Source: Naegleria gruberi
Taxonomy: Eukaryota
Direction: 5' to 3' (one strand)
Length of the DNA stretch: 64,000 nt
NCBI GenBank assembly: GCA_000004985.1
Contig: GG738857.1
The position numbers were made by a program, and so were the translations under genes. The notes below the pieces were generated by a model. It saw only the letters and a list, made by a program, of their open reading frames with translations, was not told the DNA's origin and did no database searches. This document shows, one piece after another, positions 1 through 64,000 of the stretch. Each line of letters opens with the position of its first letter. Positions within the stretch are counted from its first letter, which is position 1.

Positions 1-743
1 ATTTCAGCTTTATTGAGAGAATAAATGAATGTGTAGAAAATGTTATACAACATGGGTTTGTAAAAATGATTTTAGTTTTTGAAAGAAGATTAGGATAAGT
101 GACAAAATGAAATATTTAAGATTGGATTCTTTTGACCATATGTAACATTTCCAAAAACAAAGTTTGAAGACTTGCCAAATGATATTGTTATGGATGCATT
201 GGTGGTTTCAGAAATGGAAATGTTTCGAATAATAGAAAATGAAATGGAAAATATAGCAAAATTCTAATGATTTCTCTTGTACTTGCTTATTATCAGAAAG
301 CTTTCATCGTGTAGGGATTTTGCCCAACAGATATTGCTGTTACTTGATAGCGTTGGATATTTTTATTCGAAATCTTTCCCTCGGTTAACATCGAAAACCT
401 AATAGTTTCGACAACGCTATTTTCAAACCCCTCAATACATTAGAGCATGAATATCCTCTTATTTTCTTGTATCTAAGGTTCAACATCAGGTAAACAAGTT
501 TCGAATAAGTTTTGAAAAGTGCGAAGGGGAAATGCCAGTATACTTTTATAGTAAGAGTCTAATAATTTGGGTTGTGCCTGTTTATGATTGTATTTCGACA
601 AAGTTGTAAATTTACCGTAACTTTCCTTTTTTGCTAAAGTTGGCTTTGTAGTTTGTACGAAACTAATGATGTTGTTGGGTATTGAACATCACTTGTTACA
701 TTTTCACAACACAAAAAATTAAAAACAAAGAACCTCTGCTAAC

Positions 744-1994
744 ATGTCTGCCGAACTTGTTTCGAATGGTGTTTTGAATCTATTCGAAACGTTAGCAAGC
801 AACTCAACAATAACAAACACAACACACGAATCTCTTGCCAGCACCTTTCCTCAATATTCCCAAAACGTTGGTTCGATTGTTGTATCATGTGTTTTCATCT
901 CATGCTATGCCATTGTTGTTGCCATCATGAGTGGTATTCTTATTCGATACAGGAAGGAAATGAAGAGAAACCAAATTCTAGTCTTCTTCTTGGTGTTTTG
1001 GTGCATAGGTCAACAAACTCTTGCATTGATTTTTCGACTTGCCTATAATGGGAGAGCCCTCTGGATAAACTTGACTTATTCAGACTATACCAAGATTGAA
1101 AATTTCAATCAATTACTAATTCCACTCTATGTATTCTCTGCCATAGAGAGTGTTGCTGTATATTTGCAGGGAGCTGTAATTATAGTCATTATTTGTTTCA
1201 TTTTGAATATCTTGTAAGTATTTTCTTCATTGATTCGAATATTTAATTTTGGAAATAGTTTGGACACAGCTCGTGTTGTTAACGCCATGACCCAAAAGGC
1301 CCACAAATTCATCAAATACTTCTTCAACATCATATCTACCCTATTCGCTGTCCTAATCTTCCTACTTGCCTTTGTCCACGTTGGAGTTGTCCTCGCCTCA
1401 AAAGTTGCCACAAATTTCAAAGCCAATGTCATTGCAATTCTCATCGTTATCTTTGTAATCTTTGCAGTTACAATCACGATTGAATCTATCATGTTTGTTT
1501 TTGTAGGAGTTCGTCTAATTCTCTTTGTACGAAAGAATTCTCTTGGAATTTCACAAGCTAGCTCAAATTTCCTTCAAAGACCAGAAGTCAAAATTGGAGC
1601 ATTGATTGTTGGCATGTTGATTAGTGCCTATTTTCAATTACTAGCTTCGATTGTTGCGATTATTACTACGAGTTTCAATCCAGTGTTGCATGTAATTGAT
1701 TATAGTTTGCAAGCTTTGGGAATTTTACTCTTTTCCATATTTGTACTATTAGTTTACAATCCACTAGTTTCGTATAACATGATGAATAATAAGAAGGATG
1801 GGAAAGTGATAGGAAATACTACAAGTGAAATGAAATCTGAAAGATCAACAAATAATTCGAAACGATCAAAAGGTCTTTCACAAATTCCAAATTCACCAAA
1901 ATCACCAGTGGTTGACATTGCTCTTGCTGATTGTGTTTCACCTTCTGCTACCACAACAACTTCTGTTGATCAATCTGTAGAAGAAGATAAATAA
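744..1994 (+). CDS. Putative seven-transmembrane receptor-like (GPCR-like) protein, 2 exons join(744..1213,1259..1994)
   Basis: The ATG at 744 is preceded by an A-rich leader. Two adjacent ORFs (744..1217 and 1230..1994) join in frame across a 45-nt GTAAGT...AAATAG intron (1214..1258, phase 2). The joined protein has about seven hydrophobic helices, an N-terminal segment with N-glycosylation sites (NSTITNTT) and an S/T-rich cytoplasmic tail. Confidence 0.55.
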
Positions 1995-2051
1995 ATTTTT
2001 TAAATATTTTATTTTATTTTTTTATTTTTTTATTTTTATTAAATAACTAAA

Positions 2052-5000
2052 TTAGGCATTGTAAATTTTCTCTAAACGATCAACAATTTCTTGAATATTA
2101 GGACGTGTAGAAGGAACGGGAGACCAACTTTGTCTAATTAATTCAGTCAAATCGAAAATTCTTTCGTACTCATCTGGAGAATCGAATTCCTTACACCATT
2201 CTTTGCATTCCTCCAAATCTGTGAATGGAATAATTGGTCTCAAATTATTTTCACAAATTCCCTTGTGAAGTTGATAGGAAGATTCAACATTGCTTGGTTC
2301 TTCTAATCTTAATTTTTGTAAAACTCGTGAGTTTCTACTCATGTATGGATCGGTACATTCGAATAGTACTTGCCAAATGATAATGGAGAAACTGTAAATG
2401 TCGATTGCTCTGGCATCTTCACCAAGTATATCGCTATTACTGGAAATCATTTCAGGACTTAAATAGTAACAGGTTCCTATTTGACTTGTGACAGAAGTTC
2501 TGTAATTGGATAACATCTTGCTGAGACCAAAATCACAAAGCTTACAAACTCCAAATCTGTCAATCAAAATATTGGCAGGTTTCAAATCTCTATGCAAAAT
2601 TGTTGGAGATAATGTATGAAGATAGAGAATTCCATTAGCAACATTTGTCAAAATTTCCAATTTTTGAGTGAGAGAATACTGAACTGATTGATTTTGCATT
2701 TCTGTTACTAAATTATCCAAACTCTTCTCCAAACACTCCATAGCAATGAATCTCTTTGTAGGACTCGAAGAAATTCCGTAAAATGTGATAATGTTCGGAT
2801 GTCTTAATTTCGAGAGAATGATAGCCTCCATGAGGAAATCCTTTTCAGAAATATTCATGTTGTTCATGTCAAATACCTTGACAGCAATAATGTTATTCTT
2901 CCAACGAGTTTGGAATACAGAACCAATTCCTCCTGAACCCAATCTCTTGATTGGTTTGTCCATGTTTAATTGTTCAATTGGAATAATGAATGAAGAATTG
3001 TCAGAGTTGTTAATGTCCATAAATTCAAAGGTTTCTCCAACTTCAGTTTGAGATAGTAATCTTTCGTCCAACATTTGATCCATTTCAATAATTTTCTTTT
3101 GCTTTCTATACTTGGAAAAGAAGATTACCATTGTTAACATGGAGAAACAAAGTAACAATAAAACAAATATACTAAATCCAACAATGGTTCCAATCAAAAC
3201 ACTGTTATGTTCACATTCCTTTCCAAAGCTATTACTGCATTGACAAATATCTGGAGCAACACACAAATTTCCATTGCATGCATCAGCTCCTGATTTTCCA
3301 AAGCAGGTGACCATTCTGCAATCTGTTCCAATATATCCATAGGAGCAGGAGCAAGTATCTGGTTTAAGACATGTTCCACTAGAATTGGAGCATACAGCCG
3401 AACTAGAACTTGAAATGCCAAAACAAACTGGATACTGACATTGATTTCCACTATATTGAGGGGGGCAAGAACAGGTATCACTATCTAAACATATTCCATT
3501 TCCGCTACATACTTTGGAATCCAAACTGGTCCACTCAAAACATTTTGGAATGCATCTAGTTTTCTCTGGATTAAGCACATAATTATTTTCACAGAATGGA
3601 ACTAGTTGTTTCACTACATTATTCAACGAGTCAGATACGAATATCTTTCCAGTATTATCCACAAATGATACGCCTTCTGGCTTTGAGAGAGGAACTTCCA
3701 CTGCTGTCAATGATGATTCAATAAGATAACTGGCAACAATATCGACAACATCAACTGTTCCGTTACCAGCCATTGAATAAATATATCTCTGGCCATTAAA
3801 ATTAAACACTCTTCGTAATCTTCCATTATTCTTATCACAAAAAACAAATTCTTCATAAGTTGGTGGAAGTAACATTATACATGTTGGTGAATTGATATCT
3901 GCATTGATGGCAAGACCATTATCTCCAGAAAATCCAATATTTCCAGTTCCACAAACTGTACTAATTGTTCCATCTTTGGAAGAAATCTTTCGAATTCTAT
4001 GATTGTTGGTATCGCTGAAATAGATATCTTCATTTAGGGGTGAAACTGCAATTCCAGATGGAAATGCCACAGTAGCACTTGTAGCTGGACCATTCTCTCC
4101 ATGGAATCCATAATCTCCAGTTCCTGCAATTGTACTAATAACTCCAGTCATTCCATCAATCTTTCTAATAATATTATTCAAATTATCTGTTATGTAAATG
4201 TTTCCACTTTTTGCTCTGACCATGCTTAGAGGAATAGCAGATGATTGATTGGCTGGAATATTATCACCAAAACCTCCAGAAATGGTTGTTAGTAAATCAT
4301 CCTTAATTGAGTACTTTCTAATCTTGTTATTCGACGTGTCAGCAATATAAATTACTCCATTTCTATAGTCCAATGCCTTTGGATATTTCAATTTGGCAGA
4401 TCTTCCTCGTGATGGTTCTGTTTCTTGAACATCATTGGCTCCACCAATAATCGTCTTGATTATTTTAGAATCTGCCCATCTTATTCTGCTATTGATAGTG
4501 TCAGCTATTGCGATTGGTTTTGGTAATGCACTAGCATACTGATTTTCGGATGAACTATCAGCAGTAGAAACAACAGAATATGGGTGAAAGAATTTTGCCA
4601 TTAATGGATCACCATTGTCACCACTGAAACCAGCTCCGAGTTGTGAGTCACCTGCAGTTACTGAGTACATCACTGGTCCATCACCATCACTAGTAAATCT
4701 CAATCTCTTAATTCGATTATTGTAAGTATCTGCTACATAAAATGCAAAACATTTATCACATCCGTGCACATCATGAGGTGTATTATAGTATCTACTATCA
4801 CTGCTTGCAACTCCCATTCCAGATATGCTAAGGATAGGGAAAATGGAAGATTCGTTCAGAGTGGCATTGAATTTGATAAATCTAATTCTGTGATTTAAAC
4901 TGTCAGCAAAGAGTATACCTTGTTGTTTTACAGGAATGTTAACTATGGTCATTCCTCTTGGCTAATTAATTATCAATTGATTGGTTGGAAAAAATTGTTT

Positions 5001-7044
5001 CATTTCAACTTACCTCATTCAACAGAGATTGTGTTGCATCATTAGAATTTCCATTATATCCAAATTGATCTGGAATACCAGCTAGTATTGTTATTACATT
5101 GGTTTCTAGATTGATTTTTTTGATGGCATGTCTTCCAGTTTCTGAAAATATTAAATATCTCGCTCCAGTGCTCGTCACATAATAAGCAAGACCAGTTGGT
5201 TTCTTCACATTCTTAACAATTACCTTGACATTATTAGTATTATCAATGAGCTTGATATTGTTATTGTATGTGTCAGATACGAAAATACCCATATCTGTGG
5301 CAACAATTCCCTCTGGCTGATTGTAGGTGACTGAGGAGGCATTCATATAAGTGGGCATTCTTGCAGTATTGTTAGGTCTCAAAGCATTTCCCACCACCAA
5401 TGATATTTGTCTTGCTTTTGAATAAATATTTTGGGAAACTCTGATAATGGCATCACTGTAAACTCCACTTTGTTCATTCAAAATGTAATATTCAATTGTG
5501 TCACCATTGACCACTCCAACACTAAGAGACATTGGTTTGGATGACAGGGAATAGTTTAAAGAAGAATCAATATAAGTGGAAGACTCCAAATTGACAAATC
5601 CAGGATTAAGAGTACGAACAGTTCGAGTTGTCAAATCATAATATCTAACTGCTCCAAAGTTTGATTCACTAATAAATAGTACCTTCTCCAATTTGTTTGT
5701 ATTCTCATTTAAATGATAATCGAAAGTAAGACCAGTTGGCTGTCTCAATGGGAACTTTATCCCTTTCATCCCATCCACTCTCGGTATTTGATCGCCATTT
5801 GAAAATACTGGAGAAATCATCTTGGTTTCCAAATTGAGAATTTTGATATTTTTCGAGTCTACCATTAAAACAGACTTTCCATCTGGAGAAATTATAAAAT
5901 TAGAAGAAAAAACAAAATGACAATCAAATGCTTGAGTTATTCCATCTTTGCATTCTTCTGCTGAGGAATCACTTTTTCCTGCCAGTATTTCCAGCTTTAC
6001 GGATCCATCTGTATTATTGATGGTCAACCTTTTCAATAAGCTCGAAGTATCAGTGAAATAAACCATATCCAATTCGTTCATAGTATAAGCTGATAAATAA
6101 GAGGGACAACTATAATCATATTCATCATCATAAGGACAAGTGGACATTGAAACTGGCAGAAGTGGAAATTCATGCCCATACATTGTTGTAATATTACCAT
6201 TCTGGAGAATCTTTCTGAACCTATTGGATCCCCTTTCTGAAATGTAAATCTCATTCTTGTCATTTAGTGAAATACTGTTAGGGGACAATAATGTTGAACT
6301 AATTGCAGGAAATTCGCTATCTAGATAAACTCCAGCACCTCCACAAATTCTATAAACAGTACCATTTTGAATCTTTCTCAGAATATTCAAATCCAGAACG
6401 ATAACATTCGCCTCTTCCACAGAATTCACCACTTTCGGATAAACAACCATATCACTCAATGAAAGGAATTTGATTTCACTTGCTGGAATCACATCTGGGG
6501 CCGCAAAATTCAAATTACCTGCCAGAATTCCAGCAATATGGTCAATAATTCCTGTCTTGGTTCGAATCCTCCTAACAGAAAACAAATCCACCAAATAAAT
6601 CACATCATACAAGTTTCCACTACTTTCGTCCTTTTCTGCAACCACATACAAATGATTCACAAATATAAACGTTGCATTTTTCACTGGTCCTCCATTTCCC
6701 TCAATACCTCTACCAGGAGATTCACTTCCTGTAATAAATTCCTGTTGTCCAGTTACAAAATCCAATTTAGCAATGACAACCTGATTCACGACATAATAAA
6801 ACGTATTTTCATATTGAACGGAAGGAGCTAACCCAACAAGTGAAAAGGTTTTTGTTTCTAATTTTGATGGGTAATCTAATTTTCCAATAATTGATTCTGC
6901 TTGATATTTAACTTGTGATTTTAAGAATCGGATAGTTTCGTTCAAATTACACGTCGAAAAGTGAGAGAAAATCATCAGAAGGCTGATGAATAAAAACATT
7001 CGGCATAGTGAGAATCGATTCTGCCGTAAACATTGTGTTGACAT
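2052..7044 (-). CDS. Receptor-type protein kinase with signal peptide, at least 9 NHL repeats, tenascin-type EGF repeats, one TM helix and a TKL-like Ser/Thr kinase domain. Exons complement(join(2052..4961,5014..7044))
   Basis: ORF 5005..7044 (signal peptide MFLFISLLMIFSHFSTC, NHL motifs such as IYISERGSNRFRKI) ends LLNE immediately before GTAAGT. A 52-nt intron (4962..5013, GTAAGT...AATTAG, phase 0) joins it in frame to ORF 2052..4952. That ORF has NHL repeats (IYIADTSNNKIRKY, IYFSDTNNHRIRKI), Cys-rich EGF repeats (CxCxxGYxGxxC), a TM segment (IVGFSIFVLLLLCFSMLTMVIFF) and a kinase domain (GSGGIGSV, IAVKVF, HRDLKPANILI, DFGLSK, SPEM). Confidence 0.75.
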
Positions 7045-7911
7045 TTTTTTTAAAATGTTCCTGCGGAGTTTATTGTAATGAAACTCTTTATTTCAATGTT
7101 ATTGGAAAATGGAAGATTAAATGGAAAGATTATTGGAAGTTGGATGGAGTAAGTTGTGATCTATTGGAAAGATACTTGTTTGATTGGCGGAAAACAACTC
7201 CTTGATGGACGGGAGCATTATTCTAAAGGGTTTAGTTTCGTTTAGGATATTTAAAGATTGTTGTGAATGAGTGATCTTTTGTGATGTATTCATGACAGTG
7301 TATTGTTGGGTAATTGGTGTGTGATTCTTTTTGGTGACCTTTCGAATAGAAGTTGAAGGTTGTGAATTTTCTTTCGTAAAGAATAGAACAGATTCATAGC
7401 TCTGTATTGAAACTTTCTTCTTTTTAATGACGCTGAACATTGATTTGTTTGGTGTGTACACAACTCGATCAAAATTATAGTTGTGGTCACCCACCATTTT
7501 ACTTTCGTTTCTATTGACTTTATTCGAAAGCTCACTGTGTTTAGTTTGTTGCTTGTCCATTTTTTCTGTGTGTGTTTATTCAAAATCCCAAGTCACCAAG
7601 AATCAATCTGAAAACACACAACAAATCTGTGGAAGAAATAAATCCATTTCCAGATGAAAAAATTTACCAAAATCTAAGAAAAATTAAAAAATACAAAATT
7701 GTAAATTGAAGACTACTTTAAAAGCCATGAAAATTGATGAGAGATTCTTTGTGAAATGATGATCTTACATCTTCGAATACAAAAAGATGGATTCGAATAA
7801 GATTATTGGAAAGTAAAAACTTTCTTGTAATGGAAAGAAATTGACCTATTTGTAAAGATAAATTCTTTATTCAAACTTTACAATAAAATTAATTGCGTTA
7901 TTCGAAACTAT

Positions 7912-8633
7912 TTATCTAACTCTGTAAACCTTAGTGAACTTCAAATAAGCAGAGTAATAACCCATATCTCTTTGACGAACTCCAGTTCTAGAATTTTCAG
8001 CAGAAACAACTTGATTTCCACCAACATAGATACCAACATGCTAAAATATTCGAAACATTATTCGAAAGAAATTAATTTTTTTGTGAAAATTCAATTCAAC
8101 TTACACCTGGTCTGAACAAGATATCACCAACTTCCATTGGTTGTCCAGTAACTTCATAGATATTTCCATTTGGATAAACTCCAGTAGAAGTTGGAACTGT
8201 CTTTCCTTGAGATTTGTAAGCAGTGTAAACTATTTATCCAATAATAAATAATAAAATGGAGAATTGATGCACGATATTCATGAATTATTGATCAATAATT
8301 CATATAATTTCCATTTCCAAAAATACGAAAATTTGTTAATTTTCTAAATATGGAAAGTGTAAAAAAAAACAAACCTAAACCGGAACAATCAAAACATGGA
8401 TTACCAAGTCTATTTTGTTGAGAGTAACATTTACCAACTTGTTGTTGAGCAAATCTGGCAGCATTGACAGCAGCTGGTGAAGCAGTTGAAATGGCATCTG
8501 ACATTTCGTATTCCTTTTCGAAAGTACCCAAGATGGATTCGATAACGGCATCAGATGGGATAGCACTAGCAACAGCAAAAGTAACCAACAATGCGGCAAC
8601 GATTGCGAGAAGAATGACCTTGGAAATTGACAT
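7912..8633 (-). CDS. Secreted NlpC/P60-family peptidase (cell-wall hydrolase-like), 3 exons complement(join(7912..8040,8105..8229,8375..8633))
   Basis: Exon 1 has a signal peptide and the catalytic-Cys motif GNPCFDCSGL. Intron 1 is 145 nt (GTTTGT...AATAG, phase 1) and intron 2 is 64 nt (GTAAGT...TTTTAG, phase 0). The downstream exons restore the NlpC/P60 core (GDILFRPG|HVGIYVGGNQVVSAENSRTGVRQRDM), giving the Cys...His...His arrangement, and end in TAA. Confidence 0.7.
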
Positions 8634-9527
8634 TTTTTTTTAATGATTTTTTACGTAAAGTCGATTGACAGGTTGAATTTGCTGCAGAAAAAGCATGTTG
8701 AGAGATAGTTATAATCGTGTGAATTTAGAAGGTCATATAGTATTCAAAGTAATTGATTATGTTATTCGAACATTGAGGTTTACAACATTTGTAAATTTTA
8801 AAAGTACAATTTTTCACTTACAGAAACAAAATGCAATTAATCTTTTGAAAGAAGAGAATCATTACAGTATAGAATTGAATCAAGAAATTGTTGAACAACA
8901 AATTAATCAAGCTCACGTGAAAAAGTTTTTTTTTCAATTTTCTAAAAAATCGCAATTTCATCATCACATGAAAACTTGAGCTTGTGCTTGGTATTTCTTC
9001 TTCTATCAACAATAATGGTGGTGAATATAGGGAAGGGTGATGATTGTGGCGTATTGGTATAAAACTTCAACATAAGCTGTTATTGCTCATCAATAATTAA
9101 TAATTAATTAATAATAATAATTATGATGATTTGGAAGGCCTCCTGCTTTATTCCTTTGTGGAAGTTTTAATCCGATTACCAATTTGCAAATCTCTGAATG
9201 TTTTAAACAACCAACAAGATTATTTACATAATGAAGAGGGATATCATGTTGTTGTTGTTGAAGGATTTATTTCTCCTGTTCATCAGCCAACAACATTTTC
9301 AACAATTAGACATGCAAGGATTGAAAAACTCCCTCAAACAGCACTAATTTCAAACTATGGTGATGAAGACTGGCCAAATTCTTGAAATCTATTTGCTGGG
9401 TGGTATTTTTGCTCCAGAGCAAAAACCACATCAACGGACCTTTCAAACTGATCTGAGGAACAACAAATAACTTTAAACTTGATTGTTCTTACTATGATGG
9501 TCATGTAGAAAAGAACAATAACAAAAA

Positions 9528-9803
9528 ATGAGTGCAATAGCAGTTATTCGATTGATCCTTGTCATTCTCTGTCCTCCTCTCGGCTTGTTGTTCATGTATC
9601 ACTTTGAAATGGATGCTGCAAGTAGACAAATATTTGATCGGAAGAATAACAAACCAATGTGGAAAGTCACTCTACTCAATGTTTTATTAACATTATTGGG
9701 ATATCTGCCAGGATTTACTCATGCCTTCTTGTTATCTTCAATAACAGGTACAAGATCAATAGAGGAAAGTCAGGGAATATTCACTCAGTGTGTAATATTG
9801 TAA
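9528..9803 (+). CDS. Pmp3/UPF0057 (YqaE/RCI2)-family small proteolipid with an unusually long inter-helix loop
   Basis: Motifs ILVILCPPLGLLF and LLNVLLTLLGYLPGFTHAF match the two-helix Pmp3 signature. A 26-aa insertion between the helices may hide an intron I could not resolve, and the C-terminal extension is uncertain. Confidence 0.4.
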   Translation: MSAIAVIRLILVILCPPLGLLFMYHFEMDAASRQIFDRKNNKPMWKVTLLNVLLTLLGYLPGFTHAFLLSSITGTRSIEESQGIFTQCVIL

Positions 9804-9831
9804 ATAATGAACCATCATTCTTATAATTTTA

Positions 9832-12800
9832 TTATTTAATTTTCAAGAGTTTGGATTTCAAGAATTGAAGAGGTTGATCTGATTTGGCTCCTAACAATTC
9901 AAATTTAATCTTGACATCTCCTAAATATTCATCTTCTTGATGGAGAGATTCTGGTGAAGGAATGATTTCCTTCTTGATCTTGTAATATTTAGTTCCATTT
10001 TCAATTTCAGAGAAGGGAATGAAAATAAATCCAATAACCTCAGTTGTCAACATGTCTCTATCACTGACAGAGAATAATAATCCATGCCTTTGAATAATTT
10101 CAGAAACATTTCTAGAAGAAGTGAATTAATTTCCAATAGATTCAAATTGATAACTTACAATGTAAACGTTTCATTATTCCAACGAGGATTCAAATTCTTC
10201 TTGATAGTTTTGGTCTTGTAGGTTTTCTTCTTCTTTTTGGAAGTTAATCCCTTCTCATTTTCAATATTGTAAACCTTTACAAAACCATCACAAAGTCCAG
10301 AAATGGCATCCATGACAGGTAAATTCCTTGCTTCCACAATTTGAACTTTGAGTATCTTTGGAATTGGTGCTAAGAATTTAGTCAATTCGCCACCCATTTG
10401 CTTTCGTTGCAGTATTGGATTAATATGCCAAACCTTGCTAGAGTTATCATTGGAGAAGATGGACCTGATACTACAGAGGAACAAGTGAGAATTAATCTTG
10501 GATTGATTTTCACCTGCCTTGTAAGGAATTTGAGAAGCAGGAATTGTAAATCTAAATGCCTCACTCTTAGTTTCCATGTTGTAAACCTTGATGACAGCAT
10601 TAAGCTGAGACAATAATTCAATTACATCTTCAGGTGGAATTTCCTTCGAGTTAATCACAATATAAATCTTCAATAGAATGGAAAAGTGATAAACTGGAAT
10701 TGGCTCAGGTAACATGAAATCCTTGTTTCTTCTGAATGACAGACGAACCATAGATGGGCTCAATGCTTGAACCTTGCTATCATCAACAGAGTCGAGCATC
10801 ATGTAGCATTGAGTCTCATCATATTCTCCTTGCATTGGCCATTGTACTGATGTGGCAGTTGGCAAGGCTCTATCAATGAGAGCAGCAAACTTTGTACTGT
10901 CATCAGCAAGGTACTTTTCCACACTGCCAGATTTTGGCATTGAATTTGAGGAGCTCAGTACCTTGGTAACATCTCCCTTCCAATTATAACAAATTGCCTT
11001 CATTCTTACAATGGTATGATCGATAAGGTTTTTTGTTTTCTGGGCTTTTTTAGTTGTTCCAGCTGTGAGAGGACTCAAATCACTTCTAAATGGAACCTTT
11101 TTGGTTGTATCTTCCAATCTTACACCAAAGCAAATATATTGTGAAGGAGAAGGAATGGGAGCATGAGACAATCTTTCATTGGTCACTCTTTTATACTTGG
11201 AATCTCCCATTAGGAAGAGATCTGACAAGTAATAAACCCATGAATCATCTCTTTTAGTAACGGAGGAATGGTCTACATCTATTGGCATCCATTCACCAAC
11301 GTAGGAAAGTGACCACTCTTCCTTTTGCTTTCTTTCCATTTTGAAAGCCAACAGGTGTTTGTATCCCTCAAAGTCAGCCACCTCCTTTGGGCCATTGTTT
11401 TCATGATTTGAAATCTTGAAGATATCACATAAAGGAAGAGAGAATAATGGTTTTCTTGTAACTGGATCGATAACAAAAATGTTTCGAATAGTTTCATCCT
11501 CTTCCTTTTCGGCAACAGAGTTTCTTGGTAAATCATCTTCATCCTCAAACGTGACAGTTCTGTTATCCTCCCTAACCGCATGTTCTCGGTAGGAAACAAT
11601 ACAAAAGACAATTCCTGCCTTTTCCACCAATCGAGGAATGATTGCCATTGGATCGATTACGCCATCCAAAATTGGGCCTTCTCTTCTCAATTCCACATGT
11701 TGTTTCTTCAAGAAATAGGCTTCCTTATCAAATGTGAATACAGTGAGTTTAACAAGCAAGTCTGAAGGTTTACAAAGATGAGGATGACTAGCTCCTTGAA
11801 ATTGTAACATGATTGGGTGAGAATTTGAAAACTTGACAGGAAAATCATAAGTTGTAATCTCTTGTCCTTCCTGAACTACAGCAGATCTACAAAGGGAATC
11901 AGCTCCCTTATTGAAATGGTAGTGTCTTATGTGTCTCACAATTGTTGAAAAGCAAGTTTGTTTTGGTTTCTTCTCAACTGACATGTGCTCACCAAGGAAT
12001 TTCATCACAAAGGATTGGCCAGTGGCGTGTGAAACCTTCCCCCAGATGATGCAATTACTTGGATGAGGAGGCGTTGGGAAGTTTCTAATGTTAACTTCAT
12101 TGTTTGACTTGTCAATATAACTCAATCCAAACGAAGAATCAAAAAAGAGATAGCTTGAAATGTTATTCGAAGCAGTGTTGGTAAGGCCCATTCGAGGTAA
12201 TTCTGAATGTTCATATCCATCTCCGATCATTGATACGAAATAAATTTCATGAATATGTTTCAAGTTTTCCAGTTTGAGGTCAAAGTAATCGAACGATGAT
12301 TCGAATGAATTATTGTTTCCTACAACACCAACAGCCATGTGACTGGAAATTGTTGGCTCTCCAGAAACAGTATGGTTACTAAATCTCTTATCGTGACTCA
12401 CAACATCAACAACTCCTCCAACAGAATCCATCAAGACACAGAAATGATTAGTTCTAATTGGTCTTATTCCAATAGCTCTATTCTCCTCTGTTATTCTCAA
12501 CCTCAATTTTTCACTGTCCACAAATATGGAGTTGTTTGAACCTGCTGCCTTTGGAGGAGAATTACTTTTCACATCTCTAGTTTCAAGTACAATGTTATGA
12601 TTCTCTCTAATTGGCTCCAAAACTTTAGGTAAATGGAAAAGACAACTATCATTTGGTAGAGGGAATGGCTGACAAGATAGGGAAGAATTATTGATAGAGC
12701 TGAGAGGATCTGCTAAATCAACCTTGTACTCTTTTTTGAGTCTGTCATAGGATAAACTGAATAATGTTGTAATGGTATTGCTCTTATTCATTAGAGAGGG

Positions 12801-14507
12801 TTGATTCACTTCAATATTCAAGTTATGAATGAACTTGGAGGCTGAAACACGATAGGCATTCTCTTCATGAATTTCAGACTTGGTAAATACCATATCATTC
12901 TCAAAGGAGACTTGAATATCACCTTCCAAACAGTTCAGGTCACCTTCTAAGAAGAATATCAGTTTGGTATATTCGCCAAATGGGTTATCACTAAGATAGT
13001 TACTGATTCGCTTTGATTTAGCAACATCATATTTTGTTAACATGACCTTATCGATGGTTTTTTTACAAAATTTGAAATCTTCCTTCTGTACAACCTTTTC
13101 CTCTTCATCATCAGATTGCTTTTGAACTTTCGTTGTTGACATTGTAAAGCTATTCAATAAATTATTGAAATCTGCTGCATAGCCATGGGTAAGATTTTGG
13201 AAAATTCCACTAGATTGATAATTTGTTTCATCATTGGTTTTCCAATCTCTGACTTGGATATTGAATGATTGTTTCAATTTTTCATAGGCCATGTCATCCT
13301 TCACATTTCTTGTATGCATCTCATCTACAATATTTGATAGTTTTTGATGTTTCTTTTCTGGTTGTTTGTTTTCCTCCTCATCAGCATTGGATTTTCTGTT
13401 TGTTCTCAATACAAAACCTCCAATAGTGGTCTTTCCTGATGAAGAAGTTGTTGTTGAGTTAGCTGATGTACTGTTATTGAGTGATCTCATTCCTAAATAC
13501 TTTCTTTGGGAGGAATCAGATAGCAAATCATTCAATTGACATTCCAATGCAACAAGTGGTGTTTGAGTGGTTGTAAGTGCAGAGTTTGCTTTTGCAGATT
13601 TCTTTGATTTACGACCACCACTTTCTTCCACATTATTTACAACTGCTTGATCCAATTCCTCAACATTTTCCATTCCTTTAAGGTTTAGAATATTTTCAAC
13701 ACAAAGTAAACTCTTTGCTTGCTCCACCGTAATGATATCAACAAGTTTTCCTTCAGAATTCAAGACGAAACAACCAACAGAGAGTGGAATCTTTTCAGTT
13801 TCCTTCTTTGATGAACCAGTCTTGGAAACTTGCATAGAAAAGTATCTACCCATTCCTCCCTGCAATAAGGCATTCCTATTTCTTAACATTTCGAATGAGA
13901 ATTTTACCGAGAGAGCCGATGAAGTCAAATTATATTCATCCATATCAACTATTTGATCATTATTATACGAAACTGACATTCTATTATTCGCATTCTTGGC
14001 ACTATTAATCCACAAGGAAGATGATGGAATAGTCACCAAACTGGGAGAATCCTTCTTTCCAATTCTTGACAAATTTCTCTTTTTAATATTTGCAGAGTTA
14101 CTAGGTTTCAATTCGTGTGGTGTTGTATCATAAACACCACTATTCGAACCATTTCCAGAACCATTCGATCTATTACTTCTAGCCGAAAGAGGAGACTTGG
14201 CCAATCTGAAACTCTTTCTATTCTGCTCACTTCCTGGTGAATTTGGAGGTGGCATTCGAATCCTCATTGAAGAGGCACCATTTGGTGATCTTGGCGAAAC
14301 AGGAGGAGAACCTACACTCTGATCATCCTGCACGGCTCGAATATTTGCTGTAGAAGTTGCCTGTGTTGTATGATGATGATTATTTGTTGCTGGTGATGAC
14401 TGATTGGAACTATTACTAGATCCCGAGGTTGATAAATTGTCATCCTCGTTTGTATCTTCTCGATTGTTTGGTTGTTTGTTGGAGGAGAGAGAGGCAGGTC
14501 TACTCAT
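9832..14507 (-). CDS. Large (about 1540 aa) protein with an N-terminal S/N/T-rich low-complexity region and a C-terminal C2 domain. Exons complement(join(9832..10111,10159..14507))
   Basis: ORF 10155..14507 ends in the first half of a C2 domain (LKVQIVEARNLPVMD...KNLNPRWNNETFTL). The stop TAA overlaps a GTAAGT donor. A 47-nt intron (10112..10158, GTAAGT...TTCTAG, phase 2) joins it to ORF 9832..10053, which completes the C2 fold (NVSEIIQRHGLLFSVSDRDMLTTEVIGFIFIPFSEI...). Confidence 0.65.
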
Positions 14508-14710
14508 TGTTTTTGTTTTTTATGAAATGAATTGAATTTGCAGGAGTGAAGTTGAAATGGCGCCAAAAGTTTGATTTCATCAGACATCACGTGCTGGCAC
14601 TTCAGGTGATGAAGAAAGGTGAACTGTATTCATGAATAAGGGTTAATTTAAAAAAAAATGCAACCACATCACCTCCCACACCTTGATAGATTATTATTAA
14701 TTGAAAAAAA

Positions 14711-17699
14711 ATGGCCGATCACAAAATGGTCTGCAAATTGGGTTTGTGTTTTGAGATGCGAGATTTAAAATTATTTATTAAATGTGTGATGATTACAGGC
14801 TGATAGGAAATATGTGTTGGAAGCTGTTAAACAAAATGGGTTGGCACTTGAAAATGCCGATGAATCTGGAAGCTGTTAAACAAAATGGATTGGCAATTGA
14901 ATTTGCTGATTCATCATTAAAAAAGATAGAGAAATTGTATTGGAATCTGTTAAACAAAATGGATATGCATTTAAATATGCCGATGAGTTATTGAAAAAAG
15001 ATGAAGAGTTTATATTGGAAGTTGTTAAACAAGATGGATTGGCAATTAAACATGCTGATTCATCATTACAAAAAGATAGAGAAATTGTATTGGAAGCTGT
15101 TAAACAAAATGTATATGCACTTAAATATGCAGATTCATCATTGAAAAAAGATAGAGAAATTATATTGAAATCTGTTAAGAAAAATGGATTGACACTTGAA
15201 TTTACTGATTCATCATTGAAGAAAGATAGAGAAATTGTATCGGAAGCTGTTAAACAACATGGATTGGCAATTGAGTTTGCTGATTCATCATTTAAAAAAG
15301 ATAGAGAAATTGTATTGGAAGCTGTTAAGCAAAATGTGTATGCAATTGAATTTGCTGATTCATCATTGAAGAAAGATAGACAATTTGTACTAGAAGCTGT
15401 TACGAAAAATGGATTAGTACTTGAATATGCTGATTCATCATTGAAGAAAGATAGAGAATTTGTATTAGAATCTGTTACGAAAAATGGATATGCATTTCAA
15501 TATGCTGTTTCATCATTTAAAAAAGATAGAGAAATTGTATTGGAAGCTGTTAAACAAAATGGAGCAGCGCTTAAATATGCTGATGAATCAGTTAAGGGAG
15601 ACAGAGAAATTGTATTGGAAGCTGTTAAACAAAATGGATTGGCATTTAAATATATTTATTCATCATTGAAAAAAAATAGAGAAATTATATTGGAAGCTGT
15701 TAAACAAAATGGATCAGCACTTAAACATGCTGATTCATTTTTGAAGAAAGATAGAGAAATTGTATCGGAAGCTGTTAAACAAAATGGATTGGCACTTCAG
15801 TTTGCTGATTCATCATTTAAAAAAGATAGAGAAATTGTATTGGAATCTGTTAAAAAAAATGGATCAGCACTTGAATATGCTGATTCATCATTTAAAAAAG
15901 ATAGAGAATTTATTTATTTGCTATTTAAATTGAACAAAGAAAATGCAAGAAACTTCTCACCATCTATATCCAAAACCATTGAAGAATGCTTAAATATTCA
16001 GAGAAAGCTGTCAAGCAATATAACTGAACAATACTCCAAAATATTTATGGATGAAAAGGATTTATATTATGCTATTGAATTAACAAGTCTCTTTAATCCA
16101 ACACCAAAAGGTACAATATTCAATTTCAATTCTATCTATACACCAATATTTATTGAAAAATTGATTATTTTTCAAATATTGAAACAAATGAACCATTCAG
16201 AATTGTCTAATGATATTATTGCTCTTATTGATTTACAAAGTACCAAAGCTAACTATTATTTATATTGTTTCAGATTGGACAAATTTCTTGAAGATAATCC
16301 CTGTCAATCAACAAGAATGAAAGATTTGAAGAATATTGTGGAACAAGTTGCAACAAACTTTGAAACGTCATTTTATACAAAACAGGAAATTAATGAAATT
16401 ATGATTTTTGCCAACAAGTGGTTTGAAAATGAGCAAACATTTGAAAATTACAAACAAATAATTTGTAAATATAATGAGCTGAGAGGAGATTTATCAAAAG
16501 TATTCAAATCTCTTAATTATTTCTATAATTATTTCAAAAATGATTATGATTTCATTTCAGTATTAGGATATGGAGGTGAAGGTGTTGCATTCAAAGTATT
16601 TCATAAAAGTAGTAAATCATTAAGGGCTTTAAAATTGAAATATGACCCAGAGGAATCTGAAGAATCAACAAAAGAAACCATTAATTTATTGAAAAGAACA
16701 GACATTGAAGGAAAGATCAAATGTTTTGATTGTGAAATTATTCAAAATCATTTATATTCAGTGATGGAACTTGGAGAGGAATCATTATCAAATTACATTT
16801 CAAGAAATAATGAAAGTGAAATTTATAGAAATGGATTCATTATTAAGGAAAAACTAATTGAAATTCTTGATATATTTATCAAAGTATTGAACTCAGTTCA
16901 ATCAATTCATGATCACAATATTTTACACAGAGATTTAGATCCTCAAAATATTGTCAAAGTTCAAGATTTATACAAAATTATTGATTTTGAAACATCAAGA
17001 GTGATCAAGACAGGTAATTCAATTACAATTGCTCGTGGAAAGTTTGCATACATGTCTCCTGAAGTTTCACATGATAATTATTCTGATGATTTATTGAAAA
17101 GTGGTAATGATGAAAAGCTTGCTCACAATGTTGGACAAATTACCATTTCATGTGATATATTTTCATTGGGATGTATTTTGTTGAAATTATTAACCAATTG
17201 TCCTTTGCAACTATGTTCAACATTTCTGAATGATTCAGATGTCTCTAAATATAATGATAATTACTTGTATTTTAGTGGACATGGAAAATATTTCTATACA
17301 GTTGTGACAACAACAGAGGGAGAAATGAAATTACATTATGCAATTGAAAAACTAATCAATGAAACAATTAATCCAGATTTAGGAGTGAATAACATATTGA
17401 TTAGAAGCATTATTAGCATGATTCAAAGAGATTCATCAAAAAGATTGGATTGTTATTCTCACAAGTTAACAATTGAGAATATTTTGAAATTTTTGAAAGG
17501 AGAAATCAAAGATATCACTTTCAATATTGAAAAACAAGTTGGAGAATTGAAGAAAATATCACCATTAAGAAGTTACTCTCAACTTGTAGAGGAAAATACC
17601 AAACTATTAGAAAGAATTAAATTATTGGAAGAGAACTCTTTATTGGAACGAATTAAAATGTTGGAAGAGGAAATAATAAATCTAAAAACAGACCAATAA
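14711..17699 (+). CDS. DUF4116-repeat / atypical protein kinase / coiled-coil family, copy A. The 5' repeat region is disrupted; the main intact ORF is 14940..17699
   Basis: It shares the family 5' structure: ATG at 14711, GTTTGT donor at 14742 and a TTACAG acceptor before GCTGATAGG at 14799. The segment 14860-14935 is out of frame because of a 26-nt deletion plus a 1-nt loss in an A-run, giving three in-frame stops. The ORF from 14940 on has about 13 25-aa repeats (LEAVKQNGxALxYADSSLKKDREIV), a helical linker, a kinase domain (LGYGGEGVAFKV, HRDLDPQN, DFETSR, YMSPEV) and a C-terminal coiled coil (LLERIKMLEEEIINLKTDQ). Confidence 0.6.
14799..15903 (+). repeat. Tandem 75-bp coding repeat array (25-aa DUF4116-like repeats) of family copy A
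   Basis: Visible 75-nt periodicity (gctgttaaacaaaatgg...gattcatcattgaagaaagatagagaaattgtattggaa). Alternative sense frames stay open across the array, which produces spurious ORFs such as 15484..15669. Confidence 0.85.
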
Positions 17700-18392
17700 G
17701 TGATAAATATTAAAAAACGAAAGTAAATGCAAGAGAGTTTCCCACACATTCATACTTCTTGCTAGAGATGCTTCCAAAAAGCCCAATTTTATCCTAAACC
17801 ATAAATCTGTGAAATTCTCTGAAAATTTACAAAATTTATTACATTCATTTTTCACAGATTGATTGGTGGCATGTCCAACTAGGTGTCTCTTCCTTCATTT
17901 CTTCCCCGTTACGTTGCACGGATTGAGGGGGGTTCTGGTCAACCTTACTTAAGAAAATGATCAACCAAATACTAAACAAAACCAAACACATAAACAAAAT
18001 TATTCGTCCGTTGCTTGCAGATACCAAACTACAACGTAAGCTAATTTGGTGGATCTGTTGGGAGAGATTCGGCATTAGGTGTTCCATTGAAGCTATGCTG
18101 GTAGATCCTTGTAAAAGGAGAGTTGGCATGTCATCATTTTAAGGTTTAGTTTTGTTTCTTCTTGAAAATATTCGAAAGATATGAGGTGTTGTGGATCTAG
18201 GTCTGGTCATAACTTGATGTTTTTTGAGTTTGCCGCTCAATCCTAATTAAGTAGCTTGTCAGTAATCAACTTTAAAAAAAAATATCAAAAACAAAACGCG
18301 AGTTTTCGTCATCCATTTATCAATTCTGAATACTAGTAGCCTTCTTCAAAGCCTTTAATTTTTTTCCAACTACAAAATAGTCAAACTGCCAA

Positions 18393-19865
18393 ATGCCAAG
18401 TTTCATCAAGAGATTATCGTTACGAAATTCATTTCAACAACGTCAATCCATTCACCAAGATCGTAGAAGAACGATCCGAGCCATTCCCTTCTTTCAAGAT
18501 TTTAAAATTGCCATCATTGGAGATGAATGTGTTGGAAAATCGAATATTGCAATGAGATGTGCTGGAAAGGAGACGTTTGTGCCAGAACATGAACCAACGA
18601 TTGAAGATGAGTATAATTGTAAGGTACAGTTTATGTTTAGGTTGCCAGCACCTTTGGTGGAAGAAATAGTTTCGAATGGTGGTGAAGGAGATTCGAATGA
18701 ATTAATGAGAAGTAATCCCAAAGGTGATATTTATGGATATAAACAATTGGCACATGATTTGGAATTAATACCAATGGAATTGAGAAATTATATGAAATTG
18801 GATAATACTTTGCTATCAATTATTCAACAAAAAAGAGAAAAGGAAGAGGAAATGAAAAAAGCACTTGAGGAGAAACAAAAGAAAATGTTTAGTTTATTCA
18901 AGAAGAAATCAACAACGAGTGATTCTCCACAAAAATCTTCTCATGAGCATGCTGGAAATAATCAATCAGGAGAGGATGGAGATTTTGGAAGAGTAATCAC
19001 TGAGGAAGAGGACATTGATGATTATGTGGATGAATTACTTTCGGATGTGGTTTATAATTTCGAGCAGGACATTATTTGTAGAGTGACCATTGTGGATACG
19101 AGTGGGAGATCGGAAGTGAGAAAGGAAGCAACTGATTTGTCTTCAGTGGATGGATACATGTTGGTTTTTGATATGAATAATAAGGCATCATTTGCCAAGA
19201 TTCAGAATTATATTGATGAGTGTAAATTTGCCTACTATGAAAATCCTGCAAGGAAACATTCGGATGCAGCTGCTTCACACAGTTCGAGTAGTGCTCGATT
19301 GTCCTCTGCAAGTAATAATAGTTCAGCAACAATGAATTCAACCTCCTCAGCAAGTGCTGCCTCTTCCAATGTAAATAGTTCTAAACCATCGACAATTGAT
19401 AATCCTCCAATGGTCCTTATAATGAGTAAATGCGATCAGAAACCATCAGCCCTCAAGACCATTAATGCAGAGTATGGCTATGCTCTTGGAGATACTCATC
19501 ATTTTCCATTCTTTGTCACTAGTGCATGTGAAAATTTGAATATCCAAGAAGCATTAGAAGGTCTCCTGAGTGAAATTATCAAGAAGAACATTGAGGAAGG
19601 AGTTTACGAAACTCAAAACAAATCAATGCCAACACCACTACCATCTGCTGATGAAACTTTAAGCAAGACCAATAGTAGAAACTTTAAATTTGAGAATCAA
19701 AATATCAGTATCAGTAGCAATGCCAGTGATTACACTCCTGAATTGTTAACGTTCAGTGTTGGAAATGGAGTTGTTCCACAGAGTCCTCCTGAGAAGAAGA
19801 TTGTTCGTCAGAGTGTCTCTGCAACTCTGAGAAAGTATGTCGTTCAACAATTTAAAAAGAAATAA
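18393..19865 (+). CDS. Ras-superfamily small GTPase-like protein with large insertions and non-canonical catalytic motifs
   Basis: G1 is IAIIGDECVGKS, switch I is PTIEDEY, G3 reads DTSGRSE (Arg where the catalytic Gln sits) and G4 reads SKCD instead of NKxD. There is a roughly 130-aa acidic/K-rich insert and an S/N/A-rich low-complexity segment. The ATG at 18393 is preceded by caaa. Confidence 0.6.
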   Translation: MPSFIKRLSLRNSFQQRQSIHQDRRRTIRAIPFFQDFKIAIIGDECVGKSNIAMRCAGKETFVPEHEPTIEDEYNCKVQFMFRLPAPLVEEIVSNGGEGDSNELMRSNPKGDIYGYKQLAHDLELIPMELRNYMKLDNTLLSIIQQKREKEEEMKKALEEKQKKMFSLFKKKSTTSDSPQKSSHEHAGNNQSGEDGDFGRVITEEEDIDDYVDELLSDVVYNFEQDIICRVTIVDTSGRSEVRKEATDLSSVDGYMLVFDMNNKASFAKIQNYIDECKFAYYENPARKHSDAAASHSSSSARLSSASNNSSATMNSTSSASAASSNVNSSKPSTIDNPPMVLIMSKCDQKPSALKTINAEYGYALGDTHHFPFFVTSACENLNIQEALEGLLSEIIKKNIEEGVYETQNKSMPTPLPSADETLSKTNSRNFKFENQNISISSNASDYTPELLTFSVGNGVVPQSPPEKKIVRQSVSATLRKYVVQQFKKK

Positions 19866-19913
19866 ATGAATCTCTTATAATATTCCTTTTGTAACATTGT
19901 TAGAGTTTTACAT

Positions 19914-21080
19914 TTAATTTGTACAATTTTGATTAAGCTGTATGGATTCTAATCTAGCCAACGTAGCTCTGTGATTCTCTCTACGTGTGCGTTTCCATTT
20001 GGACTCAAATGAAACCTTAGAGAGCAGGAAAACAAACATTAAGAAATATGCCAAGCAACAACAAATGAACGAAGTTATTGAAGGCAGGAGGGCTTGTGTC
20101 TTATGGCTAATTTCATAATAATTGGATAGATCAGTAGCGACTGGCTGAATATATAATTTAAATAAGCTCAGAAAAACCATGGTAAGGCAAGTGTAGCTAT
20201 AATAGTATAACAATACAGAGTCTAAAATAACCACAGAGAATGCAATTAACAATGCTAATACCCACAGTGATCGTTTGTGATCTATGAATAATAATCTTTC
20301 CTCTTCACTTCCTTTAATCAATTCTTGGATTTTCTTTTCTTCCAACTCTTTCAATTCTTCTTCCAAATTAGTATTGGATTCAACCTTGGTGACACTCGAA
20401 ATCACTATTTCCTCTTCTAAAGCTGCTTGTTTCAATTCATTATTAATTGAATTTAACACTGGTGGCACAACGGCAATATCCTCAACTGCCAGTGTATCTT
20501 GTAATATTGGTTGAGTACTTGTCGAAGGAGTTTGTAGTGCTCTGGCTGGTGTATCAATATTAGGAGTAGAGAAGAGTGACAGAATCTCTGATTGCTGAGC
20601 TGAATTGGGTACAATTGGTGTTGTGGAACCTCTCTTCACTTCCACATAATCCAACTCATCATCGACATCAACAAGAGACGAAGCCATTGGAGGAAGAACT
20701 GAAGTACTAAATCTATTAGGAGTTCTCATGAGTGCCTCATCAGAAATAGGTCTTTCCTCAGCAAAGGAACAAACCCTTCGTGAAGATGAATTTTTAAAGG
20801 TTCTTTCTTCTGGTTGTCTGTGTTGTGTTGGTGTTGCTTGTTGTTCTTCTTGTTCTATTGGTGTTGTTGTTGTTGGTGACGAAGATGGTGATGAATTGTG
20901 CAATTCCTTCTTGACTACTTTGATTTGCATAGAAGTTGGTGATTTCAAGTTGTAATCCTCTAATAATGAACGAAAATCATTGCCAGTCACTGGAGATGAT
21001 ACTTCATCTGTTTCTTCTTCAGTAGCAACAACAGCCTTTCTATTCTTATTCAAAGGAGTGAGGTTCAATTTTCTTTCCAT
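19914..21080 (-). CDS. Hypothetical membrane protein: S/T/P/Q-rich N-terminal region, acidic coiled segment and 2-3 C-terminal TM helices
   Basis: Single 388-aa ORF with low-complexity composition matching neighbouring genes. Hydrophobic stretches are LWVLALLIAFSVVILDSVLLYY and SITSFICCCLAYFLMFVFLL. Confidence 0.45.
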   Translation of the reverse strand: MERKLNLTPLNKNRKAVVATEEETDEVSSPVTGNDFRSLLEDYNLKSPTSMQIKVVKKELHNSSPSSSPTTTTPIEQEEQQATPTQHRQPEERTFKNSSSRRVCSFAEERPISDEALMRTPNRFSTSVLPPMASSLVDVDDELDYVEVKRGSTTPIVPNSAQQSEILSLFSTPNIDTPARALQTPSTSTQPILQDTLAVEDIAVVPPVLNSINNELKQAALEEEIVISSVTKVESNTNLEEELKELEEKKIQELIKGSEEERLLFIDHKRSLWVLALLIAFSVVILDSVLLYYYSYTCLTMVFLSLFKLYIQPVATDLSNYYEISHKTQALLPSITSFICCCLAYFLMFVFLLSKVSFESKWKRTRRENHRATLARLESIQLNQNCTN

Positions 21081-21513
21081 CTTCTTGAATAATTAATGAT
21101 GATGATGAATATTAACCGATCGGGTGATGATGATAATTATCTTTCACGTTGATAATGAAGGTAATGAAGACTTGATAAATTAACAAAACTTGTTCTAGTG
21201 CCTACACGAACTCGAATAATAATACAAAGCCTTTTTCTTCTTAGAATTTTAGCAGCCTTTGCTGTTGTTTTTTTCGAATGATGAATTCAAAGCAAATTTT
21301 GGCGGTTTCACGTTTAACGCATTTTTTATGAAGCACAAGAAAAATTGTTTCCTTCTAAAATTTATGATGAAGACGAAACACCACGTGTTTGATACGATTA
21401 CAATATGAAAATAAGCTTTTTGATATAATACTTTTGAAAAGTTATTAAGTTGATATTTAAATATTAAATATTGAATATTGAATAATTAAAATCGGAAGAA
21501 GAAAAACAAAAAA

Positions 21514-24500
21514 ATGACAAAACTTGTTTCTTGCCTTGCCACGGCCATCAAACTCGGAGTGGTGAGCACGTTTGTGTGCTCTTTTGTTTTGTTTCATATT
21601 TATTTCTTTTTGGAGAGATCTCCACCAGCTAATACAAAGCATTTTGATGATATGAATACTAATCCTTTAAATTTTGCTGATTTGAATTTATTTTCCATTC
21701 ATGATGAGAGTAGTATTGTGAAGGAAGGTTCATCGTCATCACCCGGAAAGAATAGAAGAAGACTTGTTCAACCAAAGAGCTTGAGAAAAATTGCTCTTGA
21801 TGAAATCGGAACTGTAAATTCAACCAAAGTTGTGAATGATGGTATGTAATATTTGTACAATAATTTTCAATTAATAATTAATAATTAACAATAATATAAT
21901 ATACAATGCAATATTCATCAATGAATAACAATAATTTTGGAATACTTGGAAAAATCTTCATCATGTGGATTAACAACAGATGACGAAAAAACATATTATA
22001 CTATTTTCCAAATTCATGGAACTCCTGGATCTAGACGATGGAGGTATCCAGTTGATCATCACTTTGTGAGGACTTTCGGAGGAGACAAAAAGTTGAGAAT
22101 TCTCAGTCTTGATAGACCTGGTATTGGTCAATCTACTCCAATAATATCTAGTATTGACTCGGAAGGTAATCCTGTCTATAATTTGGAACCTTTCAATGTG
22201 GATTATTATGAAGCTAGTGCTTTGGACCTTTTATATGTTGTGAGAAAGTTGAGATTAAAGCACTTTTCACTCTTTGCTTATTCTCAAGGTGCTGCTCATG
22301 CTACAATGCTTTCACACTATTTGGAACAATTAAAGAAGAGAGAACGTGGTGAAAAGGTAACTCATGCTCACTTGAAGAGCACTGAAAGATTCCACAATGA
22401 CTTGATGACCAAGATTTTATTGTCAAAGGATTCCGAAAAGTATTGGACTTTTGAAAATGGAGTTTCAAACTATACATCATCTACTGAATGGTCATGGAAA
22501 GATGTTACCATCGACAGAGTTGTCTTGATGGCACCACAAGGTTTCTATTCAGAAAAGGTCAGACAAGCTCTCTTGAAAGAGCAAGACATGACCATTCCTG
22601 AGCACAAGAGATGGTCTTCAAACCTTCATCAAATTTATTCTTTCCACAATTATCAACCACCACTCGGAACTAATATTGTTCATGCTGTATACAAGATGGT
22701 TTCACAATTGGGATTTATCACTAATATCAAATATTGGGAAGAAAATATGAAATTCATGCTTGATCCTTTGGGAAGAGATTCATTCATTTTCCATGATGAA
22801 GCTACTGGATGGAAGAAGGCTTTTAACAATACCATGATTGATACCTACAGATTTACTACCATGACTTTCCTTGTAGAAGTTTATAATAGTTATTATTTCA
22901 CTGAAAATTATGGACCTAACTTTGATATTTCCTTGAAGAATATTCCAACATGGATTTTGAAAGCTGAGGATGATATTCTTGTTCCAATTGAAGCTTTTAA
23001 TACCTTTGTTGAAAAGGTTTGCACCAATAAGGAAACTTGTAATGTCACTGTTGCTTCCAACACTACCCATTTCCAAATTTTCAAGAATTATTACACACAA
23101 TCTATTCAACACCTTGTGAAGGGAGTTTTTGGAGAAAGTGTCAGCCTTAGAAAGCCAAGAAGAAAGATTATTGTTATTGGTAGTGGTCTTGCTGGCTTGA
23201 CAGCTACTCTCGAATCTGCCTACACCTACGATCAAGATGTCGTTCTCATTGAAAAGGAACCTAGACTTGGAGGAAACAGTGCCAAGGCAACCAGTGGTAT
23301 GAATGCTATCCAAACAACAACACAAAGAAACGTTCTCGTCTTTGATTCATATACTCACTTTTGGAATGATACTATCAAGTCTTTCACAGGAGGAAAGGTC
23401 TTGTCTACCCTCAAGGAAGCTAGAAGAATCATTAGAAATCCAAAGAATAAGAAGAAGGTTGAAGGAGAGGAAAATTTAATTACAGAAAATTCTTGGAGAA
23501 TTTTGGAAACTCTTGTCAAGGATTCCAAGCCAGCCCTCCAATTCTTACAATCATTTGATGTGAAAATGGATGTTGTTTCCCAATGTGGAGGCCACTCAAA
23601 GCCAAGAACTCACAGAAGCATTAACAAGAGTGACAAACCAATTAACATTGGAAGTGATATTATTTCCAAGCTCTCTGCTTTTATTAGAGAAAAATTGGCT
23701 GAGCGTGTTGTCATCAAGACTGAACATCATGCCATTCAATTAATTTCTGAAGAAAATGATCTTGGAGAAACCATTGTCAAGGGTGTCAAGGTTTTGAACA
23801 TTAAGGAAAATACTACTGAAACAATTATGGGAGATTCTATCATTTTGGCAGCTGGTGGTTATGGTCAAGATAGAGATGGTTATTTGAAGCAATTCGCTCC
23901 ACACTCTGTCAATTTACCATCAACTAATGGTTTGTGGGCAACAGGTGATGGTATAAAGATGGCTGTCAGAGATGTAAACGCATCCTTGATTGATATGGGA
24001 GAAATTCAAATTCACCCTACTGCCTTTGTTGATCCAGCCAATCCTACTGCAATGACATTAATTCTCGCTCCAGAATCATTGAGAGGTTATGGTGCTATTA
24101 TTGTCAATCAAGAGGGTAAGAGATTTGTCAATGAATTGGGTACAAGAGATGAAGTCAGTGATGCCATCTTTGAAAATTGTGGAAGGAAGGAAATTATCCT
24201 CACGTTACTGCCTACATGATTATGAATGAATTTGTTATGAAATCATTTGGTGAAAGCTTGACCTCCTTCTATGCCAAGAAGGGTCTCATTCGTAAATATG
24301 AAAACTTTGAAGATTTGTGTCAAAAGGAAGAATTGAACATGTCTGCCAACTTTTGTGCCAACCTCGAAGATACCATTATTGATTATGATTATTCAGTCGA
24401 TTATAGAAGATCAGATCCTAACTATAAGGATTCATTTGGAAAGACAGTTTTCCCATCTAAATTCAATTTGGAAAAGAGTAAGGAAACTACTCCATTCTTT

Positions 24501-24731
24501 GTGGCAAGAATTACACCTGCTGTTCACTACACTCAAGGTGGTCTCTTATTCAACAATAAGGCACAAGTTTTGCGTAGAAAGACTCAAGATACAAACGAAG
24601 TAATTAGAAATCTCTATGCTGCCGGTGAAGTCACTGGTGGATGTCATGGTAAGAATCGTTTGGCAGGTAACAGCTTGTTAGAATGTGTAGTTTTTGGTCG
24701 TATTGCTGCCTCAGAAGCTGCCCAAGAATAA
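21514..24731 (+). CDS. Fusion protein of an N-terminal membrane anchor, an alpha/beta-hydrolase-like domain and a soluble FAD-dependent (NADH-type) fumarate reductase domain. The assembly has a frameshift near 24180-24215. Proposed exons join(21514..21841,21980..~24200) with continuation in another frame to 24731
   Basis: ORF 21514..21849 (TM anchor) ends at a GTATGT donor. A 138-nt AT-rich intron (21842..21979, ...AACAACAG, phase 1) joins it in frame to ORF 21937..24219. That ORF has a hydrolase region (nucleophile elbow FAYSQGAA) and the FAD-binding FRD N-terminus ([14 protein letters not shown]...[14 protein letters not shown]). ORF 24177..24731, in another frame, carries the FRD C-terminus ([10 protein letters not shown]...[33 protein letters not shown]). 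The frame switches within the GGAAGGAAGG tract. Confidence 0.6.
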
Positions 24732-24812
24732 ACTCTTATTAAAAACCCTATTTTATTCTCATTCACTTTCCAAGTATTTTAGAATTTCTTGACCATGACA
24801 AGCACTTGATTT

Positions 24813-25749
24813 CTAACACACGACAATTGAAATCAAGATCATTCCAAGAAACATTGCAATAGACACCAATGAAGAATCAAATAGTCCACTAGTTCCACTG
24901 CTGATATTCCTCGTAACAAACGAACCATACTTGTACGTTTCTCCAAACAATCGAATGGCACAATGTGTACAATTCTGCTTGTTATTATTCAACCAATAAA
25001 TCAAATCAATTGCATCAGCTATTATTCCCTCAACTGTTCCATCCATCACTTCCTGGAATATGCCATCATAATTCTCCTTATAAATAATGGATGCATTTGG
25101 AAAGGTGGCTTGACCCAAAGCAACAAAATAAGATCCCTTCAGAACTGTAAATGCTGGTGAAGGAGCTTTTTGTAAATCTTGAATTGAGGAATAGTTTAAG
25201 GCATGTGCCTTATTCGAAAGTAAAACTCCAGTGGAAGAACTTCCATATCCACAATTAAAATTAACTTTTCGTGCTCTTTCCTGTGAATAAATTGTATTAC
25301 TCGTGACAACATCACACAATCCACTGTCGACTGCTCTTGTCAATGTGTCAAAATATCCCAAAATGGAAGTATTAATAATGATATGATTGGCTTTCAATTT
25401 GGCATCTGGATATTTGGAATTTAAAGTGGAAACTAGTAAGTCACCTGCTTGTTTATAGAAATTTCTCCAGACATCTGTTGGTTCTTCATAACAAATGTTT
25501 AGTTTAGTTTTGGTTGTTGGAAAGGGATTCGAATTGGGATAAGAAGTTGTTCTTTCGACACAAGAAGGGACTTGGAAGGCTACTCACGACATCTGACATT
25601 GCTTTATCAATTGCTTGATAAATGTCATTCGACATGTATTGAGTTTCGGATAATGAGGGAGTAATATAGTCTGCAGAAACTCGGGGAGAAGTGAGTAGTA
25701 CAATAAATGTAAAGCAATAAAACATCAACGACAAGCAAAATAGTTTCAT
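24813..25749 (-). CDS. Secreted, membrane-anchored solute-binding-protein family 3 (amino-acid/glutamate-receptor ligand-binding-like) domain protein. The exon structure or frame between 25398 and 25560 is unresolved
   Basis: ORF 25504..25749 encodes a signal peptide (MKLFCLSLMFYCFTFIVLLTSPRVSA). ORF 24813..25397 is open upstream to about 25585 in the same frame. It carries the SBP_bac_3-like motif LTRAVDSGLCDVVTSNTIYSQERARKVNFNCGY and a hydrophobic C-terminal tail (SLVSIAMFLGMILISIVVC) that could be a GPI signal or a TM helix. A 1-nt indel in the CCCTTTCC run near 25520-25530, or an unmapped intron, would join the two ORFs. Confidence 0.4.
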
Positions 25750-26033
25750 TTCGAATAAGTTTCTCCTAGAGCTAGTTTTGTTATTTTTTTAAGAGCTAAA
25801 TACGATGTACTAGTAGACAATGTTACTGAAGTTTGAATCTTTGATTCTTATCCCTTCCTTTCAGAACATAATTTACAGAAACTAGTCCGCTATACGAAAC
25901 TTCCTTAAACATGTCACTCATTGTCAGTTGGCATATCTCTGTAAGAAATTTGGGCTTAATGTACGAAATACAATTATGAGCTCATCCAACATCATTTATA
26001 GTCATAATTTCCATTCGTTTAACTAATTAAATT

Positions 26034-27705
26034 TTATTCGAAAGTTACTATTTCAGCGTTTTGTAAAGTATCTAATAGAAAAGATTTGGCAATTTCGAAA
26101 GGTGTCGCCTCAGCAAACAAACAAGTCAGTACAATCTTGACATTTTGTTTCCATGCGAAAATACTTGCAAAAATTCTTCCCTCCACAAGAATAATCTTGT
26201 CGAAAGTTGTATTCGAAAGTAGATTCGTAATTTCAGTGGTAGAAATTGGTTTCTTTTCTGCAATTTCTTTCATAAAATCAGAAGAATCGTCCAAATCGCA
26301 TTTTGCATTCAATATAAATCGAATAGTTTCGTATTCTCCAATTAACATGCTTTCAATTCTAGTTTTCTTCTCAACAAATGAAGATAGCAAATGTAATTTC
26401 AGAAACTTTCCAATACTAAACACATTTCTTCCATTCAAGTCAGTTGATTCTCCTTTAGGCCATTCCACTTTCGTCCTTTTTGGCAATTCTTGCATTCCAA
26501 GTTGTTTCGTCTCAGGTATATATTGGAAACGAAACTCGACATGAGCTAAACGATCGATAAATAATTTCTCCTCGTAGATTCTTCCAGGTTCCAAATCTTC
26601 TGGAAAGATTGATAATTTCTCAGTTTCGAATGAAACTTTCTTTCCATTGGACGAATCAGTTCCCATTACGGTAATTCCACCATTCCATCCATTTCCTGAA
26701 AAATTGTAATTCCATTCTCCATTCTTACCACTTTCTGCATAGAAAGATCCATGAGAATTCTTGGAATTATTACAAGCTGAAAGATTAGTGACATTTGAAA
26801 GATTGACAACTCTTTCTACCCAAAAATTCATAATTCCATTTGCAACTCTACTTCTCTTTTCCTTAATTCTCAAATCTTTTGCCAATCTTTGCAAAAATGA
26901 TAAAACTTGTGCAAATTCTTGTTGATTTTCATAATCTTTTAAAACTTGTTTACAAAATCTTACAATGGATTGATCGTATTTTACAAATAAATTATGGAAA
27001 ATTTGATTATTCTGAATAGATTGAGTGTAAATCTCCATTTCATATTTGAATTGTTCACTGAAAATTTGAAATTCCATTACAATTTCATGATGATCAATTG
27101 ATTGATCAATAATCAAGTTTAAATCTTGACGATTATTGTAATGTAAAATGCCAATTCGTTCAAAATCATTTTCTCTAAACCAAACTCTTCCCAAATCTTT
27201 ATCAGATTTTTCCATTGTAAAAGTGGAAGGTAGTTCAATTGACCAAGGATAAGTTTTGTAAAGTTTGAAACCTTCTGTAAGAGTTTCAGGTGGATTTACA
27301 ATAGAAAGTGAACATTCTAAATGTAAAACACCTCCTTTATCAAATGGGAGTTCTATGTATTTGCGCAAACCAGGTTTTAATTGGTCAATTGACAATTGGC
27401 AACTTCCAATCAATTTCTAATAAACTTTCCATCAATTTAAACTAAACTAATTGACTTACATTTGATTGAAAACGATTCCAGTCATATAACCGAAACATTA
27501 TCTGCTCATCATTCTGAAGAGATGTAAATTTCACATTCAAATTCCATTCGGGATTCAAAGTCTCCTTGATTACTGACGTTTTGATTGCATCATTTTCCTT
27601 CTCTGATTTTAAATAACAAGTTAAATAGGGATCACTCGTACCAGATCTATCAGCAGCATGAATATTTGTTGCTTTGATGATTTTTAATTGCAATTCAGTT
27701 GACAT
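26034..27705 (-). CDS. C2-domain protein (N-terminal C2 followed by a domain of unknown function of about 450 aa). Exons complement(join(26034..27416,27460..27705))
   Basis: ORF 27442..27705 (MSTELQLKIIKATNIHAADRSGTSDPYLTCYLKSE...) ends at a GTAAGT donor. A 43-nt intron (27417..27459, GTAAGT...TTATTAG, phase 0) joins it in frame to ORF 26034..27413, which completes the C2 domain (KLIGSCQLSIDQLKPG...YIELPFDKGGVLHLE). Confidence 0.75.
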
Positions 27706-27871
27706 TTTTTTTTTTGATTATTATACTAATCTGACACCTGATATTTCATTACCCAATTACAACAACGTACTATCCTCATGTCAAACCACAAATTTACAAA
27801 CCATTAAACGTGATCGGTAATGAGAAGGAATTAAATTATTAATATTTAAATTATTTTTATTATTTAAAAAA

Positions 27872-30574
27872 AATGTCTGAAGATTGGGTTTGTGTTTTGT
27901 GATGCGATTTTATTAATGGGGGTGTGATGACTATCACAAATAATAGGCCGATAGGACATATGTGTTAGAAGCTGTTAAACAACGTGGAAATGCACTTAAA
28001 TATGCCGATGAAGCATTTAAAAAAGATAGAGAAATTGTATTGGAGGCTGTTAAAAAAAACGGATTAATAATTCAATATGCTGATTCATCATTGAAAAGAG
28101 ATAGAGAAATTGTATTGGAAGCTGTTAAACAGCGTGGATATGCAATTCAATATGCTGATTCATTGTTAAAGAAAGATAGAGAAATTGTATTGGAATGTGT
28201 TAAACAAGATGGATTGGCACTTGAATATGTTGATTTATCATTACAAAAAGATAGAGAAATTGTGTTGGCAGCTGTTAAACAAAATGGATTGGCACTTCGA
28301 TATGCTGATTCATCATTGAAAAAAGATAGAGAAATTGCATTGGAATCTGTTAAACAACGTGGATATGCAATTCAATATGCTGATTCGTTGTTAAAGAAAG
28401 ATAGAGAAATTGTATTGGAAGCAGTTAAACAAGATGGATTGGCACTGCAATATGCTTATTTTCAAAATGACAGAGAAATTGTATTGGAAGCTGTTAAGCA
28501 AAATGGATCAGCAGTTGAATACGCTGATTCATCATTGAAAAAAGATAGAGAATTTATATTGGAATCTGTTAAACAACATGGATTGACTCTTAAATATGCT
28601 GATTCATTATTGAAGAAAGATAGAGAAGTTGTTTCGGAAGCTGTTAAACAAGATATATTGGCACTTAAATATGTTGATTCATCATTTAAAAGAGATAGAG
28701 AATTTATATTGGAAGCAGTTAAACAACATTCATTGGCACTTGAATATGCTGATTCATCTTTACAAAGAGATATCGTTTTTACTTATTCACTTTTTAAATT
28801 GAACAAAGAAAATGCAAGAAAGTTCTCACCCTCTATAACCAAAACCATTGAAGAATCCATTAATCTTCAGAGAAAGCTGTCAAGCAATATAATTGAACAA
28901 TACTCCAAAATATTTATGGATGAAAAGGATTTATATTATGCTATTGAATTAACAAGTCTCTTTAATCCAACACCAAAAGGTACAATATTCAATTTCAATT
29001 CTATCTATACACCAATATTTATTGAAAAATTGATTATTTTTCAAATATTGAAACAAATGAACCATTCAGAATTGTCTAATGATATTATTGCTCTTATTGA
29101 TTTACAAAGTACCAAAGCTAACTATTATTTATATTGTTTCAGATTGGACAAATTTCTTGAAGATAATCCCTGTCAATCAACAAGAATGAAAGATTTGAAG
29201 AATATTGTGGAACAAGTTGCAACAAACTTTGAAACGTCATTTTATACAAAACAGGAAATTAATGAAATTATGATTTTTGCCAACAAGTGGTTTGAAAATG
29301 AGTAAACATTTGAAAATTACAAACAAATAATTTGTAAATATAACGAGCTGAGAGGAGATTTATCAAAAGTATTCAAATCTCTCAATTATTTCTATAATTA
29401 TTTCAAAAATGATTATGATTTCATTTCAGTATTAGGATATGGAGGTGAAGGTGTTGCATTCAAAGTATTTCATAAAAGTAGTAAATCATTAAGGGCATTA
29501 AAATTAAAATATGACCCAGAGGAATCTGAAGAATCAACAAAAGAAACCATTAATTTATTGAACAGAACAGACATTGAAGGAAAGATCAAATGTTTTGATT
29601 GTGAAATTATTCAAAATCATTTATATTCAGTGATGGAACTTGGAGAGGAATCATTATCAAATTACATTTCAAGAAATAATGAAAGTGAAATTTATAGAAA
29701 TGGATTCATTAAGAAGGAAAAGTTGATTGAAATTCTTGAAATATTTATCAAAGTATTGAACTCAGTTCAATCAATTCATGATCACAATATTTTACACAGA
29801 GATTTAGATCCTCAAAATATTGTCAAAGTTCAAGATTTATACAAAATTATTGATTTTGAAACATCAAGAGTTATCAAGACAGGTAATTCAATTACAATAG
29901 CTCGTGGAAAGTTTGCATACATGTCTCCTGAAGTTTCACATGATAATTATTCTGATGATTTATTGAAAAGTGGTGATGATGAAAAACTTGCTCACAATGT
30001 TGGACAAATTACCATTTCATGTGATATATTTTCATTGGGATGTATTTTATTGAAATTATTAACAAATTGTCCATTACAACTATGTTCAACATTTGTTAAT
30101 GATTCAGATGTCTCAAAATATAATGACAAGTATCCATATTTTAGTGGTCATGGAAAATATTTCTATACAGTTGTAACAACAACAGAGGGAGAAATGAAAT
30201 TACATTATGCAATTGAAAAACTAATCAATGAAACGATTAATCCAGATTTAGGAGTGAATAACATATTAATTAGAAGCATTATTAGCATGATTCAAAGAGA
30301 TTCATCAAAAAGATTGGATTGTTATTCTCACAAGTTAACAATTGAGAATATTTTGAAATTTTTGAAAGGTGAAATCAAAGATATCACTTTGAATATTGAA
30401 AAACAAGTTGGAGAATTGAAGAAAATCTCACCATTAAGAAGTTACTCTCAACTTGCTGAAGAAAATAACAAAATTACAGATGAAAAAACCAAACTTTCGG
30501 ATGAAAATAGCAACCTGTTAGAAAGAATTAAAATGTTGGAAGAGGAAATAAGAAAACTCACACAAACCATATGA
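27872..30574 (+). pseudogene. DUF4116-repeat / atypical kinase / coiled-coil family, copy B, interrupted by an in-frame TAA at 29303..29305. Exon 1 is 27872..27886 and the intron is 27887..27945
   Basis: The micro-exon ATGTCTGAAGATTGG (MSEDW) is followed by a GTTTGT...AATAG intron and an exon 2 in frame from GCCGATAGG. ORFs 27962..29305 and 29558..30574 lie in one frame. They are separated only by a TAA where every other copy has CAA (ENE*TFENYKQ against ENEQTFENYKQ). There is also an in-frame deletion in one repeat (YAYFQNDREIV). Confidence 0.7.
27946..28790 (+). repeat. Tandem 75-bp coding repeat array of family copy B (about 11 repeats)
   Basis: Periodic LEAVKQxGxALxYADSSLKKDREIV units at nucleotide level. 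Confidence 0.85.
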
Positions 30575-31190
30575 GACATACATTCACAGCATACCAAAAC
30601 TCCCTTACCTCATATATAGCTATAGATATTTAAATTCTTGCTAGTTGAGTGCCAAGTTGGTTTGATTGCAACGTCAAATCGACTGTCTTAACAATTGAAT
30701 GATCATGTGATTGGTTGTTCTAATTTCATATTATGATAGTAATTCTTCCTTAAATAACATGACAATCATTGTCATCATGATGAATTTATTGTTTTTACCT
30801 TCATTTCTTATTATCCAAACTATTATAGTATTAAGCACTGTGCTTTTAAAACATGATCTTTCAATTAACTATATAAGTAGTTGTTAAAATATTGAATAAC
30901 AGCTATTGACATTTCACCAAAATTATGTAAAATTAATTTCCAAATATTATCATTATATTGAATGGAAAAATAAATTCCAATTTCATGATGATAATTACAT
31001 TCCATTAATCTTTGTCATGAACAAAAGAGCCAATTTTGAAATGTAAAATACCATAACCCATTACTGGAAATGACTTGTGTTTCAAAGATGTAATTGCTAA
31101 ACGACATGCTTCTGGCTCCATTAATTTAGAGGCTCCCAAAAACCATTGTAAGGCACTTTTTCTATTAGATGCTCTTTTCTTGATAACGTG

Positions 31191-31634
31191 TTATCGTTCA
31201 ATTGTTTTTTTTGCCTTTGTTTCGAATACCACAAGAGTACATTCGTAAGCATTTCTCCTAGATGAATATCTTGCATCAACTGATATATCCAAAAATATTG
31301 CATCATGAATGAAGGAGTAAATCAATGCCGGAACTTCTCTTCCCAGTTCAAATGCAGAAATTAAAGGACCAAGCACTTGTTTCATTTTCTGATTTGCAAT
31401 CTTTTCCAATTCCTTGTCCATTTCTTGATTTAATACTTGACTACTACTGCTCCATAACTTGTTTGTTGCTTGATAATATGATTTCTTAATAATTATTGGC
31501 AATCCGACAAGGGTTGTAAATGTTTTAAATGATTCATAGGTAGAGTTCGAGAGTTCAAATGATTGAATAATATGTCTATTCAATTTAAGATTCCTTGGAC
31601 ATGTTCTAAAAACAAATACCGTATTACAAGCCAA
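31191..31634 (-). CDS. Hypothetical protein. It is probably part of a multi-exon gene on the minus strand spanning about 30950-31800
   Basis: A 147-aa ORF with further open segments upstream and downstream in other frames. A candidate GTAATA...TTTTTAG intron lies near 31615-31636. No recognisable domain. Confidence 0.2.
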   Translation of the reverse strand: MACNTVFVFRTCPRNLKLNRHIIQSFELSNSTYESFKTFTTLVGLPIIIKKSYYQATNKLWSSSSQVLNQEMDKELEKIANQKMKQVLGPLISAFELGREVPALIYSFIHDAIFLDISVDARYSSRRNAYECTLVVFETKAKKTIER

Positions 31635-31966
31635 GTAAAACGGAATATCTCTTCAAATCCATTTTTAGTAATTTCTCTTAAATGTATATTTGTGCTCTCA
31701 CAGATTTTACACTGTACTGGTTTCACAATACGAATCAAGTGGTCAGTTGGAATAATGGTAAGGCCGATATTTTGATTTTCTAAACTTTTAAATGGCTGTG
31801 GGTAAAAGGGTAAAATGTTACTTTCATTATTTCTCTGTGAAAGCTAGTATCTATTGATCAAAATTTGAATAATCATATGCGTGAATGCTTAAAATCCAGC
31901 AAAGTATTTGATTTTCAAAACCACAAAAAAAACAACTCTACTTTAAACTGAAAATTTGTGCTTGTT

Positions 31967-32998
31967 ATGAAAGAGTACGATATTGGACATGGTTTGACAA
32001 CTGAAGAGTATGCATGTGGAGTCAAACTTCAATTCAACTCTACTTCACCCGTTCCAATTGCCAGAGTATTCTTAATTTTGCATGCCAATGTCAAAATTAT
32101 TGACATGCATTTTAATACAAGAAAAGCACTTGGTAAACAACAACTAAGTGATTCTCAAATTAACAAATTGAACAAGTCAAAATCAATGCTTGGAATATTA
32201 GATATAGTGAATGAATATGAACCAGTTGATAATTTAATACCAACGGGAGAGTTGACCATTACTTTGGAAGAATTTGGTGGGAAAATATTCGATCTCAAGA
32301 TTTCACTTGCACTTTTCCAAAAAAGAATTGAGAATGGAAAGTCAACTTCTGGTTCATGTAGAGTGACTCAAGTGATTTGTGGCAGTACATGTCACATGTT
32401 CTTATATTCAGAAGTTACAAAGAAGGATAAGAGAGGAGCTGAAAAGAGATTGAAGGAATATTGTTCAGATGATAATATTTCAGTAGATAATGTTGACAGC
32501 TGTCAGACTAGAAGAAAAAAGAAAAAAGTCAATCAAACTCGTTGTAACTCAATTCAAATTAGAAACCAAATTTCATATGTTGAAAGATCAACTCAAATTG
32601 AAAGTGAAAACACTTCAATGAGTTCATACTTTGATGAGAAATTTGAAAATATGTTTGCAGATGCTGAAATTTGCAATACTGTTTTTAATTCGAATCAATT
32701 TAATCCAACTGTAGTGGAAACTAAACAGTCACCATGCGAAAGTTTCATTCTAGAGTCTGGTGAGGTTACTGATTTGGATATGGAACTTTTGAAGCTTTTG
32801 GTTAATAATCTTCCTCCAGTCGAAACTGTGGATTATTCTGATGAGTTTTTATCTGAAAGCGATGTGAATTTAATTAGTCAATCAAGCTTTGATAGTTATC
32901 TCAGTTCCAATAACAGTATGGATGATCTTCAAACAAATTGTTATATCTCACTACCTTGGTGTGATAAGTTTTATCTCTTTGATGTATTAGATCAATAA
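31967..32998 (+). CDS. Hypothetical protein (about 343 aa) with an acidic/Ser-rich C-terminal region
   Basis: The ORF track starts at a GTG (31958). The first in-frame ATG is at 31967 (MKEYDIGHGLTTEEYACGVKLQF...). The composition is coding-like and there is no recognisable domain. Confidence 0.45.
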   Translation: MKEYDIGHGLTTEEYACGVKLQFNSTSPVPIARVFLILHANVKIIDMHFNTRKALGKQQLSDSQINKLNKSKSMLGILDIVNEYEPVDNLIPTGELTITLEEFGGKIFDLKISLALFQKRIENGKSTSGSCRVTQVICGSTCHMFLYSEVTKKDKRGAEKRLKEYCSDDNISVDNVDSCQTRRKKKKVNQTRCNSIQIRNQISYVERSTQIESENTSMSSYFDEKFENMFADAEICNTVFNSNQFNPTVVETKQSPCESFILESGEVTDLDMELLKLLVNNLPPVETVDYSDEFLSESDVNLISQSSFDSYLSSNNSMDDLQTNCYISLPWCDKFYLFDVLDQ

Positions 32999-33080
32999 AT
33001 TCATTTATTCTTATTTAGTTTAATTTAGTTTTAATTAAATAGAATGGACATGTCTTTGAAAAAGCAAACTCTAGAGCTCA

Positions 33081-36000
33081 TTACTCTTTATTTGAAATAG
33101 CCAATGGCTTCAAATGTTGCAAAATCTCATAAATTGAATAAACTCTCTCAATGTGATTTGCTTTGGAAAGTGAATTTGCAACAACCTTAATAGCAAATGC
33201 TCTATAATGCAATTCTGGATCGGATAATAAATAGAACTTGGCACTACAATATTTTCCTTTAGCATCCCATAATAATTGTTCTTCTTGTTTCTTATTTTCG
33301 TATCCGAATCTCAATTGACCTAAATCGAATTTCTTGGTAGATTCGTTTTCTTTTGTGATGGCAGAGTTGAAAAGAATTATTCCTTCACCAGATGGATCGG
33401 CTCTTACTCCAACAAATGAATTAATTCTATTCACATTATCCGAAACTTCAGCAAAGAAATCTTGGTCTCTCAATTTGGCTGTTTCCTTAAACTTTTGAGG
33501 ATCTTGAATTTCTTTCAATTCTGGATGCATATAAACTACTTCTACTGTTTTAGTTTCACCCAAAGAATCGACTAAACTAAACTTAAACGTACTAGGATAT
33601 GGGAAATAATGAGGAACCAAACTAGTAGCATGATTATTGTATTCTGGATTTTCTCCTTCGCAAATCGTCTTACCATTAACGTTATAATTAACAGTTTCGC
33701 CTGGATTAATATTGAAATTACTCAAATGCACATATTCACCTTGATCTGTGCTTTCTTTGTAAACTACTTCAACTTCTTCAGTGAACTTGTTCTTTACAAA
33801 GGTTTTAATGAGAGCTGGTTGCCAATAAGTAACATCTGCTGCATATGTGAAAGGAATCCATTTCTTATCATGATCTAAATATTCGATTTTCATGGAAACT
33901 ACTGAAATAGTTGTGTTGGTTGGGTTGACAAAACGAAGATTGAGAAGTTCGAATTCTACCTTACCAATGTTGATGTAGATTGGAGTGAAGGAGCTTCTGG
34001 TTTGGATATTGGTAGAGGTTGAGCTGTCAGGAAGAATAATATTGATTTGACTTGTTCCCGCCAAAATTGGGTTGACCAATTTGGATAGATCATTGTCAAG
34101 TTGTTTAACTGGACCCATTCCTTCAGAGATTGGTTTGAATTTTTCAGAGACGTATTTGGAATAGTACTTTTCCAAGGCAACCAAATCTTTGATATTGAGT
34201 TTATCGGTGGCAAAATCATGGTTGACTGGACGAAGTGTTCCAGTAACTGTTGGAGCAGCAATAAATTCACCAAAACCGAATAATTTGAAAGTACCTAATA
34301 ATAATACATCTCTTGTTTCAAATTTCCAATATTTTGCCTTAAATCCAGTTGAACTATCACTCAGTTCAAATCTATTCAAATTTGGATAAACTTTTGACTG
34401 TTCCATATTCTTACCAAATGGAATCCAAGGTTCATTAAGTCTAATCTTGTAATAAACTTGAATGTCTGAAGCGAATTTCTTTTGATTCTTTTCATCATAC
34501 AAGGCATGAGTATAATATTCAATATATTTAAAGAATTGAATTTTGTTGTAACCAATAATTAAAGTTCCATATTCAGAACAAATACCATATTCTGCTGAAT
34601 CATCCAATAGACCTGCGATGGTATTCTCAGCCCTTTGCTCAGTTTCAAGGGAGGATGGTTGCTTATTTCCCAAAACTTCATCCTCATCCAATCCAACATA
34701 AATTTCATCAGGAACTAGACAGTTGACTTGATTTCCCTTGTAAGGTGTCAAGTGGGGAGCTTCTTGTTGCTCTCTTGAGAGAATCACTCCGTTCAAACTA
34801 TTGTATGGAACGAAAGGAGCTACTGCAAAGAATTGAATCATGCCAAATGAGAAATCTCCACAAACTCTTTCGAATTTGAAGAATCGAGCATTGATTCCTT
34901 CTCCATCGAATTTGATAATGTTTAGTTTAGGCCAGTGATAGAAATTACCAGAAAGTGGTCGAACACGAGTCCACAGATCATTTTCATTAACTTTGGAGTA
35001 TAAAACGAGTGACGTTTTGAGCTCGTCCGAAAATTGAATCTTTTCATGTTTCATAAATTCAAAATATTTGAATTGGAAGACAGCTTCAAATTCGAGAATC
35101 AAATAATTGTGAACTGATTGAGCTATGGATGTACCGTATTTACCATTATCATCAAGAATACCCTCAATTGAGTTGTTTGCCTTATTTGAATTTTGGGAGG
35201 TGAGAATCTTGATTGGTGCAACAACATTCACATCAGGACAAGTGCTTTCCGTATAGATTGGATCCACAAGATTAGATGGAGAAAGTTTTGTAACTTGTGG
35301 ATTTTCCTTTCTACTCAATTCAACCTTAATCTCCTTATGCAACTCTGAACCAATCTTGACTTGTTGAGCTGGTGCAAATGCATAAAATCTCATCATACCT
35401 GCAGCTAACGTACCAGTCATTCCTTGATGTGGTTTTTGTACAAAACGAATGTGTTTTGCCTTCAAACCAACCTCACCAAAATCCAACATGAAAACTCCCT
35501 TAACACTTGTAGTAAGGGAATAAACTTTTCTGTAAGTAAGCCAATTATCTCTATTGGTGAGCTTGTATTCGACGAGTGTGTCGATGAGGGAGCAGGTTTG
35601 GTATCTTCCTGTGCCATCCTTTTTTTCGTATTGATCACTTTTTTCGTGGTTTCTGAAAGTCATGACTCTGAAATTGTAAACTCTGTCAAATGCCATTTCA
35701 ATGAATGAGGAAGTTCCGGAGCTTGTGCTGAATCCCTCTTTACCATCTGGTTTCGATAAATCTTCAATTGCTTTAGGGTCTGCTTTTTGACGTGCATTAG
35801 AAGTATTTCTATAAAGGGATACAGGTTTAATCAAGTTGATTTCTTGACATCCTGGATAGGGATCTTCCAAAAACTTTGCATATTCTTCTTTTGATAGAAG
35901 TGGACCAGACTTGGTTTTGACTGCTACGAATGGGGCGTATCCAAAAGGTCTAAACATACCAATTTCAAGGCAACTGTCAGCTGCCACCAATCTCAATCTC

Positions 36001-38144
36001 TTGGCCTTAATTGGTTCAGTAAATGTAATGGTATTCACAAGTGGACCAAGTTGAATAGAATCCTTCTCAATAGTACTAACCAAAGTCCATGGATCTGAAT
36101 CTTTTACCTTGGACTCAATCTTTGTACCTTTCAGATAAAAAACTGGATCATTCGAAAGTGACAAGGTCATGTATTCCACATGAGTAAGCAAGTAAACATG
36201 TTCAAATTCCAACTCAATTTCCTTTTGATGACTAGCAGTGGTGTAACCATAATCTCCAGAATCATCTAACAAACCTTCAACGGTATTTTCACGTCTTGAT
36301 TCTCCCTTAGAAATTAATTCCTTAATTGGAATGAGATTTACCTCTGGACCAGTGAATTTAGGTTCCCATTGGGCGAGTGCTTCTTTTACTGATAGGATAA
36401 CACCTCCTTTAGTTTGAATTGGAACATAGTCACAGTAGCCATATAGACGAATCATACCAAAAAAGAGATTTTCATTATCTTCCTTACAGAATCTCCAATA
36501 TCTTGCCTTAATTGGTGTTGTGAATTCAATAGTGTTGACTTGAGGACGTAATTTAATATCACTTCTCTTGATATGTCCATAAATTGTCCATGAATCACTT
36601 TCTTTCACTCTGTATTCGATTCTGACATTTTGTAAACAATCCAATTGCATGTTGTCTCCCAATTTACTGGACTTGTATTCCAAATAAGTGAACAAATACA
36701 CTGCGCCATATTTGATTTCAATGTAATTATTCGAACCTCTTGCTGTGCATGCTCCCAATTTACCAGAATCGTCGAATAATCCCTGGAGTGAGTTATCACC
36801 CCAAGTGTCCTTTGAGGATTGTTTTAATTCGAGAGGTGGAACACAGTTGATTTCACCTGAAGTGAATTTTGGTTCATCAGAAGATACAACAATTGGTTGA
36901 GAAGTTTGTGGTTGTTGAGCTATTACTGGTTGAGTAGTTTGTGGTTTAGGTTGAGTAGTGGTAACTGGAGTTTGTTGAACTACTGGTTGAGCAACTTGAG
37001 GTTTTGGAGTTGCAACCACTGGTTGTGAAACTACTGGTTGAACAACTGGTTGACTTGTTGTTGGTTGACTAGTTACTATTGGAGTTGCTTGAACAACAAC
37101 TGGAACTGAAGTTGTGCCAGATTGAGCATTATATCTAGAAACAACACCAGAAACAGTCTTGATATCAGTATATGGATGATAACCAAATAATTTCAACATT
37201 CCAATAAATAATTGGACGAATCCATTTCCTAATTTGGAGAATTTGAAAGCTCTTGCTTTAACTGGAGTATCAAAGTGAATATAGTTACTTTCTGGATGTT
37301 TCTTAATATCAGATTTCTTGATTTCTCTCAATGGAATCCATTCTTGACTTTCCAATTGTTTATATTCGATTTGGGTATTTTCCAATAACCCAAACTGATT
37401 ATTTTCTCCCAATCTACAAGCCTTAAATTCTAGTAAAGTAAACAAATAAACTCTATTGAACGTGAGAACAACATTCTGCTTCGATCCATTTTGAGTACAA
37501 ACACCATACTTTCCAGTTTCGTCTAACAATCCTTCAATGGTATTGTTTCCCCAAGTATCCTTGGATGATAATACCAATTTAGTAGGAGCTATAACACTAA
37601 TTTCACCTTCTGTGTATTGAGGTTCATCAAGATTATCAACAACTGCTGACTCTTGCACATTCGAAACTTGAATAATCTCACCAGCTTTAGTCTTGATATT
37701 CACAGGAAGAGCATCACTAGCTCTGACCCACAATCTACCAAACGCAACCTCACCCTTTCCAAATCTATCAAACTTAATAAAACGAGCAGCAACATTAAGA
37801 TTAATCAATTGAATACCATTTCCTTCTTTGAAAGAACAAACTGCCTTCCAAGGATCTGTTTCATTCGAACGAACACTAACATCGACACCTCTCAATCTCT
37901 GCTGATCATCAGGATACTTTTTGTTTGAAACACATTCCAATGTTGTGAATTGATAAATTCTATCAAATTTCAACTCGACATTAGGTTTCATAACATATTG
38001 AGTGGAACAACCATGTTGACCACTCTGATCTAATAATCCTTCGAGAGAGTTATCAGATTTCTTGCATGGATCTTTAACAATCAATGCAGTTGGCAAAACA
38101 ATAAAACCATCACTCATTTTTTTTATGTTGTGGTTGACTAACAA
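33081..38144 (-). CDS. 1687-aa protein built from about 8 tandem galactose-binding-like / discoidin (F5/8 type C)-like domains of roughly 180 aa, plus a Q/P/T/V-rich linker
   Basis: A motif recurs once per domain: N(S/T)IEGLLD(D/E)(S/T)GKYG...(F/Y)L(L/F)T..E(Y/F). The linker at about 36850-37130 (TPIVTSQPTTSQPVVQPVVSQPVVATPKPQ...) is also repetitive at nucleotide level (ggttgagtagt / actggttga). Confidence 0.7.
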   Translation of the reverse strand: MLVNHNIKKMSDGFIVLPTALIVKDPCKKSDNSLEGLLDQSGQHGCSTQYVMKPNVELKFDRIYQFTTLECVSNKKYPDDQQRLRGVDVSVRSNETDPWKAVCSFKEGNGIQLINLNVAARFIKFDRFGKGEVAFGRLWVRASDALPVNIKTKAGEIIQVSNVQESAVVDNLDEPQYTEGEISVIAPTKLVLSSKDTWGNNTIEGLLDETGKYGVCTQNGSKQNVVLTFNRVYLFTLLEFKACRLGENNQFGLLENTQIEYKQLESQEWIPLREIKKSDIKKHPESNYIHFDTPVKARAFKFSKLGNGFVQLFIGMLKLFGYHPYTDIKTVSGVVSRYNAQSGTTSVPVVVQATPIVTSQPTTSQPVVQPVVSQPVVATPKPQVAQPVVQQTPVTTTQPKPQTTQPVIAQQPQTSQPIVVSSDEPKFTSGEINCVPPLELKQSSKDTWGDNSLQGLFDDSGKLGACTARGSNNYIEIKYGAVYLFTYLEYKSSKLGDNMQLDCLQNVRIEYRVKESDSWTIYGHIKRSDIKLRPQVNTIEFTTPIKARYWRFCKEDNENLFFGMIRLYGYCDYVPIQTKGGVILSVKEALAQWEPKFTGPEVNLIPIKELISKGESRRENTVEGLLDDSGDYGYTTASHQKEIELEFEHVYLLTHVEYMTLSLSNDPVFYLKGTKIESKVKDSDPWTLVSTIEKDSIQLGPLVNTITFTEPIKAKRLRLVAADSCLEIGMFRPFGYAPFVAVKTKSGPLLSKEEYAKFLEDPYPGCQEINLIKPVSLYRNTSNARQKADPKAIEDLSKPDGKEGFSTSSGTSSFIEMAFDRVYNFRVMTFRNHEKSDQYEKKDGTGRYQTCSLIDTLVEYKLTNRDNWLTYRKVYSLTTSVKGVFMLDFGEVGLKAKHIRFVQKPHQGMTGTLAAGMMRFYAFAPAQQVKIGSELHKEIKVELSRKENPQVTKLSPSNLVDPIYTESTCPDVNVVAPIKILTSQNSNKANNSIEGILDDNGKYGTSIAQSVHNYLILEFEAVFQFKYFEFMKHEKIQFSDELKTSLVLYSKVNENDLWTRVRPLSGNFYHWPKLNIIKFDGEGINARFFKFERVCGDFSFGMIQFFAVAPFVPYNSLNGVILSREQQEAPHLTPYKGNQVNCLVPDEIYVGLDEDEVLGNKQPSSLETEQRAENTIAGLLDDSAEYGICSEYGTLIIGYNKIQFFKYIEYYTHALYDEKNQKKFASDIQVYYKIRLNEPWIPFGKNMEQSKVYPNLNRFELSDSSTGFKAKYWKFETRDVLLLGTFKLFGFGEFIAAPTVTGTLRPVNHDFATDKLNIKDLVALEKYYSKYVSEKFKPISEGMGPVKQLDNDLSKLVNPILAGTSQINIILPDSSTSTNIQTRSSFTPIYINIGKVEFELLNLRFVNPTNTTISVVSMKIEYLDHDKKWIPFTYAADVTYWQPALIKTFVKNKFTEEVEVVYKESTDQGEYVHLSNFNINPGETVNYNVNGKTICEGENPEYNNHATSLVPHYFPYPSTFKFSLVDSLGETKTVEVVYMHPELKEIQDPQKFKETAKLRDQDFFAEVSDNVNRINSFVGVRADPSGEGIILFNSAITKENESTKKFDLGQLRFGYENKKQEEQLLWDAKGKYCSAKFYLLSDPELHYRAFAIKVVANSLSKANHIERVYSIYEILQHLKPLAISNKE

Positions 38145-38482
38145 TGAATGTGAACAAAGTGTTTTATAGGTTTACTAATATGGAAGGTGGACTGGTTAGT
38201 GGAAAGAACAAGTTGCGAACTGGACAATGTTTGTGAAACATTTTGATGAATCAAGTTGGATGTGATCTATTCGCAATGGGCATGATCGTATATTAGAAAG
38301 TTGTAAAGTTGTGATTTACAGTTCTATCTACAGTTCCTAACAGATCCAAAAGACAACAACATTAGGAACATTTCGGAACCCTGCATTGTTACTGTAAATT
38401 GCATTGTATTCGATAACCATGTGTCATTACTGTAAATTTCGAATAGATTTTAAATTTTTAATTAAAATAAAATTAAAAAAAA

Positions 38483-40006
38483 ATGTGTGAACTTGCATTA
38501 CCAGAAGAGATTTTTCATCATCACATATTTCCATTCATCAATGGTGTTGATCTTCTCGCATCGTGTCGGTTAGTGTGCAGAGAGTGGAATTCAATTATTG
38601 GAGAAATTCCGCTCCGACTGATAACTGTCAATGAAACTTTGAAGGAAAAGCAGAAACAATTCTTTATTAATAATTGTGCAAAGGGAAAATTTAATCAAGT
38701 GGTGCAATTGAAAGGAAATTTTGGAAATATTTATAAAGTTTTGAATAGTTTGAAATCCTTGACATGTTTGGATTTAATTTTTGAAGGAGAGAAGGAGGAT
38801 GATTTCAAGTATTTGGCAAAATTAACCAAGTTGAAGGAATTTTCAATTAATTATTGTGATAGTGGCGATGTAATTTTGAAATATATTCATAATTTGAGTT
38901 TAACTCGGCTAGAATTGAAATCTACCAAATTGCGTCCACAAGAAGTTAAGATTATTGGAAAAATCACAACTTTAAAGAGTTTGAACCTCCACCACAACAA
39001 TATTGAAGATGAAGGTGTTGAATTTATATCCGATTTGAAATTAGAGAGCTTGGGATTGTGTAGATGTGCACTGACAAGCAAGTCAACATCTTTTCTGTGT
39101 AAAATTACTAGTTTGAAAAAACTTGATTTATCAGAAAATATTATTAACGATGAATGTGGCTTTTATTTGTCCATGTTGACAGATTTGGAAGAGTTGGATT
39201 TGCACGATAATTCCATAGAAGGGAAATGCTTTAAAGAATTCTCAAGTTTGAAAAAGTTGAAAACTTTAAAATTATGTCAGAACAGAATTTCACAAGAAGA
39301 GGCCATGATATATTTATCTCAAACAGTATCACTCAAAAGCTTAAATCTTTCCCAAAATAATATTGGCCAATCAAGTATTCATCTTTCCAATCTAACTAAT
39401 CTCAAAGAACTTGAATTGAATTTGTGTAAAATTACAAAAGGAGGTCTTTCCTTTTTTTCCAATTTAAAAAAGTTGGAGATTTTGAAAATAAGTCAAAATA
39501 GTCTTGGATATGACGATTTTGAAGAACTTTCTCATTTGGTTAGATTGAGAATTCTTTCAATCTTTGGATGTGGATTAGAAAAAAATTCCACCAATTTTAT
39601 TGGAAACATCAAAACACTTAGAAACTTGGAAATGTTTAGTAATAACATATACGATGCTGGCCTTGCTTCCCTTTCGGGTTTAGTAAATCTACAAATACTA
39701 AAATTAGATTCCACTAGAATTACCGATACTGGAATACAACATTTATCACAAATGAAAGAATTAGAAATTCTCAGGTTGAATTCAAATTCACTCGGAAATG
39801 AAACTTTAATCAAGCTGGCTCAATTTGAATTTAAAAAACTTACTGAATTGGAGATTTCCCATGCAAATATTGACAAGGACAGTATTTCAGTAATTTCTCA
39901 AATGAAATCATTGAAAATCATAAGAATGTTTGGAACAGGATATTCAAGAAATGATCTCATAGATTTGAAGAAGGCATGTCCACATCTAATAGTTTCAGTT
40001 CGATAA
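38483..40006 (+). CDS. F-box / leucine-rich-repeat protein (FBXL-like)
   Basis: N-terminal F-box-like motif LPEEIFHHHIFPFINGVDLLASCRLVCREWNSII, followed by at least 14 LRRs (LxxLxLxxNxI...). Clean ATG and stop. Confidence 0.75.
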   Translation: MCELALPEEIFHHHIFPFINGVDLLASCRLVCREWNSIIGEIPLRLITVNETLKEKQKQFFINNCAKGKFNQVVQLKGNFGNIYKVLNSLKSLTCLDLIFEGEKEDDFKYLAKLTKLKEFSINYCDSGDVILKYIHNLSLTRLELKSTKLRPQEVKIIGKITTLKSLNLHHNNIEDEGVEFISDLKLESLGLCRCALTSKSTSFLCKITSLKKLDLSENIINDECGFYLSMLTDLEELDLHDNSIEGKCFKEFSSLKKLKTLKLCQNRISQEEAMIYLSQTVSLKSLNLSQNNIGQSSIHLSNLTNLKELELNLCKITKGGLSFFSNLKKLEILKISQNSLGYDDFEELSHLVRLRILSIFGCGLEKNSTNFIGNIKTLRNLEMFSNNIYDAGLASLSGLVNLQILKLDSTRITDTGIQHLSQMKELEILRLNSNSLGNETLIKLAQFEFKKLTELEISHANIDKDSISVISQMKSLKIIRMFGTGYSRNDLIDLKKACPHLIVSVR

Positions 40007-40128
40007 ATTTTATCAAAAGATAAATTGGATTTGACTTCCAGGAATATTAATTGTAAAGAGTCATTACAATTTTAAATACTATTTAAAAATCAAATTACAA
40101 AAATATTTAAATTTTAATTGAAAAAAAA

Positions 40129-41330
40129 ATGTCCACAAGTGATATTCAACCTCTCCGTTTTGGCTTCTTCTCCACCTCAAGAATTGGCATCAAAGTCGCC
40201 AAAGCAATTGCTCAATCTCCTTTTGCTTCGTTGTACGCTGTTGCCTCTCGGGATTTGTCCAAAGCTGAAAAATACGCTCAAGAACAAGGCTTTGAGAAGA
40301 GTTTCGGATCCTATGATGAATTGTTGCAATGTGCTGAAGTGCAAGCTGTCTATGTGCCTGTGCCTACAGCAATGAAGGAAGAATTGGTGATCAAGGCAGC
40401 AAAGGCAGGAAAACACGTCTTGTAAGTATTATACTTTAGATGATCAATTTTAATATTTTAATTATTTTAATTATTTTAATTATATTAATTATATTAATTA
40501 TAATCAAATAATGCAATTATTATAATGATGATGAACGATTGGAATATCGGAATAGATGTGATAAGCCATTTCAATCTGCTGAATCTGTTAAAAAGATGAA
40601 GCAAGCTTGTGAGGAAAATGGAGTCTTCTTCATGGACAATACAATGTGGGTTCACAATAAGAGAACTCATCATTTGAAGAATTTATTTAACACTGATGAT
40701 AGATTTAAAAAGCTCGTCAGAGTTAATTCTTCATTTGCTAATTATTTCATGGATGATTTGCATGACATTAGAATGAATACTGATTTGGAAAAGACTGGGT
40801 GTCTTGGGGACTTGGGTTGGTACTCTATTAGAAATATTTTGTGGGCTTTTAATTATGAATTACCACAAAAAGTTGTTGGATATTCAAAGAAATTCGAATC
40901 TGATCAAGAAAATTTGAGAGCAATTATTAACTTTGATGGTCTTTTATTCTTCAGTGGTGGCAGAGTTGCTACATTGAATTGTAGTTTTGAGGAAGCACAA
41001 AGACAAACCTCTGAAATTGTCTTTCCACGTCACAGAATTATGATTGATGATTTTGTTTTAACTTGGGACAATGAAGATATTTACTTCCCAAGAGAAACTT
41101 ACGATAAGAAAGGTAAATTCAGAATTCATGCTGAACATGGCAGATTTGAAACTATTACTTGTGAAGAATCAACTCAACATGTGGAATTATTTGAAAGTTT
41201 CTATAAGGGAGCTAAGAATCCAACAGAAAACAAACATTGGGGAGACGAATCTGAAAAGACAATGATTGTATTGGATGCATTATTAGAATCCTCTGAGAAG
41301 GATGGTACTCCTATCGTCATCCAACAATAA
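40129..41330 (+). CDS. Gfo/Idh/MocA-family NAD(P)-dependent oxidoreductase, 2 exons join(40129..40421,40556..41330)
   Basis: Exon 1 has the Rossmann N-terminus (RFGFFSTSRIGIKVAKAI...VYVPVPTAMKEELVIKAAKAGKHVL). A 134-nt AT-rich intron (40422..40555, GTAAGT...AATAG, phase 2) restores the conserved KAGKHVL|CDKP (EKP-type) motif with ORF 40539..41330. Confidence 0.75.
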
Positions 41331-41683
41331 AATGGATACAACAGTGAAAGTTGTATAGCATTTGATACAATCAATCTCCTCTTTATGCGGCAGATTTCCT
41401 CATTCCCTTAGAGATAGTACCGATGCAAGAGATTCGAATAGAAAACAGTAAGTCAAACATCCAAAATATCAATTTTAGAAACGTAAAATTTATTTGATGT
41501 CAATTGAAATCATTTGGAATATTGGAAAATTCGAGAAGAATATCATCCTACTTGGTTTGTTCTCAAAATAGATTAAATCCAAACTTTCATTTTTTCCAAA
41601 TTTGTAATTTGCTTATCACGCTTTAATATTCACTTTAAAAGTACTTTGGCAGTACTCCAAATCATTGAAAAAAACGACACAAA

Positions 41684-43981
41684 ATGATAGTTTCCAAGCA
41701 ACAACAGCACTCTCAAACCTTTTCATTCAAGACGAAAGATCATAATCAAACGGATAATGCTTCCTCCATGCAATTCCTTCCAATGATCCGATCATTCTTC
41801 TATGGAGTTATTACATTATCCTATTCTGTTACCTTGTATCCTTTCGTACGTCTGTTCCAATGGTGGTTCTCAATTGTAAAGTACTTGTTATTCGAAATTC
41901 CGAAAATGATTACCAAGAAGGCAAGTCAATTCATGATGAGATATCAATGGTTTGGAAATATTACATTACCAATTATCAAATTAATATTTGTTGACTTGTT
42001 GAGAATTCCAGACAAGGATGTTTCCAATTATTTGAGAATTGATGTTTCAAGGTTGAGAGCACAAGATACTCACAAAGCAAAGAATGTCATTGATAATATC
42101 ACTAATAAGGTAACTCCTGTGGTTAATAAGGTTTCAGATAAGGTTTCTTCCAGTGTTGAAAAGATTATTCCTAAACAATTGATTCCTCCAACTTTACAAA
42201 AGATTATCGTCCCAGAACAAGAGCAATCCATTTCTAAGGATCAAGAAAAGTTACAAAAGCAAATTGATACTTTGAATTTGGTCATTTCCAAGCAAAAATC
42301 CAAAATTGAGAAACTCCAAAAAAGTCAAGATAACAAAACCAAAGTTGATTTGGAAAAGCTTGAATCCATGAGAAAGGAAAGAGATGCTCTCGTTCATGAA
42401 AAGAATCGCCTCGAACATACCACTTTGACTCAACTCCAAATGATGCAAGAAGTTCAAGTCATGTTAAATAATCAAGCAAAGAAAATCCATGAATTTGAGG
42501 CATTGAAGGAGAATCTCAATGGTCAAGTTCACACTTTACAAAGTGAGAATCAAGTATTGAAGACTGAAATATTGAAAGAAAAGGAAAGGATTAGAAAGTT
42601 CAACTCTGAATTCGATCGTTGGAATAATTTAAAGCAGAATCTCGAAGATCAAATCATCTTGCTCAACAGAGATTTGCAATCTGTAAATGAAGATAATCTC
42701 AAGCTGAAGGAGAAAAACTATTCTCTCGAAAAGGGACAGAAGGAACACACTCAAAGGTTGGATGCATTTGAGAAGATTAAGCATGATTTCCATGATATTT
42801 CCATCAAGTTATCTCAAAAGGAAGATGAAATTGATCGCTTGAATGATTCAGTTAAGGATAAGACTAGAGAGAATGAATTGTTAAAGAATCAGGTTGGCGA
42901 TTTGGACTCTGAATTGAGAAAGATTTCACTTGATTATTCCAAATTGAAGAAGCAACAATCTCAAGTTCCACAAAAGTCAGTTCAAAAGCAAGAACAGGTG
43001 ATTGAGAAGCAACAACCAGTTCAAAGCGTCACTCCAAAGAAGGATGAAATCAAGGAACAACGAGACAAACTAGGTAGTGTCGATAAGAAGGATTTACCAG
43101 CAGATGCTGGCTCTCAAGAAGCTGCAGTGATGGAAATGGACAGTGACAGAGTAAGCAAATCGAAAATTCCTGAGAAATCAGATAAATCCAAAGGTGTTTC
43201 CAAGCAAGCCATTCCATCAGAAAAGCAAGTTGAGAAGAAGGAACCATTCTATGATAAAAATCTAGAAAAGAAAAAGAAAACCAAGGTTGTCGAACAAGTC
43301 AAACCAAAGGTCCAAGCTCAGCAACACCACGAAAAGGAAACCTACATGACTCCTTCATGGGAAGAAGAAACCATCATTGAAGCTAACAAGCCACTCACAA
43401 GGAGAAAATCCCAGCAACAACTCAAGGAAGGTGAAGAATCTCAAGTCTACCAAGTTAGTGATAGTTACGTTGAAGAGTTGAATTACATGCTCGATGATAT
43501 TGAAAAGGGAGAAATTGAGAATGTCCAATTCCAATCCATCATTTCCAATCCAAAGATTAATGGAAGTTTATCCAAGTTGGATCCTGAACAAGTGGATGAT
43601 TTACTCGATGTTCTGGAAAAGAGTGATAATGTATCCTTTGTAGACTTTTCTAATTGTGGTATGGACAATTCACTCACTCAAAAGATTCTTCACTCCTTGT
43701 CCAAGAATAATTCGATTGAGGTTGTGGATTTGGCAACCAATTGTGTCGAACCTAATCAACTTGTGGATAACGTTGTTGAATTTATTGAGAGTAATCACGC
43801 TTGTAACAAGTTACTGATGAAGGATTGGAAATTCTCAGATGAAAATTTGTCCAAGATTCTCCATTCAATCGAATTGAAGAACAAGTCAATTGTAGATTTG
43901 AAACTGGACGATTCTGAAAATAGTGAGGAAAATCACAAATTGTTGCATCAAGTGATCCATAACAACATTCTTGCCAAGTAA
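41684..43981 (+). CDS. Coiled-coil protein with an N-terminal hydrophobic segment and a C-terminal tropomodulin/RNI-like LRR cap
   Basis: 765-aa ORF. Residues about 200-450 are heptad-rich (LQKQIDTLNLVISKQKSKIEKLQK...). The C-terminus reads FSNCGMDNSLTQKILHSLSKNNSIEVVDLATNCVEPNQL... Confidence 0.65.
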   Translation: MIVSKQQQHSQTFSFKTKDHNQTDNASSMQFLPMIRSFFYGVITLSYSVTLYPFVRLFQWWFSIVKYLLFEIPKMITKKASQFMMRYQWFGNITLPIIKLIFVDLLRIPDKDVSNYLRIDVSRLRAQDTHKAKNVIDNITNKVTPVVNKVSDKVSSSVEKIIPKQLIPPTLQKIIVPEQEQSISKDQEKLQKQIDTLNLVISKQKSKIEKLQKSQDNKTKVDLEKLESMRKERDALVHEKNRLEHTTLTQLQMMQEVQVMLNNQAKKIHEFEALKENLNGQVHTLQSENQVLKTEILKEKERIRKFNSEFDRWNNLKQNLEDQIILLNRDLQSVNEDNLKLKEKNYSLEKGQKEHTQRLDAFEKIKHDFHDISIKLSQKEDEIDRLNDSVKDKTRENELLKNQVGDLDSELRKISLDYSKLKKQQSQVPQKSVQKQEQVIEKQQPVQSVTPKKDEIKEQRDKLGSVDKKDLPADAGSQEAAVMEMDSDRVSKSKIPEKSDKSKGVSKQAIPSEKQVEKKEPFYDKNLEKKKKTKVVEQVKPKVQAQQHHEKETYMTPSWEEETIIEANKPLTRRKSQQQLKEGEESQVYQVSDSYVEELNYMLDDIEKGEIENVQFQSIISNPKINGSLSKLDPEQVDDLLDVLEKSDNVSFVDFSNCGMDNSLTQKILHSLSKNNSIEVVDLATNCVEPNQLVDNVVEFIESNHACNKLLMKDWKFSDENLSKILHSIELKNKSIVDLKLDDSENSEENHKLLHQVIHNNILAK

Positions 43982-44235
43982 ATATATTGTAATAAATACA
44001 AACATGCATTATTGATATTTAAAATCGATATTGAGATGACATTTAAAGTAAACTAATTTGGTCAATATTAATCAAAATTATGTCATAATTGTAAAAATAG
44101 AATTTTCTTCGAAACGTTCCTTTCAACAAAAAACAAAAGCCTGCAAACAACCACTGTCATTATTTCTTGTGAATACCATTGATGCTAGCTTTCGTACACA
44201 TTCCTTTTCGGTGAATTAGAAACTATCTTTAAAAA

Positions 44236-45747
44236 ATGTATAAACTAACTCATCTTCCTCCTGAAATTATCATTAAAATCATCGAGTATCATGTAGAAGG
44301 CTTGGGTATTTCCCTCCTCGGAAACAAACTTGTTATTCTCGAATCAATTCAATCAGCCTTGTTGTGGGAAAGAATTTGCAAAGCCTTTTCGAATGAGTCA
44401 CTTATACGAAACTATTTGACTGACAACTTTTGGAAAAAGATTATTCTTGAAAACTTTGTGAGGGAAACTATCGGATTGGACAGCCAAACTCTGAAATCAA
44501 CACCTAGGAGGAAAATTATTGAACATATCAAATCAAAACAAGATGTAAAAACACTCTTGGTCAATTATCGAGAATTCTTAAAATTAATTACTGACTTTCC
44601 ACACTCAATTTCAATCTATCAACGATACTTCACTAGAAAGGATGTATTGGAAACATTTCAAATTGTAGTATTGGGACATCATCAAGCAGGAAAATCACAA
44701 CTCGTCAATTCATTTCTTCAAATTGAAACAAATCAATTGACCTCTCACAATAATGAAGTTTACACTCGTGTTGAGAAACATCCAATGACTCCTAATCAAA
44801 TGTTTCGAATGCAAGTAATGGACACTCACTTTCTTCATACCTGTTCTCAGCATATTTCACAAGCTCATGCCATTCTACTGGTTTGTTCACATTGTCAATT
44901 GGAGGAAACCTTGTTCGAAACTGAGCAAATTCTCAAACGATGCATTGAAATTAAACAATCATCTTCCTTTCCACTCATTGTAGCCTTGAACAAATCCGAC
45001 GAATCCAGAAAGAGTCTCAAGAAGAGACGTTCCAACAATGATTACAACAATAACTCGAGTCCTTCAACACCTAAATCACCAACCTCTAATAACTGCTGTC
45101 ATGGCTCATACCTACTTGCAGATCCATTCCTATCTTCACCCCCACCAATGTCCTCTTCATCCTCTCCATCATCGACGATATTCAGCAGTCCTCCTCCAAT
45201 ATGTTGTTTCTCTGCTCCAATCATTACAGGAAACAGCCTTCTACTGAGCAATAGTTATAATAACAATAGCAACTGTACTCATCACTTGATGAATACGAGT
45301 TCTGCGACCTTATCTACCATAGCCACAACAATAACAACAACTACAGCCATGAGTACTTCCAATATTTCTTCATCATACAATGGAACACCAACAAGCCTTC
45401 TATTGGGTTCTTCTTCTTCCTTCATTCAAAACAACGTTGGAGGAGGTAATTCTTCAACATGTTGTTCTCATCATCAGCATCATGTAAGAACAGAGGAGGA
45501 TGAATACAAAATGATGGAAAATCTATTAATTCGCTACGGAATGATCAATTATCGAATCATTAGAACGAGTGGTAAGGAGAGGTCGAATGTTGTGGAGGCT
45601 TTTGATGAGTGTGTGTTGCGAGCTAGCTTGAATCATGCCAAGTTGATGGTCGATGTGATTGATGCGGCTGTTGTTCATCACGTTGAAGCAACAGAAAAAT
45701 TCTTTAAAGCAGGCATGCTACAGAGAAAACGATGTGATTTATTGTGA
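44236..45747 (+). CDS. F-box-like N-terminus fused to a Ras-superfamily GTPase-like domain, with an S/T/N-rich low-complexity region
   Basis: LPPEIIIKIIEY is F-box-like. G1 is GHHQAGKS and G4 is LNKSDE. The G3 region is MDTHF. Followed by poly-S/T/N tracts. Confidence 0.6.
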   Translation: MYKLTHLPPEIIIKIIEYHVEGLGISLLGNKLVILESIQSALLWERICKAFSNESLIRNYLTDNFWKKIILENFVRETIGLDSQTLKSTPRRKIIEHIKSKQDVKTLLVNYREFLKLITDFPHSISIYQRYFTRKDVLETFQIVVLGHHQAGKSQLVNSFLQIETNQLTSHNNEVYTRVEKHPMTPNQMFRMQVMDTHFLHTCSQHISQAHAILLVCSHCQLEETLFETEQILKRCIEIKQSSSFPLIVALNKSDESRKSLKKRRSNNDYNNNSSPSTPKSPTSNNCCHGSYLLADPFLSSPPPMSSSSSPSSTIFSSPPPICCFSAPIITGNSLLLSNSYNNNSNCTHHLMNTSSATLSTIATTITTTTAMSTSNISSSYNGTPTSLLLGSSSSFIQNNVGGGNSSTCCSHHQHHVRTEEDEYKMMENLLIRYGMINYRIIRTSGKERSNVVEAFDECVLRASLNHAKLMVDVIDAAVVHHVEATEKFFKAGMLQRKRCDLL

Positions 45748-45789
45748 TTTTTTTTAATTTGGATTTTTCAAATATTTTTTAAAACGTAA

Positions 45790-45836
45790 CGGTTATGAGC
45801 GGGAATAAAATTGTAAATGAAGATTAACACATTGAG
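45790..45836. repeat. 47-bp conserved non-coding motif, copy 1 of 2. The second copy is at 49340..49386
   Basis: aacggttatgagcgggaataaaattgtaaatgaagattaacacattg here, against aacggagcgcgggaataaaattgtagatgaagcttaacatattg at 49340. Both are in the same orientation. They flank family copy C, one beyond each end of the gene, about 3.5 kb apart. Confidence 0.4.
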
Positions 45837-46000
45837 TTTGACTTAATGAATCAATATCACCTGCTTACTCAACTGCCACTCAACTCAATTGCTACAAAAC
45901 AGGTTCAAAGAAAAAAAGTTGAGCGGGATAAGAAGGGAAATCAAGTTGGGCTAAATTTCGAATAGTTGTTTGTAGAACTTACATTTTGTGTGTTGGGAGT

Positions 46001-48516
46001 TTATTGTTTGAGTTTTCTATTTTCCTCTTCCAATATTTTAATTCTTTCTAACAGGTTGCTATTTTCCATGGTGTTTTCATCCAAAAGTTTATATAGGTTG
46101 GTGTTTTCCTCTGCGAGTTTGGTATTTTCATCCGAAAGTTTATCAACTTCCTCTGCAAGTTGAGAGTAACTTCTTAATGGTGATATTTTCTTCAATTCTC
46201 CAACTTGTTTTTCAATATTCAAAGTGATATCTTTGATTTCACCTTTCAAGTATTTCAAAATATTCTCAATGGTTAACTTGTGAGAATAACAATTCAATCT
46301 TTTTGATGAATCTCTTTGAATCATGCTAATAATGCTTCTAATCAATATATTATTCACTCCTAAATCTGGATTAATTGATTGATTGATTAGTTTTTCAATT
46401 GCATAATGTAATTTCATTTCTCCCTCTGTTGTTGTCACAACTGTATAGAAATATTTTCCATGTCCACTTAAATATGGATACTTGTCATTATATTTAGAGA
46501 CATCTGGATCATTAACAAATGTTGAACATAGTTGCAGAGGACAATTTGCTAATAATTTCAATAAAATACATCCCAATGAAAATATATCACATGAAATGGT
46601 AATTTGTCCAACATTGTGAGCAAGCTTTTCATCATTATCACTTTTCAATAAATCATCAGAATAATTATCATGTGAAACTTCAGGAGACATGTAGGCAAAC
46701 TTTCCACGAGCAATTGTAATTGAATTACCTGTCTTGATAACTCTTGATGTTTCAAAATCAATTATCTTGTATAAATCTTGAACTTTGACAATATTTTGAG
46801 GATCTAAATCTCTGTGTAAAATATTGTGATCATGAATTGATTGAACTGAGTTCAATACTTTGATAAATATATCAAGAATTTCAATCAACTTTTCCTTAAT
46901 AATGAATCCATTTCTATAAATTCCATCTTGATTATTTCTTGAAATATAATTTGATAATGATTCCTCTCCAAGTTCCATCACTGTATACAAATGATTTTGA
47001 ATAATGTCACAATCAAAACATTTGATCTTTCCTTCAATGTCTGTTCTTTTCAATAAATTAATGGTTTCTTTTGTTGATTCTTCAGATTCCTCTGGGTCAT
47101 ATTTTAATTTTAATGCCCTTAATGATTTACTACTTTTGTGAAATACTTTGAATGCAACACCTTCACCTCCATATCCTAATACTGAAATGAAATCATAATT
47201 ATATTTGAAATAATTATAGAAATAATTGAGAGCTTTGAATACTTTTGATAAATCTCCTCTCAGCTCATTATATTTACAAATTATTTGTTTGTAATTTACA
47301 AATGTTTTCTCATTTTCAAACCACTTGTTGGCAAAATTCATAATTTCATTAATTTCCTGTTTTGAATAAAATGATGTTTCGAAATTTGTTGCAACTTGTT
47401 CCACAATATTCTTCAAATCTTTCATTCTTGTTGATTGACAGGGATTATCTTCAATAAATTTGTCCAATCTGAAACAAAATAAATAATAGTTAGCTCTTTC
47501 TGAAAGAACATTTTCAGTGGATAATTCTGAATGGTTCATTTGTTTCAATATTTGAAAAAAAATCAACTTTTCAACAAATATTGGTGTGTAGATAGGATTA
47601 AAATTGAATATTGTACTTTTTGGTGTTGGATTAAAGAGACTTGTTAATTCAATACCATAATATAAATCCTTTTCATCCATAAATATTTTGGAGTATTGTT
47701 CAATTATATTGCTTGACAGCTTTGTCTGAAGATTAATGGATTCTTCAATGGTTTTGGTTATAGAGGGTGAGAACCTTCTTGCATTTTCCTTGTTCAATTT
47801 AATTAATAAATAAATAAATATACTATCTTTTTTAAATGATTCATCAGCATGCTTAAGTGCCAATCCAGCTTGTTTAACAGATTCCAATATAAATTCTCTA
47901 TCTTTTTTCAATGATGAATCAGCATATTCAAGTGCATATCCATCTTGTTTGACAGACTCCAATACAATTTCTCTATCTTTTTTAAATGATGAATCAGCAA
48001 ATTCAAGTGCCAATCCATCTTGTTTGACAGATTCCAATACAATTTCTCTATCTTTTTTAATATTGAATCAGCAAATTCAAGTGCCAATCCATGTTGTTTA
48101 ACAGATTCCAATATAAATTCTCTATCCTTTTTCAATGATGAATCAGCATATTTGAGTGCTGGTCCATAGCGTATAACAGCTTCCAATATAATTTCTCTAT
48201 CTTTTTCCAATGATGAATCAACATATAAAAGTGTCAATCCATTTTGTTTAATAGCTTCCAACACAATTTCTCTATCTTTTTTAAATGCTGGATCAGCATA
48301 TTGAAGTGCCAACCCATTTTGTTTAACAGCTTCCAATACAATTTCTCTATCTTTTTTCAATGATGAATCAGCATTTTCAAGTGTTGATCCATTTTGTTTA
48401 ACAGCTTTCAACACATATTTCCTATCGGCCTATTGTTGCAATCATGAATCATCACACCAATAAAAATAATTATTTTCTCCACAGCAACAAATACCAACCC
48501 ACTCGTTTTTGTTCAT
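46001..48516 (-). pseudogene. DUF4116-repeat / atypical kinase / coiled-coil family, copy C, with a frameshift near 48058. Exon 1 is complement(48499..48516) and the intron is 48430..48498
   Basis: The micro-exon ATGAACAAAAACGAGTGG (MNKNEW) is followed by a GTTGGT...CAACAATAG intron. ORFs 47908..48414 and 46001..48037 overlap in different frames. A 1-nt loss in tcttttttaatattgaatca (consensus tcttttttaaatgatgaatca) at about 48058 explains the shift. The repeat array is shorter (about 8 units). The C-terminal tail has extra LxEEN(T/S)xL mini-repeats. Confidence 0.65.
47830..48429 (-). repeat. Tandem 75-bp coding repeat array of family copy C (about 8 units)
   Basis: Same unit. Includes the frameshifted unit near 48058. 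Confidence 0.8.
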
Positions 48517-49598
48517 TTTTTTAAAGGTATTCTAGACCATCACATTCCGAATCAACTTGATGATTTTTACACCCAAAAAGAACAGTTTCAACTATTACAG
48601 ATGGGTTTTTTTGTTATTGGACGCCATCACATGATCTGTTAAGATTTGCATCCTCTTCTTGTTGATCCATTATGAATTGCTCCTCATCATCTGATTCCGA
48701 GGATCAGAACCAAGCTCTCTCAATCAAATCATCCACCATTAAATCTTGCTCATCTACTTCTGAATTCAACTTCTTAGTCACTCCTTGTTGTGTTTGATAA
48801 GGAATTTATTGCCTAATTTTTGATATATATTTTCAAATGTATGGAGTGTTCCTTTGTGTTGGTGTTTTCTCTATTTTTTTAGGCTTTGAAATAAGGCGCT
48901 AAGATCCACTCATTGATACTGATGAACCATGATCTCAATGAGGTCGAGGAAGATGGATCGAAGAAGAAGCCTATTGATGAATCATCACATAATTGGCATC
49001 ATGATGAAAATAGCAGTCTGGTTGACAGCTGTGTATGTGTAAATAACATCATTATTACTATTCATCTAGCGTTTACTCAATTCATATTCATTCTTATCAT
49101 GTGATTACATAGCTTATTAACCATTACGAACCGTGTGGTCCCATTCTTGCTCTGAATATAAAATTAAAAACCGATCAAAGTTGGTGGCAAGAATGAAAAA
49201 TTTACAAAATCGATCACAAATAAAATAAAATTCAAGTTTTGGTCACCAAAACGACCAAAACGCAGACCAAACAAGTTATTCAAGTTATTGTTGCTTTGAT
49301 TTTTAAATAATATATTTGATAAAATAAAAAGAATAAAAACGGAGCGCGGGAATAAAATTGTAGATGAAGCTTAACATATTGTAAATTTATTGTAAAGTAA
49401 TCTTTTTATGGTTGCATACTTTAATAACAAGCATCATGAATTGCTAGGCAACTCAAGAGTCACTTTAGGGTTGTAATATTTGGTATTGTTGCTGTGTTAC
49501 TATTATCTTTTTTAGAATGCATCCTTTTTTGTCATTTCCATTTCAGTCTTTGTGAAGAAACCTTTCGAATAGAGAAATTGCAAACAAAGAAACAAAAA

Positions 49599-50726
49599 AT
49601 GGGTGGAAAGCTCTCTTCGAATCACAATCATCATCAACACTCCAACAACACTCCACTTCTGCAACAAACTAAACATTCGAATAACAATGACAATCATCAG
49701 AGAATAGTTTTACTGGGAAATACTTCAAGTGGAAAGTCAACTATTTGTGAAATGATTCAATATCAGAAACAACATCAAGCAGATAAATCATGCAATACTT
49801 ACAACCTATTCTATAAGGTAGATTCGAATACAATTTCAAAAACTATTATTGAACAGATATTGTTTGCATCAAAGGATATATCTATTGAGGCAATTATTCG
49901 AGAATATACAAATGATTGCAATAATTTTGATAATTCTACACTTTTTGCATTGTGGAATGATCAGAAATTTAGAAATATTTATCAGAGCTGTCAAGATTCT
50001 CTCAATTTATTCGAAAATGTTGACATTTTTGTAAGGAAACTTAAGAATCATGAAAGTTTCATTCCAGATATTTACATTAAGGGAAATTCTTCTGGAATTA
50101 CAGAGTATGACATTAATTTTGATGACAAGAAAGTGACATTTGTGACTGCAGGTGGAAAAACAAGTGAAAGAAAAAAGTGGAATTTCTGCTTGCAAGGAAA
50201 TGTTTCCGTTTTGGTTTATGTTGTTTCGTTGGCAGAATTCAATCAATCAGGTTATGGAGATGAGAAGGTGAATAGAATGGACGAAAGTTTGAAACTTTAC
50301 AAGGAATTGATGACTCGTGTTTCGAATAGTGGTAATAATACGAGAGTTGTCTTACTGTTTACCAAACCAGATATAATGATGAGGAAACTGAGGAGTTACA
50401 TTGAATTTGGAAGATTATTCGAAACTGAAACACTTACTGATCTTTCACGAATTGTAAACGATTATCACGAAAGGGATGTTCTCAATACAATTATATCGAG
50501 TTTTTTAACCGAAACAAATAATATTTATGGGAAAATACCAGAATATCACATTATTCAGTCGATATCAGAATTGGACATTTCACAACTCGCCAAACTAATG
50601 TTGAATAATGAGAAAAATAGACATTATATTTCTAATTGCTTGTTTGAGAAAATATCGCTTGTGAGATGTTATCAATTAGTGATGGCTCAACAATTGACCG
50701 ATTTAACAATTAAGTGTCAATTATAA
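49599..50726 (+). CDS. Heterotrimeric G-protein alpha-subunit-like protein, highly divergent
   Basis: MGGKLSS N-terminus with the myristoylation Gly2. G1 is LLGNTSSGKST (compare LLGAGESGKST). VTAGGKTSERKKW sits where DVGGQRSERKKW belongs. LLFTKPD sits where NKxD belongs. The real start is the ATG at 49599; the ORF-track start at 49494 is a TTG. Confidence 0.8.
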   Translation: MGGKLSSNHNHHQHSNNTPLLQQTKHSNNNDNHQRIVLLGNTSSGKSTICEMIQYQKQHQADKSCNTYNLFYKVDSNTISKTIIEQILFASKDISIEAIIREYTNDCNNFDNSTLFALWNDQKFRNIYQSCQDSLNLFENVDIFVRKLKNHESFIPDIYIKGNSSGITEYDINFDDKKVTFVTAGGKTSERKKWNFCLQGNVSVLVYVVSLAEFNQSGYGDEKVNRMDESLKLYKELMTRVSNSGNNTRVVLLFTKPDIMMRKLRSYIEFGRLFETETLTDLSRIVNDYHERDVLNTIISSFLTETNNIYGKIPEYHIIQSISELDISQLAKLMLNNEKNRHYISNCLFEKISLVRCYQLVMAQQLTDLTIKCQL

Positions 50727-50957
50727 AGTTTAAGGATGAAGTTATGGTTTTCTGTAAAATAAAGTGCATCTAAAATGAGTTTTACTGGGTCTGTATAAGT
50801 TCCTTTCCTTTGAAGATCCATTTGGAGTGAGAATTGATTTATTTCTTGTGTATCATGTCAATGACATTTTGCTGCACAATTTTGATACTTATTTTCAATA
50901 TGAAGTCGCAAATTTCATTGCTAATACAAAGTATAATCTATCAACCAGGTTTGGTGT

Positions 50958-53900
50958 TTAATTTTGTTTGAGTTTTCTATTTTCCTCTTCTAATACTTTA
51001 ATTCTTTCTAATAGGTTGGTATTTTCCTCTACAAGTTGAGAGTAGCTCCTTAATGGTGAGATTTTCTTCAATTCTCCAACTTGTTTTTCAATATTGAAAG
51101 TGATATCTTTGATTTCACCTTTCAAAAATTTCAAAATATTCTTAATTGTTAACTTGTGAGAATAACAATTCAATCTTTTTGATGAATCTCTTTGAATCAT
51201 GCTAATAATGCTTCTAATCAATATGTTATTCACTCCTAAATCTGCATTAATCGTTTCATTGATTAGTTTTTCAATTGCATAATGTAATTTCATTTCTCCC
51301 TCTGTTGTTGTCACAACTGTATAGAAATATTTTCCATGTCCACTAAAATATGGATACTTGTCATTATATTTAGAGACATCTGGATCATTAACAAATCTTT
51401 CACACAATTGCAAAGGACAATTGGTTAATAATTTCAACAAAATGCATCCCAATGAAAATATATCACATGAAATGGTAATTTGTCCAACATTGTGAGCAAG
51501 TTTTTCATTGTCATCACTTTTCAATAAATCATCAGAATAATTATCATGTGAAACTTCAGGAGACATGTATGCAAACTTTCCACGAGCAATTGTAATTGAA
51601 TTACCTGTCTTGATAACTCTTGATGTTTCAAAATCAATAATTTTGTAATGATCTTGAACTTTGACAATATTTTGAGGATCTAAATCTCTGTGTAAAATAT
51701 TGTGATCATGAATTGATTGAACAGAGTTCAATACTTTGATAAATATTTCAAGAATTTCAATCAACTTTTCCTTATTAATGAATCCATTTCTATAAATTCC
51801 ATCTTGATTATTTCTTGAAATATAATTTGATAATGATTCCTCTCCAAGTTCCATCACTGAATATAAATGATTTTGAATAATTTCACAATCAAAACATTTG
51901 ATCTTTCCTTCAATGTCTGTTCTGTTCAATAAATTAATGGTTTCTTTTGTTGATTCTTCAGATTCCTCTGGATTATATTTTAATTTTAATGCCCTTAATG
52001 ATTTACTACTTTTGTGAAATACTTTGAATGCAACACCTTCACCTCCATATCCTAATACTGAAATGAAATCATAATTATATTTGAAATAATTATAGAAATA
52101 ATTGAGAGCTTTGAATACTTTTGATAAATCTCCTCTCAGCTCATTATATTTACAAATTATTTGTTTGTAATTATCAAATGTTTTCTCATTTTCAAACCAC
52201 TTGTTGGCAAAAATCATAATTTCATTAATTTCCTGTTTTGTATAAAATGACGTTTCAAAGTTTGTTGCAACTTGTTCCACAATATTCTTCAAATCTTTCA
52301 TTCTTGTTGATTGAGAAGGATTATCTTCAAGAAATTTATCCAATCTGAAACAAAATAAATAATAGTTAGCTTTGGTGCTTTGTAAATCAATTAGAGCAAT
52401 AATATCATTAGACAATTCTGAATGGTTCATTCGTTTCAATATTTGAAAAATAATCAATTTTTCAACAAATATTGGTGTGTAGATAGGATTAAAATTGAAT
52501 ATTGTACTTTTTGGTGTTGGATTAAAGAGACTTGTTAATTCAATAGCATAATATAAATCTTTTTCATCCATAAATATTTTGGAGTATTGTTCAATTATAT
52601 TGCTTGACAGCTTTTTCTGAATATTTAAGCATTCTTCAATGGTTTTGGATATAGAAGGTGAGAACTTTCTTGCATTTTCTTTGTTCAATTTAAATAGCAA
52701 ATAAATAAATTCTCTATCTTTTTTAAATGATGAATCAGCGTATTCAAGTGCTCGTACATTTTGTTTAACAGCTTCCAATACAATTTCTCTATCTTTTTTC
52801 AATAATGAATCAGCATATTTAAGTGCATATCCATCTTGTTTGACAGTTTCCAATATAAATTCTCTATCTTTTTTAAATGATGAATCAGCGTATTCAAGTG
52901 CTCGTACATTTTGTTTAACAGCTTCCAATACAATTTCTCTATCTTTTTTCAATAATGAATCAGCATATTCAAGTGTCAATCCATTTTGTTTAACAGTTTC
53001 CAATATAATTTCTCTATCTTTTTTAAATGATGAATCAGCATATTCAAGTGCCAATCCATTTTGTTTAACAGCTTCCAATATAATTTCTCTATCTTTTTTC
53101 AATAATGAATCAGCATATTCAAGTGCCAATCCATTTTGTTTGACAGCTTCCAATATAAATTCTCTATCTTTTTTAAATGATGAATCAGCATATTGAAGTG
53201 CTCGTACATTTTGTTTAACAGCTTCCAATATAATTTCTCTATCTTTTTTCAATGATGAATCAGCATATTGAAGTGCTCGTCCATTTTGTTTAACAGCTTC
53301 CAATATAAATTCTCTATCTTTTAGAAATGATGAATCAGCATATTTAAGTGCATACCCATCTTGTTTAACAGCTTCCAATATAAATTCTCTATCTTTTTTA
53401 AATGATGAATCAGCATATTTAAGTGCATATTCATTTTGTTTAACAGATTCCAATATAATTTCTCTATCTTTTTTAAATGATGAATCAGCATATTTAAGTG
53501 CCAATCCATTTTGTTTAACAGCTTCCAATATAATTTCTCTATCTTTTTTCAATATTGAATCAGCGTATTCAAGTGCCCACCCATTTTGTTTAACAGCTTC
53601 CAATATAAATTCTCTATCTTTTTTAAATGATGAATCAGCATATTGAAGTGCCAATCCATTTTGTTTAACAGCTTCCAATATAATTTCTCTATCTTTTTTA
53701 AATGATGAATCAGCATATTCAAGTGCCAATCCATGTTGTTTAACAGCTTCCAATACAATTTCTCTATCTTTTTTAAATGATGAATCAGCGTATTCAAGTG
53801 CATATCCATTTTGTTTAACAGCTTCCAATATAATTTCTCTATCTTTTTTCAATAATGAATCAGCGTATTCAAGTGCTGGTCCATAGCGTTTAACAGCTTC

Positions 53901-54533
53901 CAATACAATTTCTCTATCTTTTTTAAATGATGAATCAGCATATTGAAGTGCCCACCCATTTTGTTTAACAGCTTCCAATACAATTTCTCTATCCTTTTTA
54001 AATGATGAATCAGCATCTTCAAGTGCCGATCCATTTTGTTTAACAGCTTCCAATATAATTTCTCTATCTTTTTTAAATGATGAATCAGCAAATTCAAGTG
54101 CCAATCCATTTTGTTTAACAGCTTCCAATATAATTTCTCTATCTTTTTTAAATGATGAATCAGCGTATTGAAGTGCCAATCCATAGTGTTTAACAGCTTC
54201 CAATATAATTTCTCTATCTTTTTTCAATAATGAATCAGCGTATTCAAGTGCTGGTCCATAGCGTTTAACAGCTTCCAATACAATTTCTCTATCTTTTTTA
54301 AATGATGAATCAGCATATTGAAGTGCCCACCCATTTTGTTTAACAGCTTCCAATACAATTTCTCTATCCTTTTTAAATGATGAATCAGCATCTTCAAGTG
54401 CCGATCCATCTTGTTTAACAGCTTCCAACACATATTTCCTATCGGCCTATTGTTGTGATCATGATCATCACATTTTATATAATAATTATTTCACCACACA
54501 GCAACAAATACCAACCCACTCGTTTATGTTCAT
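50958..54533 (-). CDS. DUF4116-repeat / atypical kinase / coiled-coil family, copy D, the only apparently intact member. Exons complement(join(50958..54446,54516..54533))
   Basis: The micro-exon ATGAACATAAACGAGTGG (MNINEW) is followed by a 69-nt GTTGGT...AATAG intron (54447..54515). The exon-2 ORF encodes about 23 25-aa repeats, a linker, a kinase domain with the same atypical motifs as the other copies, and a coiled coil (LLERIKVLEEENRKLKQN). It ends in TAA followed by the 3' flank ttgtttgagttttctattttcc shared with the other copies. Confidence 0.8.
52715..54446 (-). repeat. Tandem 75-bp coding repeat array of family copy D (about 23 units, highly homogenised)
   Basis: Near-identical 75-nt units. 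Both alternative sense frames and one antisense frame are stop-free, which gives spurious ORFs 53321..54433 and 52840..53196. Confidence 0.9.
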
Positions 54534-57500
54534 TTTTTTTAAAGCTGTTCTCGCCCATCACATTCCGAATCAACTATCAAGATTTTTACACCAAGATTCA
54601 AAGAGATAAAACTTTGTGAAAAATGTATTCTCTTGATTTATTTTGAAATATTTATAAATTAGAACTAGTAAGTTAAGGGAAGTCATCAAAATTACACTTG
54701 GAGTAGGATGGTTTGAAAACGTCGAACATGAGGGTTGTTGAGAAAAATTAAAAAAGGAAATAATTAATAATATTAATAAATAATATAATTACAAAATAAA
54801 ATAATTAATAATACTACTAATTCAAAGTCAGGAAATTGATTGTTTGTTCAGGTAGATTTTCGATGAAACGACCGAAATTTTGGTTGTTGCTCCCAATACA
54901 GCACCTAGATGGCTGTGAGATTGGATGAAATTGTAGGTGGAGAACCTACCCTCAACTTTAACCTTTGGGAATTTGGGTAGGAACTCAGTAAGAGGAGAAC
55001 TTTCTGTAATTTCACAATGCACTCAGTTGTATTGTGTTACATGCTGTTCAACATTTACTGCTTTCATCTCGGTAAGCAGCATTCTCTGTCAATCATTAAA
55101 AACATACGATTTTCAAACATCTATTTTAGTAAGATTTCCTAATTGAAAATGCAAAACATACCAACATTAAAGCTAAATTATTGGATAAGGTGAACATTGT
55201 AATAATTCTGTTTAGCCAACAAGAACTTGGAACAATATTGGATCAACATCAGGTACATCACGACTCTGTTGATTCTTGGAGTGATTTCACATCTATTAAC
55301 TCCAAGAATTTCACCACATCATCTCATCATGATTTAAATAATAGCAATAATAGTAATTTTTGGAATTTAATCCTTCATCATGATTTGGAAATAATTTTAT
55401 TATTTGGAAAAATTCAAGTTGGTACATCATCATCGGAACAACTACCAACCATCATCATTGTTATTTATCATCATTATAATAGTAATATTTGTGGAAATAA
55501 ATCTGATAATAGTAATATTTTAGTGAAATTCAATATTTTCACTAAAATCATCATCACAGATTTATATATGATAATTTGGAAAATTTTCAATCTAGTATTG
55601 TTCAGCATGGTCAATTCCATCAGGTAAAATCACTTCCGAACATTTCCCTATTGGTTATCATGTATCTCAACATAATAAACAATATATTTATTATCAGATT
55701 TTCATAGTTTTGTGTTTTTACCAACTTCGGGGTATTCATGGTCACCAATCATGATTCATGCCAAAAGAACATAGCCAATCATCTTGAAACATTAATAAAC
55801 TTTTATTAGTACTATTGTAGATGTACTATATCAATTATTTCGTCTTGTTTCGTTGAAATCATGATTTTTCTGTTTTTAATTTCACATCACATACACCATA
55901 TTTGTTGATGTAAATTAGAAATGTAAATAATCCATTCTTGATTCTCTAATCGTGTTTTATTGTGTTTTGGTGTATTTAGGATTTTGAAATTATTCTGAAG
56001 TTATTCTTCATATAAATATGATTCTTCACTTCATGATATGAGGAGGGATTGATATCATGATTGTTTGGAAGTGTTGTACAAATTTTGGACACAACCTGAA
56101 TTGAAATCAGGAAGAAAGAGTCAAATCTTTATCACCATATAAAATAAGATCAATGGTTGTTTCCTCAAACATTGTGCTTCTTTGAAGAATTGAAATATCG
56201 CCATCAATTCTTTCACGTTGATTGATGAATCTATTTCGAACTTGCCTACGACGATAGTTTTTGAGGAGTGGATTGCAAATCCTTCCAGAGAGGCATCTGA
56301 ATTGATTATTATTGACTCTGGAGCGTCGAGCTCTAACCAAGAGCCTTCGGATTATTGGATAATTTTTCGTTATACCCTCAGATCTTTGGCAGGGCCTCGA
56401 TTCACTAGTATAGTTGAATTCCATCCTTTTGAATCTTGTAAACAAGAAAGGAAGTTCACAAAGGAAACAACACACTGTATCATCTCCATCTCATCCTAAA
56501 TAAAGAGTGGACACACCACTTCCTCCCAAAAACTGTTGCGCTCATTAATCTTTGGTAAGGGATTAATTTCTGAGTGAGGTTTTTCATCAATGTTTTTTTC
56601 TTATCCATGTTTTGAAGATCCAACTATTGATAACTTTTTTTTTACATCCTTCAAAGCAGGTTCCAGGCTGTTTCACCATTAAGGTGGTTCAGCCCCCGAG
56701 CTTTAATACCCAATTGTCTAAATATTATATGAACTGTATTTTGTGCGTTTACTATCGAAACATGCCATCGTTTATCTTTCCAAGATAAACCTGTATTCGT
56801 CTTTGGGACAACGTTGATAGGATTTAAAGAATAGGTTATAATTTGGTTTTGTAACATAGAGTCTATCTCTCTCCTTATCCATGTTTTCTCTTTCTGAGAG
56901 AACTTCTGTAGCCGTAAAGATGTTTCCTCTGTCTTTCCAGGAAAGAGTATCGCTGAAAAATGTTGATTCATCCTTATTTGAGTTGTTTTATTACCATAAT
57001 GGCAAAGGTTACTGTATGTGAAGAATCCACCTTAATTTGTAATTTTTTGTTCTGAAGCAGCAAACCAATGACGGAAAATAATATTAGGAAAAGACATCAT
57101 GTTTACTATTTTATTTGATGAAATCAAGTGGAGAATACATAAAACAGATGTTGCTACAAGAAAACACAATGTTAATAATAAAAATATAATTAATTATTGA
57201 AATAATTCAAGGAACTGGCTTTCCATCATGCATAATCTTTACGTAATTGCTCAGCAAAGAGCTTGGAAATTGTTTCACCAATCTTTCCCTTTTCTTGATT
57301 GATATATCTCAACAATAATTCAAGGTGGAAAATCAGCAAGATTTCCAACCTTGAAATTTACCTTGTTGGAAAATTTACCATTAGTGAATTTTATTTATGG
57401 TGCAATGATGATGACCATTAAGATATTTTCCTTAATGATCGGAAGTGAACTTGTTGATGATATTGATGATAAAAGATATGATGAAGCGAAAATTCCACAA

Positions 57501-58279
57501 CTCGATGAATACTAAGTGGAAAAATTCCAACTCTCTTGATGGTGATATTAGACATCCCTACTAATGATACTATGTTGTTGAAATTGATGATGATTCACCA
57601 ACTTGAATTTGTCCAATATCAAAATTACTATCTAATTCCATAACGATAAACTTCCACATAAAACTACTATTATTACTATTATATTGATGATGTATAGATG
57701 ATGAGGTTCCATTCTTGGAGTGGGAAGTTGAAGAACCACTCCGAAAATAAGCTACTCATAAAATTGATATTTTTTTTTGAATGCAAGATACGTCTTGGTT
57801 GAGTTTACTATTCTTTCGATGTCTTTGAGGCTCAAAACTGTGCAATTGGCTTCAGACTCAATATTAAGGAAGTATTGCTTCCATTTTTATTTTGCTTACT
57901 GGATTTTCCAGGAAAGATTTCTCTTAATATTGATAGACGTGGTACTGATAATTTTATAACTGTTAATGGTTTTGGTCCAAAATATGTCAGTAGTGGTACT
58001 GTTATTGCACGAGATAATTCTAAAGGTTATGAAATTTTTAATGCAAATAGAATTTATGATTTATTGTAAATACAAAATGAAGAAAATCAATAAAACTATT
58101 AAATAAATATTTTGTGAAATTGTTATGGCTGATGAAACACTTCTAGTAGTAGTACTTCCATATCTATTAATTGAATTGTTTACGGGAGGAAAAAAAAAAC
58201 TACTTTCATCAAAATTAACGCCTCCAGATGTGCATCCACAGCGCTGGCTATAACAAGAAAATGGACTTGTTGTACAATA

Positions 58280-58825
58280 CTACTCTTGTTGTGTAGAATA
58301 TTTTTGGAACTTTGGTTTGATAGTAATTGTCAAAGGATAATACTCATCAGGAATAGTAGAATTGTCTACCAATCCGAATCCGGTATGCATTATCGCAAAG
58401 AACTTTGAACATCCACAAATACTCTGAACAGCATCAGCATAAGGGTACAAACTGAAAGATGTACCAGGATTAATACATTGATTGTCTGTGTATCTGTAGC
58501 GAACACGATCTGCAAAGAAAATATTTTGAATATCTGTTCTAATTGAAGAATTTCCTCTGTAATAAGGTTTGTCAAGTGAAACATCAAAAGTATAAATTTT
58601 ACATCCTACTGATGAATCCACAAATTTTTTGACTCCATCAAGTTTTAAACTAAAAGGTGTAGTGTAACTTCTATTGGGAATAATAATAGTAATTGGGTTA
58701 TCACCAGAAATCTCTATTACAGAATCTGTTGGAAGATCTTTAACATTGATCAACACATTCGCACAACTCACACATACAAACAATAGCAAGAGCAATAAAA
58801 GAGTGTTAAGAAGACTTCTAGGCAT
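58280..58825 (-). CDS. Hypothetical small secreted Cys-containing protein
   Basis: N-terminal signal peptide (LLNTLLLLLLLFVCVSCA) followed by about 155 aa with 6 Cys. No recognisable domain. Confidence 0.4.
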   Translation of the reverse strand: MPRSLLNTLLLLLLLFVCVSCANVLINVKDLPTDSVIEISGDNPITIIIPNRSYTTPFSLKLDGVKKFVDSSVGCKIYTFDVSLDKPYYRGNSSIRTDIQNIFFADRVRYRYTDNQCINPGTSFSLYPYADAVQSICGCSKFFAIMHTGFGLVDNSTIPDEYYPLTITIKPKFQKYSTQQE

Positions 58826-59099
58826 TGTTTTCTTGTTTGTTGACTCATCTCAATTTGCCACCGCAACTAAATAGAATTGCAAAGAAGAAATGGGTGACCT
58901 TTCATGTCCACTTAAACAAAAAAGATCAATAAAAATGATCCCAAAACGATTATTATAACATATCAGGTAGTTAAATCCAAAGTGAAAGGACGTCCATACA
59001 GTCAAATGATCCACAAACATGTCAATCCCCATTGATTCTGTGTCACCCACATAAAATAATATTCGTAATTAATAATTTGTATATTTGGGTCTATTTGTC

Positions 59100-60540
59100 A
59101 GATATTTGAGTACCTCTTTTTGAGTTATTGTATTGTTGTCAAGCTTTGTAAATTCTCATGAAAGACTCAATGATAGTAGATGTTACTGAACTATATGCTG
59201 TGGTAATGTTTTTCGCAAATTCTTTAGATACAACCTGATTTTCTGGTTTTACAGTGTAGAGACTTAAATAATCTCCAATAAAACTACACCAAACACATTT
59301 TAATGTGAAATTCATAGGAGTTGTTCCCTCAAATATATATAGGAATTATCAGATGTATAACTTTCCGAATTTGAGTGATACCAAAATTGGTACCTTATCT
59401 ATCATAGGTTGGATCTACAGTACAATATCTAGATATTCCAACTAAATCTGGTTCAGATATCTGGACCATTCAAACATAATTTTTTTCTACATTGATTTAC
59501 AATTTTGATTACACTGCGCTTGGTGCACCTCTTACTAAGAAACTCTTTCCTGGAACTTCCTCTGGTGGTAGTTTTTCCATTAGCTGGAATCTGATTCCGT
59601 TTTTTATCCAATCCACAATTATTTCTGAGACGACGAATTCTGTCCAACGTTGATGGAAATGAGAGAGTCTACCACCTAGAGGAACCTGCTTGTCACTGGT
59701 GGAGGAATTGGAGTTGTTAGAACCGGATCCATGGCTATTGAATTGTCTTCTTCCATTATAAGTGGTTGGTGTTTGCTCTATTGAAATGGTCCGAGTCGTA
59801 TGGGACGAAGTGGTTAGACCTTTGATTAAATCTTCTCTTTTGAAGGTTGCTACTACTTTTCTTTGTCTCTGGGTTTTAACCAAGGTATTAACAATTCCTT
59901 TGCAGTTTCAAAACCACCAGAACCGGTTCACCCAATTTAATGGCAATACAATTTAAGTCAGCAATATTCTGGATGAATTCAATAGCTTGAAGCCATTCAA
60001 CTAAATCAAAAGAGTTACCATTTCTCAATCTTTTACAAACTTGTACAATACTTCTAAATTCTTTTCCACCATAAACATCAGGAACAGGGGCGTCAACTTC
60101 TCTGAAGAGTATTTGTAGCAAAGCCATTCTATTCTTGTGTGAAGAGAGTCTGCTGAATATTGTGCATTAGAAGTTGACAATATCAAATCAAATATATCAT
60201 CTGAAGATAACTCGTCATTAATTGACTCTCCAGTGATTGATTGATAGCAATCACGTAGATATTCCTTCAATGAAATACCTTCAGAAACCTTCACCCTTTT
60301 ACCAGTACCGAAATTGTTGTTCGAATCAGATTGTTTAAGATTAAGAATTTAGCGAGAGCAGCACACCTGAAGATACAAGACCGGAATTTTGAGAGGTTTT
60401 CAGGGTTGGCGATACGGTCTTGGCTTTGTTGATATGTAGTGGTTGAATCACCATCAGCATCTGTTGTGTCGGTAGCAGAAGATGAATCAGATGTGCTGAA
60501 TACTTCCACTCTTTGTTTAGTCGCCTATTAAGCATATCGG
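59100..60540 (-). other. Decayed coding remnant, possibly mobile-element derived, broken into four frame-shifted ORFs. It abuts the truncation point of the G-alpha pseudogene
   Basis: ORFs 59509..59883, 59888..60127, 60025..60294 and 60291..60509 are collinear on the minus strand in three different frames, which points to accumulated indels. There is no match to host-gene families recognisable by eye. Confidence 0.3.
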
Positions 60541-61170
60541 AATATTCACTTCTGGAATTACAGAGTATGACATTAATTTTGATGACAAGAAAGTGACATT
60601 TGTAACTGCAGCTGGAAAAACAAGTGAAAGAAAAAAGTGGAAATGTTTCCGTTTTGGCAGAATTCAATCAAACAGGTTATGGAGATGAGAAGGTGAATAG
60701 AATGGATGAAAGTTTGAAACTTTACAAGGAATTGATGACTCGTGTTTCGAATAATGGTAATAATACAAGAGTTGTCTTACTGTTTACTAAACCAGATATA
60801 ATGATGAGGAAATTGAGGAGTTACATTGAATTTGGAAGATTATTCGAAACTGAAACACTTACTGATCTTTCACGAATTGTAAACGATTATCACGAAAGGG
60901 ATGTTCTCAATACAATTATATCGAGCTATTTGAATGCAATAAATAATATTTATGGGAAAATACCAGAATATCACATTATTCAGTCGATATCAGAATTGGA
61001 CATTTCACAACTCGCCAATGTTGAATAATGAGAAAAATAGACATTATATTTCTAATTGCTTGTAATTGCTTGTTTGAGAAAATATCGCTTGTGAGATGTT
61101 ATCAATTAGTGATGGCTCAACAATTGACCGATTTAACAATTAAGTGTAAATTATAAAGTTTAAGGATGAA
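60541..61170 (+). pseudogene. Truncated duplicate of the 3' two-thirds of the G-alpha gene at 49599..50726
   Basis: Near-identical nucleotide sequence to 50088-50760 (acttctggaattacagagtatgacattaattttgatgacaagaaagtgacatttgt...). Internal deletions remove NFCLQGNVSVLVYVVSLAEF-coding segments. The 5' end stops abruptly at 60541 and there is no upstream start. Confidence 0.7.
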
Positions 61171-61284
61171 GTAATAGTTTTCTGCAGAATAAATTGCATC
61201 CATATTGAGTAGGACTGTATGCATCATCTGCCTCTCAACTTTGTTCACAAAATAGTTCAAAGCTGATCAACTTGGGAAATTTCC

Positions 61285-61340
61285 AAATGCCACGCAAAAA
61301 GATTGGATTGTTATTCTCACAAGTTAACCATTAAAAGAGA
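61285..61340 (+). pseudogene. About 50-nt relic of a family kinase domain (KRLDCYSHKLTI-coding), in the opposite orientation inside the copy E 3' flank
   Basis: aaaaagattggattgttattctcacaagttaaccattaaaag matches the kinase C-lobe segment of the family genes (aaaagattggattgttattctcacaagttaacaattgagaat). Confidence 0.5.
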
Positions 61341-61465
61341 AATCGAAATGATTTATTGAACCTTTCAAGTGAAATGAACAAACTGTTCAAATTTCAATGG
61401 CCCAGTTTGAAATCAATATATTTCGCATAGTTGTTTGTGGAACTTACATTTTGTGTGTTGGGAGT

Positions 61466-64000
61466 TTATTGTTTGAGTTTTCTTATTTCTTCTTCCAACA
61501 TTTTAATTCTTTCTAATAGGTTGCTATTTTCCATTGAAAGGTTGGTGTTTTCCTCTGCAAGTTTGTCAACATCCTCTAATAGGTTGGTATTTTCATCCGA
61601 AAGTTTATCAACTTCCTCTGCCAGTTGAGAGTAACTTCTTAATGGTGAGATTTTCTTCAATTCTGCAATTTCCTTTTCAATATTCAAAGTGATATCTTTG
61701 ATCTCACCTTTCAAGTATTTCAAAATATTCTCAATTGTTAACTTGTGAGAATAACAATCCAATCTTTTTGATGAATCTCTTTGAATCATGCTAATAATGC
61801 TTCTAATTAATATGTTATTCACTCCTAAATCTGGATTAATTGATTCATTGATTAGTTTTTCAATTGCATAATGTAATTTCATTTCTCCCTCTGTTGTTGT
61901 TATAACTGTATAGAAATATTTTCCATGACCACTAAAATATGGATAATTATCATTATATTTCGAGACATCTGAATCATTAACAAATCTTTCACACAATTGC
62001 AAAGGACAATTGGTCAATAATTTCAATAAAATACATCCCAATGAAAATATATCACACGAAATGGTAATTTGTCCAACATTGTGAGCAAGCTTTTCATTGT
62101 CATCACTTTTCAATAAATCATCAGAATAATTATCATGTGAAACTTCAGGAGACATGTATGCAAACTTTCCACGAGCAATTGTAATTGAATTACCTGTCTT
62201 GATAACTCTTGATGTTTCAAAATCAATAATTTTGTATAGATCTTGAACTTTGACAATATTTTGAGGATCTAAATCTCTGTGTAAAATATTGTGATCATGA
62301 ATTGATTGAACTGAGTTCAATACTTTGATAAATATATCAAGAATTTCAATCAACTTTTCCTTATTAATGAATCCATTTCTATAAATTCCATCTTGATTAT
62401 TTCTATAAATATAATTTGATAATGATTCCTCTCCAAGTTCCATCACTGTATACAAATGATTTTGAATAATTTCACAATCAAAACATTTGATCTTTCCTTC
62501 AATATCTGTTCTTTTCAATAAATTAATGGTTTCTTTTGTTGATTCTTCAGATTCCTCTGGATTATATTTTAATTTTAACGCCCTTAATGATTTACTACTT
62601 TTGTGAAATACTTTGAATGCAACACCTTCACCTCCATATCCTAATACTGAAATAAAATCATAATTATATTTGAAATAATTATAGAAATAATTGAGAGCCT
62701 TGAATACTTTTGATAAATCTCCTCTCAGCTCATTATATTTACACACTATTTGTTTGTAATTATCAAATGTTTTCTCATTTTCAAACCACTTGTTGGCAAA
62801 AATCATNNNNNNNNNNNNNNNNNNNNNNNNNNNNNNNNNNNNNNNNNNNNNNNNNNAGCCATAAATATTTTGGAGTATTTTTCAATTATATTGCTTGACA
62901 GTTTTGTCTGAATATTTAAGCATTCTTCAATGGTTTTGGATATAGAAGGTGAGAACTTTCTTGCATTTTCTTTGTTCAATTTAAATAGCAAATAAATAAA
63001 TTCTCTATCTTTTTTAAATGATGAATCAACATATTTAAGTGCCAATATATCTTGTTTAACAGCTTCCGAAACAACTTCTCTATCTTTTTTAAATGATGAA
63101 TCAGCATATCTAAGTGTTGATCCATGTTGTTTAACAGTTTCCAATATAAATTCTCTATCTTTTTTCAATAATGAATCAGCATATTCAAGTGCTCGTACAT
63201 TTTGTTTAACAGCTTCCAATATAATTTCTCTATCTTTTTTAAATGATGAATCAGCATATTCAAGTGCCAATCCATTTTGTTTAACAGCTTCCAATATAAT
63301 TTCTCTATCGTTTTTAAATGATGAATCAGCATATTCAAGTGCCAACCCATTTTGTTTAACAGCTTCCAATATAAATTCTCTATCTTTTTTAAATGATGAA
63401 TCAGCATATTCAAGTGCCAATCCATTTTGTTTAACAGCTTCCAATATAATTTCTCTATCTTTTTTAAATGATGAATCAGCATATTCAAGTGCTCGTACAT
63501 TTTGTTTAACAGCTTCCAATATAATTTCTCTATCTTTTTTAAATGATAAATCAGCATATTGAAGTGCTCGTCCATGTTGCTTAACAGCTTCCAATATAAA
63601 TTCTCTATCTTTTAGAAATGATGAATCAGCATATTTAAGTGCATACCCATCTTGTTTAACAGCTTCCAATATAAATTCTCTATCTTTTTTAAATGATGAA
63701 TCAGCATATTTAAGTGCATATCCATTTTGTTTAACAGCTTCCAATATAAATTCTCTATCTTTTTTAAATGATGAATCAGCATATTTAAGTGCCAATTCAT
63801 TTTGTTTAACAGCTTCCAATATAATTTCTCTATCTTTTTTAAATGATGAATCAGCATATTCAAGTGCCCATCCATTTTGTTTAACAGCTTCCAATATAAT
63901 TTCTCTATCTTTTTTAAATGATTAATCAGCATATTCAAGTGCCCACCCATTTTGTTTAACAGCTTCCAATACAATTTCTCTATCTTTTTTAAATGATGAA
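61466..64000 (-). CDS. DUF4116-repeat / atypical kinase / coiled-coil family, copy E. It is 5'-partial (runs off the window), is interrupted by an assembly gap, and has an in-frame TAA in the repeat array at about 63921
   Basis: ORF 61466..62806 covers the kinase and coiled coil (tail with extra DKLSDENTNLLE / LAEENTNL mini-repeats). ORF 62803..63894 covers the linker and repeats. The two are separated by 50 N. Upstream, gattaatca stands where the consensus is gattcatca (ADSSF becomes AD*SF). Confidence 0.6.
62807..62856. other. Assembly gap (50 N) inside family copy E
   Basis: Run of n. Compared with copy D, about 480 nt of linker/kinase N-lobe coding sequence is missing here, so the true gap size is unknown. 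Confidence 0.95.
62995..64000 (-). repeat. Tandem 75-bp coding repeat array of family copy E, continuing past the window end
   Basis: Same 75-nt periodic unit as the other copies, with alternative-frame ORFs 63165..63575 and 63612..63974. Confidence 0.85.

What the first reader, a model, noticed from the sequence alone, without database searches (positions are those of the whole stretch)
2052..7044. Giant receptor kinase combining at least nine NHL repeats, tenascin-type EGF repeats and an intracellular TKL-like kinase
The two-exon gene encodes a 1645-aa type-I membrane protein. Its teneurin-like NHL and EGF ectodomain is coupled directly to a Ser/Thr (HRDLKPAN / DFGLSK) kinase. This domain combination is unusual outside animals and choanoflagellates. 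It marks the organism as having sophisticated receptor-kinase signalling. The G-alpha, 7TM, Ras-like and LRR genes in the same window point the same way.
Basis: partly seen in the sequence, partly recalled or inferred. Interest (0 to 1): 0.5.

Follow-up and report, generated by a model that had tools for sequence, protein, structure and literature searches.

The report
Naegleria NHL–EGF receptor kinase gene
This is a real 1646-residue membrane receptor kinase gene of the amoeba Naegleria gruberi, with a large NHL-repeat sensor outside the cell and a Ser/Thr kinase inside; it is one of a small, unstudied Naegleria family, and the public annotation lists only its last 303 residues.

Summary
The order is signal-like N-terminus, about 18 NHL-type blades (12 found by HMM), three six-cysteine EGF-like repeats, one TM helix, a conserved juxtamembrane segment, and a kinase with all catalytic motifs intact. 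The kinase's best solved relatives are TKL kinases (CTR1, ZAK, TAK1, RIPK2, B-Raf).

The window is Naegleria gruberi. There is no transcript evidence for the splice. It is supported because it rebuilds an NHL blade across the junction and because the protein is collinear with full-length paralogues: N. gruberi EFC45236.1 (1555 aa) and EFC39453.1 (1508 aa), and N. lovaniensis KAG2387484.1 (1239 aa).

It is not a teneurin or a tenascin. It has type I topology and no YD shell, FN-plug, FN3 or fibrinogen domain. The likely mechanism is a single-pass receptor Ser/Thr kinase with a β-propeller sensor, a functional analogue of mycobacterial PknD and of plant and Entamoeba receptor kinases. The ligand is unknown. 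Verdict: a new, mis-annotated member of a known kind; modest interest.

The parts
2052..7044 (-). Whole coding region of the receptor kinase gene (1646 aa, two exons)
   Evidence: two long ORFs joined in frame; Pfam domains
5014..7044 (-). Exon 1, residues 1-677: signal-like N-terminus and the divergent N-terminal NHL-type blades
   Evidence: TEN_NHL match at 148-291; blades at 241-279, 423-470, 563-601, 609-645
4962..5013 (-). 52-nt intron, GTAAGT...TAG
   Evidence: Removing it restores the frame and rebuilds an NHL blade. Paralogue genes carry 50-60-nt introns of the same type at other positions.
2052..4961 (-). Exon 2, residues 678-1646 plus the TAA stop at 2052-2054
6949..7044 (-). Signal-peptide-like N-terminus (residues 1-32, MSTQCLRQNRFSLCRMFLFISLLMIFSHFSTC)
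   Evidence: Hydropathy; paralogues start with equivalent hydrophobic N-termini. Not tested with a signal-peptide predictor.
3603..6822 (-). NHL-repeat region (residues about 75-1130, interrupted by the intron): 12 blades found by HMM, about 18 inferred, possibly three six-bladed propellers
   Evidence: Pfam NHL 75.1 bits and TEN_NHL 48.1 bits; own blade HMM; motif list; 8 four-stranded blades in the AF2 model of exon 2; Foldseek top hits are NHL propellers
4872..5055 (-). NHL blade that spans the splice junction (residues 664-707, NGNSNDATQSLLNE|PRGMTIVNIPVKQQGILFADSLNHRIRFIK)
   Evidence: 49.5 bits, E 1.2e-17 against the protein's own blade HMM; LLNE|PRGM aligns with QLNSPTYL and QLNFPKYV of the paralogues
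3207..3593 (-). Cysteine-rich stalk: the C1134-C1147 pair plus three six-Cys EGF-like repeats (C1151-C1185, C1190-C1225, C1230-C1260)
   Evidence: Cys pattern C..C..C..CxC..G..C; EGF_2 22.3 vs cut-off 22.1, EGF_TEN 25.2 vs 65; cysteines invariant in the family alignment; paralogues pass EGF_2 and EGF_Teneurin
3117..3203 (-). Single transmembrane helix (residues 1264-1292)
   Evidence: Kyte-Doolittle mean up to 2.83; long helix in the AF2 model; followed by KYRKQKK (positive inside)
2958..3116 (-). Juxtamembrane segment (1293-1345) with family-conserved KKIIE.D / DERLL / SFxIP motifs
   Evidence: alignment with paralogues
2073..2957 (-). Protein kinase domain (1346-1640). Motifs: GSGGIG 1352, AVK 1370-1372, E1389, HRDLKPAN 1467, DFG 1487, SPE 1512; also the RPIIPF and W..P..RP C-lobe motifs.
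   Evidence: Pkinase 1.1e-43; motif positions; best PDB relatives are TKL kinases
2052..2963 (-). Extent of the only public gene model found for this locus (XP_002679619.1 / EFC46875.1, NAEGRDRAFT_32030, 303 aa, starts at internal Met1344)
   Evidence: P0122 is 100% identical to residues 1344-1646

Best explanation
One gene encodes a type I, single-pass receptor Ser/Thr kinase of Naegleria gruberi.

Shown:
- A cleavable-looking signal sequence is followed by about 1100 residues of NHL-type beta-propeller blades.
- The blades sit on a short stalk of three EGF-like repeats.
- One TM helix and a family-conserved juxtamembrane segment follow.
- The protein ends in a catalytically complete kinase that resembles TKL-group kinases.

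Inferred:
- The blades form about three six-bladed propellers.
- The propellers are the ligand- or contact-binding sensor on the cell surface.
- Binding changes the oligomeric state or geometry of the receptor, and the cytoplasmic kinases trans-autophosphorylate on the Ser/Thr-rich activation loop (SNYRTSVTSQIGT) and juxtamembrane segment.
- The signal then passes to cytoplasmic substrates, as in plant receptor kinases, TGF-beta receptors and bacterial PknD.
- The ligand is unknown. For a bacterivorous soil amoeba, prey or surface polymers, or contact with other cells, are the likeliest candidates.

The gene belongs to a small Naegleria paralogue family. The reference annotation truncates it to the kinase domain.
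For: - Gene model: canonical 52-nt intron that alone joins two very long ORFs lying in different frames.
- Junction: the splice rebuilds an NHL blade (49.5 bits) and aligns to the LNxP blade start of the paralogues.
- Collinearity: end-to-end with N. gruberi EFC45236.1 and EFC39453.1. Identity is 49-53% in the kinase, 37-45% in the EGF repeats, about 31% in the C-terminal NHL half and 20-24% in the N-terminal half.
- Same architecture in N. lovaniensis KAG2387484.1.
- Domains: Pfam Pkinase, NHL and TEN_NHL well above cut-off.
- NHL fold: the PDB sequence search gives BiTLP 1e-56, SOQ1 5e-26 and NHLRC2 3e-18. Foldseek on the AF2 model gives NHL propellers, including the PknD sensor 1rwl at 7e-12.
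- Topology: hydrophobic N-terminus, one TM helix, KYRKQKK on the C-terminal side, 13 N-x-S/T sequons and 30 cysteines in the ectodomain.
- Kinase: all catalytic motifs are present. The best solved relatives are CTR1 8e-32, ZAK, TNNI3K, TAK1, RIPK2 and B-Raf.
- Context: single-pass Ser/Thr/Tyr kinases with lineage-specific ectodomains are common in protists (PMC10463195). PknD is a receptor Ser/Thr kinase with a six-bladed beta-propeller sensor (PMC3322341).
Against: - No transcript evidence for the splice or for expression. A search of metagenome contigs for the spliced junction found nothing.
- The intron position is not shared with the two paralogue genes I could inspect.
- Structure models are weak: pLDDT 56.6 for exon 2 and 41.3 for exon 1. 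The number of propellers and their closure are therefore inferred.
- The signal peptide was not tested with a dedicated predictor.
- The TKL assignment rests on best hits and motifs, not a phylogeny.
- No ligand, substrate or phenotype is known for any family member, and I found no literature.
Confidence: 0.8

Rival explanations
1. Two separate genes: a secreted 679-aa NHL protein (7044..5005) and a second protein that starts at Met 4952 and carries the rest of the NHL region, the EGF repeats, the TM helix and the kinase.
For: Each ORF is open on its own and the second has an ATG nine bases after the proposed acceptor. There are no transcript data. The intron position is not conserved in the paralogues.
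Against: - The second protein would have about 580 residues of NHL and disulphide-rich EGF sequence ahead of its only TM helix with no signal peptide, which is topologically implausible.
- It would also start in the middle of an NHL blade.
- Splicing rebuilds that blade, and the paralogues are continuous through this point.
- The donor is a perfect GTAAGT placed two codons before the stop.
Confidence: 0.05
2. The public model is right: only a 303-aa soluble kinase (2052..2963) is made, and the upstream open frame is not coding.
For: XP_002679619.1 / EFC46875.1 is the only database protein found for this locus.
Against: - The frame stays open for 663 further codons upstream of that Met and 677 more in exon 1; chance is about 1e-32.
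- These codons encode Pfam NHL and EGF domains and a TM helix.
- They align with full-length annotated paralogues.
- The 303-aa model starts at an internal Met, eight residues before the glycine loop.
Confidence: 0.02
3. It is mainly an adhesion or phagocytosis molecule, teneurin-like in use: the NHL/EGF ectodomain mediates cell-cell, cell-substrate or cell-prey binding, and the kinase only modulates this.
For: - NHL propellers and EGF repeats mediate homophilic and heterophilic adhesion in teneurins (PMC13018210 introduction; titles and abstracts listed).
- The PknD sensor alone promotes adhesion to laminin and cell invasion (PMC3322341).
- The ectodomain makes up 75% of the protein.
Against: - The kinase is the best-conserved part of the family (49-53% identity against 20-31% for the NHL region).
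- It keeps every catalytic residue, which points to selection on signalling with faster-evolving recognition surfaces.
- This reading is not exclusive with the receptor-kinase reading.
Confidence: 0.13

Closest known systems
Naegleria paralogues: N. gruberi EFC45236.1 (NAEGRDRAFT_66846, 1555 aa), EFC39453.1 ('serine/threonine protein kinase', 1508 aa), EFC35529.1 (partial, 546 aa); N. lovaniensis KAG2387484.1 (1239 aa)
   Same: Same order of parts: signal sequence, NHL blades, CE..C module, EGF repeats, TM helix, KKII/DERLL/SFxIP juxtamembrane motifs and a TKL-like kinase with the RPxIPF...C..WC C-lobe segment. Collinear alignment; the kinase is 49-53% identical.
   Different: Three EGF repeats here against five in the two N. 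gruberi paralogues. The ectodomain is longer and its N-terminal half more divergent (20-24% identity). Intron positions differ. All are uncharacterised predicted proteins.
Mycobacterium tuberculosis PknD (receptor Ser/Thr kinase with NHL beta-propeller sensor, PDB 1RWI/1RWL)
   Same: An extracellular NHL-type six-bladed propeller is coupled through one TM helix to a cytoplasmic Hanks-type Ser/Thr kinase. The sensor is a Foldseek hit of the model (7e-12). Receptor logic as described in PMC3322341.
   Different: PknD is bacterial and has the reverse order (kinase N-terminal, sensor C-terminal), one propeller and no EGF stalk. Its kinase is not of the TKL group. It is an analogue, not a family member.
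Teneurins and bacterial teneurin-like proteins (BiTLP, PDB 9IFO/9PT5)
   Same: NHL repeats of the same Pfam type (TEN_NHL 48 bits). BiTLP is the best solved sequence relative of the NHL part (1e-56) and the top Foldseek hit. EGF repeats of similar type accompany the NHL domain in animal teneurins.
   Different: No YD/RHS shell, FN-plug, TTR or toxin domain (no Pfam match even at E <= 1). Type I rather than type II topology. Many propeller blades instead of one six-bladed propeller. It has a kinase, which teneurins lack.
Eukaryotic single-pass receptor Ser/Thr kinases: plant RLKs (for example the EGF-bearing wall-associated kinases), TGF-beta receptors, Entamoeba histolytica TMKs
   Same: Type I topology, modular lineage-specific ectodomain, and a TKL or TKL-related kinase. 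SOBIR1 and the TGF-beta receptor appear among the PDB hits. Protist TMK diversity is described in PMC10463195 and EhTMKs in PMC2880585 (abstract shown). The WAK comparison rests on my own knowledge.
   Different: None of these has an NHL propeller ectodomain. The kinase is not shown to be orthologous to any of these families.

Membership tests
Eukaryotic protein kinase superfamily (active Ser/Thr kinase) | Pkinase HMM above the curated cut-off | tested here: met
   150 bits against 31.7, residues 1348-1637
Eukaryotic protein kinase superfamily (active Ser/Thr kinase) | Catalytic motifs: GxGxxG, VAIK Lys, alphaC Glu, HRDLKxxN, DFG, APE-like | tested here: met
   GSGGIG 1352, AVK 1370-1372, E1389, HRDLKPAN 1467, DFG 1487, SPE 1512. 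HRDLKPAN is the Ser/Thr-type catalytic loop (established knowledge).
TKL (tyrosine-kinase-like) group | Closest to TKL reference kinases; groups with them in a kinome phylogeny | tested here: inconclusive
   Best PDB hits are TKL: CTR1 113 bits; ZAK, TNNI3K, TAK1, RIPK2 and B-Raf at 78-89 bits. A TK (Src-Abl ancestor) scores 96 bits. The RPxIP and CW-like C-lobe motifs are present. No phylogeny against a classified kinome was run.
NHL-repeat beta-propeller | NHL repeat HMM above cut-off, several copies | tested here: met
   NHL 75.1 bits against 20; TEN_NHL 48.1 against 27.1; 12 blades by own HMM
NHL-repeat beta-propeller | Blades close into six-bladed propellers | tested here: inconclusive
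   The AF2 model of residues 678-1300 shows 8 four-stranded blades, but mean pLDDT is 56.6. The exon-1 model has pLDDT 41.3. Foldseek matches to 250-aa six-bladed NHL propellers have TM about 0.55-0.6 normalised to the target. About 18 blades, hence 3 x 6, is an inference.
EGF-like domain | Six-cysteine pattern with CxC...G..C and an HMM match | tested here: met
   Three repeats with six Cys each; EGF_2 22.3 bits against 22.1, marginal; cysteines invariant in the family
Teneurin-type / tenascin-type EGF | Pfam EGF_TEN or EGF_Teneurin above cut-off | tested here: not met
   EGF_TEN 25.2 against 65; EGF_Teneurin 18.3 against 24.3 in this protein. Paralogues P0141 and P0144 do pass EGF_Teneurin at 27.5 and 34.3.
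Teneurin | Type II topology (N-terminus inside, ectodomain C-terminal) | tested here: not met
   Hydrophobic signal-like N-terminus, ectodomain first, TM at 1264-1292, kinase C-terminal
Teneurin | FN-plug, YD/RHS shell, ABD/Tox-GHH C-terminal domains | tested here: not met
   No such Pfam family at E <= 1. Definition taken from PMC13018210.
Tenascin | FN3 repeats and a C-terminal fibrinogen globe after the EGF repeats | tested here: not met
   No FN3 or fibrinogen_C match at E <= 1. The definition is from my own knowledge.
Type I single-pass membrane receptor | Cleavable signal peptide, one TM helix, positive-inside rule | tested here: inconclusive
   One TM helix and KYRKQKK after it; N-terminal hydrophobic stretch 11-29; paralogues alike. 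No signal-peptide predictor was available and there is no experimental topology.
Naegleria NHL-EGF-TM-kinase paralogue family | Collinear full-length alignment and shared juxtamembrane and kinase motifs | tested here: met
PknD-like bacterial receptor kinases | N-terminal kinase, TM helix, C-terminal single NHL propeller; bacterial Hanks kinase | tested here: not met
   The domain order is reversed and the kinase is closest to eukaryotic TKL kinases. The resemblance is structural and functional only.

The most novel reading that the evidence does not exclude
The Naegleria family is an independent, Heterolobosea-specific invention of a propeller-sensor receptor kinase. On this reading, an NHL(+EGF) surface module whose nearest sequence relatives are bacterial (Acidobacteria-type NHL proteins, BiTLP) was fused to a eukaryotic TKL kinase. 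It serves as a pattern- or contact-recognition receptor for bacterial prey or for other amoebae. That would make it convergent with PknD and with the bacterial-to-eukaryote history of teneurins.
Probability: 0.15. Interest if true: 0.55.

Novelty: new member of a known kind. Interest (0 to 1): 0.3.

Why it matters
Three modest reasons.

1. The reference N. gruberi annotation represents this 1646-aa receptor by a 303-aa kinase fragment. Kinome and receptor censuses based on that annotation will therefore misclassify it as a soluble kinase.

2. Naegleria has a small family of receptor Ser/Thr kinases whose sensor is a multi-propeller NHL array on an EGF stalk. I found no literature on this ectodomain–kinase pairing in eukaryotes. 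Its only well-studied counterpart is bacterial PknD.

3. The family is also present in N. lovaniensis, the closest non-pathogenic relative of N. fowleri (relationship from my own knowledge). Surface receptors of this kind are candidate sensors for prey, substrate or host contact. None of this changes current views of receptor-kinase evolution, where lineage-specific ectodomains on TKL-type kinases are already the rule in protists (PMC10463195).

Tried and rejected
- A full-length protein search returned only bacterial and environmental NHL proteins and missed the identical 303-aa model. All listed hits were long, so short models seem to be filtered out. Searching the C-terminal 518 aa found the public model and the paralogues.
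- Exact look-ups of the spliced protein, the 679-aa ORF and the 966-aa ORF found nothing in the collection.
- A search with exon 1 found no Naegleria model. Short fragment models cannot be excluded. Accession numbering leaves room for two models between EFC46875 and EFC46878.
I could not see how the reference genome annotates the ectodomain.
- The exhaustive representatives search was swamped by giant NHL/EGF repeat proteins. Only P0122 and P0278 carried the kinase, so it gave no architecture census.
This cuts the middle propeller. The exon-1 model is too poor to use.
- The afdb50 fold library was unavailable.
- Searching metagenome contigs for the spliced junction 29-mer gave nothing, which is uninformative.
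- Literature searches for Naegleria with NHL or receptor kinase gave nothing relevant. The protist TMK survey PMC10463195 does not mention Naegleria, NHL or EGF.
- Rejected: teneurin or tenascin membership, a two-gene reading, and the kinase-only model (see the rival explanations and membership tests).
- Horizontal transfer of the NHL module from bacteria was considered. It is not testable here beyond noting that the best hits are bacterial at about 30% identity.


Full report
**Source and gene model.**
The window is Naegleria gruberi. The 1450-aa ORF at 10158-14507 (−) is exactly EFC46878.1 / XP_002679622.1, NAEGRDRAFT_65316. The window is 27-37% GC, with long and mostly uninterrupted ORFs.

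The finding lies on the minus strand. ORF 7044..5005 (679 aa) and ORF 4952..2052 (966 aa) are in different frames. Between them lies GTAAGTTGAAATG…TTAATTAG at 5013..4962, 52 nt.

- The exon-1 frame stops two codons after the donor.
- The exon-2 frame opens right after the acceptor's TAG.
- The sites are therefore tightly constrained.
- Open frames of this length in 34% GC DNA are not chance: about 2e-32 and 5e-23.

**Evidence for the splice without RNA data.**
- A blade HMM built from the protein's own clear NHL repeats finds a full-length blade across the junction. It covers residues 664-707, NGNSNDATQSLLNE|PRGMTIVNIPVKQQGILFADSLNHRIRFIK, at 49.5 bits and E 1e-17.
- In an alignment with two full-length paralogues, LLNE|PRGM lines up with QLNSPTYL and QLNFPKYV, the LNxP start of a blade. 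The three proteins are collinear from the hydrophobic N-terminus to the C-terminus.
- Without splicing, the downstream protein would have about 580 residues of NHL and EGF sequence ahead of its only TM helix and no signal sequence.
- Paralogue genes recovered on metagenome contigs L001 and L002 carry short introns of 50-60 nt (GTATGT…TAG in L001). These sit at other positions, so intron position is not conserved but the intron type is.
- A search for the spliced junction in metagenome contigs found nothing, which says nothing either way.

**Domain anatomy.**

| Pfam family | Score | Curated cut-off |
|---|---|---|
| Pkinase | 150 bits | 31.7 |
| PK_Tyr_Ser-Thr | 133 bits | 23.1 |
| NHL | 75.1 bits | 20 |
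| TEN_NHL | 48.1 bits | 27.1 |
| EGF_2 | 22.3 bits | 22.1 |
| EGF_TEN | 25.2 bits | 65 |
| EGF_Teneurin | 18.3 bits | 24.3 |

- *N-terminus.* Residues 1-32 look like a signal peptide.
- *NHL region.* Twelve blades are strong by HMM between residues 241 and 1130. Motif spacing of about 50-65 residues and strand groups in the AlphaFold models suggest about 18. The models show 8 four-stranded blades in exon 2 and about 10 in exon 1. Eighteen blades would fit three six-bladed propellers.
- *Model quality.* The models are weak: pLDDT 56.6 for exon 2 and 41.3 for exon 1. The propeller count is therefore inference.
- *Fold matches.* Foldseek of the exon-2 model against the PDB returns NHL propellers. 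They are BiTLP 9ifo (8e-19), SOQ1, NHLRC2, the designed Pizza6 proteins, Thin, the PknD sensor 1rwl/1rwi (about 1e-11) and teneurins.
- *Sequence matches.* By sequence, the NHL part is closest to the Bacillus inaquosorum teneurin-like protein (9pt5, 1e-56). SOQ1 (5e-26) and NHLRC2 (3e-18) follow, and animal teneurin-2 is far behind at 8e-8.
- *Cysteine-rich stalk.* After the blades comes a conserved C…C pair. Three six-cysteine EGF-like repeats follow: C1151-C1185, C1190-C1225 and C1230-C1260. The paralogues have five repeats.
- *Membrane and juxtamembrane.* One TM helix spans 1264-1292 and is followed by KYRKQKK. The juxtamembrane segment carries the family-conserved motifs KKIIE.D, DERLL and SFxIP.
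- *Ectodomain composition.* It has 13 N-x-S/T sequons and 30 cysteines.

**Kinase.**
All catalytic elements are present: GSGGIG, AVK, the αC Glu, HRDLKPAN, DFG, SPE, and the conserved Asp and Arg of the C-lobe. The catalytic loop is of the Ser/Thr type.

The best solved relatives are TKL-group kinases:
- CTR1: 8e-32
- ZAK/MLT, TNNI3K, TAK1, RIPK2/3/4 and B-Raf: lower scores
- tyrosine kinases and plant SOBIR1: close behind

'TKL-like' is therefore reasonable. It is not proven by phylogeny.

**Family and annotation.**
The only public protein found for this locus is EFC46875.1 / XP_002679619.1 (NAEGRDRAFT_32030). It is 303 aa, 100% identical to residues 1344-1646, and starts at an internal Met eight residues before the glycine loop. 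Neither the spliced protein nor either long ORF is in the 15-billion-protein collection. No Naegleria model matching exon 1 was found, although short fragments could have been missed.

| Protein | Species | Length | Source calls |
|---|---|---|---|
| EFC45236.1 | N. gruberi | 1555 aa | 32, 33, 69 |
| EFC39453.1 ('serine/threonine protein kinase') | N. gruberi | 1508 aa | 32, 33, 69 |
| EFC35529.1 (fragment) | N. gruberi | 546 aa | 38, 69 |
| KAG2387484.1 | N. lovaniensis | 1239 aa | 37, 38, 69 |

The first, second and fourth are full-length proteins with the same architecture.

Identity to the window protein falls from the kinase outwards:
- kinase: 49-53%
- EGF repeats: 37-45%
- C-terminal NHL half: about 31%
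- N-terminal NHL half: 20-24%

This gradient fits a conserved signalling module with a faster-evolving recognition surface. NHL followed by EGF without a kinase occurs in several unnamed environmental proteins.

**How it most likely works.**
- *Shown:* one gene, the domain order, an intact catalytic site, and membership of a Naegleria paralogue family.
- *Inferred:* type I topology with the propeller array and EGF stalk outside the cell. A ligand or contact is sensed by the propeller faces. A change in oligomeric state leads to trans-autophosphorylation of the Ser/Thr-rich activation loop and juxtamembrane segment, and then to phosphorylation of cytoplasmic targets.

This is the general logic of plant RLKs, TGF-β receptors and Entamoeba TMKs. 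Bacterial PknD uses the same sensor fold (PMC3322341; PMC10463195). The ligand is unknown.

**Comparison with known families.**
It is not a teneurin: the topology is wrong, and there is no YD shell, FN-plug or toxin domain. It is not a tenascin: there is no FN3 or fibrinogen domain. It works like PknD, but the domain order is reversed and the kinase is a eukaryotic TKL-like one.

Those lineages have NHL+EGF in teneurins, but without a kinase.

The neighbouring signalling genes are real:
- G-alpha: 49494-50723
- Ras-like: 18393-19862 and 44236-45744
- F-box/LRR: 38483-40003
- 7-TM-like: 744-1994

Co-location is not functional evidence in a eukaryote.

**Verdict.**
The gene is real and correctly delineated, and the model improves on the reference annotation. 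It is a further member of an uncharacterised but already deposited Naegleria receptor-kinase family, within the well-known class of single-pass receptor Ser/Thr kinases. Interest is modest (0.3). I found no literature on the family.

Noticed in passing
window 14940-17696 (+), 27962-30571 (+), 46004-48037 (-), 50961-54431 (-), 61469-62806 (-): Five genes in the 64-kb window carry very similar kinase domains: each matches Pfam Pkinase over profile positions 1-196 or 61-196 at about 70-86 bits. Four of them combine many DUF4116 repeats (up to 17 stretches, 1052 bits) with the kinase; no DUF4116 match was seen in the fifth (61469-62806). This looks like a locally duplicated, Naegleria-expanded kinase family.
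   Followed up: partly
window 2052-2963 (-): The reference annotation (XP_002679619.1, 303 aa) covers only the kinase domain of the 1646-aa receptor. The ectodomain, TM helix and juxtamembrane region appear to be unannotated.
   Followed up: yes
window 33084-38144 (-): A 1687-aa ORF whose only Pfam match is a single F5/8 type C (discoidin) domain (72.9 bits). It is another giant, possibly surface, protein, and its exact sequence is not in the protein collection.
   Followed up: no
window 744-1994 (+): Two ORFs are separated by a probable short intron (GTAAGT...AATAG around 1215-1255). Together they have 3 + 4 hydrophobic segments, so this is a 7-TM-like protein with no Pfam match. It converges on the receptor kinase gene with only about 57 bp between the stop codons.
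   Followed up: partly
L001 920-969 and about 2848-2872; L002 about 4060-4115: Metagenome contigs (ERZ929261) carry 96-99% identical copies of the N. gruberi paralogues EFC45236.1 and EFC39453.1. They show that those genes have 50-60-nt introns. One falls right after MDKPIK at the start of the kinase domain, the same Met at which the truncated public model of the window gene begins.
   Followed up: partly
It is therefore an SCF-type substrate adaptor rather than a receptor.
   Followed up: partly
P0127 (N. lovaniensis KAG2378398.1): The next-closest Naegleria kinase outside the family (42% identity in the kinase) has an ectodomain of Chlamydia-PMP / beta-helix repeats. This suggests that the same TKL-like kinase has been combined with different bacterial-type surface repeats in Naegleria.
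   Followed up: no

What the first reader, a model, noticed from the sequence alone, without database searches (positions are those of the whole stretch)
7912..8633. Intron-containing secreted NlpC/P60 peptidase gene, a candidate bacteriolytic enzyme of bacterial ancestry
The mature protein has the canonical bacterial NlpC/P60 core (FDCSGL ... GDILFRPGHVGIYVG ... H). It sits behind a eukaryotic signal peptide and the gene is interrupted by two spliceosomal introns (GTTTGT and GTAAGT donors). NlpC/P60 cell-wall hydrolases of this type are mostly bacterial. In phagotrophic protists they are usually laterally acquired and used to digest peptidoglycan. The introns show the gene is integrated in the host genome and is not contamination.
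Basis: partly seen in the sequence, partly recalled or inferred. Interest (0 to 1): 0.6.

Follow-up and report, generated by a model that had tools for sequence, protein, structure and literature searches.

The report
Naegleria secreted NlpC/P60 cell-wall peptidase gene
This is a real, already annotated Naegleria gruberi gene with two introns; it encodes a small secreted enzyme of the bacterial and phage cell-wall-cutting NlpC/P60 type, an ordinary example of a bacterivorous protist keeping an anciently borrowed antibacterial enzyme.

Summary
It has three exons (8633-8375, 8229-8105, 8040-7912) and two GT..AG introns of 145 and 64 nt. The spliced product is 170 aa and is 100% identical to an annotated Naegleria gruberi 'predicted protein' on a 573-kb scaffold.

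It matches Pfam NlpC/P60 (E 7.7e-13). The AlphaFold model (domain pLDDT 92-98) superposes on solved NlpC/P60 endopeptidases, including those of Trichomonas vaginalis. Catalytic Cys83 and His129 are present.

The gene is not a recent or Naegleria-specific transfer. It belongs to a eukaryote-type subfamily of at least 39 representatives: N. fowleri, four Willaertia magna paralogues, three from the oxymonad Blattamonas, and many uncultured protists. The subfamily has its own sequence signature, host-like codon usage and lineage-specific introns.

The nearest non-eukaryotic relatives are Firmicute phage tail lysins and secreted Polyangia (Myxococcota) enzymes. My tree does not resolve the donor.

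The most likely function is a secreted or phagosomal peptidoglycan endopeptidase for digesting or killing bacteria. This was not tested. I rate it a new member of a known kind, of modest interest.

The parts
7912..8633 (-). Whole coding span of the NlpC/P60 gene, from ATG at 8633-8631 to stop TAA at 7914-7912
   Evidence: The spliced product is identical to N. gruberi protein P0001.
8375..8633 (-). Exon 1 (259 nt): signal peptide, acidic pro-region, first helix and the Cys box, up to ...FDCSGL + G
   Evidence: GC 0.41. An A-rich leader (aaaaaaaaATG) is also present in L086 and in N. fowleri.
8562..8633 (-). Signal peptide, residues 1-24 (MSISKVILLAIVAALLVTFAVASA); cleavage after ASA is inferred
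   Evidence: Hydrophobicity scan. AF2 predicts a helix at 3-24. Relatives carry equivalent N-termini.
8472..8561 (-). Short acidic pro-region, residues 25-54, with a predicted helix at 27-46 and the M-S-D-A motif at the place where relatives have [ELS][SA]D[ST]
   Evidence: pLDDT 62-65 and helix 27-46. Motif survey.
8385..8387 (-). Codon TGT for catalytic Cys83 (FDCSGL)
   Evidence: Cys in 107 of 107 homologues. Aligned with the catalytic Cys of 8er5.
8230..8374 (-). Intron 1: 145 nt, GTTTGT...TAG, phase 1. A second in-frame donor, GTTTAG, lies 6 nt upstream.
   Evidence: Absent from Willaertia, N. fowleri and L086.
8105..8229 (-). Exon 2 (125 nt): VYTAYKSQGK ... GDILFRPG
8041..8104 (-). Intron 2: 64 nt, GTAAGT...TAG, phase 0, directly before the catalytic His codon
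   Evidence: Absent from Willaertia and N. fowleri. L086 has an intron 2 nt away.
7912..8040 (-). Exon 3 (129 nt including the stop): HVGIYVGGNQVVSAENSRTGV ... KVYRVR*
8038..8040 (-). Codon CAT for catalytic His129
   Evidence: His in 106 of 107 homologues.
7996..8004 (-). Codons for Ser141-Ala142-Glu143. Ser141 occupies the third triad position, 12 residues after His. Glu143 co-varies with Asn or Ser at that position.
7866..7871 (-). AATAAA hexamer 41 nt after the stop; a possible polyadenylation signal (tentative)
   Evidence: Read only; not tested.

Best explanation
This is the single NlpC/P60 (MEROPS C40) gene of the bacterivorous amoeboflagellate Naegleria gruberi. Shown here: the minus-strand gene gives a 170-aa pre-protein once two introns are removed. 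It has a cleavable-type signal peptide (1-24), a short acidic pro-region (about 25-54) and a 116-residue papain-like NlpC/P60 domain. Cys83 sits at the start of a helix and His129 at the start of a beta-strand. A co-varying cysteine pair (Cys69/Cys80) lies next to the active site. Inferred: the protein enters the secretory pathway, the Cys69-Cys80 disulfide forms, and the pro-region is probably clipped near the M-S-D-A motif. That would release a basic (pI about 9.5) domain of about 13 kDa, either into phagosomes or into the medium. There the Cys-His pair would cut peptidoglycan stem peptides, with Ser141 and/or Glu143 standing in for the usual third His. By analogy with MepS, LytE/CwlO and the Trichomonas enzymes, the bond cut is most likely gamma-D-Glu-diamino acid. 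The result would be to help digest or kill bacterial prey. On evolution: the gene derives from an old transfer of a bacterial or phage tail-lysin NlpC/P60 domain into protists. It has since been inherited, duplicated, re-coded to host codon usage and given lineage-specific introns.
For: Gene model and identity. Family assignment: Pfam PF00877 at 48.8 bits against a cut-off of 23; PDB sequence hits to 8er5, MepS/Spr, LytE, CwlO and RipA; AF2 model with pLDDT 92-98 over residues 51-170; Foldseek top hits 8er5 (TM 0.81, rmsd 2.0), T. vaginalis NlpC 6biq/6bim/8ev4, MepS, LytE, CwlO and the diffocin hub hydrolase. Catalytic residues: Cys in 107 of 107 and His in 106 of 107 homologues. Secretion: hydrophobic N-terminus. 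Cysteine parity across 50 subfamily members: both Cys 29, neither 11, Cys80 plus 1 or 3 extra Cys 9, Cys69 alone 0. Host integration: eukaryotic neighbours and GC3 0.24 against 0.18-0.33 for neighbours and 0.81-0.88 for Polyangia homologues. Old, shared family: one search shows a score gap (85-148 bits, then about 69); one search names N. fowleri and Blattamonas; one search names Willaertia; one search shows eukaryotic neighbours on a 94-kb metagenome contig. Introns at other positions. Signature Y[ST]Q in 32 of 39 members against 6 of 248 others. Prokaryotic or phage roots: SH3_3 domains in paralogues; phrog_329 minor tail protein E 9.8e-14 for the Naegleria protein itself; Polyangia are the best named bacterial hits. 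The precedent for function in protists comes from the Trichomonas and Trepomonas papers.
Against: No enzyme assay, localisation or expression data exist for this protein. No cDNA or RNA-seq was available to me, so the introns rest on comparative evidence and on the existing annotation. The third triad position is Ser141. Ser occurs there in only 3 of 107 homologues in the first search and in 6 of 47 scored subfamily members, so activity could be weakened or altered. Six of 39 subfamily representatives have lost the catalytic Cys, so the family also produces non-catalytic proteins. The neighbour-joining tree recovers the eukaryote clade in the point estimate, but with only 12-16% bootstrap, and the sister group is unresolved. 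The processing site and the disulfide are inferences.
Confidence: 0.75

Rival explanations
1. The protein is a catalytically weakened or inactive peptidoglycan-binding protein (a pseudo-enzyme, receptor or lectin) rather than a hydrolase, because it lacks the canonical third His.
For: Ser141 occupies the third triad position. Six of 39 subfamily representatives have lost the catalytic Cys, so non-catalytic roles do arise in this family.
Against: Cys83, His129 and the surrounding invariant residues (D82, S84, G85, G121, D122, G128, Y133, G135) are all intact. Third-position variation is normal in the family: the set includes H, D, E, Q and N, and RipA structures are deposited as C383, H432 and E444 mutants with the same 12-residue His-to-third spacing. 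Asn or Ser at this position goes with a conserved Glu two residues on, which suggests compensation rather than decay.
Confidence: 0.12
2. The gene is a recent, Naegleria-specific lateral transfer from a bacterium, or bacterial contamination of the assembly.
For: Beyond a few protists, all detectable relatives are bacterial or phage.
Against: It has two spliceosomal-type introns, a 573-kb scaffold, eukaryotic neighbours and host-like GC3. The best bacterial identity is only 36-49%. Relatives at 50-77% identity occur in N. fowleri, Willaertia, an environmental sister and other eukaryotes.
Confidence: 0.02
3. The enzyme acts on an endogenous substrate, for example cyst-wall remodelling, or lipid acyl transfer like the LRAT/H-REV107 branch of the NlpC/P60 superfamily, and not on bacterial peptidoglycan.
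For: Eukaryotes do have NlpC/P60-superfamily enzymes with non-peptidoglycan substrates (established knowledge: the LRAT/HRASLS family). No substrate was tested here.
Against: No LRAT (PF04970) hit appeared at E<=1. The sequence order is the non-permuted P60 type, with Cys before His. The closest structures are all peptidoglycan endopeptidases or phage lysins. Paralogues carry bacterial SH3b cell-wall-binding domains. I know of no peptidoglycan-like polymer in Naegleria (own knowledge).
Confidence: 0.06
4. It works as a defence effector against intracellular or attacking bacteria, analogous to the tick Dae2 immune function, rather than as a digestive enzyme.
For: Naegleria and Willaertia host or resist Legionella-like bacteria (abstracts listed). 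Willaertia paralogues are fused to cationic amphipathic modules that look like antimicrobial peptides.
Against: Nothing here separates defence from digestion. The biochemical mechanism is the same in both, so this is a variant of the best explanation rather than a true alternative.
Confidence: 0.25

Closest known systems
Trichomonas vaginalis NlpC/P60 enzymes (NlpC_A1/A2, PDB 6bim/6biq; NlpC_B3, 8ev4), laterally acquired DL-endopeptidases
   Same: A protist-encoded, non-permuted NlpC/P60 domain of prokaryotic ancestry with a predicted secretory route. The folds superpose: Foldseek TM (target-normalised) 0.81 for 8ev4, rmsd 2.3-2.5. The proposed role against bacteria is the same.
   Different: Only 24-26% identity. 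The Trichomonas enzymes have a Cys-His-His triad and, in clade A, two SH3b domains. The Naegleria protein has Ser at the third position, no SH3b domain and two introns. It belongs to a separate subfamily with a Y[ST]Q signature. Its activity has not been measured.
Bacterial DL-endopeptidases: E. coli MepS/Spr, B. subtilis LytE/CwlO, Clostridium innocuum CI_01448 (8er5)
   Same: The same Pfam family, the same order of catalytic residues and the same fold. 8er5 is the best sequence and structure match: E 3.9e-9, 33% identity, rmsd 2.0.
   Different: Those are bacterial autolysins or lipoproteins with a third His. This one has a eukaryotic signal peptide, introns, Ser141 and a YSQ motif in place of the bacterial Y-x-W-G-G (0 of 39 against 169 of 248).
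Phage tail-associated lysins (PHROG 329 'minor tail protein', PHROG 400 'tail protein', YqbQ-like; diffocin hub hydrolase CD1368, 8v3w_H)
   Same: The Naegleria protein matches phrog_329 over residues 51-169 at E 9.8e-14. Diffocin hub hydrolase is the third-best structural hit. Phage tail protein P0172 shares the YSQ motif and the C-terminal YR motif, and joins the eukaryote clade in 94 of 200 bootstrap replicates.
   Different: Those are C-terminal modules of large virion proteins of 600-970 aa. Here the domain stands alone behind a signal peptide. The relationship is not statistically resolved.
Secreted NlpC/P60 proteins of Myxococcota (Polyangiaceae, Labilithrix, Byssovorax)
   Same: They are the best-scoring named bacterial relatives: 36-49% identity, and 95-99 bits in the profile search. 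They share the xCFDCSGL ... GDILWRPGHVGIYVG core, the C-terminal [YF]RP and a cysteine before FDC.
   Different: GC3 of 0.81-0.88 against 0.24. They have YCWGG rather than YSQ, and Asp or His at the third position. They are not the sister group in the NJ tree.
House-dust-mite LytFM and tick/mite Dae2 (bacterial cell-wall amidases or peptidases domesticated by animals)
   Same: The same theme: a single-domain, secreted enzyme of the papain-like/NlpC-P60 superfamily, acquired from bacteria and kept by a eukaryote. LytFM: abstract. Dae2: my own knowledge of Chou et al. 2015, not retrieved here.
   Different: Different subfamilies and different recipient lineages. Neither appeared among the top sequence hits.

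Membership tests
NlpC/P60 (Pfam PF00877; MEROPS C40), P60-like non-permuted branch | Significant match to the family profile above the curated threshold | tested here: met
   PF00877 at 48.8 bits against a cut-off of 23, E 7.7e-13, residues 80-158.
NlpC/P60 (Pfam PF00877; MEROPS C40), P60-like non-permuted branch | Papain-like alpha+beta fold, with the Cys-bearing helix before the His-bearing beta-sheet | tested here: met
   AF2 model: helix 83-92, then strands 123-126, 129-135, 138-144 and 148-153, with pLDDT 92-98. There are 57 PDB matches at E<=0.001, and the top 50 are NlpC/P60 or phage lysin domains.
NlpC/P60 (Pfam PF00877; MEROPS C40), P60-like non-permuted branch | Catalytic Cys in a D-C-S-G box and catalytic His in a G-H-V-G-I-Y box | tested here: met
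   Cys83 and His129 are present. The columns hold Cys in 107 of 107 and His in 106 of 107 homologues.
NlpC/P60 (Pfam PF00877; MEROPS C40), P60-like non-permuted branch | Third polar triad residue (usually His; also Glu, Asp, Asn or Gln) 12 residues after the His | tested here: inconclusive
   The position holds Ser141. Across the 107 homologues it is H 88, D 6, S 3, A 3, Q 2, E 2, N 1. Ser is polar but unusual. Glu143 co-varies with Asn or Ser at this position.
NlpC/P60 (Pfam PF00877; MEROPS C40), P60-like non-permuted branch | Peptidoglycan stem-peptide endopeptidase activity | not testable with these tools
   Needs a biochemical assay.
Laterally acquired protist peptidoglycan hydrolases (Trichomonas / Trepomonas type) | Patchy eukaryotic distribution with the closest outgroups bacterial or phage | tested here: met
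   Named eukaryotes are limited to Naegleria, Willaertia and Blattamonas. All other named hits are bacterial, and P0172 is a phage tail protein.
Laterally acquired protist peptidoglycan hydrolases (Trichomonas / Trepomonas type) | Phylogeny that robustly nests the eukaryotic sequences inside a bacterial clade | tested here: inconclusive
   NJ on 108 columns and 287 taxa: eukaryote clade present, bootstrap 12-16%, sister group unresolved. No maximum-likelihood program was available.
Laterally acquired protist peptidoglycan hydrolases (Trichomonas / Trepomonas type) | Integration into the host genome (introns, codon usage, eukaryotic neighbours, secretion signal) | tested here: met
Laterally acquired protist peptidoglycan hydrolases (Trichomonas / Trepomonas type) | [quoted passage not shown] | not testable with these tools
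   No transcriptome or assay was available.
LRAT / H-REV107 (PF04970), the eukaryotic permuted NlpC/P60 branch | Profile match and circularly permuted order (His before Cys) | tested here: not met
   No PF04970 hit at E<=1. The order is Cys83 before His129.
Type VI amidase effector-derived 'Dae' genes | Membership of a Tae1-4 family | not tested
   No Tae or Dae reference sequences were retrieved. The protein falls in canonical PF00877 and no Tae-type Pfam family appeared. A literature search for Dae plus Naegleria found nothing.

The most novel reading that the evidence does not exclude
The window gene is the minimal member of an undescribed protist effector family: a 'YSQ' NlpC/P60 subfamily found in Heterolobosea, in the oxymonad Blattamonas and in many uncultured eukaryotes. 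Members would be made as pro-proteins cut at a conserved [E/L/S]-[S/A]-D-[S/T] site just upstream of the catalytic domain. In Willaertia and several uncultured relatives the same site also separates tandem cationic amphipathic modules (+7 charge per 24 residues, hydrophobic moment about 0.6). One precursor would therefore deliver membrane-active peptides together with a peptidoglycan hydrolase. The domain may have come from a phage tail lysin, and the triad was rewired from Cys-His-His to Cys-His-(Asn/Ser)+Glu.
Probability: 0.25. Interest if true: 0.55.

Novelty: new member of a known kind. Interest (0 to 1): 0.33.

Why it matters
On its own, the gene adds Naegleria to the list of phagotrophic protists that keep a prokaryote-derived NlpC/P60 hydrolase. 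That list already includes Trichomonas, Trepomonas and Acanthamoeba, so the concept is established and the gene is already annotated, though only as 'predicted protein'.

The family context gives it modest added value:
- The acquisition is old and shared between distant protist lineages.
- It carries lineage-specific introns and repeated loss of the catalytic Cys.
- The third catalytic position has shifted.
- Some relatives are fused to modules that look like antimicrobial peptides.

If the enzyme is active, it would be a small, single-domain, basic peptidoglycan hydrolase from a tractable model amoeba. It would be useful for studying how bacterivores dismantle prey, or how Naegleria and Willaertia deal with Legionella-like bacteria.

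Tried and rejected
- Literature: searches for NlpC/P60 plus Naegleria, for Dae plus Naegleria, and for Blattamonas or Willaertia plus peptidoglycan or HGT found no paper on this gene or subfamily. The naegleriapore search gave nothing usable on processing sites.
- cDNA evidence: an exact look-up of P0001 in the contig collection found no record, so there is no independent DNA or cDNA copy to confirm splicing.
- Other copies: tblastn of the protein against the window found no further copy.
- Phylogeny: NJ with bootstraps, with and without the divergent Cys-less members, did not resolve eukaryote monophyly or the sister group. No ML software was available.
- Failed scripts: an hmmalign-based cysteine count mis-mapped the columns and the first regex version failed.
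- Contamination and recent transfer were considered and rejected.
- LRAT-type function was rejected.
- Upstream tandem donor: GTTTAG, 6 nt before the annotated donor, would also be in frame, but it deletes the invariant Gly85-Leu86, so it was rejected as the main site.
- I ran no further search on identifying the organism behind JGI sample 3300062347.
Full report
**1. The observation**

The feature lies on the minus strand. I joined 8633-8375, 8229-8105 and 8040-7912. This gives a 513-nt reading frame and a 170-aa product ending in TAA at 7914-7912.

Intron 1 (8374-8230) is 145 nt, GTTTGT...TAG. Intron 2 (8104-8041) is 64 nt, GTAAGT...TAG. Both introns are 20-21% GC, against 35-41% for the exons. 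Read unspliced, the frame runs into stops in each intron.

The spliced protein is 100% identical over its full length to 'predicted protein [Naegleria gruberi]' on a 573,072-bp contig (P0001).

I had no cDNA (one search found no independent record), so the intron evidence is comparative. The junctions restore FDCSGL|VYTAYK and FRPG|HVGIYVG without gaps, and these stretches are encoded by uninterrupted DNA in Willaertia and N. fowleri.

A second in-frame donor (GTTTAG) lies 6 nt upstream of the intron-1 donor. Using it would delete Gly85-Leu86, and Gly85 is invariant in 107 of 107 homologues.

There is no His after His129. The residue aligned with the third catalytic His of solved enzymes is Ser141.

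**2. What the protein is**

- **Sequence family.** Pfam NLPC_P60 scores 48.8 bits against a cut-off of 23. Sequence hits in the PDB are all peptidoglycan endopeptidases: C. innocuum CI_01448 (8er5, E 3.9e-9), Cg1735, MepS/Spr, CwlO, LytE and RipA/RipB.
- **Fold.** An AlphaFold2 model built on 62 homologues has mean pLDDT 88, and 92-98 from residue 51 onward. Foldseek against the PDB gives 57 hits at E<=0.001. They are led by 8er5 (target-normalised TM 0.81, rmsd 2.0), the diffocin hub hydrolase, C. difficile autolysins, T. vaginalis NlpC1, NlpC2 and B3, MepS, SagA, LytE and CwlO.
- **Catalytic residues.** Cys83 is conserved in 107 of 107 first-round homologues and His129 in 106 of 107. The third position holds H 88, D 6, S 3, A 3, Q 2, E 2 and N 1. 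The His-to-third-residue spacing of 12 matches T. vaginalis Cys179-His234-His246. It also matches RipA, whose structures are deposited as C383, H432 and E444 mutants.
- **N-terminus.** MSISKVILLAIVAALLVTFAVASA is a classical signal sequence by hydrophobicity and forms a helix in the model. No other hydrophobic segment exists.
- **Mature domain.** Residues 55-170 have a computed pI of 9.5 and a mass of 12.8 kDa.

**3. Genomic context**

The window holds only one copy. Its neighbours are typical Naegleria genes: an NHL/EGF receptor kinase (2052-4952), an NHL-repeat protein (5005-7044), a C2-domain protein, a DUF4116 kinase and a Ras/Roc GTPase.

GC3 of the gene is 0.24. That falls within the neighbours' range of 0.18-0.33 and far from the 0.81-0.88 of its Polyangia homologues. 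Contamination and recent transfer are excluded.

**4. Relatives elsewhere**

An exhaustive phmmer search of 1.84 billion representatives found 4479 relatives at E<=0.001. Scores show a clear step: about 35 proteins at 85-148 bits, then a drop to about 69 bits. A profile of this top group (A3) recovers the same set and adds names.

- **Named members.** N. fowleri FDP41_012196 and three Blattamonas nauphoetae (oxymonad) proteins; four Willaertia magna paralogues.
- **Unnamed members.** These also look eukaryotic. Two lie on contigs of 94 and 22 kb from one JGI sample. The 94-kb contig carries a P4-ATPase, subtilase, DCN1, RPL5, UBC, Ras and a mitochondrial carrier, and the 22-kb contig carries MBOAT, WD40 and SH3 genes. 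Two carry GT..AG introns at positions different from Naegleria's.
- **Signature.** Y[ST]Q follows the first helix in 32 of 39 members against 6 of 248 others. The bacterial Y-x-W-G-G occurs in 0 of 39 against 169 of 248. A C-terminal [YFH]R[P...] occurs in 37 of 39 against 25 of 248.
- **Tree.** In my neighbour-joining tree (108 columns, 287 sequences) the 39 form one clade, but bootstrap support is only 12-16%. The pairing of the window gene with an environmental sequence (L086) is solid at 198 of 200.

**5. Origin**

- **Polyangia.** Among named bacteria, the best matches are secreted NlpC/P60 proteins of Polyangia (Polyangiaceae, Labilithrix, Byssovorax): 36-49% identity, and 95-99 bits. 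The scan patterns were derived from an alignment that already contained such sequences, so that ranking is somewhat biased.
- **Phage tail lysins.** In the tree, the sequences that most often join the protist clade are P0172 and P0209 (94 and 45 of 200 replicates). P0172 is a full-length Firmicute phage tail protein: YqbQ-like + glucosaminidase + NlpC/P60, phrog_400 at E 4.5e-88. It shares the YSQ motif and the C-terminal YR motif. The Naegleria protein itself matches phrog_329 'minor tail protein' over residues 51-169 at E 9.8e-14.
- **SH3b domains.** Some protist paralogues keep a bacterial SH3_3 domain upstream: W. magna P0108, and P0132 and P0138.

The subfamily therefore has prokaryotic or phage roots, but the donor is unresolved.

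Neither N. gruberi intron is present in Willaertia or in the N. fowleri gene. L086 and L004 have introns of their own. So introns were gained after acquisition, lineage by lineage.

It is met only in the narrow sense that Naegleria inherited the gene from a heterolobosean ancestor. The patchy eukaryotic distribution still argues for a transfer at the base of the subfamily, or for several transfers.

**6. Finer features of the subfamily**

- **Third triad position.** Across 47 scored members it is N 18, H 16, S 6, E 5 and Q 2. Asn or Ser there is almost always followed by Ala-Glu ([NS]AE[NS]), whereas His, Glu or Gln is followed by Ala-Ala. This suggests that Glu143 shares or takes over the orienting role. 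These counts are not phylogenetically independent.
- **Cysteine parity.** Cys69 and Cys80 are both present in 29 members and both absent in 11. In 9 members Cys80 occurs with 1 or 3 additional cysteines. Cys69 never occurs alone. This fits a disulfide beside the active site, and therefore an oxidising, secretory destination.
- **Upstream motif.** An [E/L/S]-[S/A]-D-[S/T] motif lies 8-12 residues before the domain in roughly 22 of 50 members. My strict regex matched 19, and I added a few near-variants by eye. N. gruberi has M-S-D-A.
- **Cationic modules.** The same motif separates tandem cationic amphipathic modules in Willaertia P0109, P0144 and P0002 and in metagenomic P0118 and P0112. These modules carry +7 charge per 24 residues and have a hydrophobic moment of about 0.6. 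I read the motif as a candidate pro-protein processing site. This is an inference only.
- **Cys loss.** Six of 39 representatives lack the catalytic Cys.

**7. Mechanism**

- **Shown:** the gene structure, the family and fold, an intact Cys/His pair, a signal-type N-terminus and host integration.
- **Inferred:**
  - The protein enters the ER and the signal peptide is cleaved after Ala24.
  - The Cys69-Cys80 disulfide forms.
  - The acidic pro-region is removed.
  - The protein is delivered to phagosomes or to the medium.
  - Peptidoglycan stem peptides are hydrolysed, most likely at gamma-D-Glu-diamino acid, by analogy with MepS, LytE/CwlO and T. vaginalis NlpC_A1/A2.
- **Rivals:** a weakened or pseudo-enzyme (0.12), an endogenous substrate (0.06), and recent transfer or contamination (0.02). 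Defence rather than digestion is a variant of the same mechanism.

**8. Comparison with the known, and novelty**

Lateral acquisition of NlpC/P60 by phagotrophic or mucosal protists is established for Trichomonas and Trepomonas. It has been proposed for Acanthamoeba, fungi and mites.

I found no paper in the searchable library that mentions this gene or this subfamily in Naegleria, Willaertia or Blattamonas. The protein is annotated only as 'predicted protein', or in UniRef as 'NlpC/P60 domain-containing protein' for the N. fowleri and Blattamonas members.

Verdict: a real feature, correctly read apart from the third His, and a new member of a known kind. Interest is about 0.33. The subfamily-level features deserve a short follow-up: the possible phage-lysin origin, the altered triad, the fusions to peptide-like modules and the loss of the catalytic Cys.

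Noticed in passing
L086 (ENA ERZ27315067 k141_891877), about 1300-1450: In the closest relative of the window gene, the invariant GHVGIYVG motif is recovered only if three tiny GT..AG introns (38, 41 and 38 nt) are spliced out. That leaves micro-exons of 10 and 8 nt. The third intron has a TACTAAC branch-site-like motif. The first of these introns lies 2 nt from the position of N. gruberi intron 2.
   Followed up: partly
L088 and L089 (N. fowleri GCA_008403515.1), 6001-6532: The annotated N. fowleri model FDP41_012196 (142 aa) splices out the catalytic Cys box. The DNA does encode KVGSCYSQAQRMSNPCYDCSSLVYLAYKSA, but in another frame, with a +1 shift near CTTTGAAAGAC. This is either a real frameshift (a pseudogene) or an assembly error. 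The locus is present identically on two contigs.
   Followed up: partly
Proteins P0109, P0144, P0002 (Willaertia magna) and P0118, P0112 (metagenome; L087 5569-6774): Tandem cationic amphipathic modules lie upstream of the NlpC/P60 domain, for example KFFKKIGKLFKKALPYLKAGVKEY with +7 charge and hydrophobic moment 0.64. Each follows an ESD, EAD or LSE acidic spacer. The arrangement looks like a polyprotein of antimicrobial-peptide-like units plus a hydrolase. One unit gave a weak sub-threshold Pfam Mastoparan_2 hit.
   Followed up: partly
Proteins P0126, P0134, P0135, P0140, P0141, P0230: Six of 39 subfamily representatives have replaced the catalytic Cys (FDASSL, FDSSSF, YDSSSF, FNAAGL, FDASGL, YDSAGL). 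Four of these (P0126, P0135, P0140, P0230) also gave no match to the His-box pattern. They are probably non-catalytic derivatives.
   Followed up: no
Proteins P0259, P0131, P0263 (Blattamonas nauphoetae) and P0129, P0137, P0162, P0197: A subgroup carries a Cys-rich insert (QCTGRAGECCRLGP) between the YSQ motif and the Cys box. The same subfamily thus occurs in an oxymonad (Metamonada) as well as in Heterolobosea. This raises the question of eukaryote-to-eukaryote transfer versus parallel acquisition.
   Followed up: no
window 8374-8380 (minus strand): Two in-frame 5' splice donors lie in tandem, 6 nt apart (GTTTAG|GTTTGT). Using the upstream one would delete the invariant Gly85-Leu86.
   Followed up: partly
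window 2052-7044 (minus strand): Two adjacent long single-exon ORFs both carry NHL/teneurin-like repeats. The first (966 aa) also has an EGF-like region and a C-terminal protein kinase domain. They look like a tandem pair of receptor-kinase-type genes.
   Followed up: partly
window 14940-17699 (plus strand): A 919-aa ORF has 12 DUF4116 repeats (E 6.9e-200) fused to a protein kinase domain. Its GC3 is only 0.18, the lowest among the genes checked.
   Followed up: no
window 7117-7560 (minus strand): A 147-aa ORF lies between the NHL gene and the NlpC/P60 gene and has no Pfam match. I did not assess whether it is a real gene.
   Followed up: no

What the first reader, a model, noticed from the sequence alone, without database searches (positions are those of the whole stretch)
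21514..24731. Unusual fusion of a membrane anchor, an alpha/beta-hydrolase and a soluble fumarate reductase
Soluble NADH-dependent fumarate reductases (OSM1/FRDS type) are normally stand-alone or fused to ApbE or cytochrome-b5-reductase domains. Here the FAD-binding FRD domain (GSGLAGLTA ... HYTQGGL ... [13 protein letters not shown]) is preceded by a hydrolase-like domain of about 380 aa with an AYSQG nucleophile elbow. A GTATGT...CAG intron also joins it to an upstream exon that encodes a TM helix. FRD indicates fumarate respiration under low oxygen.
Basis: partly seen in the sequence, partly recalled or inferred. Interest (0 to 1): 0.55.

Follow-up and report, generated by a model that had tools for sequence, protein, structure and literature searches.

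The report
Membrane-anchored hydrolase–fumarate reductase fusion gene
This is a real Naegleria gruberi gene, shared with N. fowleri and Willaertia, that joins a membrane anchor, a divergent alpha/beta-hydrolase domain and a yeast-Osm1-type fumarate reductase in one protein; the reading frame in this assembly is broken by one missing base, and nothing here points to fumarate respiration.

Summary
The three-part gene exists. The window is Naegleria gruberi NEG-M, and the gene is already public as XP_002679512.1 "NADH-dependent fumarate reductase".

- **Gene structure.** Exon 1 (21514-21841) encodes the protein's only strongly hydrophobic segment. A 138-nt GTATGT...CAG intron (21842-21979) follows. 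Exon 2 encodes a divergent alpha/beta-hydrolase-fold domain of about 394 aa (Ser211, Asp441, His473) and a complete Osm1/flavocytochrome-c-type fumarate reductase domain with all six catalytic residues.
- **Conservation.** The same architecture occurs in N. fowleri (same intron position and phase), in three Willaertia magna paralogs, and as one uninterrupted ORF in a metagenomic eukaryote. The hydrolase domain was found only in these fusions.
The frame breaks near 24193, where one base is missing in GGAAGGAAGGAAATT. The public model hides this with a 32-nt "intron" that deletes conserved residues. Conservation after the break is undiminished (75%), so it is an assembly error or a very recent mutation.
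- **Interpretation.** An anchor plus FRD is common (45 of 111 close homologs), so only the hydrolase insert is unusual. There is no NADH-binding domain and no sign of a respiratory role, and N. gruberi is reported to be strictly aerobic and to make no succinate.

Moderately interesting: a new domain architecture of a known enzyme.

The parts
21514..21841 (+). Exon 1: start codon, N-terminal hydrophobic anchor (aa 4-34, nt about 21523-21615), the conserved [12 protein letters not shown] motif and a linker carrying the conserved RKIxxDEI motif
   Evidence: ORF. Hydropathy. Conserved in N. fowleri, Willaertia and P0127.
21842..21979 (+). Spliceosomal intron: 138 nt, GTATGT...CAG, phase 1
   Evidence: Stops in all frames. 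N. fowleri has a 200-nt intron at the same position and phase. Nucleotide identity is 52% in the intron against 66-71% in the exons.
21980..23160 (+). Divergent alpha/beta-hydrolase-fold domain (aa 110-503). Features: HGTPGS oxyanion-type motif, AYSQG nucleophile elbow (22276-22290, Ser211), invariant Asp441, His473, an invariant Cys457/Cys463 pair, and a large lid with inserts
   Evidence: Pfam Abhydrolase_1. AF2 model with pTM 0.65 and canonical strand/helix order. Foldseek gave 278 PDB matches at E<=0.001, and all 50 listed are alpha/beta hydrolases. Invariant columns.
23161..24193 (+). FRD domain, part in frame A: GSGLAG FAD-binding motif (23179-23196), His788, Glu808, Arg811, Arg832
   Evidence: Residue equivalences to Osm1 are from PMC6242907.
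24181..24196 (+). Frameshift site: GGAAGGAAGGAAATTA lacks one base relative to the colinear N. fowleri codons. Adding an A after 24193 gives ...[16 protein letters not shown]...
24154..24185 (+). 32-nt 'intron' of the public gene model. It is an annotation workaround, not a real intron
   Evidence: P0121 reads ...GTRDEEGNYPH.... The 11 deleted residues ([11 protein letters not shown]) lie in a stretch that aligns without a gap to N. fowleri, Willaertia, P0123 and Osm1. All GT..AG alternatives also delete conserved residues.
24194..24731 (+). FRD domain, part in frame B (codons from 24195): His959 (HYTQGG), Arg1003 ([16 protein letters not shown]), stop TAA at 24729-24731
   Evidence: 75.4% identity to N. 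fowleri, against 74.8% before the frameshift.

Best explanation
Shown:
- This is one conserved protein-coding gene of vahlkampfiid amoebae (Naegleria, Willaertia and one unnamed relative).
- It encodes a single-pass, N-terminally anchored protein. A lineage-specific alpha/beta-hydrolase-fold domain of about 400 aa sits between the anchor and an Osm1/Frd1-type fumarate reductase domain.
- The FRD domain has a full-length FAD_binding_2 match and keeps all six residues that bind and protonate fumarate in Osm1 and Shewanella Fcc3.

Inferred:
- The domain most likely reduces fumarate to succinate on non-covalently bound FAD.
- It has no NADH-binding module, so the electron donor is probably a reduced free flavin or a partner flavoprotein, as for yeast Osm1. 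The role would be redox balancing rather than respiration.
- Positive N-flank charges, a net-negative C-flank and an invariant Cys pair favour an N-in/C-out signal anchor, which would place both domains in a lumenal or exoplasmic compartment.
- In Naegleria the hydrolase domain keeps Ser-Asp-His and may be an active esterase. The nucleophile is lost in Willaertia (Gln) and in the metagenomic relative (Gly), so the role shared across the family is more likely structural or binding.
- The one-base frame break in this assembly is a sequencing or assembly error or a very recent lesion, not old decay.
For: - Identity of the window: one search gave a 100% match to P0121, and names it XP_002679512.1 of N. 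gruberi.
- Domains. The closest solved structure is yeast Osm1 (5glg, E 9.5e-83), aligned without a gap across the frameshift site.
- Catalytic residues H788, E808, R811, R832, H959 and R1003 correspond to Osm1 H281, E301, R304, R326, H435 and R477.
- Same architecture elsewhere: N. fowleri P0131, 1043 aa; Willaertia P0122, P0125 and P0126; the metagenomic single ORF P0123/P0127.
- Intron conserved in position and phase but not in sequence.
- An exhaustive phmmer search of 1.84 billion representatives found the hydrolase domain only in these fusions.
- Alpha/beta-hydrolase fold. Weak similarity to bacterial stand-alone hydrolases that share FQLHGTPGSR.
- No decay after the frameshift: 75.4% against 74.8% identity.
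- N-terminal anchors are common in stand-alone homologs.
- Osm1 uses free reduced flavins and acts with Ero1 in the ER (PMC6242907).
Against: - The frame is broken in the only N. gruberi sequence available, so this copy may be non-functional.
- No transcript, protein, activity or localisation data were available.
- Topology rests only on the charge distribution and a Cys pair.
- The hydrolase model has low confidence in the lid (mean pLDDT 56.7), and triad geometry could not be inspected.
- Aromatic residues of the second flavin pocket of Osm1 (W295, F297) are not conserved here (alignment), which weakens the free-flavin donor analogy.
- The Willaertia paralogs have lost FRD Arg402 (to Asp) and His504 (to Tyr) as well as the hydrolase Ser and His. 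The family can therefore persist without either chemistry.
Confidence: 0.6

Rival explanations
1. The frameshift is real in strain NEG-M and the gene is a recent pseudogene, or one dead allele. The product would lack the last 180 aa of the FRD domain, including His959 and Arg1003.
For: The frame break is in the sequence itself. NEG-M is a long-cultured axenic strain that shows no fumarate-to-succinate metabolism (PMC6205838). Another gene in the window carries an in-frame stop.
Against: The 184 codons downstream are open and 75% identical to N. fowleri, the same as upstream. The defect is a single base in a short A run inside a GGAA repeat, which is a typical consensus error.
Confidence: 0.25
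2. The public gene model is right: a 32-nt intron (24154-24185) is spliced out and the protein has 1015 aa.
For: GT...AG borders exist and the result is in frame.
Against: It deletes [11 protein letters not shown]. That stretch directly follows the catalytic Arg and aligns without a gap to N. fowleri, Willaertia, P0123 and Osm1. The two supported introns of this gene family are 138 and 200 nt long.
Confidence: 0.03
3. This is an NADH-dependent fumarate reductase used for anaerobic energy metabolism (fumarate respiration or a succinate-producing fermentation), as the first reader and the database name imply.
For: It is homologous to trypanosomatid NADH-FRDs (38-39% identity), and the fumarate-binding residues are intact.
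Against: No ApbE, cytochrome b5 reductase or other NAD(P)H-binding domain was found. The enzyme class is not coupled to quinol or the membrane. N. gruberi is reported to be strictly aerobic, with no rhodoquinone and no succinate produced.
Confidence: 0.1
4. Both domains are pseudoenzymes and the protein has a non-catalytic role, such as binding or scaffolding.
For: The Willaertia paralogs lack the hydrolase Ser and His and the FRD Arg402 and His504 equivalents, yet three copies persist. The metagenomic relative lacks the nucleophile.
Against: Both Naegleria species keep every catalytic residue of both domains, and the metagenomic relative keeps all FRD residues.
Confidence: 0.08

Closest known systems
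Saccharomyces cerevisiae Osm1/Frd1 soluble fumarate reductases (PDB 5GLG)
   Same: Best solved match (E 9.5e-83). A single flavoprotein with flavin and clamp domains. All six conserved active-site residues are present. There is no haem and no NADH domain. An N-terminal targeting or hydrophobic segment precedes the Rossmann motif, as in many eukaryotic homologs.
   Different: About 470 aa against 1026 aa. Osm1 has no alpha/beta-hydrolase domain. The Naegleria protein has a 32-aa insert after the first FAD-binding segment that is 100% conserved between N. gruberi and N. fowleri apart from 3-4 residues. The aromatic residues of the second flavin pocket of Osm1 are not conserved.
Trypanosomatid NADH-dependent fumarate reductases (FRDg/FRDm1)
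   Same: Homologous FRD core at 38-39% identity. This is the source of the database name.
   Different: Those enzymes carry an N-terminal ApbE-like domain and a C-terminal cytochrome b5 reductase domain that deliver electrons from NADH (my own knowledge of the family). Neither domain is present here.
Shewanella flavocytochrome c3 (Fcc3; 1QJD, 1QO8)
   Same: Same FRD fold and catalytic residues. TIGR01813 scores 354 bits.
   Different: Fcc3 has an N-terminal tetrahaem cytochrome domain as its electron entry point. Here the N-terminal partner is an alpha/beta-hydrolase fold with no known redox cofactor.
Abhydrolase_1/6-type alpha/beta hydrolases (aryl esterase 1VA4, PhaZ 8YNV, non-haem haloperoxidases, ABHD6)
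   Same: HG...DRPGxGxS motif, nucleophile elbow, Asp after strand 7 and His after strand 8, with a lid between strands 6 and 7.
   Different: Only 10-14% identity. About 120 extra residues in the lid and inserts. Found only fused to FRD. The nucleophile is not conserved outside Naegleria.

Membership tests
Flavocytochrome c / Osm1-type soluble fumarate reductase (PF00890, TIGR01813) | Full-length match to the family profile above the curated cutoff | tested here: met
   PF00890 matches profile positions 2-414 of 414 at E 1e-64. TIGR01813 scores 354.4 bits against a cutoff of 285.45. This holds for the frame-repaired protein.
Flavocytochrome c / Osm1-type soluble fumarate reductase (PF00890, TIGR01813) | Six conserved substrate-binding and proton-delivery residues (Fcc3 H365, E378, R381, R402, H504, R544; Osm1 H281, E301, R304, R326, H435, R477) | tested here: met
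   H788, E808, R811, R832, H959 and R1003 align to them. The residue list is from PMC6242907.
Flavocytochrome c / Osm1-type soluble fumarate reductase (PF00890, TIGR01813) | N-terminal GxGxxG dinucleotide fold and no histidine for covalent FAD attachment | tested here: met
   GSGLAG at aa 510-515. The segment [13 protein letters not shown] has no His and matches Osm1 GGNSIKASSGING.
Flavocytochrome c / Osm1-type soluble fumarate reductase (PF00890, TIGR01813) | Uninterrupted coding sequence | tested here: not met
   There is a one-base frame break near 24193 in this assembly. The N. fowleri ortholog is intact.
Flavocytochrome c / Osm1-type soluble fumarate reductase (PF00890, TIGR01813) | Fumarate reductase activity with a defined electron donor | not testable with these tools
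   Needs recombinant protein.
Trypanosomatid-type NADH-dependent fumarate reductase | ApbE-like and cytochrome b5 reductase (FAD/NAD-binding) domains flanking the FRD core | tested here: not met
   Pfam lists only FAD_binding_2-related families and Abhydrolase families at E<=0.1.
Membrane-bound quinol:fumarate reductase / SdhA-FrdA | Score above the family cutoffs | tested here: not met
   TIGR01176 scores 75.8 bits against a cutoff of 932.7, and TIGR01812 scores 132 against 567.
Alpha/beta-hydrolase fold | Profile match and fold | tested here: met
   Abhydrolase_1 scores 27.1-29.9 bits against a cutoff of 25.8, but covers only profile positions 4-89 of 245. The AF2 model (pTM 0.65) has the canonical element order. 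Foldseek found 278 PDB matches at E<=0.001, the 50 listed all being alpha/beta hydrolases, with TM-scores of 0.32-0.60.
Alpha/beta-hydrolase fold | Catalytic triad: nucleophile in a Sm-x-Nu-x-Sm elbow after strand 5, an acid after strand 7, His after strand 8 | tested here: inconclusive
   Present by position in N. gruberi (S211, D441, H473) and in N. fowleri. The nucleophile is Gln in Willaertia and Gly in P0123, and His is lost in Willaertia. Geometry and activity were not testable.

The most novel reading that the evidence does not exclude
In Naegleria the two domains may form a functional unit in an oxidising, extracytosolic compartment. Two versions fit the evidence. In the first, the active Ser-Asp-His hydrolase releases an enoate (fumarate or a related alpha,beta-unsaturated acid) from an ester or thioester, and the tethered flavoprotein then reduces it. 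In the second, the hydrolase fold replaces the haem or b5-reductase module as the docking site for the electron donor (for example Ero1- or Erv-type sulfhydryl oxidases), giving these aerobes an oxygen-independent sink for disulfide-bond formation.
Probability: 0.12. Interest if true: 0.7.

Novelty: new variant of a known kind. Interest (0 to 1): 0.4.

Why it matters
- **New partner for a modular enzyme.** Soluble fumarate reductases take their electrons through a fused module (haem, ApbE/b5-reductase, FMN-binding). A conserved fusion to a cofactor-less alpha/beta-hydrolase fold is a new partner. It raises the question of how electrons enter, or whether a hydrolytic step is coupled to reduction.
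- **The 'anaerobic genes in an aerobe' puzzle.** N. gruberi is strictly aerobic yet carries genes read as anaerobic. This 'NADH-dependent fumarate reductase' is better read as an anchored Osm1-like redox-balancing enzyme than as an energy-metabolism enzyme.
- **Pathogen relevance.** The brain pathogen N. fowleri has an intact ortholog of this gene.
- **Annotation.** The public N. gruberi model contains a spurious 32-nt intron and a misleading name.

Tried and rejected
- **Word-indexed searches with the N-terminal 504 aa.** The single-sequence search found nothing. The same search with an alignment found only the N. fowleri cluster. The exhaustive search was needed to find the family.
- **Exact-product look-ups.** Look-ups of the frameshifted N. 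gruberi ORFs, of a neighbouring gene (the 490-aa Ras-like ORF at 18393-19865) and of P0121 in public assemblies found nothing. I therefore have no independent N. gruberi sequence to settle the frameshift.
- **A real short intron at the frameshift.** All 46 GT..AG candidates with the right length class were enumerated, and every one deletes conserved residues. Rejected.
- **Structure prediction.** The first AF2 run with 6 sequences was too poor to use (pLDDT 42). The second, with N. fowleri added, was usable for fold assignment only.
- **Other searches with the hydrolase domain.** The PDB sequence search gave only E>0.2 matches, and NCBIfam gave none.
- **Metagenome scan.** It found only high-GC bacterial stand-alone hydrolases and no further fusions.
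- **Literature.** Searches found no paper describing this architecture. The N. gruberi genome paper is not held.
- **Targeting signals.** No C-terminal peroxisomal (SKL-type) signal or ER-retention (KDEL-type) signal is visible in the termini...EAAQE in N. gruberi and ...AFDRN in N. fowleri.
Full report
**What is in the sequence**

The window has 32.6% G+C. It comes from Naegleria gruberi NEG-M. The hydrolase-like stretch is 100% identical to P0121, which is XP_002679512.1 / EFC46768.1 / D2V8X8, "NADH-dependent fumarate reductase", 1015 aa.

- An ATG at 21514 opens a 111-codon ORF that runs into GTATGT at 21842.
- A second frame is open from 21937 to a stop at 24217-24219. It holds the hydrolase-like domain and two thirds of the FRD domain.
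- A third frame, shifted by -1, is open from 24174 to the TAA at 24729-24731 and holds the rest of the FRD domain.
One base is missing.

**The frameshift**

- Adding one A to the run at 24191-24193 (GGAAGGAAGGAAATT) gives ...[34 protein letters not shown]...
- This is codon-for-codon colinear with N. fowleri (...[34 protein letters not shown]...).
- It also aligns without a gap to yeast Osm1.
- The public model instead removes 24154-24185 as a 32-nt intron, giving ...GTRDEEGNYPH.... That deletes residues directly after the catalytic arginine that are present in every homolog.
- I enumerated all 46 GT..AG intervals that could restore the frame. Every one removes conserved sequence.
- Identity to N. 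fowleri is 74.8% in the FRD part before the break and 75.4% after it, so nothing has decayed.
- The break is either a consensus error or a very recent mutation. I could not obtain an independent N. gruberi sequence to decide between these.

**The intron and the TM exon**

- Splicing 21841 to 21980 is in frame (phase 1), and the intron has stops in all frames.
- The exon-2 frame has no ATG before 22306, which lies beyond the nucleophile elbow. The hydrolase core therefore cannot be translated without exon 1.
- In the N. fowleri contig L002, a 110-codon ORF encodes a homologous N-terminus: [42 protein letters not shown]... It ends at GTATGT at the same codon position and is followed by a 200-nt intron ending in TTAG.
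- Nucleotide identity is 66% in exon 1 and 71% in the start of exon 2. It is 52% in the intron, the same as in the flanks. Shuffled sequence gives 47%.
- The N. fowleri RefSeq protein P0131 (XP_044564755.1, 1043 aa) uses exactly this junction.
- The anchor and the FL(E/V)xSPxxNT motif are also present in Willaertia magna P0125/P0126 and in the metagenomic P0127. In P0127 the anchor, hydrolase and FRD lie in one uninterrupted ORF.
- The anchor (aa 4-34, Kyte-Doolittle mean 2.0) is the only strongly hydrophobic segment in the protein.

**The FRD domain**

- FAD_binding_2 matches over its full length (E 1e-64), and TIGR01813 scores 354 bits against a cutoff of 285.
- SdhA/FrdA, L-aspartate oxidase and ketosteroid dehydrogenase models all score far below their cutoffs.
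- The best solved relative is Osm1 (5GLG, E 9.5e-83), followed by the Shewanella flavocytochromes c3.
- The Osm1 structure paper lists six fully conserved residues: H281, E301, R304, R326, H435 and R477 (PMC6242907). They correspond here to H788, E808, R811, R832, H959 and R1003.
- The closest sequence homologs (38-43% identity) are mostly stand-alone eukaryotic FRDs of about 500 aa, from Balamuthia, Anaeramoeba, chytrids, nematodes and trypanosomatids.
- No ApbE, cytochrome b5 reductase, haem or FMN-binding domain is detected. The "NADH-dependent" label was therefore transferred from trypanosomatid enzymes without the domains that make them NADH-dependent. That last point rests on my own knowledge of the trypanosomatid family.

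**The hydrolase-like domain**

- Abhydrolase_1 matches aa 119-223 just above its cutoff (27-30 bits against 25.8).
- A profile of the family finds only alpha/beta hydrolases in the PDB, at insignificant E-values, through the shared (F/I)Q(I/L)HG(T/I)PGS...DRPG(I/Y)G(Q/E)(S/T) motif.
- With N. fowleri added to the alignment, AF2 gave pTM 0.65 and mean pLDDT 56.7. The core is well placed and the lid is poor. The element order is canonical:
  - a strand, then the elbow (AYSQG), then a helix;
  - strand 6, followed by a long helical lid;
  - strand 7 followed by EDD, then a helix;
  - strand 8 followed by NTTH, then a helix.
- Foldseek against the PDB gave 278 matches at E<=0.001. All 50 listed are alpha/beta hydrolases, including aryl esterase, PhaZ, haloperoxidases, epoxide hydrolases, ABHD6 and KAI2.
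- Asp441 and the pair Cys457/Cys463 are invariant in all eight family sequences.
- Ser211 and His473 are kept in both Naegleria species. The nucleophile is Gln in Willaertia and Gly in the metagenomic relative, and Willaertia also lacks the His.

**Distribution**

- An exhaustive phmmer search of 1.84 billion cluster representatives with the hydrolase domain returned only four hits. These were the N. gruberi protein itself, the Willaertia cluster (three paralogs, 1164-1183 aa), the metagenomic cluster (936-953 aa) and one spurious repeat protein.
- Every genuine hit is a fusion to FRD. No stand-alone copy of the domain was found.
- A metagenome scan added only distant, 69-70% G+C bacterial stand-alone hydrolases.
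- The metagenomic relative sits on a 36% G+C contig next to an IBR-domain gene, so it is eukaryotic.
- The Willaertia paralogs have also lost the Arg402 (to Asp) and His504 (to Tyr) equivalents of the FRD domain. They are probably no longer fumarate reductases.

**What is and is not unusual**

- Among the 111 closest FRD homologs that start with Met, 45 have a hydrophobic segment (KD > 1.6) before the GxGxxG motif. One example is Anaeramoeba ignava P0007.
- An N-terminal anchor or signal on an Osm1-type FRD is therefore common. The lineage-specific feature is the insertion of about 400 aa of alpha/beta-hydrolase fold between the anchor and the flavoprotein.

**How it probably works**

- *Shown:* one polypeptide carries an anchor, a hydrolase fold and a catalytically complete FRD core.
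- *Inferred from Osm1:* fumarate is reduced on non-covalently bound FAD. Electrons arrive from reduced free flavin or a partner flavoprotein, not directly from NADH.
- *Inferred from charge distribution:* Lys residues lie N-terminal to the hydrophobic core and ERSPP...DD lies C-terminal to it. Together with the invariant Cys pair, this favours an N-in/C-out orientation, with both domains lumenal or exoplasmic. That would resemble the ER pool of Osm1, which supports Ero1 (PMC6242907).
- *Open:* whether the hydrolase is an enzyme in Naegleria or a structural or docking module.
- *Physiology:* N. gruberi NEG-M and a wild-type strain need oxygen, contain only ubiquinone and excrete no succinate (PMC6205838; PMC6856725). 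This argues against a respiratory or fermentative role.

**Surroundings**

- The gene is bounded by a divergently transcribed Ser/Thr-rich membrane protein gene (19914-21080, minus strand) and a convergent SBP_bac_3-like ORF (24813-25397, minus strand).
- The neighbours have no functional link to the gene.

**Verdict**

- The structural interpretation is right.
- The physiological interpretation is not supported.
- The gene is already in the databases under a misleading name and with a faulty model. The architecture appears undescribed in the papers I could search.
- I rate it a new variant of a known kind and of moderate interest.

Noticed in passing
window 14940-17699 (+), 27962-30574 (+), 46001-48037 (-), 50958-54431 (-), 61466-63894 (-): There are five paralogs of a gene family that joins many DUF4116 repeats (12 in one copy, E 7e-200) to a protein kinase domain and a coiled-coil tail. 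The last copy is interrupted by the 50-N assembly gap at 62807-62856.
   Followed up: partly
window about 29303-29305: The DUF4116-kinase copy at 27962-30574 has an in-frame TAA (FENE*TFENY) where the paralog at 14940-17699 has Gln (FENEQTFENY). The frame continues unchanged afterwards. This is a nonsense mutation, so a probable pseudogene, or a base error.
   Followed up: partly
window 23386-23481 (aa 579-610 of the repaired protein): A 32-aa basic insert ([32 protein letters not shown]) in the FAD-binding domain is absent from Osm1, Balamuthia, Anaeramoeba and the metagenomic relative. It is almost identical between N. gruberi and N. fowleri and is present in a longer form in Willaertia. Its function is unknown.
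   Followed up: no
window 2052-4952 (-) and 5005-7044 (-): Two adjacent NHL-repeat genes. The first also has teneurin-like EGF repeats, a TM helix and a C-terminal protein kinase domain, which makes it a receptor-kinase-like architecture.
   Followed up: partly
window 33081-38144 (-): A 1687-aa ORF with repeated F5/8 type C (discoidin)-like modules, separated by a Pro/Thr/Gln-rich linker.
   Followed up: no
P0122, P0125, P0126 (Willaertia magna): Three paralogs of the fusion, two of them on one 169-kb contig, have lost key residues of both the hydrolase and FRD domains and carry long Asn/Gln/Thr-rich inserts. They are retained despite this apparent loss of both chemistries.
   Followed up: partly
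The search for homologous proteins: The word-indexed protein search returned neither the N. gruberi protein itself nor the Willaertia and metagenomic fusions, although all of them are in that collection. Negative results from that tool for this family are therefore unreliable.
   Followed up: yes

What the first reader, a model, noticed from the sequence alone, without database searches (positions are those of the whole stretch)
27872..27961. Conserved 5' micro-exon (M-x-x-x-[DE]-W) and a tiny intron with non-GTAAGT donors in every family member
Upstream of each repeat array the repeat frame has no ATG and an in-frame TAG. Each copy has an ATG 80-95 nt upstream, followed by 12-15 nt and a GT donor: GTTTGT in the + strand copies A and B, GTTGGT in the - strand copies C and D. 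A 59-69 nt intron follows and ends AATAG or TTACAG, exactly in phase with GC(C/T)GATAGGAAATATGTG. The examples are ATGTCTGAAGATTGG|gtttgt (27872) and ATGAACATAAACGAGTGG|gttggt (54533). Automatic gene callers would miss this micro-exon, and the ORF-track N-termini (MCDDYRLIGN..., MLEAVKQ from GTG) are not real starts. In copy A the micro-exon phase is broken by a 1-nt difference, in line with its other 5' lesions.
Basis: seen in the sequence. Interest (0 to 1): 0.55.

Follow-up and report, generated by a model that had tools for sequence, protein, structure and literature searches.

The report
Annotated start-codon micro-exon, Naegleria kinase genes
The tiny first exon and short intron at the front of these Naegleria gruberi repeat-kinase genes are in the sequence and almost certainly genuine, but the public 2010 gene models already contain them, so the finding is correct and ordinary.

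Summary
The window is Naegleria gruberi NEG-M nuclear DNA. It carries a tandem cluster of DUF4116-repeat/protein-kinase paralogs. At all four 5' ends visible in the window there is an ATG in an A-run context, then 12-15 coding nt ending in TGG, a GT donor (GTTTGT in A and B, GTTGGT in C and D), a 57-69 nt intron, and an AG directly before GC(C/T)GATAGGA. In B, C and D this is in phase with the repeat ORF. In A it is off by one nt.

The splicing reading is well supported. The only intact copy (C) has 1162 open codons after the acceptor and no in-frame Met for 625 codons. Phase is kept although the exon differs by 3 nt and the intron by 10 nt between subgroups.

It is not new. XP_002679628.1, XP_002679627.1 and XP_002679513.1 begin MNINEW|ADRKY, MNKNEW|ADRKY and MSEDW|ADRTY, and two of them map exactly onto these exons. 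So the claim that gene callers would miss the micro-exon is wrong.

GTAAGT is the usual donor in this window (5 of 6 other introns). GTTTGT also serves an unrelated NlpC/P60 gene. No transcript data could be examined.

The parts
27873..27887 (+). Copy B exon 1 (micro-exon): ATG TCT GAA GAT TGG = MSEDW, preceded by tttaaaaaaa
   Evidence: It equals the first 5 residues of XP_002679513.1 / NAEGRDRAFT_65322.
27888..27946 (+). Copy B intron 1: 59 nt, phase 0, GTTTGT...AATAG. It contains the invariant TGTGATGA.
   Evidence: Residues 6-349 of the public model map from 27947.
27947..30574 (+). Copy B main exon (DUF4116 repeats, central region, kinase). It is interrupted by an in-frame TAA at 29303..29305, where copy A has CAA.
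54516..54533 (-). Copy C exon 1: ATGAACATAAACGAGTGG = MNINEW
   Evidence: Residues 1-6 of XP_002679628.1 / NAEGRDRAFT_65330 map here.
54447..54515 (-). Copy C intron 1: 69 nt, phase 0, GTTGGT...CAATAG
50958..54446 (-). Copy C main exon. It is the only fully intact copy: 1162 codons, with the first internal Met at codon 625. It carries 17 DUF4116 matches and a Pkinase match.
48499..48516 (-). Copy D exon 1: ATGAACAAAAACGAGTGG = MNKNEW
   Evidence: Residues 1-6 of XP_002679627.1 / NAEGRDRAFT_65328 map here.
48430..48498 (-). Copy D intron 1: 69 nt, GTTGGT...CAATAG
46001..48429 (-). Copy D main coding region. A 1-nt deletion in an A-run near 48040 causes a frameshift, which the public model bridges with a 68-nt GT-AG 'intron'.
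14711..14741 (+). Copy A exon 1 as in the public model (MADHKMVCKL plus one G, phase 1). The ancestral ATG at 14726 is shifted by a 1-nt insertion relative to B.
   Evidence: XP_002679510.1.
14742..14798 (+). Copy A counterpart of the family intron: 57 nt, GTTTGT...TTACAG. Splicing here gives an immediate TGA. The public model instead uses an acceptor AG at 14924-14925, giving a 184-nt intron.
14926..17699 (+). Copy A main exon as in the public model
8230..8374 (-). Comparator: intron 1 of an unrelated NlpC/P60 gene, with donor G|GTTTGT
   Evidence: The spliced protein matches PF00877 in one stretch across both junctions. The unspliced ORF had no hit.

Best explanation
These are ordinary U2-type GT-AG spliceosomal introns, 57-69 nt long and in phase 0. 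They sit 5-6 codons into a recently duplicated cluster of Naegleria gruberi genes that encode DUF4116 repeats followed by a Ser/Thr-kinase-like domain.

Exon 1 supplies only the A-rich start context, the AUG, and 4-5 residues ending in Trp. Splicing joins it to an exon that opens with A-D-R-x-Y-V-L-E-A-V-K-Q, the start of the first DUF4116 unit.

The donors GTTTGT and GTTGGT keep G+1, T+2, G+5 and T+6, and have G at -1. By inference, this compensates for the mismatches at +3 and +4 to the usual GTAAGT. The invariant TGTGATGA, 12-23 nt before the AG, is the likely branch-point region (inferred).

Shown: the sequence anatomy, the phase, the conservation, and identity with the public gene models. 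Inferred: that the intron is actually removed in vivo.
For: 1. Organism and family. The best hits are N. gruberi proteins from one 573,072-bp scaffold. The proteins match DUF4116 (E = 0) and Pkinase (E = 3.9e-24).
2. A start codon is needed. From the acceptor, copy C is open for 1162 codons, with its first in-frame Met at codon 625. Copy B's first Met is at codon 323. A stop lies immediately upstream in frame. The repeat-like coding sequence ADRxYVLEAVKQ runs right up to the AG.
3. Conservation. The donor block TGG|GTT(T/G)GT, TGTGATGA and AG|GC(C/T)GATAGGA are invariant. Between the A/B and C/D pairs, exon 2 is 80-83% identical, the intron 63-66% and the upstream region 42-60%. Exon 1 differs by exactly 3 nt (15 vs 18) and the intron by 10 nt (59 vs 69), yet the phase is kept.
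4. The ATGs sit in the A-run context seen at other clear starts in the window, for example 7044, 8633, 38483 and 40130.
5. Public gene models. XP_002679628.1 and XP_002679627.1 map exactly onto these exons. XP_002679513.1 maps from the predicted acceptor at 27947 and begins MSEDW, which is the exon 1 translation. XP_002679510.1 uses the same donor.
6. Short GT-AG introns are normal here. Six others of 43-145 nt were found. Four are verified by Pfam domains that run across the junctions, and one of these uses G|GTTTGT.
7. For copy B only about 166 nt separate its ATG from the divergent C2-domain gene's ATG (about 27706). This leaves little room for any other upstream exon.
Against: - No transcript evidence was examined. 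The public models are predictions and may rest on the same sequence logic, so the agreement is not fully independent.
- An in-phase ATG...GTNNGT arrangement arises by chance in 8-24% of shuffled upstream regions.
- The four copies are recent duplicates, so conservation partly reflects shared descent rather than selection.
- Three of the four copies carry lesions (A: 5' frameshifts; B: nonsense TAA at 29303; D: frameshift). Only copy C gives a clean test.
- Alternative in-phase donors exist in B (GTTTTG) and C (GTGGTG, GTGAAA, and an upstream ATG with GTGGGT).
Confidence: 0.85

Rival explanations
1. Same acceptor, but a different exon 1. Either another in-phase donor a few nt downstream is used (B: MSEDWVC|GTTTTG; C: MNINEWVGICCC|GTGGTG), or another upstream ATG is used (C: ATG at -112 with donor GTGGGT).
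For: One search lists these alternative in-phase models.
Against: These alternative donors are not conserved between the A/B and C/D subgroups, whereas TGG|GTT(T/G)GT is invariant. They lack G at +5. The public models do not use them. For B the upstream space is only about 166 nt.
Confidence: 0.06
2. No splicing. The short ATG frame is an upstream ORF (B: MSEDWVCVL*; C: a 15-codon uORF). The repeat-kinase ORF is then translated from a non-AUG codon (GTG 27962 / 54431) or from the first internal AUG, which would skip the repeats.
For: The unspliced frame does terminate shortly after the micro-exon. The donors are weaker than the local GTAAGT norm.
Against: Copy C keeps 625 codons, including 17 intact DUF4116 units, open upstream of its first AUG, which would be pointless under internal initiation. 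The coding-like conservation extends 5 codons upstream of the GTG, to exactly the AG. By general knowledge, efficient GUG initiation is rare in eukaryotes.
Confidence: 0.04
3. The cluster is largely decaying pseudogenes. On this view the conserved 5' block reflects only recent duplication or gene conversion, with no current function.
For: Copy A has 5' frameshifts, B has a TAA at 29303, and D has a 1-nt deletion. C and D are 82-94% identical across all 5' segments.
Against: Copy C is fully intact over 3.5 kb in a 30%-GC genome. The more diverged A/B versus C/D comparison still keeps the splice signals and the phase, while the upstream sequence has drifted to 42-60% identity. The lesions lie mostly in homopolymer runs and could be assembly errors. 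Pseudogene status of some copies would not contradict a real intron in the functional ones.
Confidence: 0.05

Closest known systems
Deposited N. gruberi NEG-M gene models XP_002679628.1 (NAEGRDRAFT_65330), XP_002679627.1 (NAEGRDRAFT_65328), XP_002679513.1 (NAEGRDRAFT_65322) and XP_002679510.1
   Same: The first three begin with exactly the proposed micro-exon peptides, followed by ADR(K/T)YVLEAVKQ. XP_002679513.1 maps from the predicted acceptor at 27947.
   Different: The public models also add doubtful 'repair' introns around the lesions in B and D.
Start-proximal introns with very short first exons in intron-poor eukaryotes, for example many Saccharomyces cerevisiae ribosomal-protein genes (from my own knowledge, not tested here)
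   Same: The AUG plus a few codons form exon 1. A single 5'-biased intron follows. The organism has few introns per gene: N. gruberi has 1.7 exons per gene (PMC8296547).
   Different: The yeast introns are long (hundreds of nt) with strict GTATGT and TACTAAC signals. These are 57-69 nt with GTTTGT or GTTGGT donors and a loose TGAT-type branch region.
NlpC/P60 gene intron 1 in the same window (8374..8230, - strand)
   Same: It has an identical G|GTTTGT donor and an ATAG acceptor. Splicing is validated by a continuous PF00877 match.
   Different: It is 145 nt long, in phase 1, lies in the middle of a catalytic domain, and belongs to an unrelated gene.

Membership tests
U2-type (GT-AG) spliceosomal intron | GT at the 5' end and AG at the 3' end | tested here: met
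   All four copies have GTT(T/G)GT...(T/C)AG.
U2-type (GT-AG) spliceosomal intron | Removal restores a continuous reading frame that encodes a coherent protein | tested here: met
   In B, C and D the exon 1 frame joins the repeat ORF in phase 0. A is off by 1 nt.
U2-type (GT-AG) spliceosomal intron | Branch-point-like element (yUnAy) 10-40 nt upstream of the AG | tested here: inconclusive
   The invariant TGTGATGA contains GTGAT and TGATG 12-23 nt from the AG. Other introns in the window have TTGAT or TTAAT at similar distances. No species consensus was available and no branch point has been mapped.
U2-type (GT-AG) spliceosomal intron | Donor close to the species consensus | tested here: inconclusive
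   Five of the six other introns in the window use GTAAGT and one uses GTTTGT. The family donors match at +1, +2, +5 and +6 only. The sample is too small to give a genome-wide frequency.
U2-type (GT-AG) spliceosomal intron | Spliced product observed in RNA | not testable with these tools
   No transcript collection was reachable. The protein-fragment search and the junction search in metagenome contigs found nothing.
U12-type (minor) intron | Donor [AG]TATCCTT and a TCCTTAAC branch site | tested here: not met
   The donors read GTTTGTGT and GTTGGTAT, and there is no TCCTTAAC in the introns.
Intron-encoded C/D box snoRNA (considered because of GTGATGA) | C box near the 5' end, D box (CTGA) near the 3' end, a terminal stem, and a length of about 70 nt or more | tested here: not met
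   The C-box-like motif lies at the 3' end of a 57-69 nt intron. There is no conserved CTGA downstream: only copy A has GCTGAT. Rfam gave no match at gathering score.
DUF4116 repeat proteins (PF13475) | Significant matches to PF13475 | tested here: met
   Copy C: E = 0 with 17 stretches. Copy A: E = 6.9e-200 with 12 stretches.
Protein kinase superfamily (PF00069) | A Pkinase domain match above the gathering score | tested here: met
   E = 3.9e-24 at 85.9 bits against a cut-off of 31.7. Catalytic competence was not assessed. The sequence has HRD, but DFE in place of DFG (read).

The most novel reading that the evidence does not exclude
The weak, non-consensus donors next to the start codon might serve regulation or repair.

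(a) Intron retention would turn the micro-exon into a short uORF, giving splicing-dependent on/off control of these kinases.

(b) In copy A, the +1 insertion in exon 1 (phase 1) together with a repeat-internal cryptic acceptor (AAAAAAG|AT at 14925, preceded by a CTGAT branch-like site) could bypass three 5' lesions and keep the paralog expressed, as the public model XP_002679510.1 implies.
Probability: 0.12. Interest if true: 0.3.

Novelty: already known. Interest (0 to 1): 0.08.

Why it matters
It matters little beyond quality control. It shows that reading raw sequence can recover a 15-18 nt start-codon exon correctly. It also shows that ORF-based N-termini (GTG 'MLEAVKQ') are wrong for this family.

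For N. gruberi annotation, the more useful by-products are these:
- Only one of the four checked paralogs (NAEGRDRAFT_65330) is intact.
- The deposited models for the other three contain doubtful 'repair' introns that hide a nonsense codon and homopolymer frameshifts.

Tried and rejected
- Exact-protein look-ups of the locus. Nothing was on record, so the public exon tables could not be read directly. I mapped the public proteins onto the window myself instead.
- Search for assembled-transcript protein fragments starting MNINEWADRK. Only 4 distant hits of 49-57% identity came back, and not even the parent protein was returned. This is uninformative.
- Exact search for the spliced junction GAKTGG|GCYGATAGGAMATATGTGTT in metagenome contigs. 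No hits.
- Literature search for a Naegleria splice-site consensus. None was found. The 2010 genome paper is not held. Only general statistics were recovered: GC 33%, 1.7 exons per gene, mean intron 203 bp. RNA-seq project PRJEB23822 exists.
- GTAAGT count in the window: 21 observed against 19.8 expected, so hexamer counting cannot identify donors. GGTTKGT is enriched, 27 against 12.3 expected, but partly through family duplication and antisense coding matches. I did not pursue it.
- snoRNA idea for the invariant GTGATGA. Rejected on position and size, the missing D box, and no Rfam hit.
- Other Naegleria species. The N. lovaniensis (P0027) and N. fowleri (P0108) DUF4116 proteins have unrelated N-termini, so no cross-species test of the intron was possible.

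Full report
**What the window is.** Protein searches with the spliced copy C sequence return, as best hits, Naegleria gruberi proteins that all lie on one 573,072-bp scaffold. The window's GC content of about 32% matches the 33% reported for N. gruberi NEG-M, which has 1.7 exons per gene and a mean intron length of 203 bp (PMC8296547). The family consists of an N-terminal array of DUF4116 repeats (PF13475, E = 0, 17 stretches in copy C), a unique middle region, and a protein-kinase domain (PF00069, E = 3.9e-24). Five copies lie in the window:
- A: 14711..17699, + strand.
- B: 27873..30574, + strand.
- D: 46001..48516, - strand.
- C: 50958..54533, - strand.
- A fifth copy, 61466..64000, - strand. 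It contains a run of N, and its 5' end lies beyond the window.

**Checking the observation.** A script located the elements exactly.
- B: ATG at 27873; exon 1 ATGTCTGAAGATTGG (MSEDW); intron 27888..27946 (59 nt, GTTTGT...AATAG); exon 2 from 27947, GCCGATAGGACATATGTG.
- C: ATG at 54533; MNINEW; intron 54515..54447 (69 nt, GTTGGT...CAATAG).
- D: ATG at 48516; MNKNEW; intron 48498..48430 (69 nt, GTTGGT...CAATAG).
- A: ATGs at 14711 and 14726; donor GTTTGT at 14742; paralogous intron 14742..14798 (57 nt, ...TTACAG). Exon 1 is 31 or 16 nt, which is one nt out of phase.

Small corrections:
- The in-frame stop in A is TGA rather than TAG.
- B has GGACAT where the others have GGAAAT.

**Is it more than chance?** The bare pattern is not. 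An in-phase ATG...GT arrangement occurs in 79-92% of dinucleotide shuffles of the 200 nt upstream, and one with GTNNGT in 8-24%. Alternative in-phase models also exist in B and C. The weight comes from context.
1. From the acceptor, copy C is open for 1162 codons, and its first in-frame Met is at codon 625. Copy B's first Met is at codon 323. A stop codon lies in frame just upstream. Seventeen intact repeats would go untranslated without an upstream start.
2. Coding-type conservation (A-D-R-x-Y-V-L-E-A-V-K-Q) runs up to exactly the AG.
3. Between the A/B and C/D subgroups, exon 2 is 80-83% identical, the intron 63-66%, and the upstream region 42-60%. Three blocks are nevertheless invariant: TGG|GTT(T/G)GT, TGTGATGA, and AG|GC(C/T)GATAGGA. 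Exon 1 differs by 3 nt and the intron by 10 nt, and the phase is still kept.
4. The ATGs sit behind an A-run, like other unambiguous starts in the window.
5. For B, the divergent C2-domain gene starts at about 27706. That leaves only about 166 nt of intergenic DNA for any other first exon.

**It is already annotated.** The deposited proteins begin as follows:
- XP_002679628.1 (NAEGRDRAFT_65330, 1168 aa): MNINEWADRKYVLEAVKQ.
- XP_002679627.1 (NAEGRDRAFT_65328, 792 aa): MNKNEWADRKYVLKAVKQ.
- XP_002679513.1 (NAEGRDRAFT_65322, 730 aa): MSEDWADRTYVLEAVKQ.

Mapping them back onto the window reproduces exon 1, intron 1 and exon 2 exactly for C and D. For B, the model maps from the predicted acceptor at 27947 and starts with the exon 1 peptide; its 5-residue exon 1 was too short for the mapping seeds. 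XP_002679510.1 (copy A; MADHKMVCKL|DREIVLES) uses the same donor in phase 1 and a downstream acceptor AG at 14924-14925. More distant N. gruberi paralogs, and the N. lovaniensis and N. fowleri DUF4116 proteins, have unrelated annotated N-termini. The motif therefore belongs to this tandem cluster, not to the wider family.

**The donors.** I identified six other introns in the window:
- 1214..1258 (+ strand, 45 nt, GTAAGT).
- 8374..8230 (- strand, 145 nt, GTTTGT).
- 8104..8041 (- strand, 64 nt, GTAAGT).
- 10158..10112 (- strand, 47 nt, GTAAGT).
- 27459..27417 (- strand, 43 nt, GTAAGT).
- 40422..40555 (+ strand, 134 nt, GTAAGT).

Four are validated by homology. The spliced NlpC/P60 protein matches PF00877 in one stretch across both of its junctions, whereas its unspliced first ORF had no hit. 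The two spliced C2 domains each match PF00168 across their junctions. The 40422 intron restores the K-H-V-L-C-D-K-P motif of a Gfo/Idh/MocA-type oxidoreductase; the motif assignment is from my own knowledge.

GTAAGT is thus the local norm, and 'non-GTAAGT' is a fair description. GTTTGT is nevertheless demonstrably usable by an unrelated gene. All five GTT(T/G)GT donors have G at -1, while none of the five GTAAGT donors does (the 40422 donor read). This fits compensation in U1 pairing, which is an inference from general splicing knowledge on a tiny sample. Short introns of 43-69 nt are common here despite the 203-bp genome mean.

**Mechanism.** Transcription starts within roughly 100-170 nt upstream. 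The pre-mRNA carries AUG plus 4-5 codons. A phase-0 U2-type intron is removed, probably using the TGTGATGA region as the branch site. Translation then proceeds from the micro-exon AUG into the DUF4116 array and the kinase domain. The anatomy, phase, conservation and agreement with the deposited models are shown. Splicing itself is inferred. I put 0.85 on this reading. The rivals are a different donor or exon 1 (0.06), no splicing with a uORF and non-AUG or internal initiation (0.04), and mere pseudogene relics (0.05).

**State of the copies.** Only C is intact.
- B has CAA changed to TAA at 29303, in an otherwise collinear alignment with A.
- A and D each lack one A of an A7 run. A also has a roughly 26-nt deletion in its first repeat.
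- The public models hide these lesions behind GT-AG 'introns' of 450, 184 and 68 nt. These look like gene-caller repairs and need transcript data.

**What could not be done.** No transcript data were reachable. The locus look-ups, the fragment search and the junction search gave nothing. Rfam found no RNA family in the window. The 2010 genome paper is not held.

**Verdict.** The feature is an ordinary start-proximal spliceosomal intron that has been in the public annotation since 2010. Interest is low.

Noticed in passing
window 29303..29305: Copy B has an in-frame TAA where copy A has CAA. The flanks are otherwise about 98% identical. The public model XP_002679513.1 removes 450 nt (about 28980..29429) as an in-frame GT-AG 'intron' that skips the stop. 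This is likely a pseudogene or a truncated, kinase-less product rather than a real intron.
   Followed up: partly
window 14919..14925 (copy A) and about 48040..48046 (copy D): Each copy lacks one A of the A7 run in the K-K-D codons of a repeat, which shifts the frame. The public models bridge these with GT-AG 'introns' of 184 nt (A) and 68 nt (D). They could be slippage mutations or homopolymer assembly errors.
   Followed up: partly
window 62807..62856: A run of 50 N (assembly gap) lies inside the fifth family copy (61466..64000, - strand). That copy's 5' end lies outside the window.
   Followed up: no
window 49599..50726 (+) and 60624..61028 (+): A G-protein alpha subunit gene (PF00503, E = 1.9e-45; starts MGGKLSS) lies next to copy C. 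A C-terminal G-alpha fragment (E = 3.5e-16) lies next to the fifth copy. This suggests a segmental duplication of a G-alpha/kinase pair, with one G-alpha copy decayed.
   Followed up: partly
window 8374..8230, 8104..8041, 10158..10112, 27459..27417 (all -), 1214..1258 and 40422..40555 (+): Six further short GT-AG introns of 43-145 nt. Five have GTAAGT donors and one has GTTTGT. Four are confirmed by Pfam domains running across the junctions.
   Followed up: yes
window 27706 (-) to 27873 (+): A C2-domain gene (ATG at about 27706, - strand, behind an A10 run) and copy B (ATG at 27873, + strand) start only about 166 nt apart, so they share a very short divergent promoter region.
   Followed up: partly
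window 24150..24230 (+): The alpha/beta-hydrolase plus FAD-binding (fumarate-reductase-like) ORF 21937..24219 changes reading frame to ORF 24177..24731 with no obvious GT-AG intron. This is either a frameshift or a very small, unusual intron.
   Followed up: no
family introns: 14784..14791, 27923..27930, and the equivalent sites in C and D: TGTGATGA is invariant in all four introns, 12-23 nt before the AG. It is probably the branch-point region. It resembles a C box (RUGAUGA), but neither the size nor the position fits a snoRNA. A similar TGTGATGG lies about 30 nt upstream of the ATG in C and D.
   Followed up: partly
window 55000..60600: This stretch has only short, broken ORFs on both strands and no Pfam hits. 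It is possibly a decayed mobile element or other degenerate sequence between the duplicated gene pairs.
   Followed up: partly
whole window: GGTTKGT occurs 27 times against 12.3 expected (0 of 100 shuffles reach 27). Part of the excess comes from the duplicated family sequence. Whether the remaining sites are donors was not checked.
   Followed up: no

What the first reader, a model, noticed from the sequence alone, without database searches (positions are those of the whole stretch)
29303..29305. Single nonsense codon (CAA to TAA) splits family copy B into two in-frame ORFs
ORFs 27962..29305 and 29558..30574 are in the same frame. They are separated only by a TAA at the codon where copies A, C, D and E encode Gln (FENE*TFENYKQ against FENEQTFENYKQ). 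Copy B is therefore a very young pseudogene, a sequencing error, or a locus that yields a truncated repeat-only protein.
Basis: seen in the sequence. Interest (0 to 1): 0.5.

Follow-up and report, generated by a model that had tools for sequence, protein, structure and literature searches.

The report
Single stop codon in amoeba kinase paralogue
One of five neighbouring copies of a Naegleria gruberi repeat-plus-kinase gene carries a single, very recent C-to-T change that makes a stop codon; this is an ordinary young pseudogene, null allele or base-call error, which the public gene model hides behind an invented intron.

Summary
The TAA at 29303-29305 is real in this sequence. It is the only interruption of an otherwise open 880-codon gene: ATG 27873, a 59-nt intron, about 11 DUF4116 repeats, a 210-aa linker, a TTK-like kinase and a coiled coil. 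The window is the Naegleria gruberi NEG-M reference scaffold, and copy B is NAEGRDRAFT_65322.

Copy A has CAA (Gln), but C, D and E have AAA (Lys).

A and B are identical over 450 nt (28894-29343) except for this one base, against 14 differences expected. This points to a recent gene-conversion tract followed by C>T, or to a base-call error. B shows no relaxed constraint: 4 synonymous and 0 nonsynonymous lineage-specific changes, and kinase dN/dS against A of 0.09.

TAA is the normal terminator here (16 of 20 ORFs), so reassignment or readthrough is unlikely. The GenBank model skips the stop with a 450-nt in-frame GT-AG "intron" (28980-29429). That stretch is constrained coding sequence in the paralogues, so the intron is almost certainly an artefact.

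Expected product: a 457-aa repeat-only fragment with no kinase.

A real mutation and a sequencing error cannot be separated without reads. The finding is ordinary and of low interest.

The parts
27873..27887 (+). Exon 1 of copy B (ATG TCT GAA GAT TGG = MSEDW)
   Evidence: Sequence. It matches the N-terminus of GenBank model P0002 / XP_002679513.1. Analogous short first exons lie upstream of copies A, C and D.
27888..27946 (+). 59-nt GT...AG intron 1 of copy B
   Evidence: GTTTGTG...AATAG. The equivalent region in A, C and D also holds stop codons between a short ATG exon and 'ADR(K/T)YVLEAVKQ'.
27947..28798 (+). DUF4116 repeat array of copy B (about 11 units of 75 nt / 25 aa)
   Evidence: Pfam PF13475, E = 1.8e-179, 581.6 bits against a cut-off of 24.9. 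Tandem Repeats Finder: period 75, 10.9 copies, 27961-28772.
28799..29428 (+). 210-codon linker domain (LNKENA...DYDFIS) with no Pfam match; it contains the stop
   Evidence: Coordinates. It is conserved at 85% in P0009 and 41% in P0003. dN/dS is 0.24-0.29 against copy D.
28894..29343 (+). 450-nt tract identical to copy A (16025-16474) except for base 29303; inferred recent gene-conversion tract
   Evidence: One difference was seen against 14.2 expected from the A-B divergence downstream (P = 1e-5). Upstream of the tract B is C-like and A is D-like.
29303..29305 (+). Premature TAA (followed by A). The homologous codon is CAA in copy A and AAA in copies C, D and E
28980..29429 (+). In-frame 450-nt GT-AG 'intron' used by the GenBank/JGI model NAEGRDRAFT_65322 to skip the stop; judged spurious
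   Evidence: P0002 jumps from ...LFNPTPK to VLGYGGEG. The same stretch is exon in the paralogue models P0001 and P0009 and is under purifying selection. 147 different in-frame GT..AG pairs could skip the stop.
29414..30076 (+). Protein kinase domain (TTK/Mps1-like), downstream of the stop. Motifs: GYGGEG 29435-29452, ALKLK 29495-29509, HRDLDPQN 29795-29818, DFE 29852-, SPE 29924-
   Evidence: Pfam PF00069, E = 9.2e-25, 88 bits against a cut-off of 31.7. Best solved relatives are TTK, E = 8e-14. Motif coordinates.
29633..29635 (+). First in-frame ATG after the stop. It lies after the Gly-loop and the beta3 Lys, and four out-of-frame ATGs precede it
30572..30574 (+). Natural terminator of copy B (TGA), after the C-terminal heptad-like LLERIKMLEEEIRKL segment
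14711..17699 (+). Paralogue A, the closest to B. It has CAA at 16434-16436. Its N-terminal repeats carry a 26-nt deletion (junction 14866/14867) and a 1-nt deletion (about 14917/14918), with three stops between them
46001..48429 (-). Paralogue C. It has AAA at the site and a 1-nt deletion in the repeat array at about 48059/48060 that shifts the frame
   Evidence: A-run spacing is 224 instead of 225.
50958..54446 (-). Paralogue D, the only copy in the window that is uninterrupted from exon 2 to its stop. It has 23 repeat units and AAA at the site
61466..64000 (-). Paralogue E. It has AAA at the site, a 50-N scaffold gap at 62807-62856 in the linker, and a 5' end that runs off the window

Best explanation
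Copy B (NAEGRDRAFT_65322) belongs to a Naegleria gruberi-specific family. Each protein has an N-terminal DUF4116 alpha-solenoid repeat array, a 210-aa linker, a TTK/Mps1-like kinase domain and a C-terminal coiled coil.

Shown: one base, T at 29303, turns a codon that is CAA in the nearest paralogue into TAA. It is the only defect in an 880-codon gene.

Inferred:
- A 450-nt stretch of B was recently overwritten by gene conversion from an A-type copy.
- A C>T transition then created the stop. B is therefore a very young disabled paralogue, either fixed or a heterozygous null allele in strain NEG-M.
- Translation would end at TAA-A, the genome's usual terminator. The product would be a 457-aa protein holding the repeats and 80% of the linker.
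- No kinase would be made. The next in-frame ATG lies beyond the ATP-binding Gly-loop and Lys, and out-of-frame ATGs come before it.
- The intron in the public gene model is an artefact of a gene caller avoiding the stop.
For: - A single stop in an otherwise open frame.
- A = CAA, B = TAA, C/D/E = AAA.
- A and B are identical over 450 nt except at 29303, with 14.2 differences expected (P = 1e-5).
- B switches from C-like to A-like at the tract edge.
- B-specific changes are 4 synonymous and 0 nonsynonymous, giving an omega upper bound of 0.19. Kinase dN/dS against A is 0.09.
- TAA ends 16 of 20 long ORFs, mostly as TAA-A.
- The first in-frame ATG is at 29633.
- Other copies carry lesions that base-calling cannot produce or is unlikely to produce: a 26-nt deletion in A and 1-nt deletions in A and C. 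Disablement is therefore common in this family.
- The stretch spliced out of the model is exon in paralogue models and is constrained.
Against: - No read-level or independent-strain data could be obtained. The window is the same assembly as the GenBank record.
- The complete absence of relaxed constraint in B is what an intact gene with one miscalled base would also show.
- The family is hard to assemble: there is a 50-N gap in copy E and a 450-nt stretch shared exactly by A and B. Local coverage and consensus quality may therefore be poor.
- About 7% of random single-base changes in this AT-rich CDS create a stop, so an error-made stop is not far-fetched.
Confidence: 0.6

Rival explanations
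1. Sequencing or consensus error. The true base at 29303 is C, and copy B is an intact, functional DUF4116-kinase gene.
For: - B shows purifying selection throughout and no other defect.
- The T is the only difference from A in 450 nt.
- This is a draft scaffold with a gap inside a sister copy.
- Near-identical paralogues make read placement and coverage unreliable.
Against: - All the other long ORFs in the window, up to 1687 aa, are uninterrupted. Consensus errors are therefore rare here.
- Sister copies A and C carry disabling indels, including a 26-nt deletion that cannot be a base-call error. Real decay therefore occurs in this family.
- A consensus T in a multi-read Sanger assembly needs several concordant miscalls or very low coverage.
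Confidence: 0.3
2. The stop is real and the truncated 457-aa DUF4116-only protein is a selected product, for example a scaffold or a dominant-negative partner of the kinase paralogues.
For: - The upstream ORF, start codon and 5' intron are intact.
- DUF4116 arrays form a self-contained repeat fold, predicted as an alpha-solenoid (PMC8078820).
Against: - The stop cuts inside the conserved linker domain, not at a domain boundary.
- The 422 downstream codons are still perfectly kinase-like. The change is therefore too recent for any selection on the truncated form to be visible.
Confidence: 0.05
3. The TAA is removed by splicing. This would use either the annotated 450-nt intron (28980-29429) or the new GTAAAC donor that the C>T change creates at 29302 (for example a 51-nt in-frame intron ending at 29352). 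A shortened kinase protein would then still be made.
For: - GT-AG boundaries exist, and the GenBank model uses them.
- The mutation creates GA|GTAAAC.
Against: - 147 in-frame GT..AG pairs span the stop by chance, so such a pair is not evidence.
- The 'intron' is coding and constrained in the paralogues and is annotated as exon in P0001 and P0009.
- It is 450 nt long, against 59 nt for the family's real intron.
- It would remove 150 conserved residues.
Confidence: 0.03
4. TAA is decoded as an amino acid, either by ciliate-type reassignment to Gln or by programmed readthrough, so that full-length protein is made.
For: The homologous codon in copy A is Gln, which is the amino acid that reassigned TAA encodes in ciliates and diplomonads (general knowledge).
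Against: - TAA terminates 16 of 20 long ORFs in the window, including four of the five family copies.
- The context TAA-A matches the genuine terminators.
- No other in-frame TAA occurs in any family copy.
- No known readthrough motif follows the stop.
Confidence: 0.01

Closest known systems
XP_002671661.1 'TTK family protein kinase' of N. gruberi (P0009) and XP_002679639.1 (P0001), which are intact paralogues
   Same: They share the linker, the kinase and the coiled coil, and P0009 also has the DUF4116 repeats. They are 85-94% identical to B, and both have Gln at the site (FENEQTFENYKQ).
   Different: They read straight through the 150 codons that the copy-B model splices out, and they have no stop. 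They lie outside this window: P0001 elsewhere on the same scaffold, P0009 on another scaffold.
Human TTK/Mps1 kinase domain (e.g. PDB 3cek, 5ap3)
   Same: It is the best solved-structure match, E about 1e-13 over residues 36-251. The Gly-loop, beta3 Lys, HxD and DFx motifs align.
   Different: The similarity is remote. The catalytic loop is HRDLDPQN (Asp where Ser/Thr kinases have Lys), and DFG is replaced by DFE. The DUF4116 array and the linker are absent from TTK. Orthology and activity were not tested.
Young duplicated (unprocessed) pseudogenes and segregating null alleles in expanded gene families, such as single-nonsense olfactory-receptor alleles (general knowledge)
   Same: A single disabling substitution in one member of a clustered paralogous family, with the rest of the ORF intact, and gene conversion among the copies.
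   Different: Whether the lesion is fixed, heterozygous or an assembly error is unknown here. No relaxed constraint is detectable yet.
Stop-codon reassignment TAA/TAG to Gln (genetic code 6: ciliates, some diplomonads)
   Same: An in-frame TAA where a homologue has Gln.
   Different: TAA is the main genuine terminator in this window, and this is a single occurrence. It is a look-alike, not a member.

Membership tests
DUF4116 repeat proteins (Pfam PF13475) | Match to the Pfam model above the gathering score, in tandem 25-aa units | tested here: met
   581.6 bits against a cut-off of 24.9, in 10 stretches. The 75-nt period occurs 10.9 times.
Eukaryotic protein kinase superfamily (Pfam PF00069) | Match to the Pkinase model above the gathering score | tested here: met
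   88 bits against a cut-off of 31.7, for the ORF downstream of the stop.
Eukaryotic protein kinase superfamily (Pfam PF00069) | Canonical catalytic motifs: GxGxxG, VAIK Lys, HRDLKxxN, DFG, APE | tested here: inconclusive
   GYGGEG, ALKLK, the HRD Asp and the DFx Asp are present. The catalytic-loop Lys is Asp (HRDLDPQN), DFG is DFE and APE is SPE. Activity cannot be judged from sequence.
TTK/Mps1 kinase family | Closest similarity to TTK, and orthology by phylogeny or reciprocal best hit | tested here: inconclusive
   TTK chains are the top PDB hits at 8e-14, ahead of CDPK and PKR at 1e-10 or weaker. One paralogue is named 'TTK family' by its source. No phylogeny was run.
Duplicated (unprocessed) pseudogene | Full-length homology to functional paralogues plus a disabling lesion in the sequence | tested here: met
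   83-87% amino-acid identity to A and D over the whole length. There is a single TAA.
Duplicated (unprocessed) pseudogene | The lesion is real in the organism and is not an assembly error | not testable with these tools
   No reads or second assembly were available. The metagenome scan gave 0 hits and the exact-protein look-ups found nothing.
Duplicated (unprocessed) pseudogene | Relaxed selective constraint (dN/dS approaching 1) on the disabled lineage | tested here: not met
   There are 0 nonsynonymous and 4 synonymous B-specific changes, giving an omega upper bound of 0.19. This fits only a very recent event or an error.
Stop-codon reassignment (TAA = Gln) | TAA occurs in frame at conserved sense positions in many genes and is not used as a terminator | tested here: not met
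   TAA ends 16 of 20 long ORFs. Only this one in-frame TAA occurs in the family.
Spliceosomal intron containing the stop (as in GenBank model XP_002679513.1) | The sequence is non-coding: it is not conserved as ORF or under codon-level constraint in paralogues, and its size is typical of the genome | tested here: not met
   The stretch is open and constrained in A, C and D (omega 0.24-0.49). It is exon in P0001 and P0009. It is 450 nt long, against 59 nt for the family's real intron. GT-AG pairs are abundant by chance.

The most novel reading that the evidence does not exclude
The C>T change is real. It creates both a premature stop and a new GTAAAC 5' splice site at 29302, so copy B would be caught in the act of 'intronisation' of coding sequence. 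That is, part of the linker exon is now spliced out in frame, by the 51-nt 29302-29352 candidate or by the annotated 28980-29429 intron, which rescues a shortened kinase. Alternatively, the truncated DUF4116-only protein is retained as a regulator of its kinase paralogues.
Probability: 0.04. Interest if true: 0.45.

Novelty: new member of a known kind. Interest (0 to 1): 0.12.

Why it matters
The finding matters little beyond housekeeping.

If the T is real, it is a snapshot of birth-and-death evolution with gene conversion in a lineage-specific kinase expansion of a free-living amoeba. Of the five local copies, one is cleanly intact, one has a nonsense codon, two have indels and one is unresolved.

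Its practical value is as an annotation correction. The RefSeq/UniProt protein XP_002679513.1 / D2V8Y1 (730 aa) is a model artefact that lacks 150 conserved residues. The locus should be described either as a pseudogene or truncated gene, or, if the base is an error, as an 880-aa protein.

No open biological question becomes testable through it.

Tried and rejected
1. TAA read as Gln, or readthrough. Rejected because TAA-A is the standard terminator in the window.
2. The stop lying in a genuine intron. Rejected as unlikely. The skipped stretch is constrained coding sequence and is exon in paralogue models. 147 chance in-frame GT..AG pairs exist.
3. Reinitiation giving a kinase-only protein. 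Rejected because the first in-frame ATG (29633) lies after the Gly-loop and Lys, behind four out-of-frame ATGs.
4. Independent sequence of the locus. An exact-pattern scan of metagenome contigs allowing C, T or A at the site gave 0 hits. Exact-protein look-ups of P0002 and of the 313-aa post-stop ORF found nothing on record.
5. A homologue search with the linker of copy D returned nothing. Pairwise BLASTP shows clear homologues, so this null is a miss of the word index, not evidence of absence.
6. Literature. The 2010 genome paper and a 2011 review are not held, so coverage, heterozygosity and intron statistics could not be cited. No paper mentions the locus accessions. The DUF4116 literature offers only a predicted alpha-solenoid fold.
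7. -1 frameshifting at the A_AAA_AAG heptamers left by the 1-nt deletions in A and C. Noted but not pursued. In copy A an upstream stop would be reached first.
8. Structure prediction was not run. Only a shallow, near-identical alignment was available, and it would not bear on the verdict.

Full report
**What the window is.** The kinase half of the split ORF matches two 'predicted proteins' of Naegleria gruberi at 94-100% identity, both on a 573,072-bp scaffold. The 100% match, P0002, is EFC46769.1 / XP_002679513.1 / UniProt D2V8Y1, locus NAEGRDRAFT_65322. The window therefore appears to be the NEG-M reference assembly itself. G+C is 27-37%. The neighbouring ORFs encode ordinary eukaryotic signalling proteins: an NHL-repeat kinase, a C2-domain protein, Ras/Roc GTPases, a G-alpha subunit and an F-box/LRR protein.

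**Check of the observation.** ORFs 27962..29305 and 29558..30574 exist and are in the same frame. Translation shows that one TAA at 29303-29305 is the only stop between 27947 and the terminal TGA at 30572-30574. In sequence of this composition, 422 codons would stay open by chance with P about 6e-19. The downstream frame is therefore preserved coding sequence.

tblastn finds five copies:
- A, about 14711-17699, plus strand.
- B, 27873-30574, plus strand.
- C, 46001-48429, minus strand.
- D, 50958-54446, minus strand.
- E, 61466 to beyond 64000, minus strand.

At the homologous codon A has CAA. C, D and E have AAA (Lys), with FENEKTF(V/D)NYKQ. Gln also occurs in two paralogues outside the window (P0001, P0009), and Lys in the 50%-identical P0003. 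The site is therefore a variable K/Q position. TAA is one step from either codon.

**Gene anatomy.**
- The true CDS starts at ATG 27873. Exon 1 encodes MSEDW and is followed by a 59-nt GT-AG intron (27888-27946). Copies A, C and D have equivalent 5' structures.
- Exon 2 encodes about 11 DUF4116 units of 25 aa (PF13475, E = 1.8e-179; 75-nt period, 10.9 copies). This repeat family has been predicted to form an alpha-solenoid (PMC8078820).
- A 210-aa linker without a Pfam match follows (28799-29428). It is conserved in P0009 at 85% and in P0003 at 41%.
- Next comes a protein-kinase domain (PF00069, E = 9e-25), whose nearest solved relatives are TTK/Mps1 at E about 1e-13.
- The protein ends in a heptad-like C-terminal tail.
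- The stop lies at codon 169 of the 210-codon linker.
- Read-through length would be 880 aa. The truncated product is 457 aa.

**How young is the lesion?**
- Over 28894-29343 (450 nt), B is identical to A (16025-16474) apart from base 29303. A and B differ at 3.2% of sites in the kinase region, so 14.2 differences were expected (P(<=1) = 1e-5).
- Immediately upstream of the tract, B shares its variants with C while A shares its variants with D. Inside the tract both are A/D-like.
- The simplest reading is a recent gene conversion of B by an A-type donor carrying CAA, followed by a C>T transition. The alternative is a miscall.
- In the kinase half, dN/dS for A against B is 0.09.
- In 434 codons where the other copies agree, B has 4 synonymous and 0 nonsynonymous private changes. 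This bounds omega on the B lineage below about 0.19.
- B has therefore spent no detectable time evolving neutrally.

**Alternatives that would make the stop harmless.**
1. *Reassignment or readthrough.* TAA terminates 16 of 20 long ORFs in the window, mostly as TAA-A, which is also the context at 29303-29306. No other in-frame TAA occurs in the family.
2. *Splicing.* The GenBank model P0002 (730 aa) jumps from ...LFNPTPK to VLGYGGEG. It removes 28980-29429, a 450-nt, phase-1, in-frame GT-AG interval that contains the stop.
   - This interval is open and under purifying selection in A, C and D (omega 0.24-0.49).
   - It is annotated as exon in P0001 and P0009.
   - It is far longer than the family's real 59-nt intron.
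   - 147 in-frame GT..AG pairs that leave no stop can be drawn across the TAA by chance.
   - I conclude that the intron is a gene-caller artefact.
   - The C>T change does create GA|GTAAAC at 29302. This could in principle act as a donor, for example for a 51-nt in-frame removal ending at 29352. Nothing supports its use.
3. *Reinitiation.* The first in-frame ATG after the stop is at 29633. It lies beyond the GYGGEG loop and the ALKLK lysine, and four out-of-frame ATGs precede it.

**Real mutation or error?** This cannot be decided here. The window is the same assembly as the database record. A scan of metagenome contigs for the site with C, T or A found nothing, and the exact-protein look-ups found nothing.

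In favour of a real lesion:
- Every other long ORF in the 64 kb, up to 1687 aa, is uninterrupted, so consensus errors are rare here.
- Sister copies carry their own disabling lesions.
  - Copy A has a 26-nt deletion at 14866/14867 and a 1-nt deletion at about 14917/14918, with three stops in the out-of-frame segment between them.
  - Copy C has a 1-nt deletion at about 48059/48060.
  - A 26-nt deletion is not a base-calling artefact.

In favour of an error:
- B has no other sign of decay.
- A 50-N gap in copy E shows that this family was hard to assemble.
- The 450-nt stretch shared exactly with A could disturb read placement.
- About 7% of possible single-base changes in this CDS create a stop.

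I put the probabilities at about 0.6 for a real lesion (fixed or heterozygous), 0.3 for an error, and 0.1 in total for the other readings: a selected truncated product, splicing, or recoding.

**Most likely mechanism.** The shown steps are the TAA, its frame, the 450-nt identity with A and the purifying-selection statistics. The inferred steps are as follows.
- Gene conversion of B by an A-type donor was followed by a C>T change.
- Translation terminates at TAA-A and gives a 457-aa DUF4116-plus-partial-linker fragment.
- Kinase output from this locus is lost, with paralogues, notably the intact D, covering the function.
- Whether the transcript is degraded by a long-3'UTR type of nonsense-mediated decay was not tested.

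**Comparison with known things.** The protein family is a lineage-specific DUF4116-TTK-like kinase expansion, and one paralogue is named 'TTK family protein kinase' by its source. Membership of DUF4116 and of the protein-kinase superfamily is met by Pfam thresholds. TTK orthology and catalytic competence are open, because the motifs are HRDLDPQN and DFE instead of HRDLKxxN and DFG. The event itself is a standard young duplicated-gene disablement. The one classical pseudogene criterion that was tested and not met is relaxed constraint, which fits extreme youth or an error.

**Verdict.** The phenomenon is ordinary, so interest is low. The useful by-products are an annotation correction and a description of concerted evolution and decay in this gene cluster.

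Noticed in passing
window 28980-29429: The public gene model for copy B (XP_002679513.1 / D2V8Y1, 730 aa) removes 150 conserved codons as an in-frame GT-AG 'intron' that happens to contain the stop. It is almost certainly an annotation artefact that hides the nonsense codon.
   Followed up: yes
window 28894-29343 and 16025-16474: Copies A and B are 100% identical for 450 nt apart from the nonsense base, while they are 3.2% divergent downstream. B is C-like and A is D-like just upstream. This is the signature of a recent gene-conversion tract among the paralogues.
   Followed up: yes
window 14799-14940 (copy A): Copy A has a 26-nt deletion fusing two repeat units (junction 14866/14867) and a 1-nt deletion at about 14917/14918. 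Together they restore the frame (-27 nt), but three stops (first TAA at about 14877) lie in the 50-odd nt between them. A therefore also looks disabled at its 5' end, unless it starts downstream or the segment is spliced out.
   Followed up: partly
window about 48053-48060, minus strand (copy C): Copy C has a 1-nt deletion at the same position of the repeat unit as in copy A (TCA..TT[T/G]AAAAAAGAT becomes TTAAAAAAGAT). The spacing of the A-runs is 224 instead of 225 nt. It shifts the frame between the first about 5 repeats and the rest of the gene. The resulting A_AAA_AAG heptamer is formally a -1 slippery site that would restore LKKDREIV; this was not pursued.
   Followed up: partly
window 62807-62856: A 50-N scaffold gap sits inside the linker of copy E, so E's integrity and the apparent frame change there cannot be judged. 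E also runs off the window end at 64000.
   Followed up: yes
window 29795-29866 and the homologous sites in A, C, D and E: All family kinases have HRDLDPQN (Asp in place of the catalytic-loop Lys), DFE instead of DFG and SPE instead of APE. They may be atypical kinases or pseudokinases, yet they are under strong purifying selection (omega about 0.1-0.25).
   Followed up: partly
window 14867-15908, 27961-28772, 47823-48426, 52705-54443, 62996-64000: The number of 75-nt DUF4116 units varies widely between copies: about 14, 11, 8, 23 and at least 13. Units within D and E are 90-92% identical at the DNA level. This indicates unequal crossing-over and concerted evolution within the arrays.
   Followed up: partly
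window 29302-29307: The C>T change that makes the stop also creates GTAAAC, a plausible 5' splice-site hexamer that is absent from all the other copies (GCAAAC or GAAAAC).
   Followed up: partly
window 30560-30574: Copy B ends ...RKLTQTI-TGA, whereas C and E end ...RKLKQ-TAA. B has lost the family's usual TAA terminator and runs two codons longer.
   Followed up: no
window 2052-7044, 18393-19865, 44236-45747, 49494-50726: The DUF4116-kinase copies are interspersed with other signalling genes: an NHL-repeat kinase and an NHL-like neighbour, two Ras/Roc-type GTPases and a G-alpha subunit. The region is a signalling-gene-rich stretch of the scaffold.
   Followed up: no
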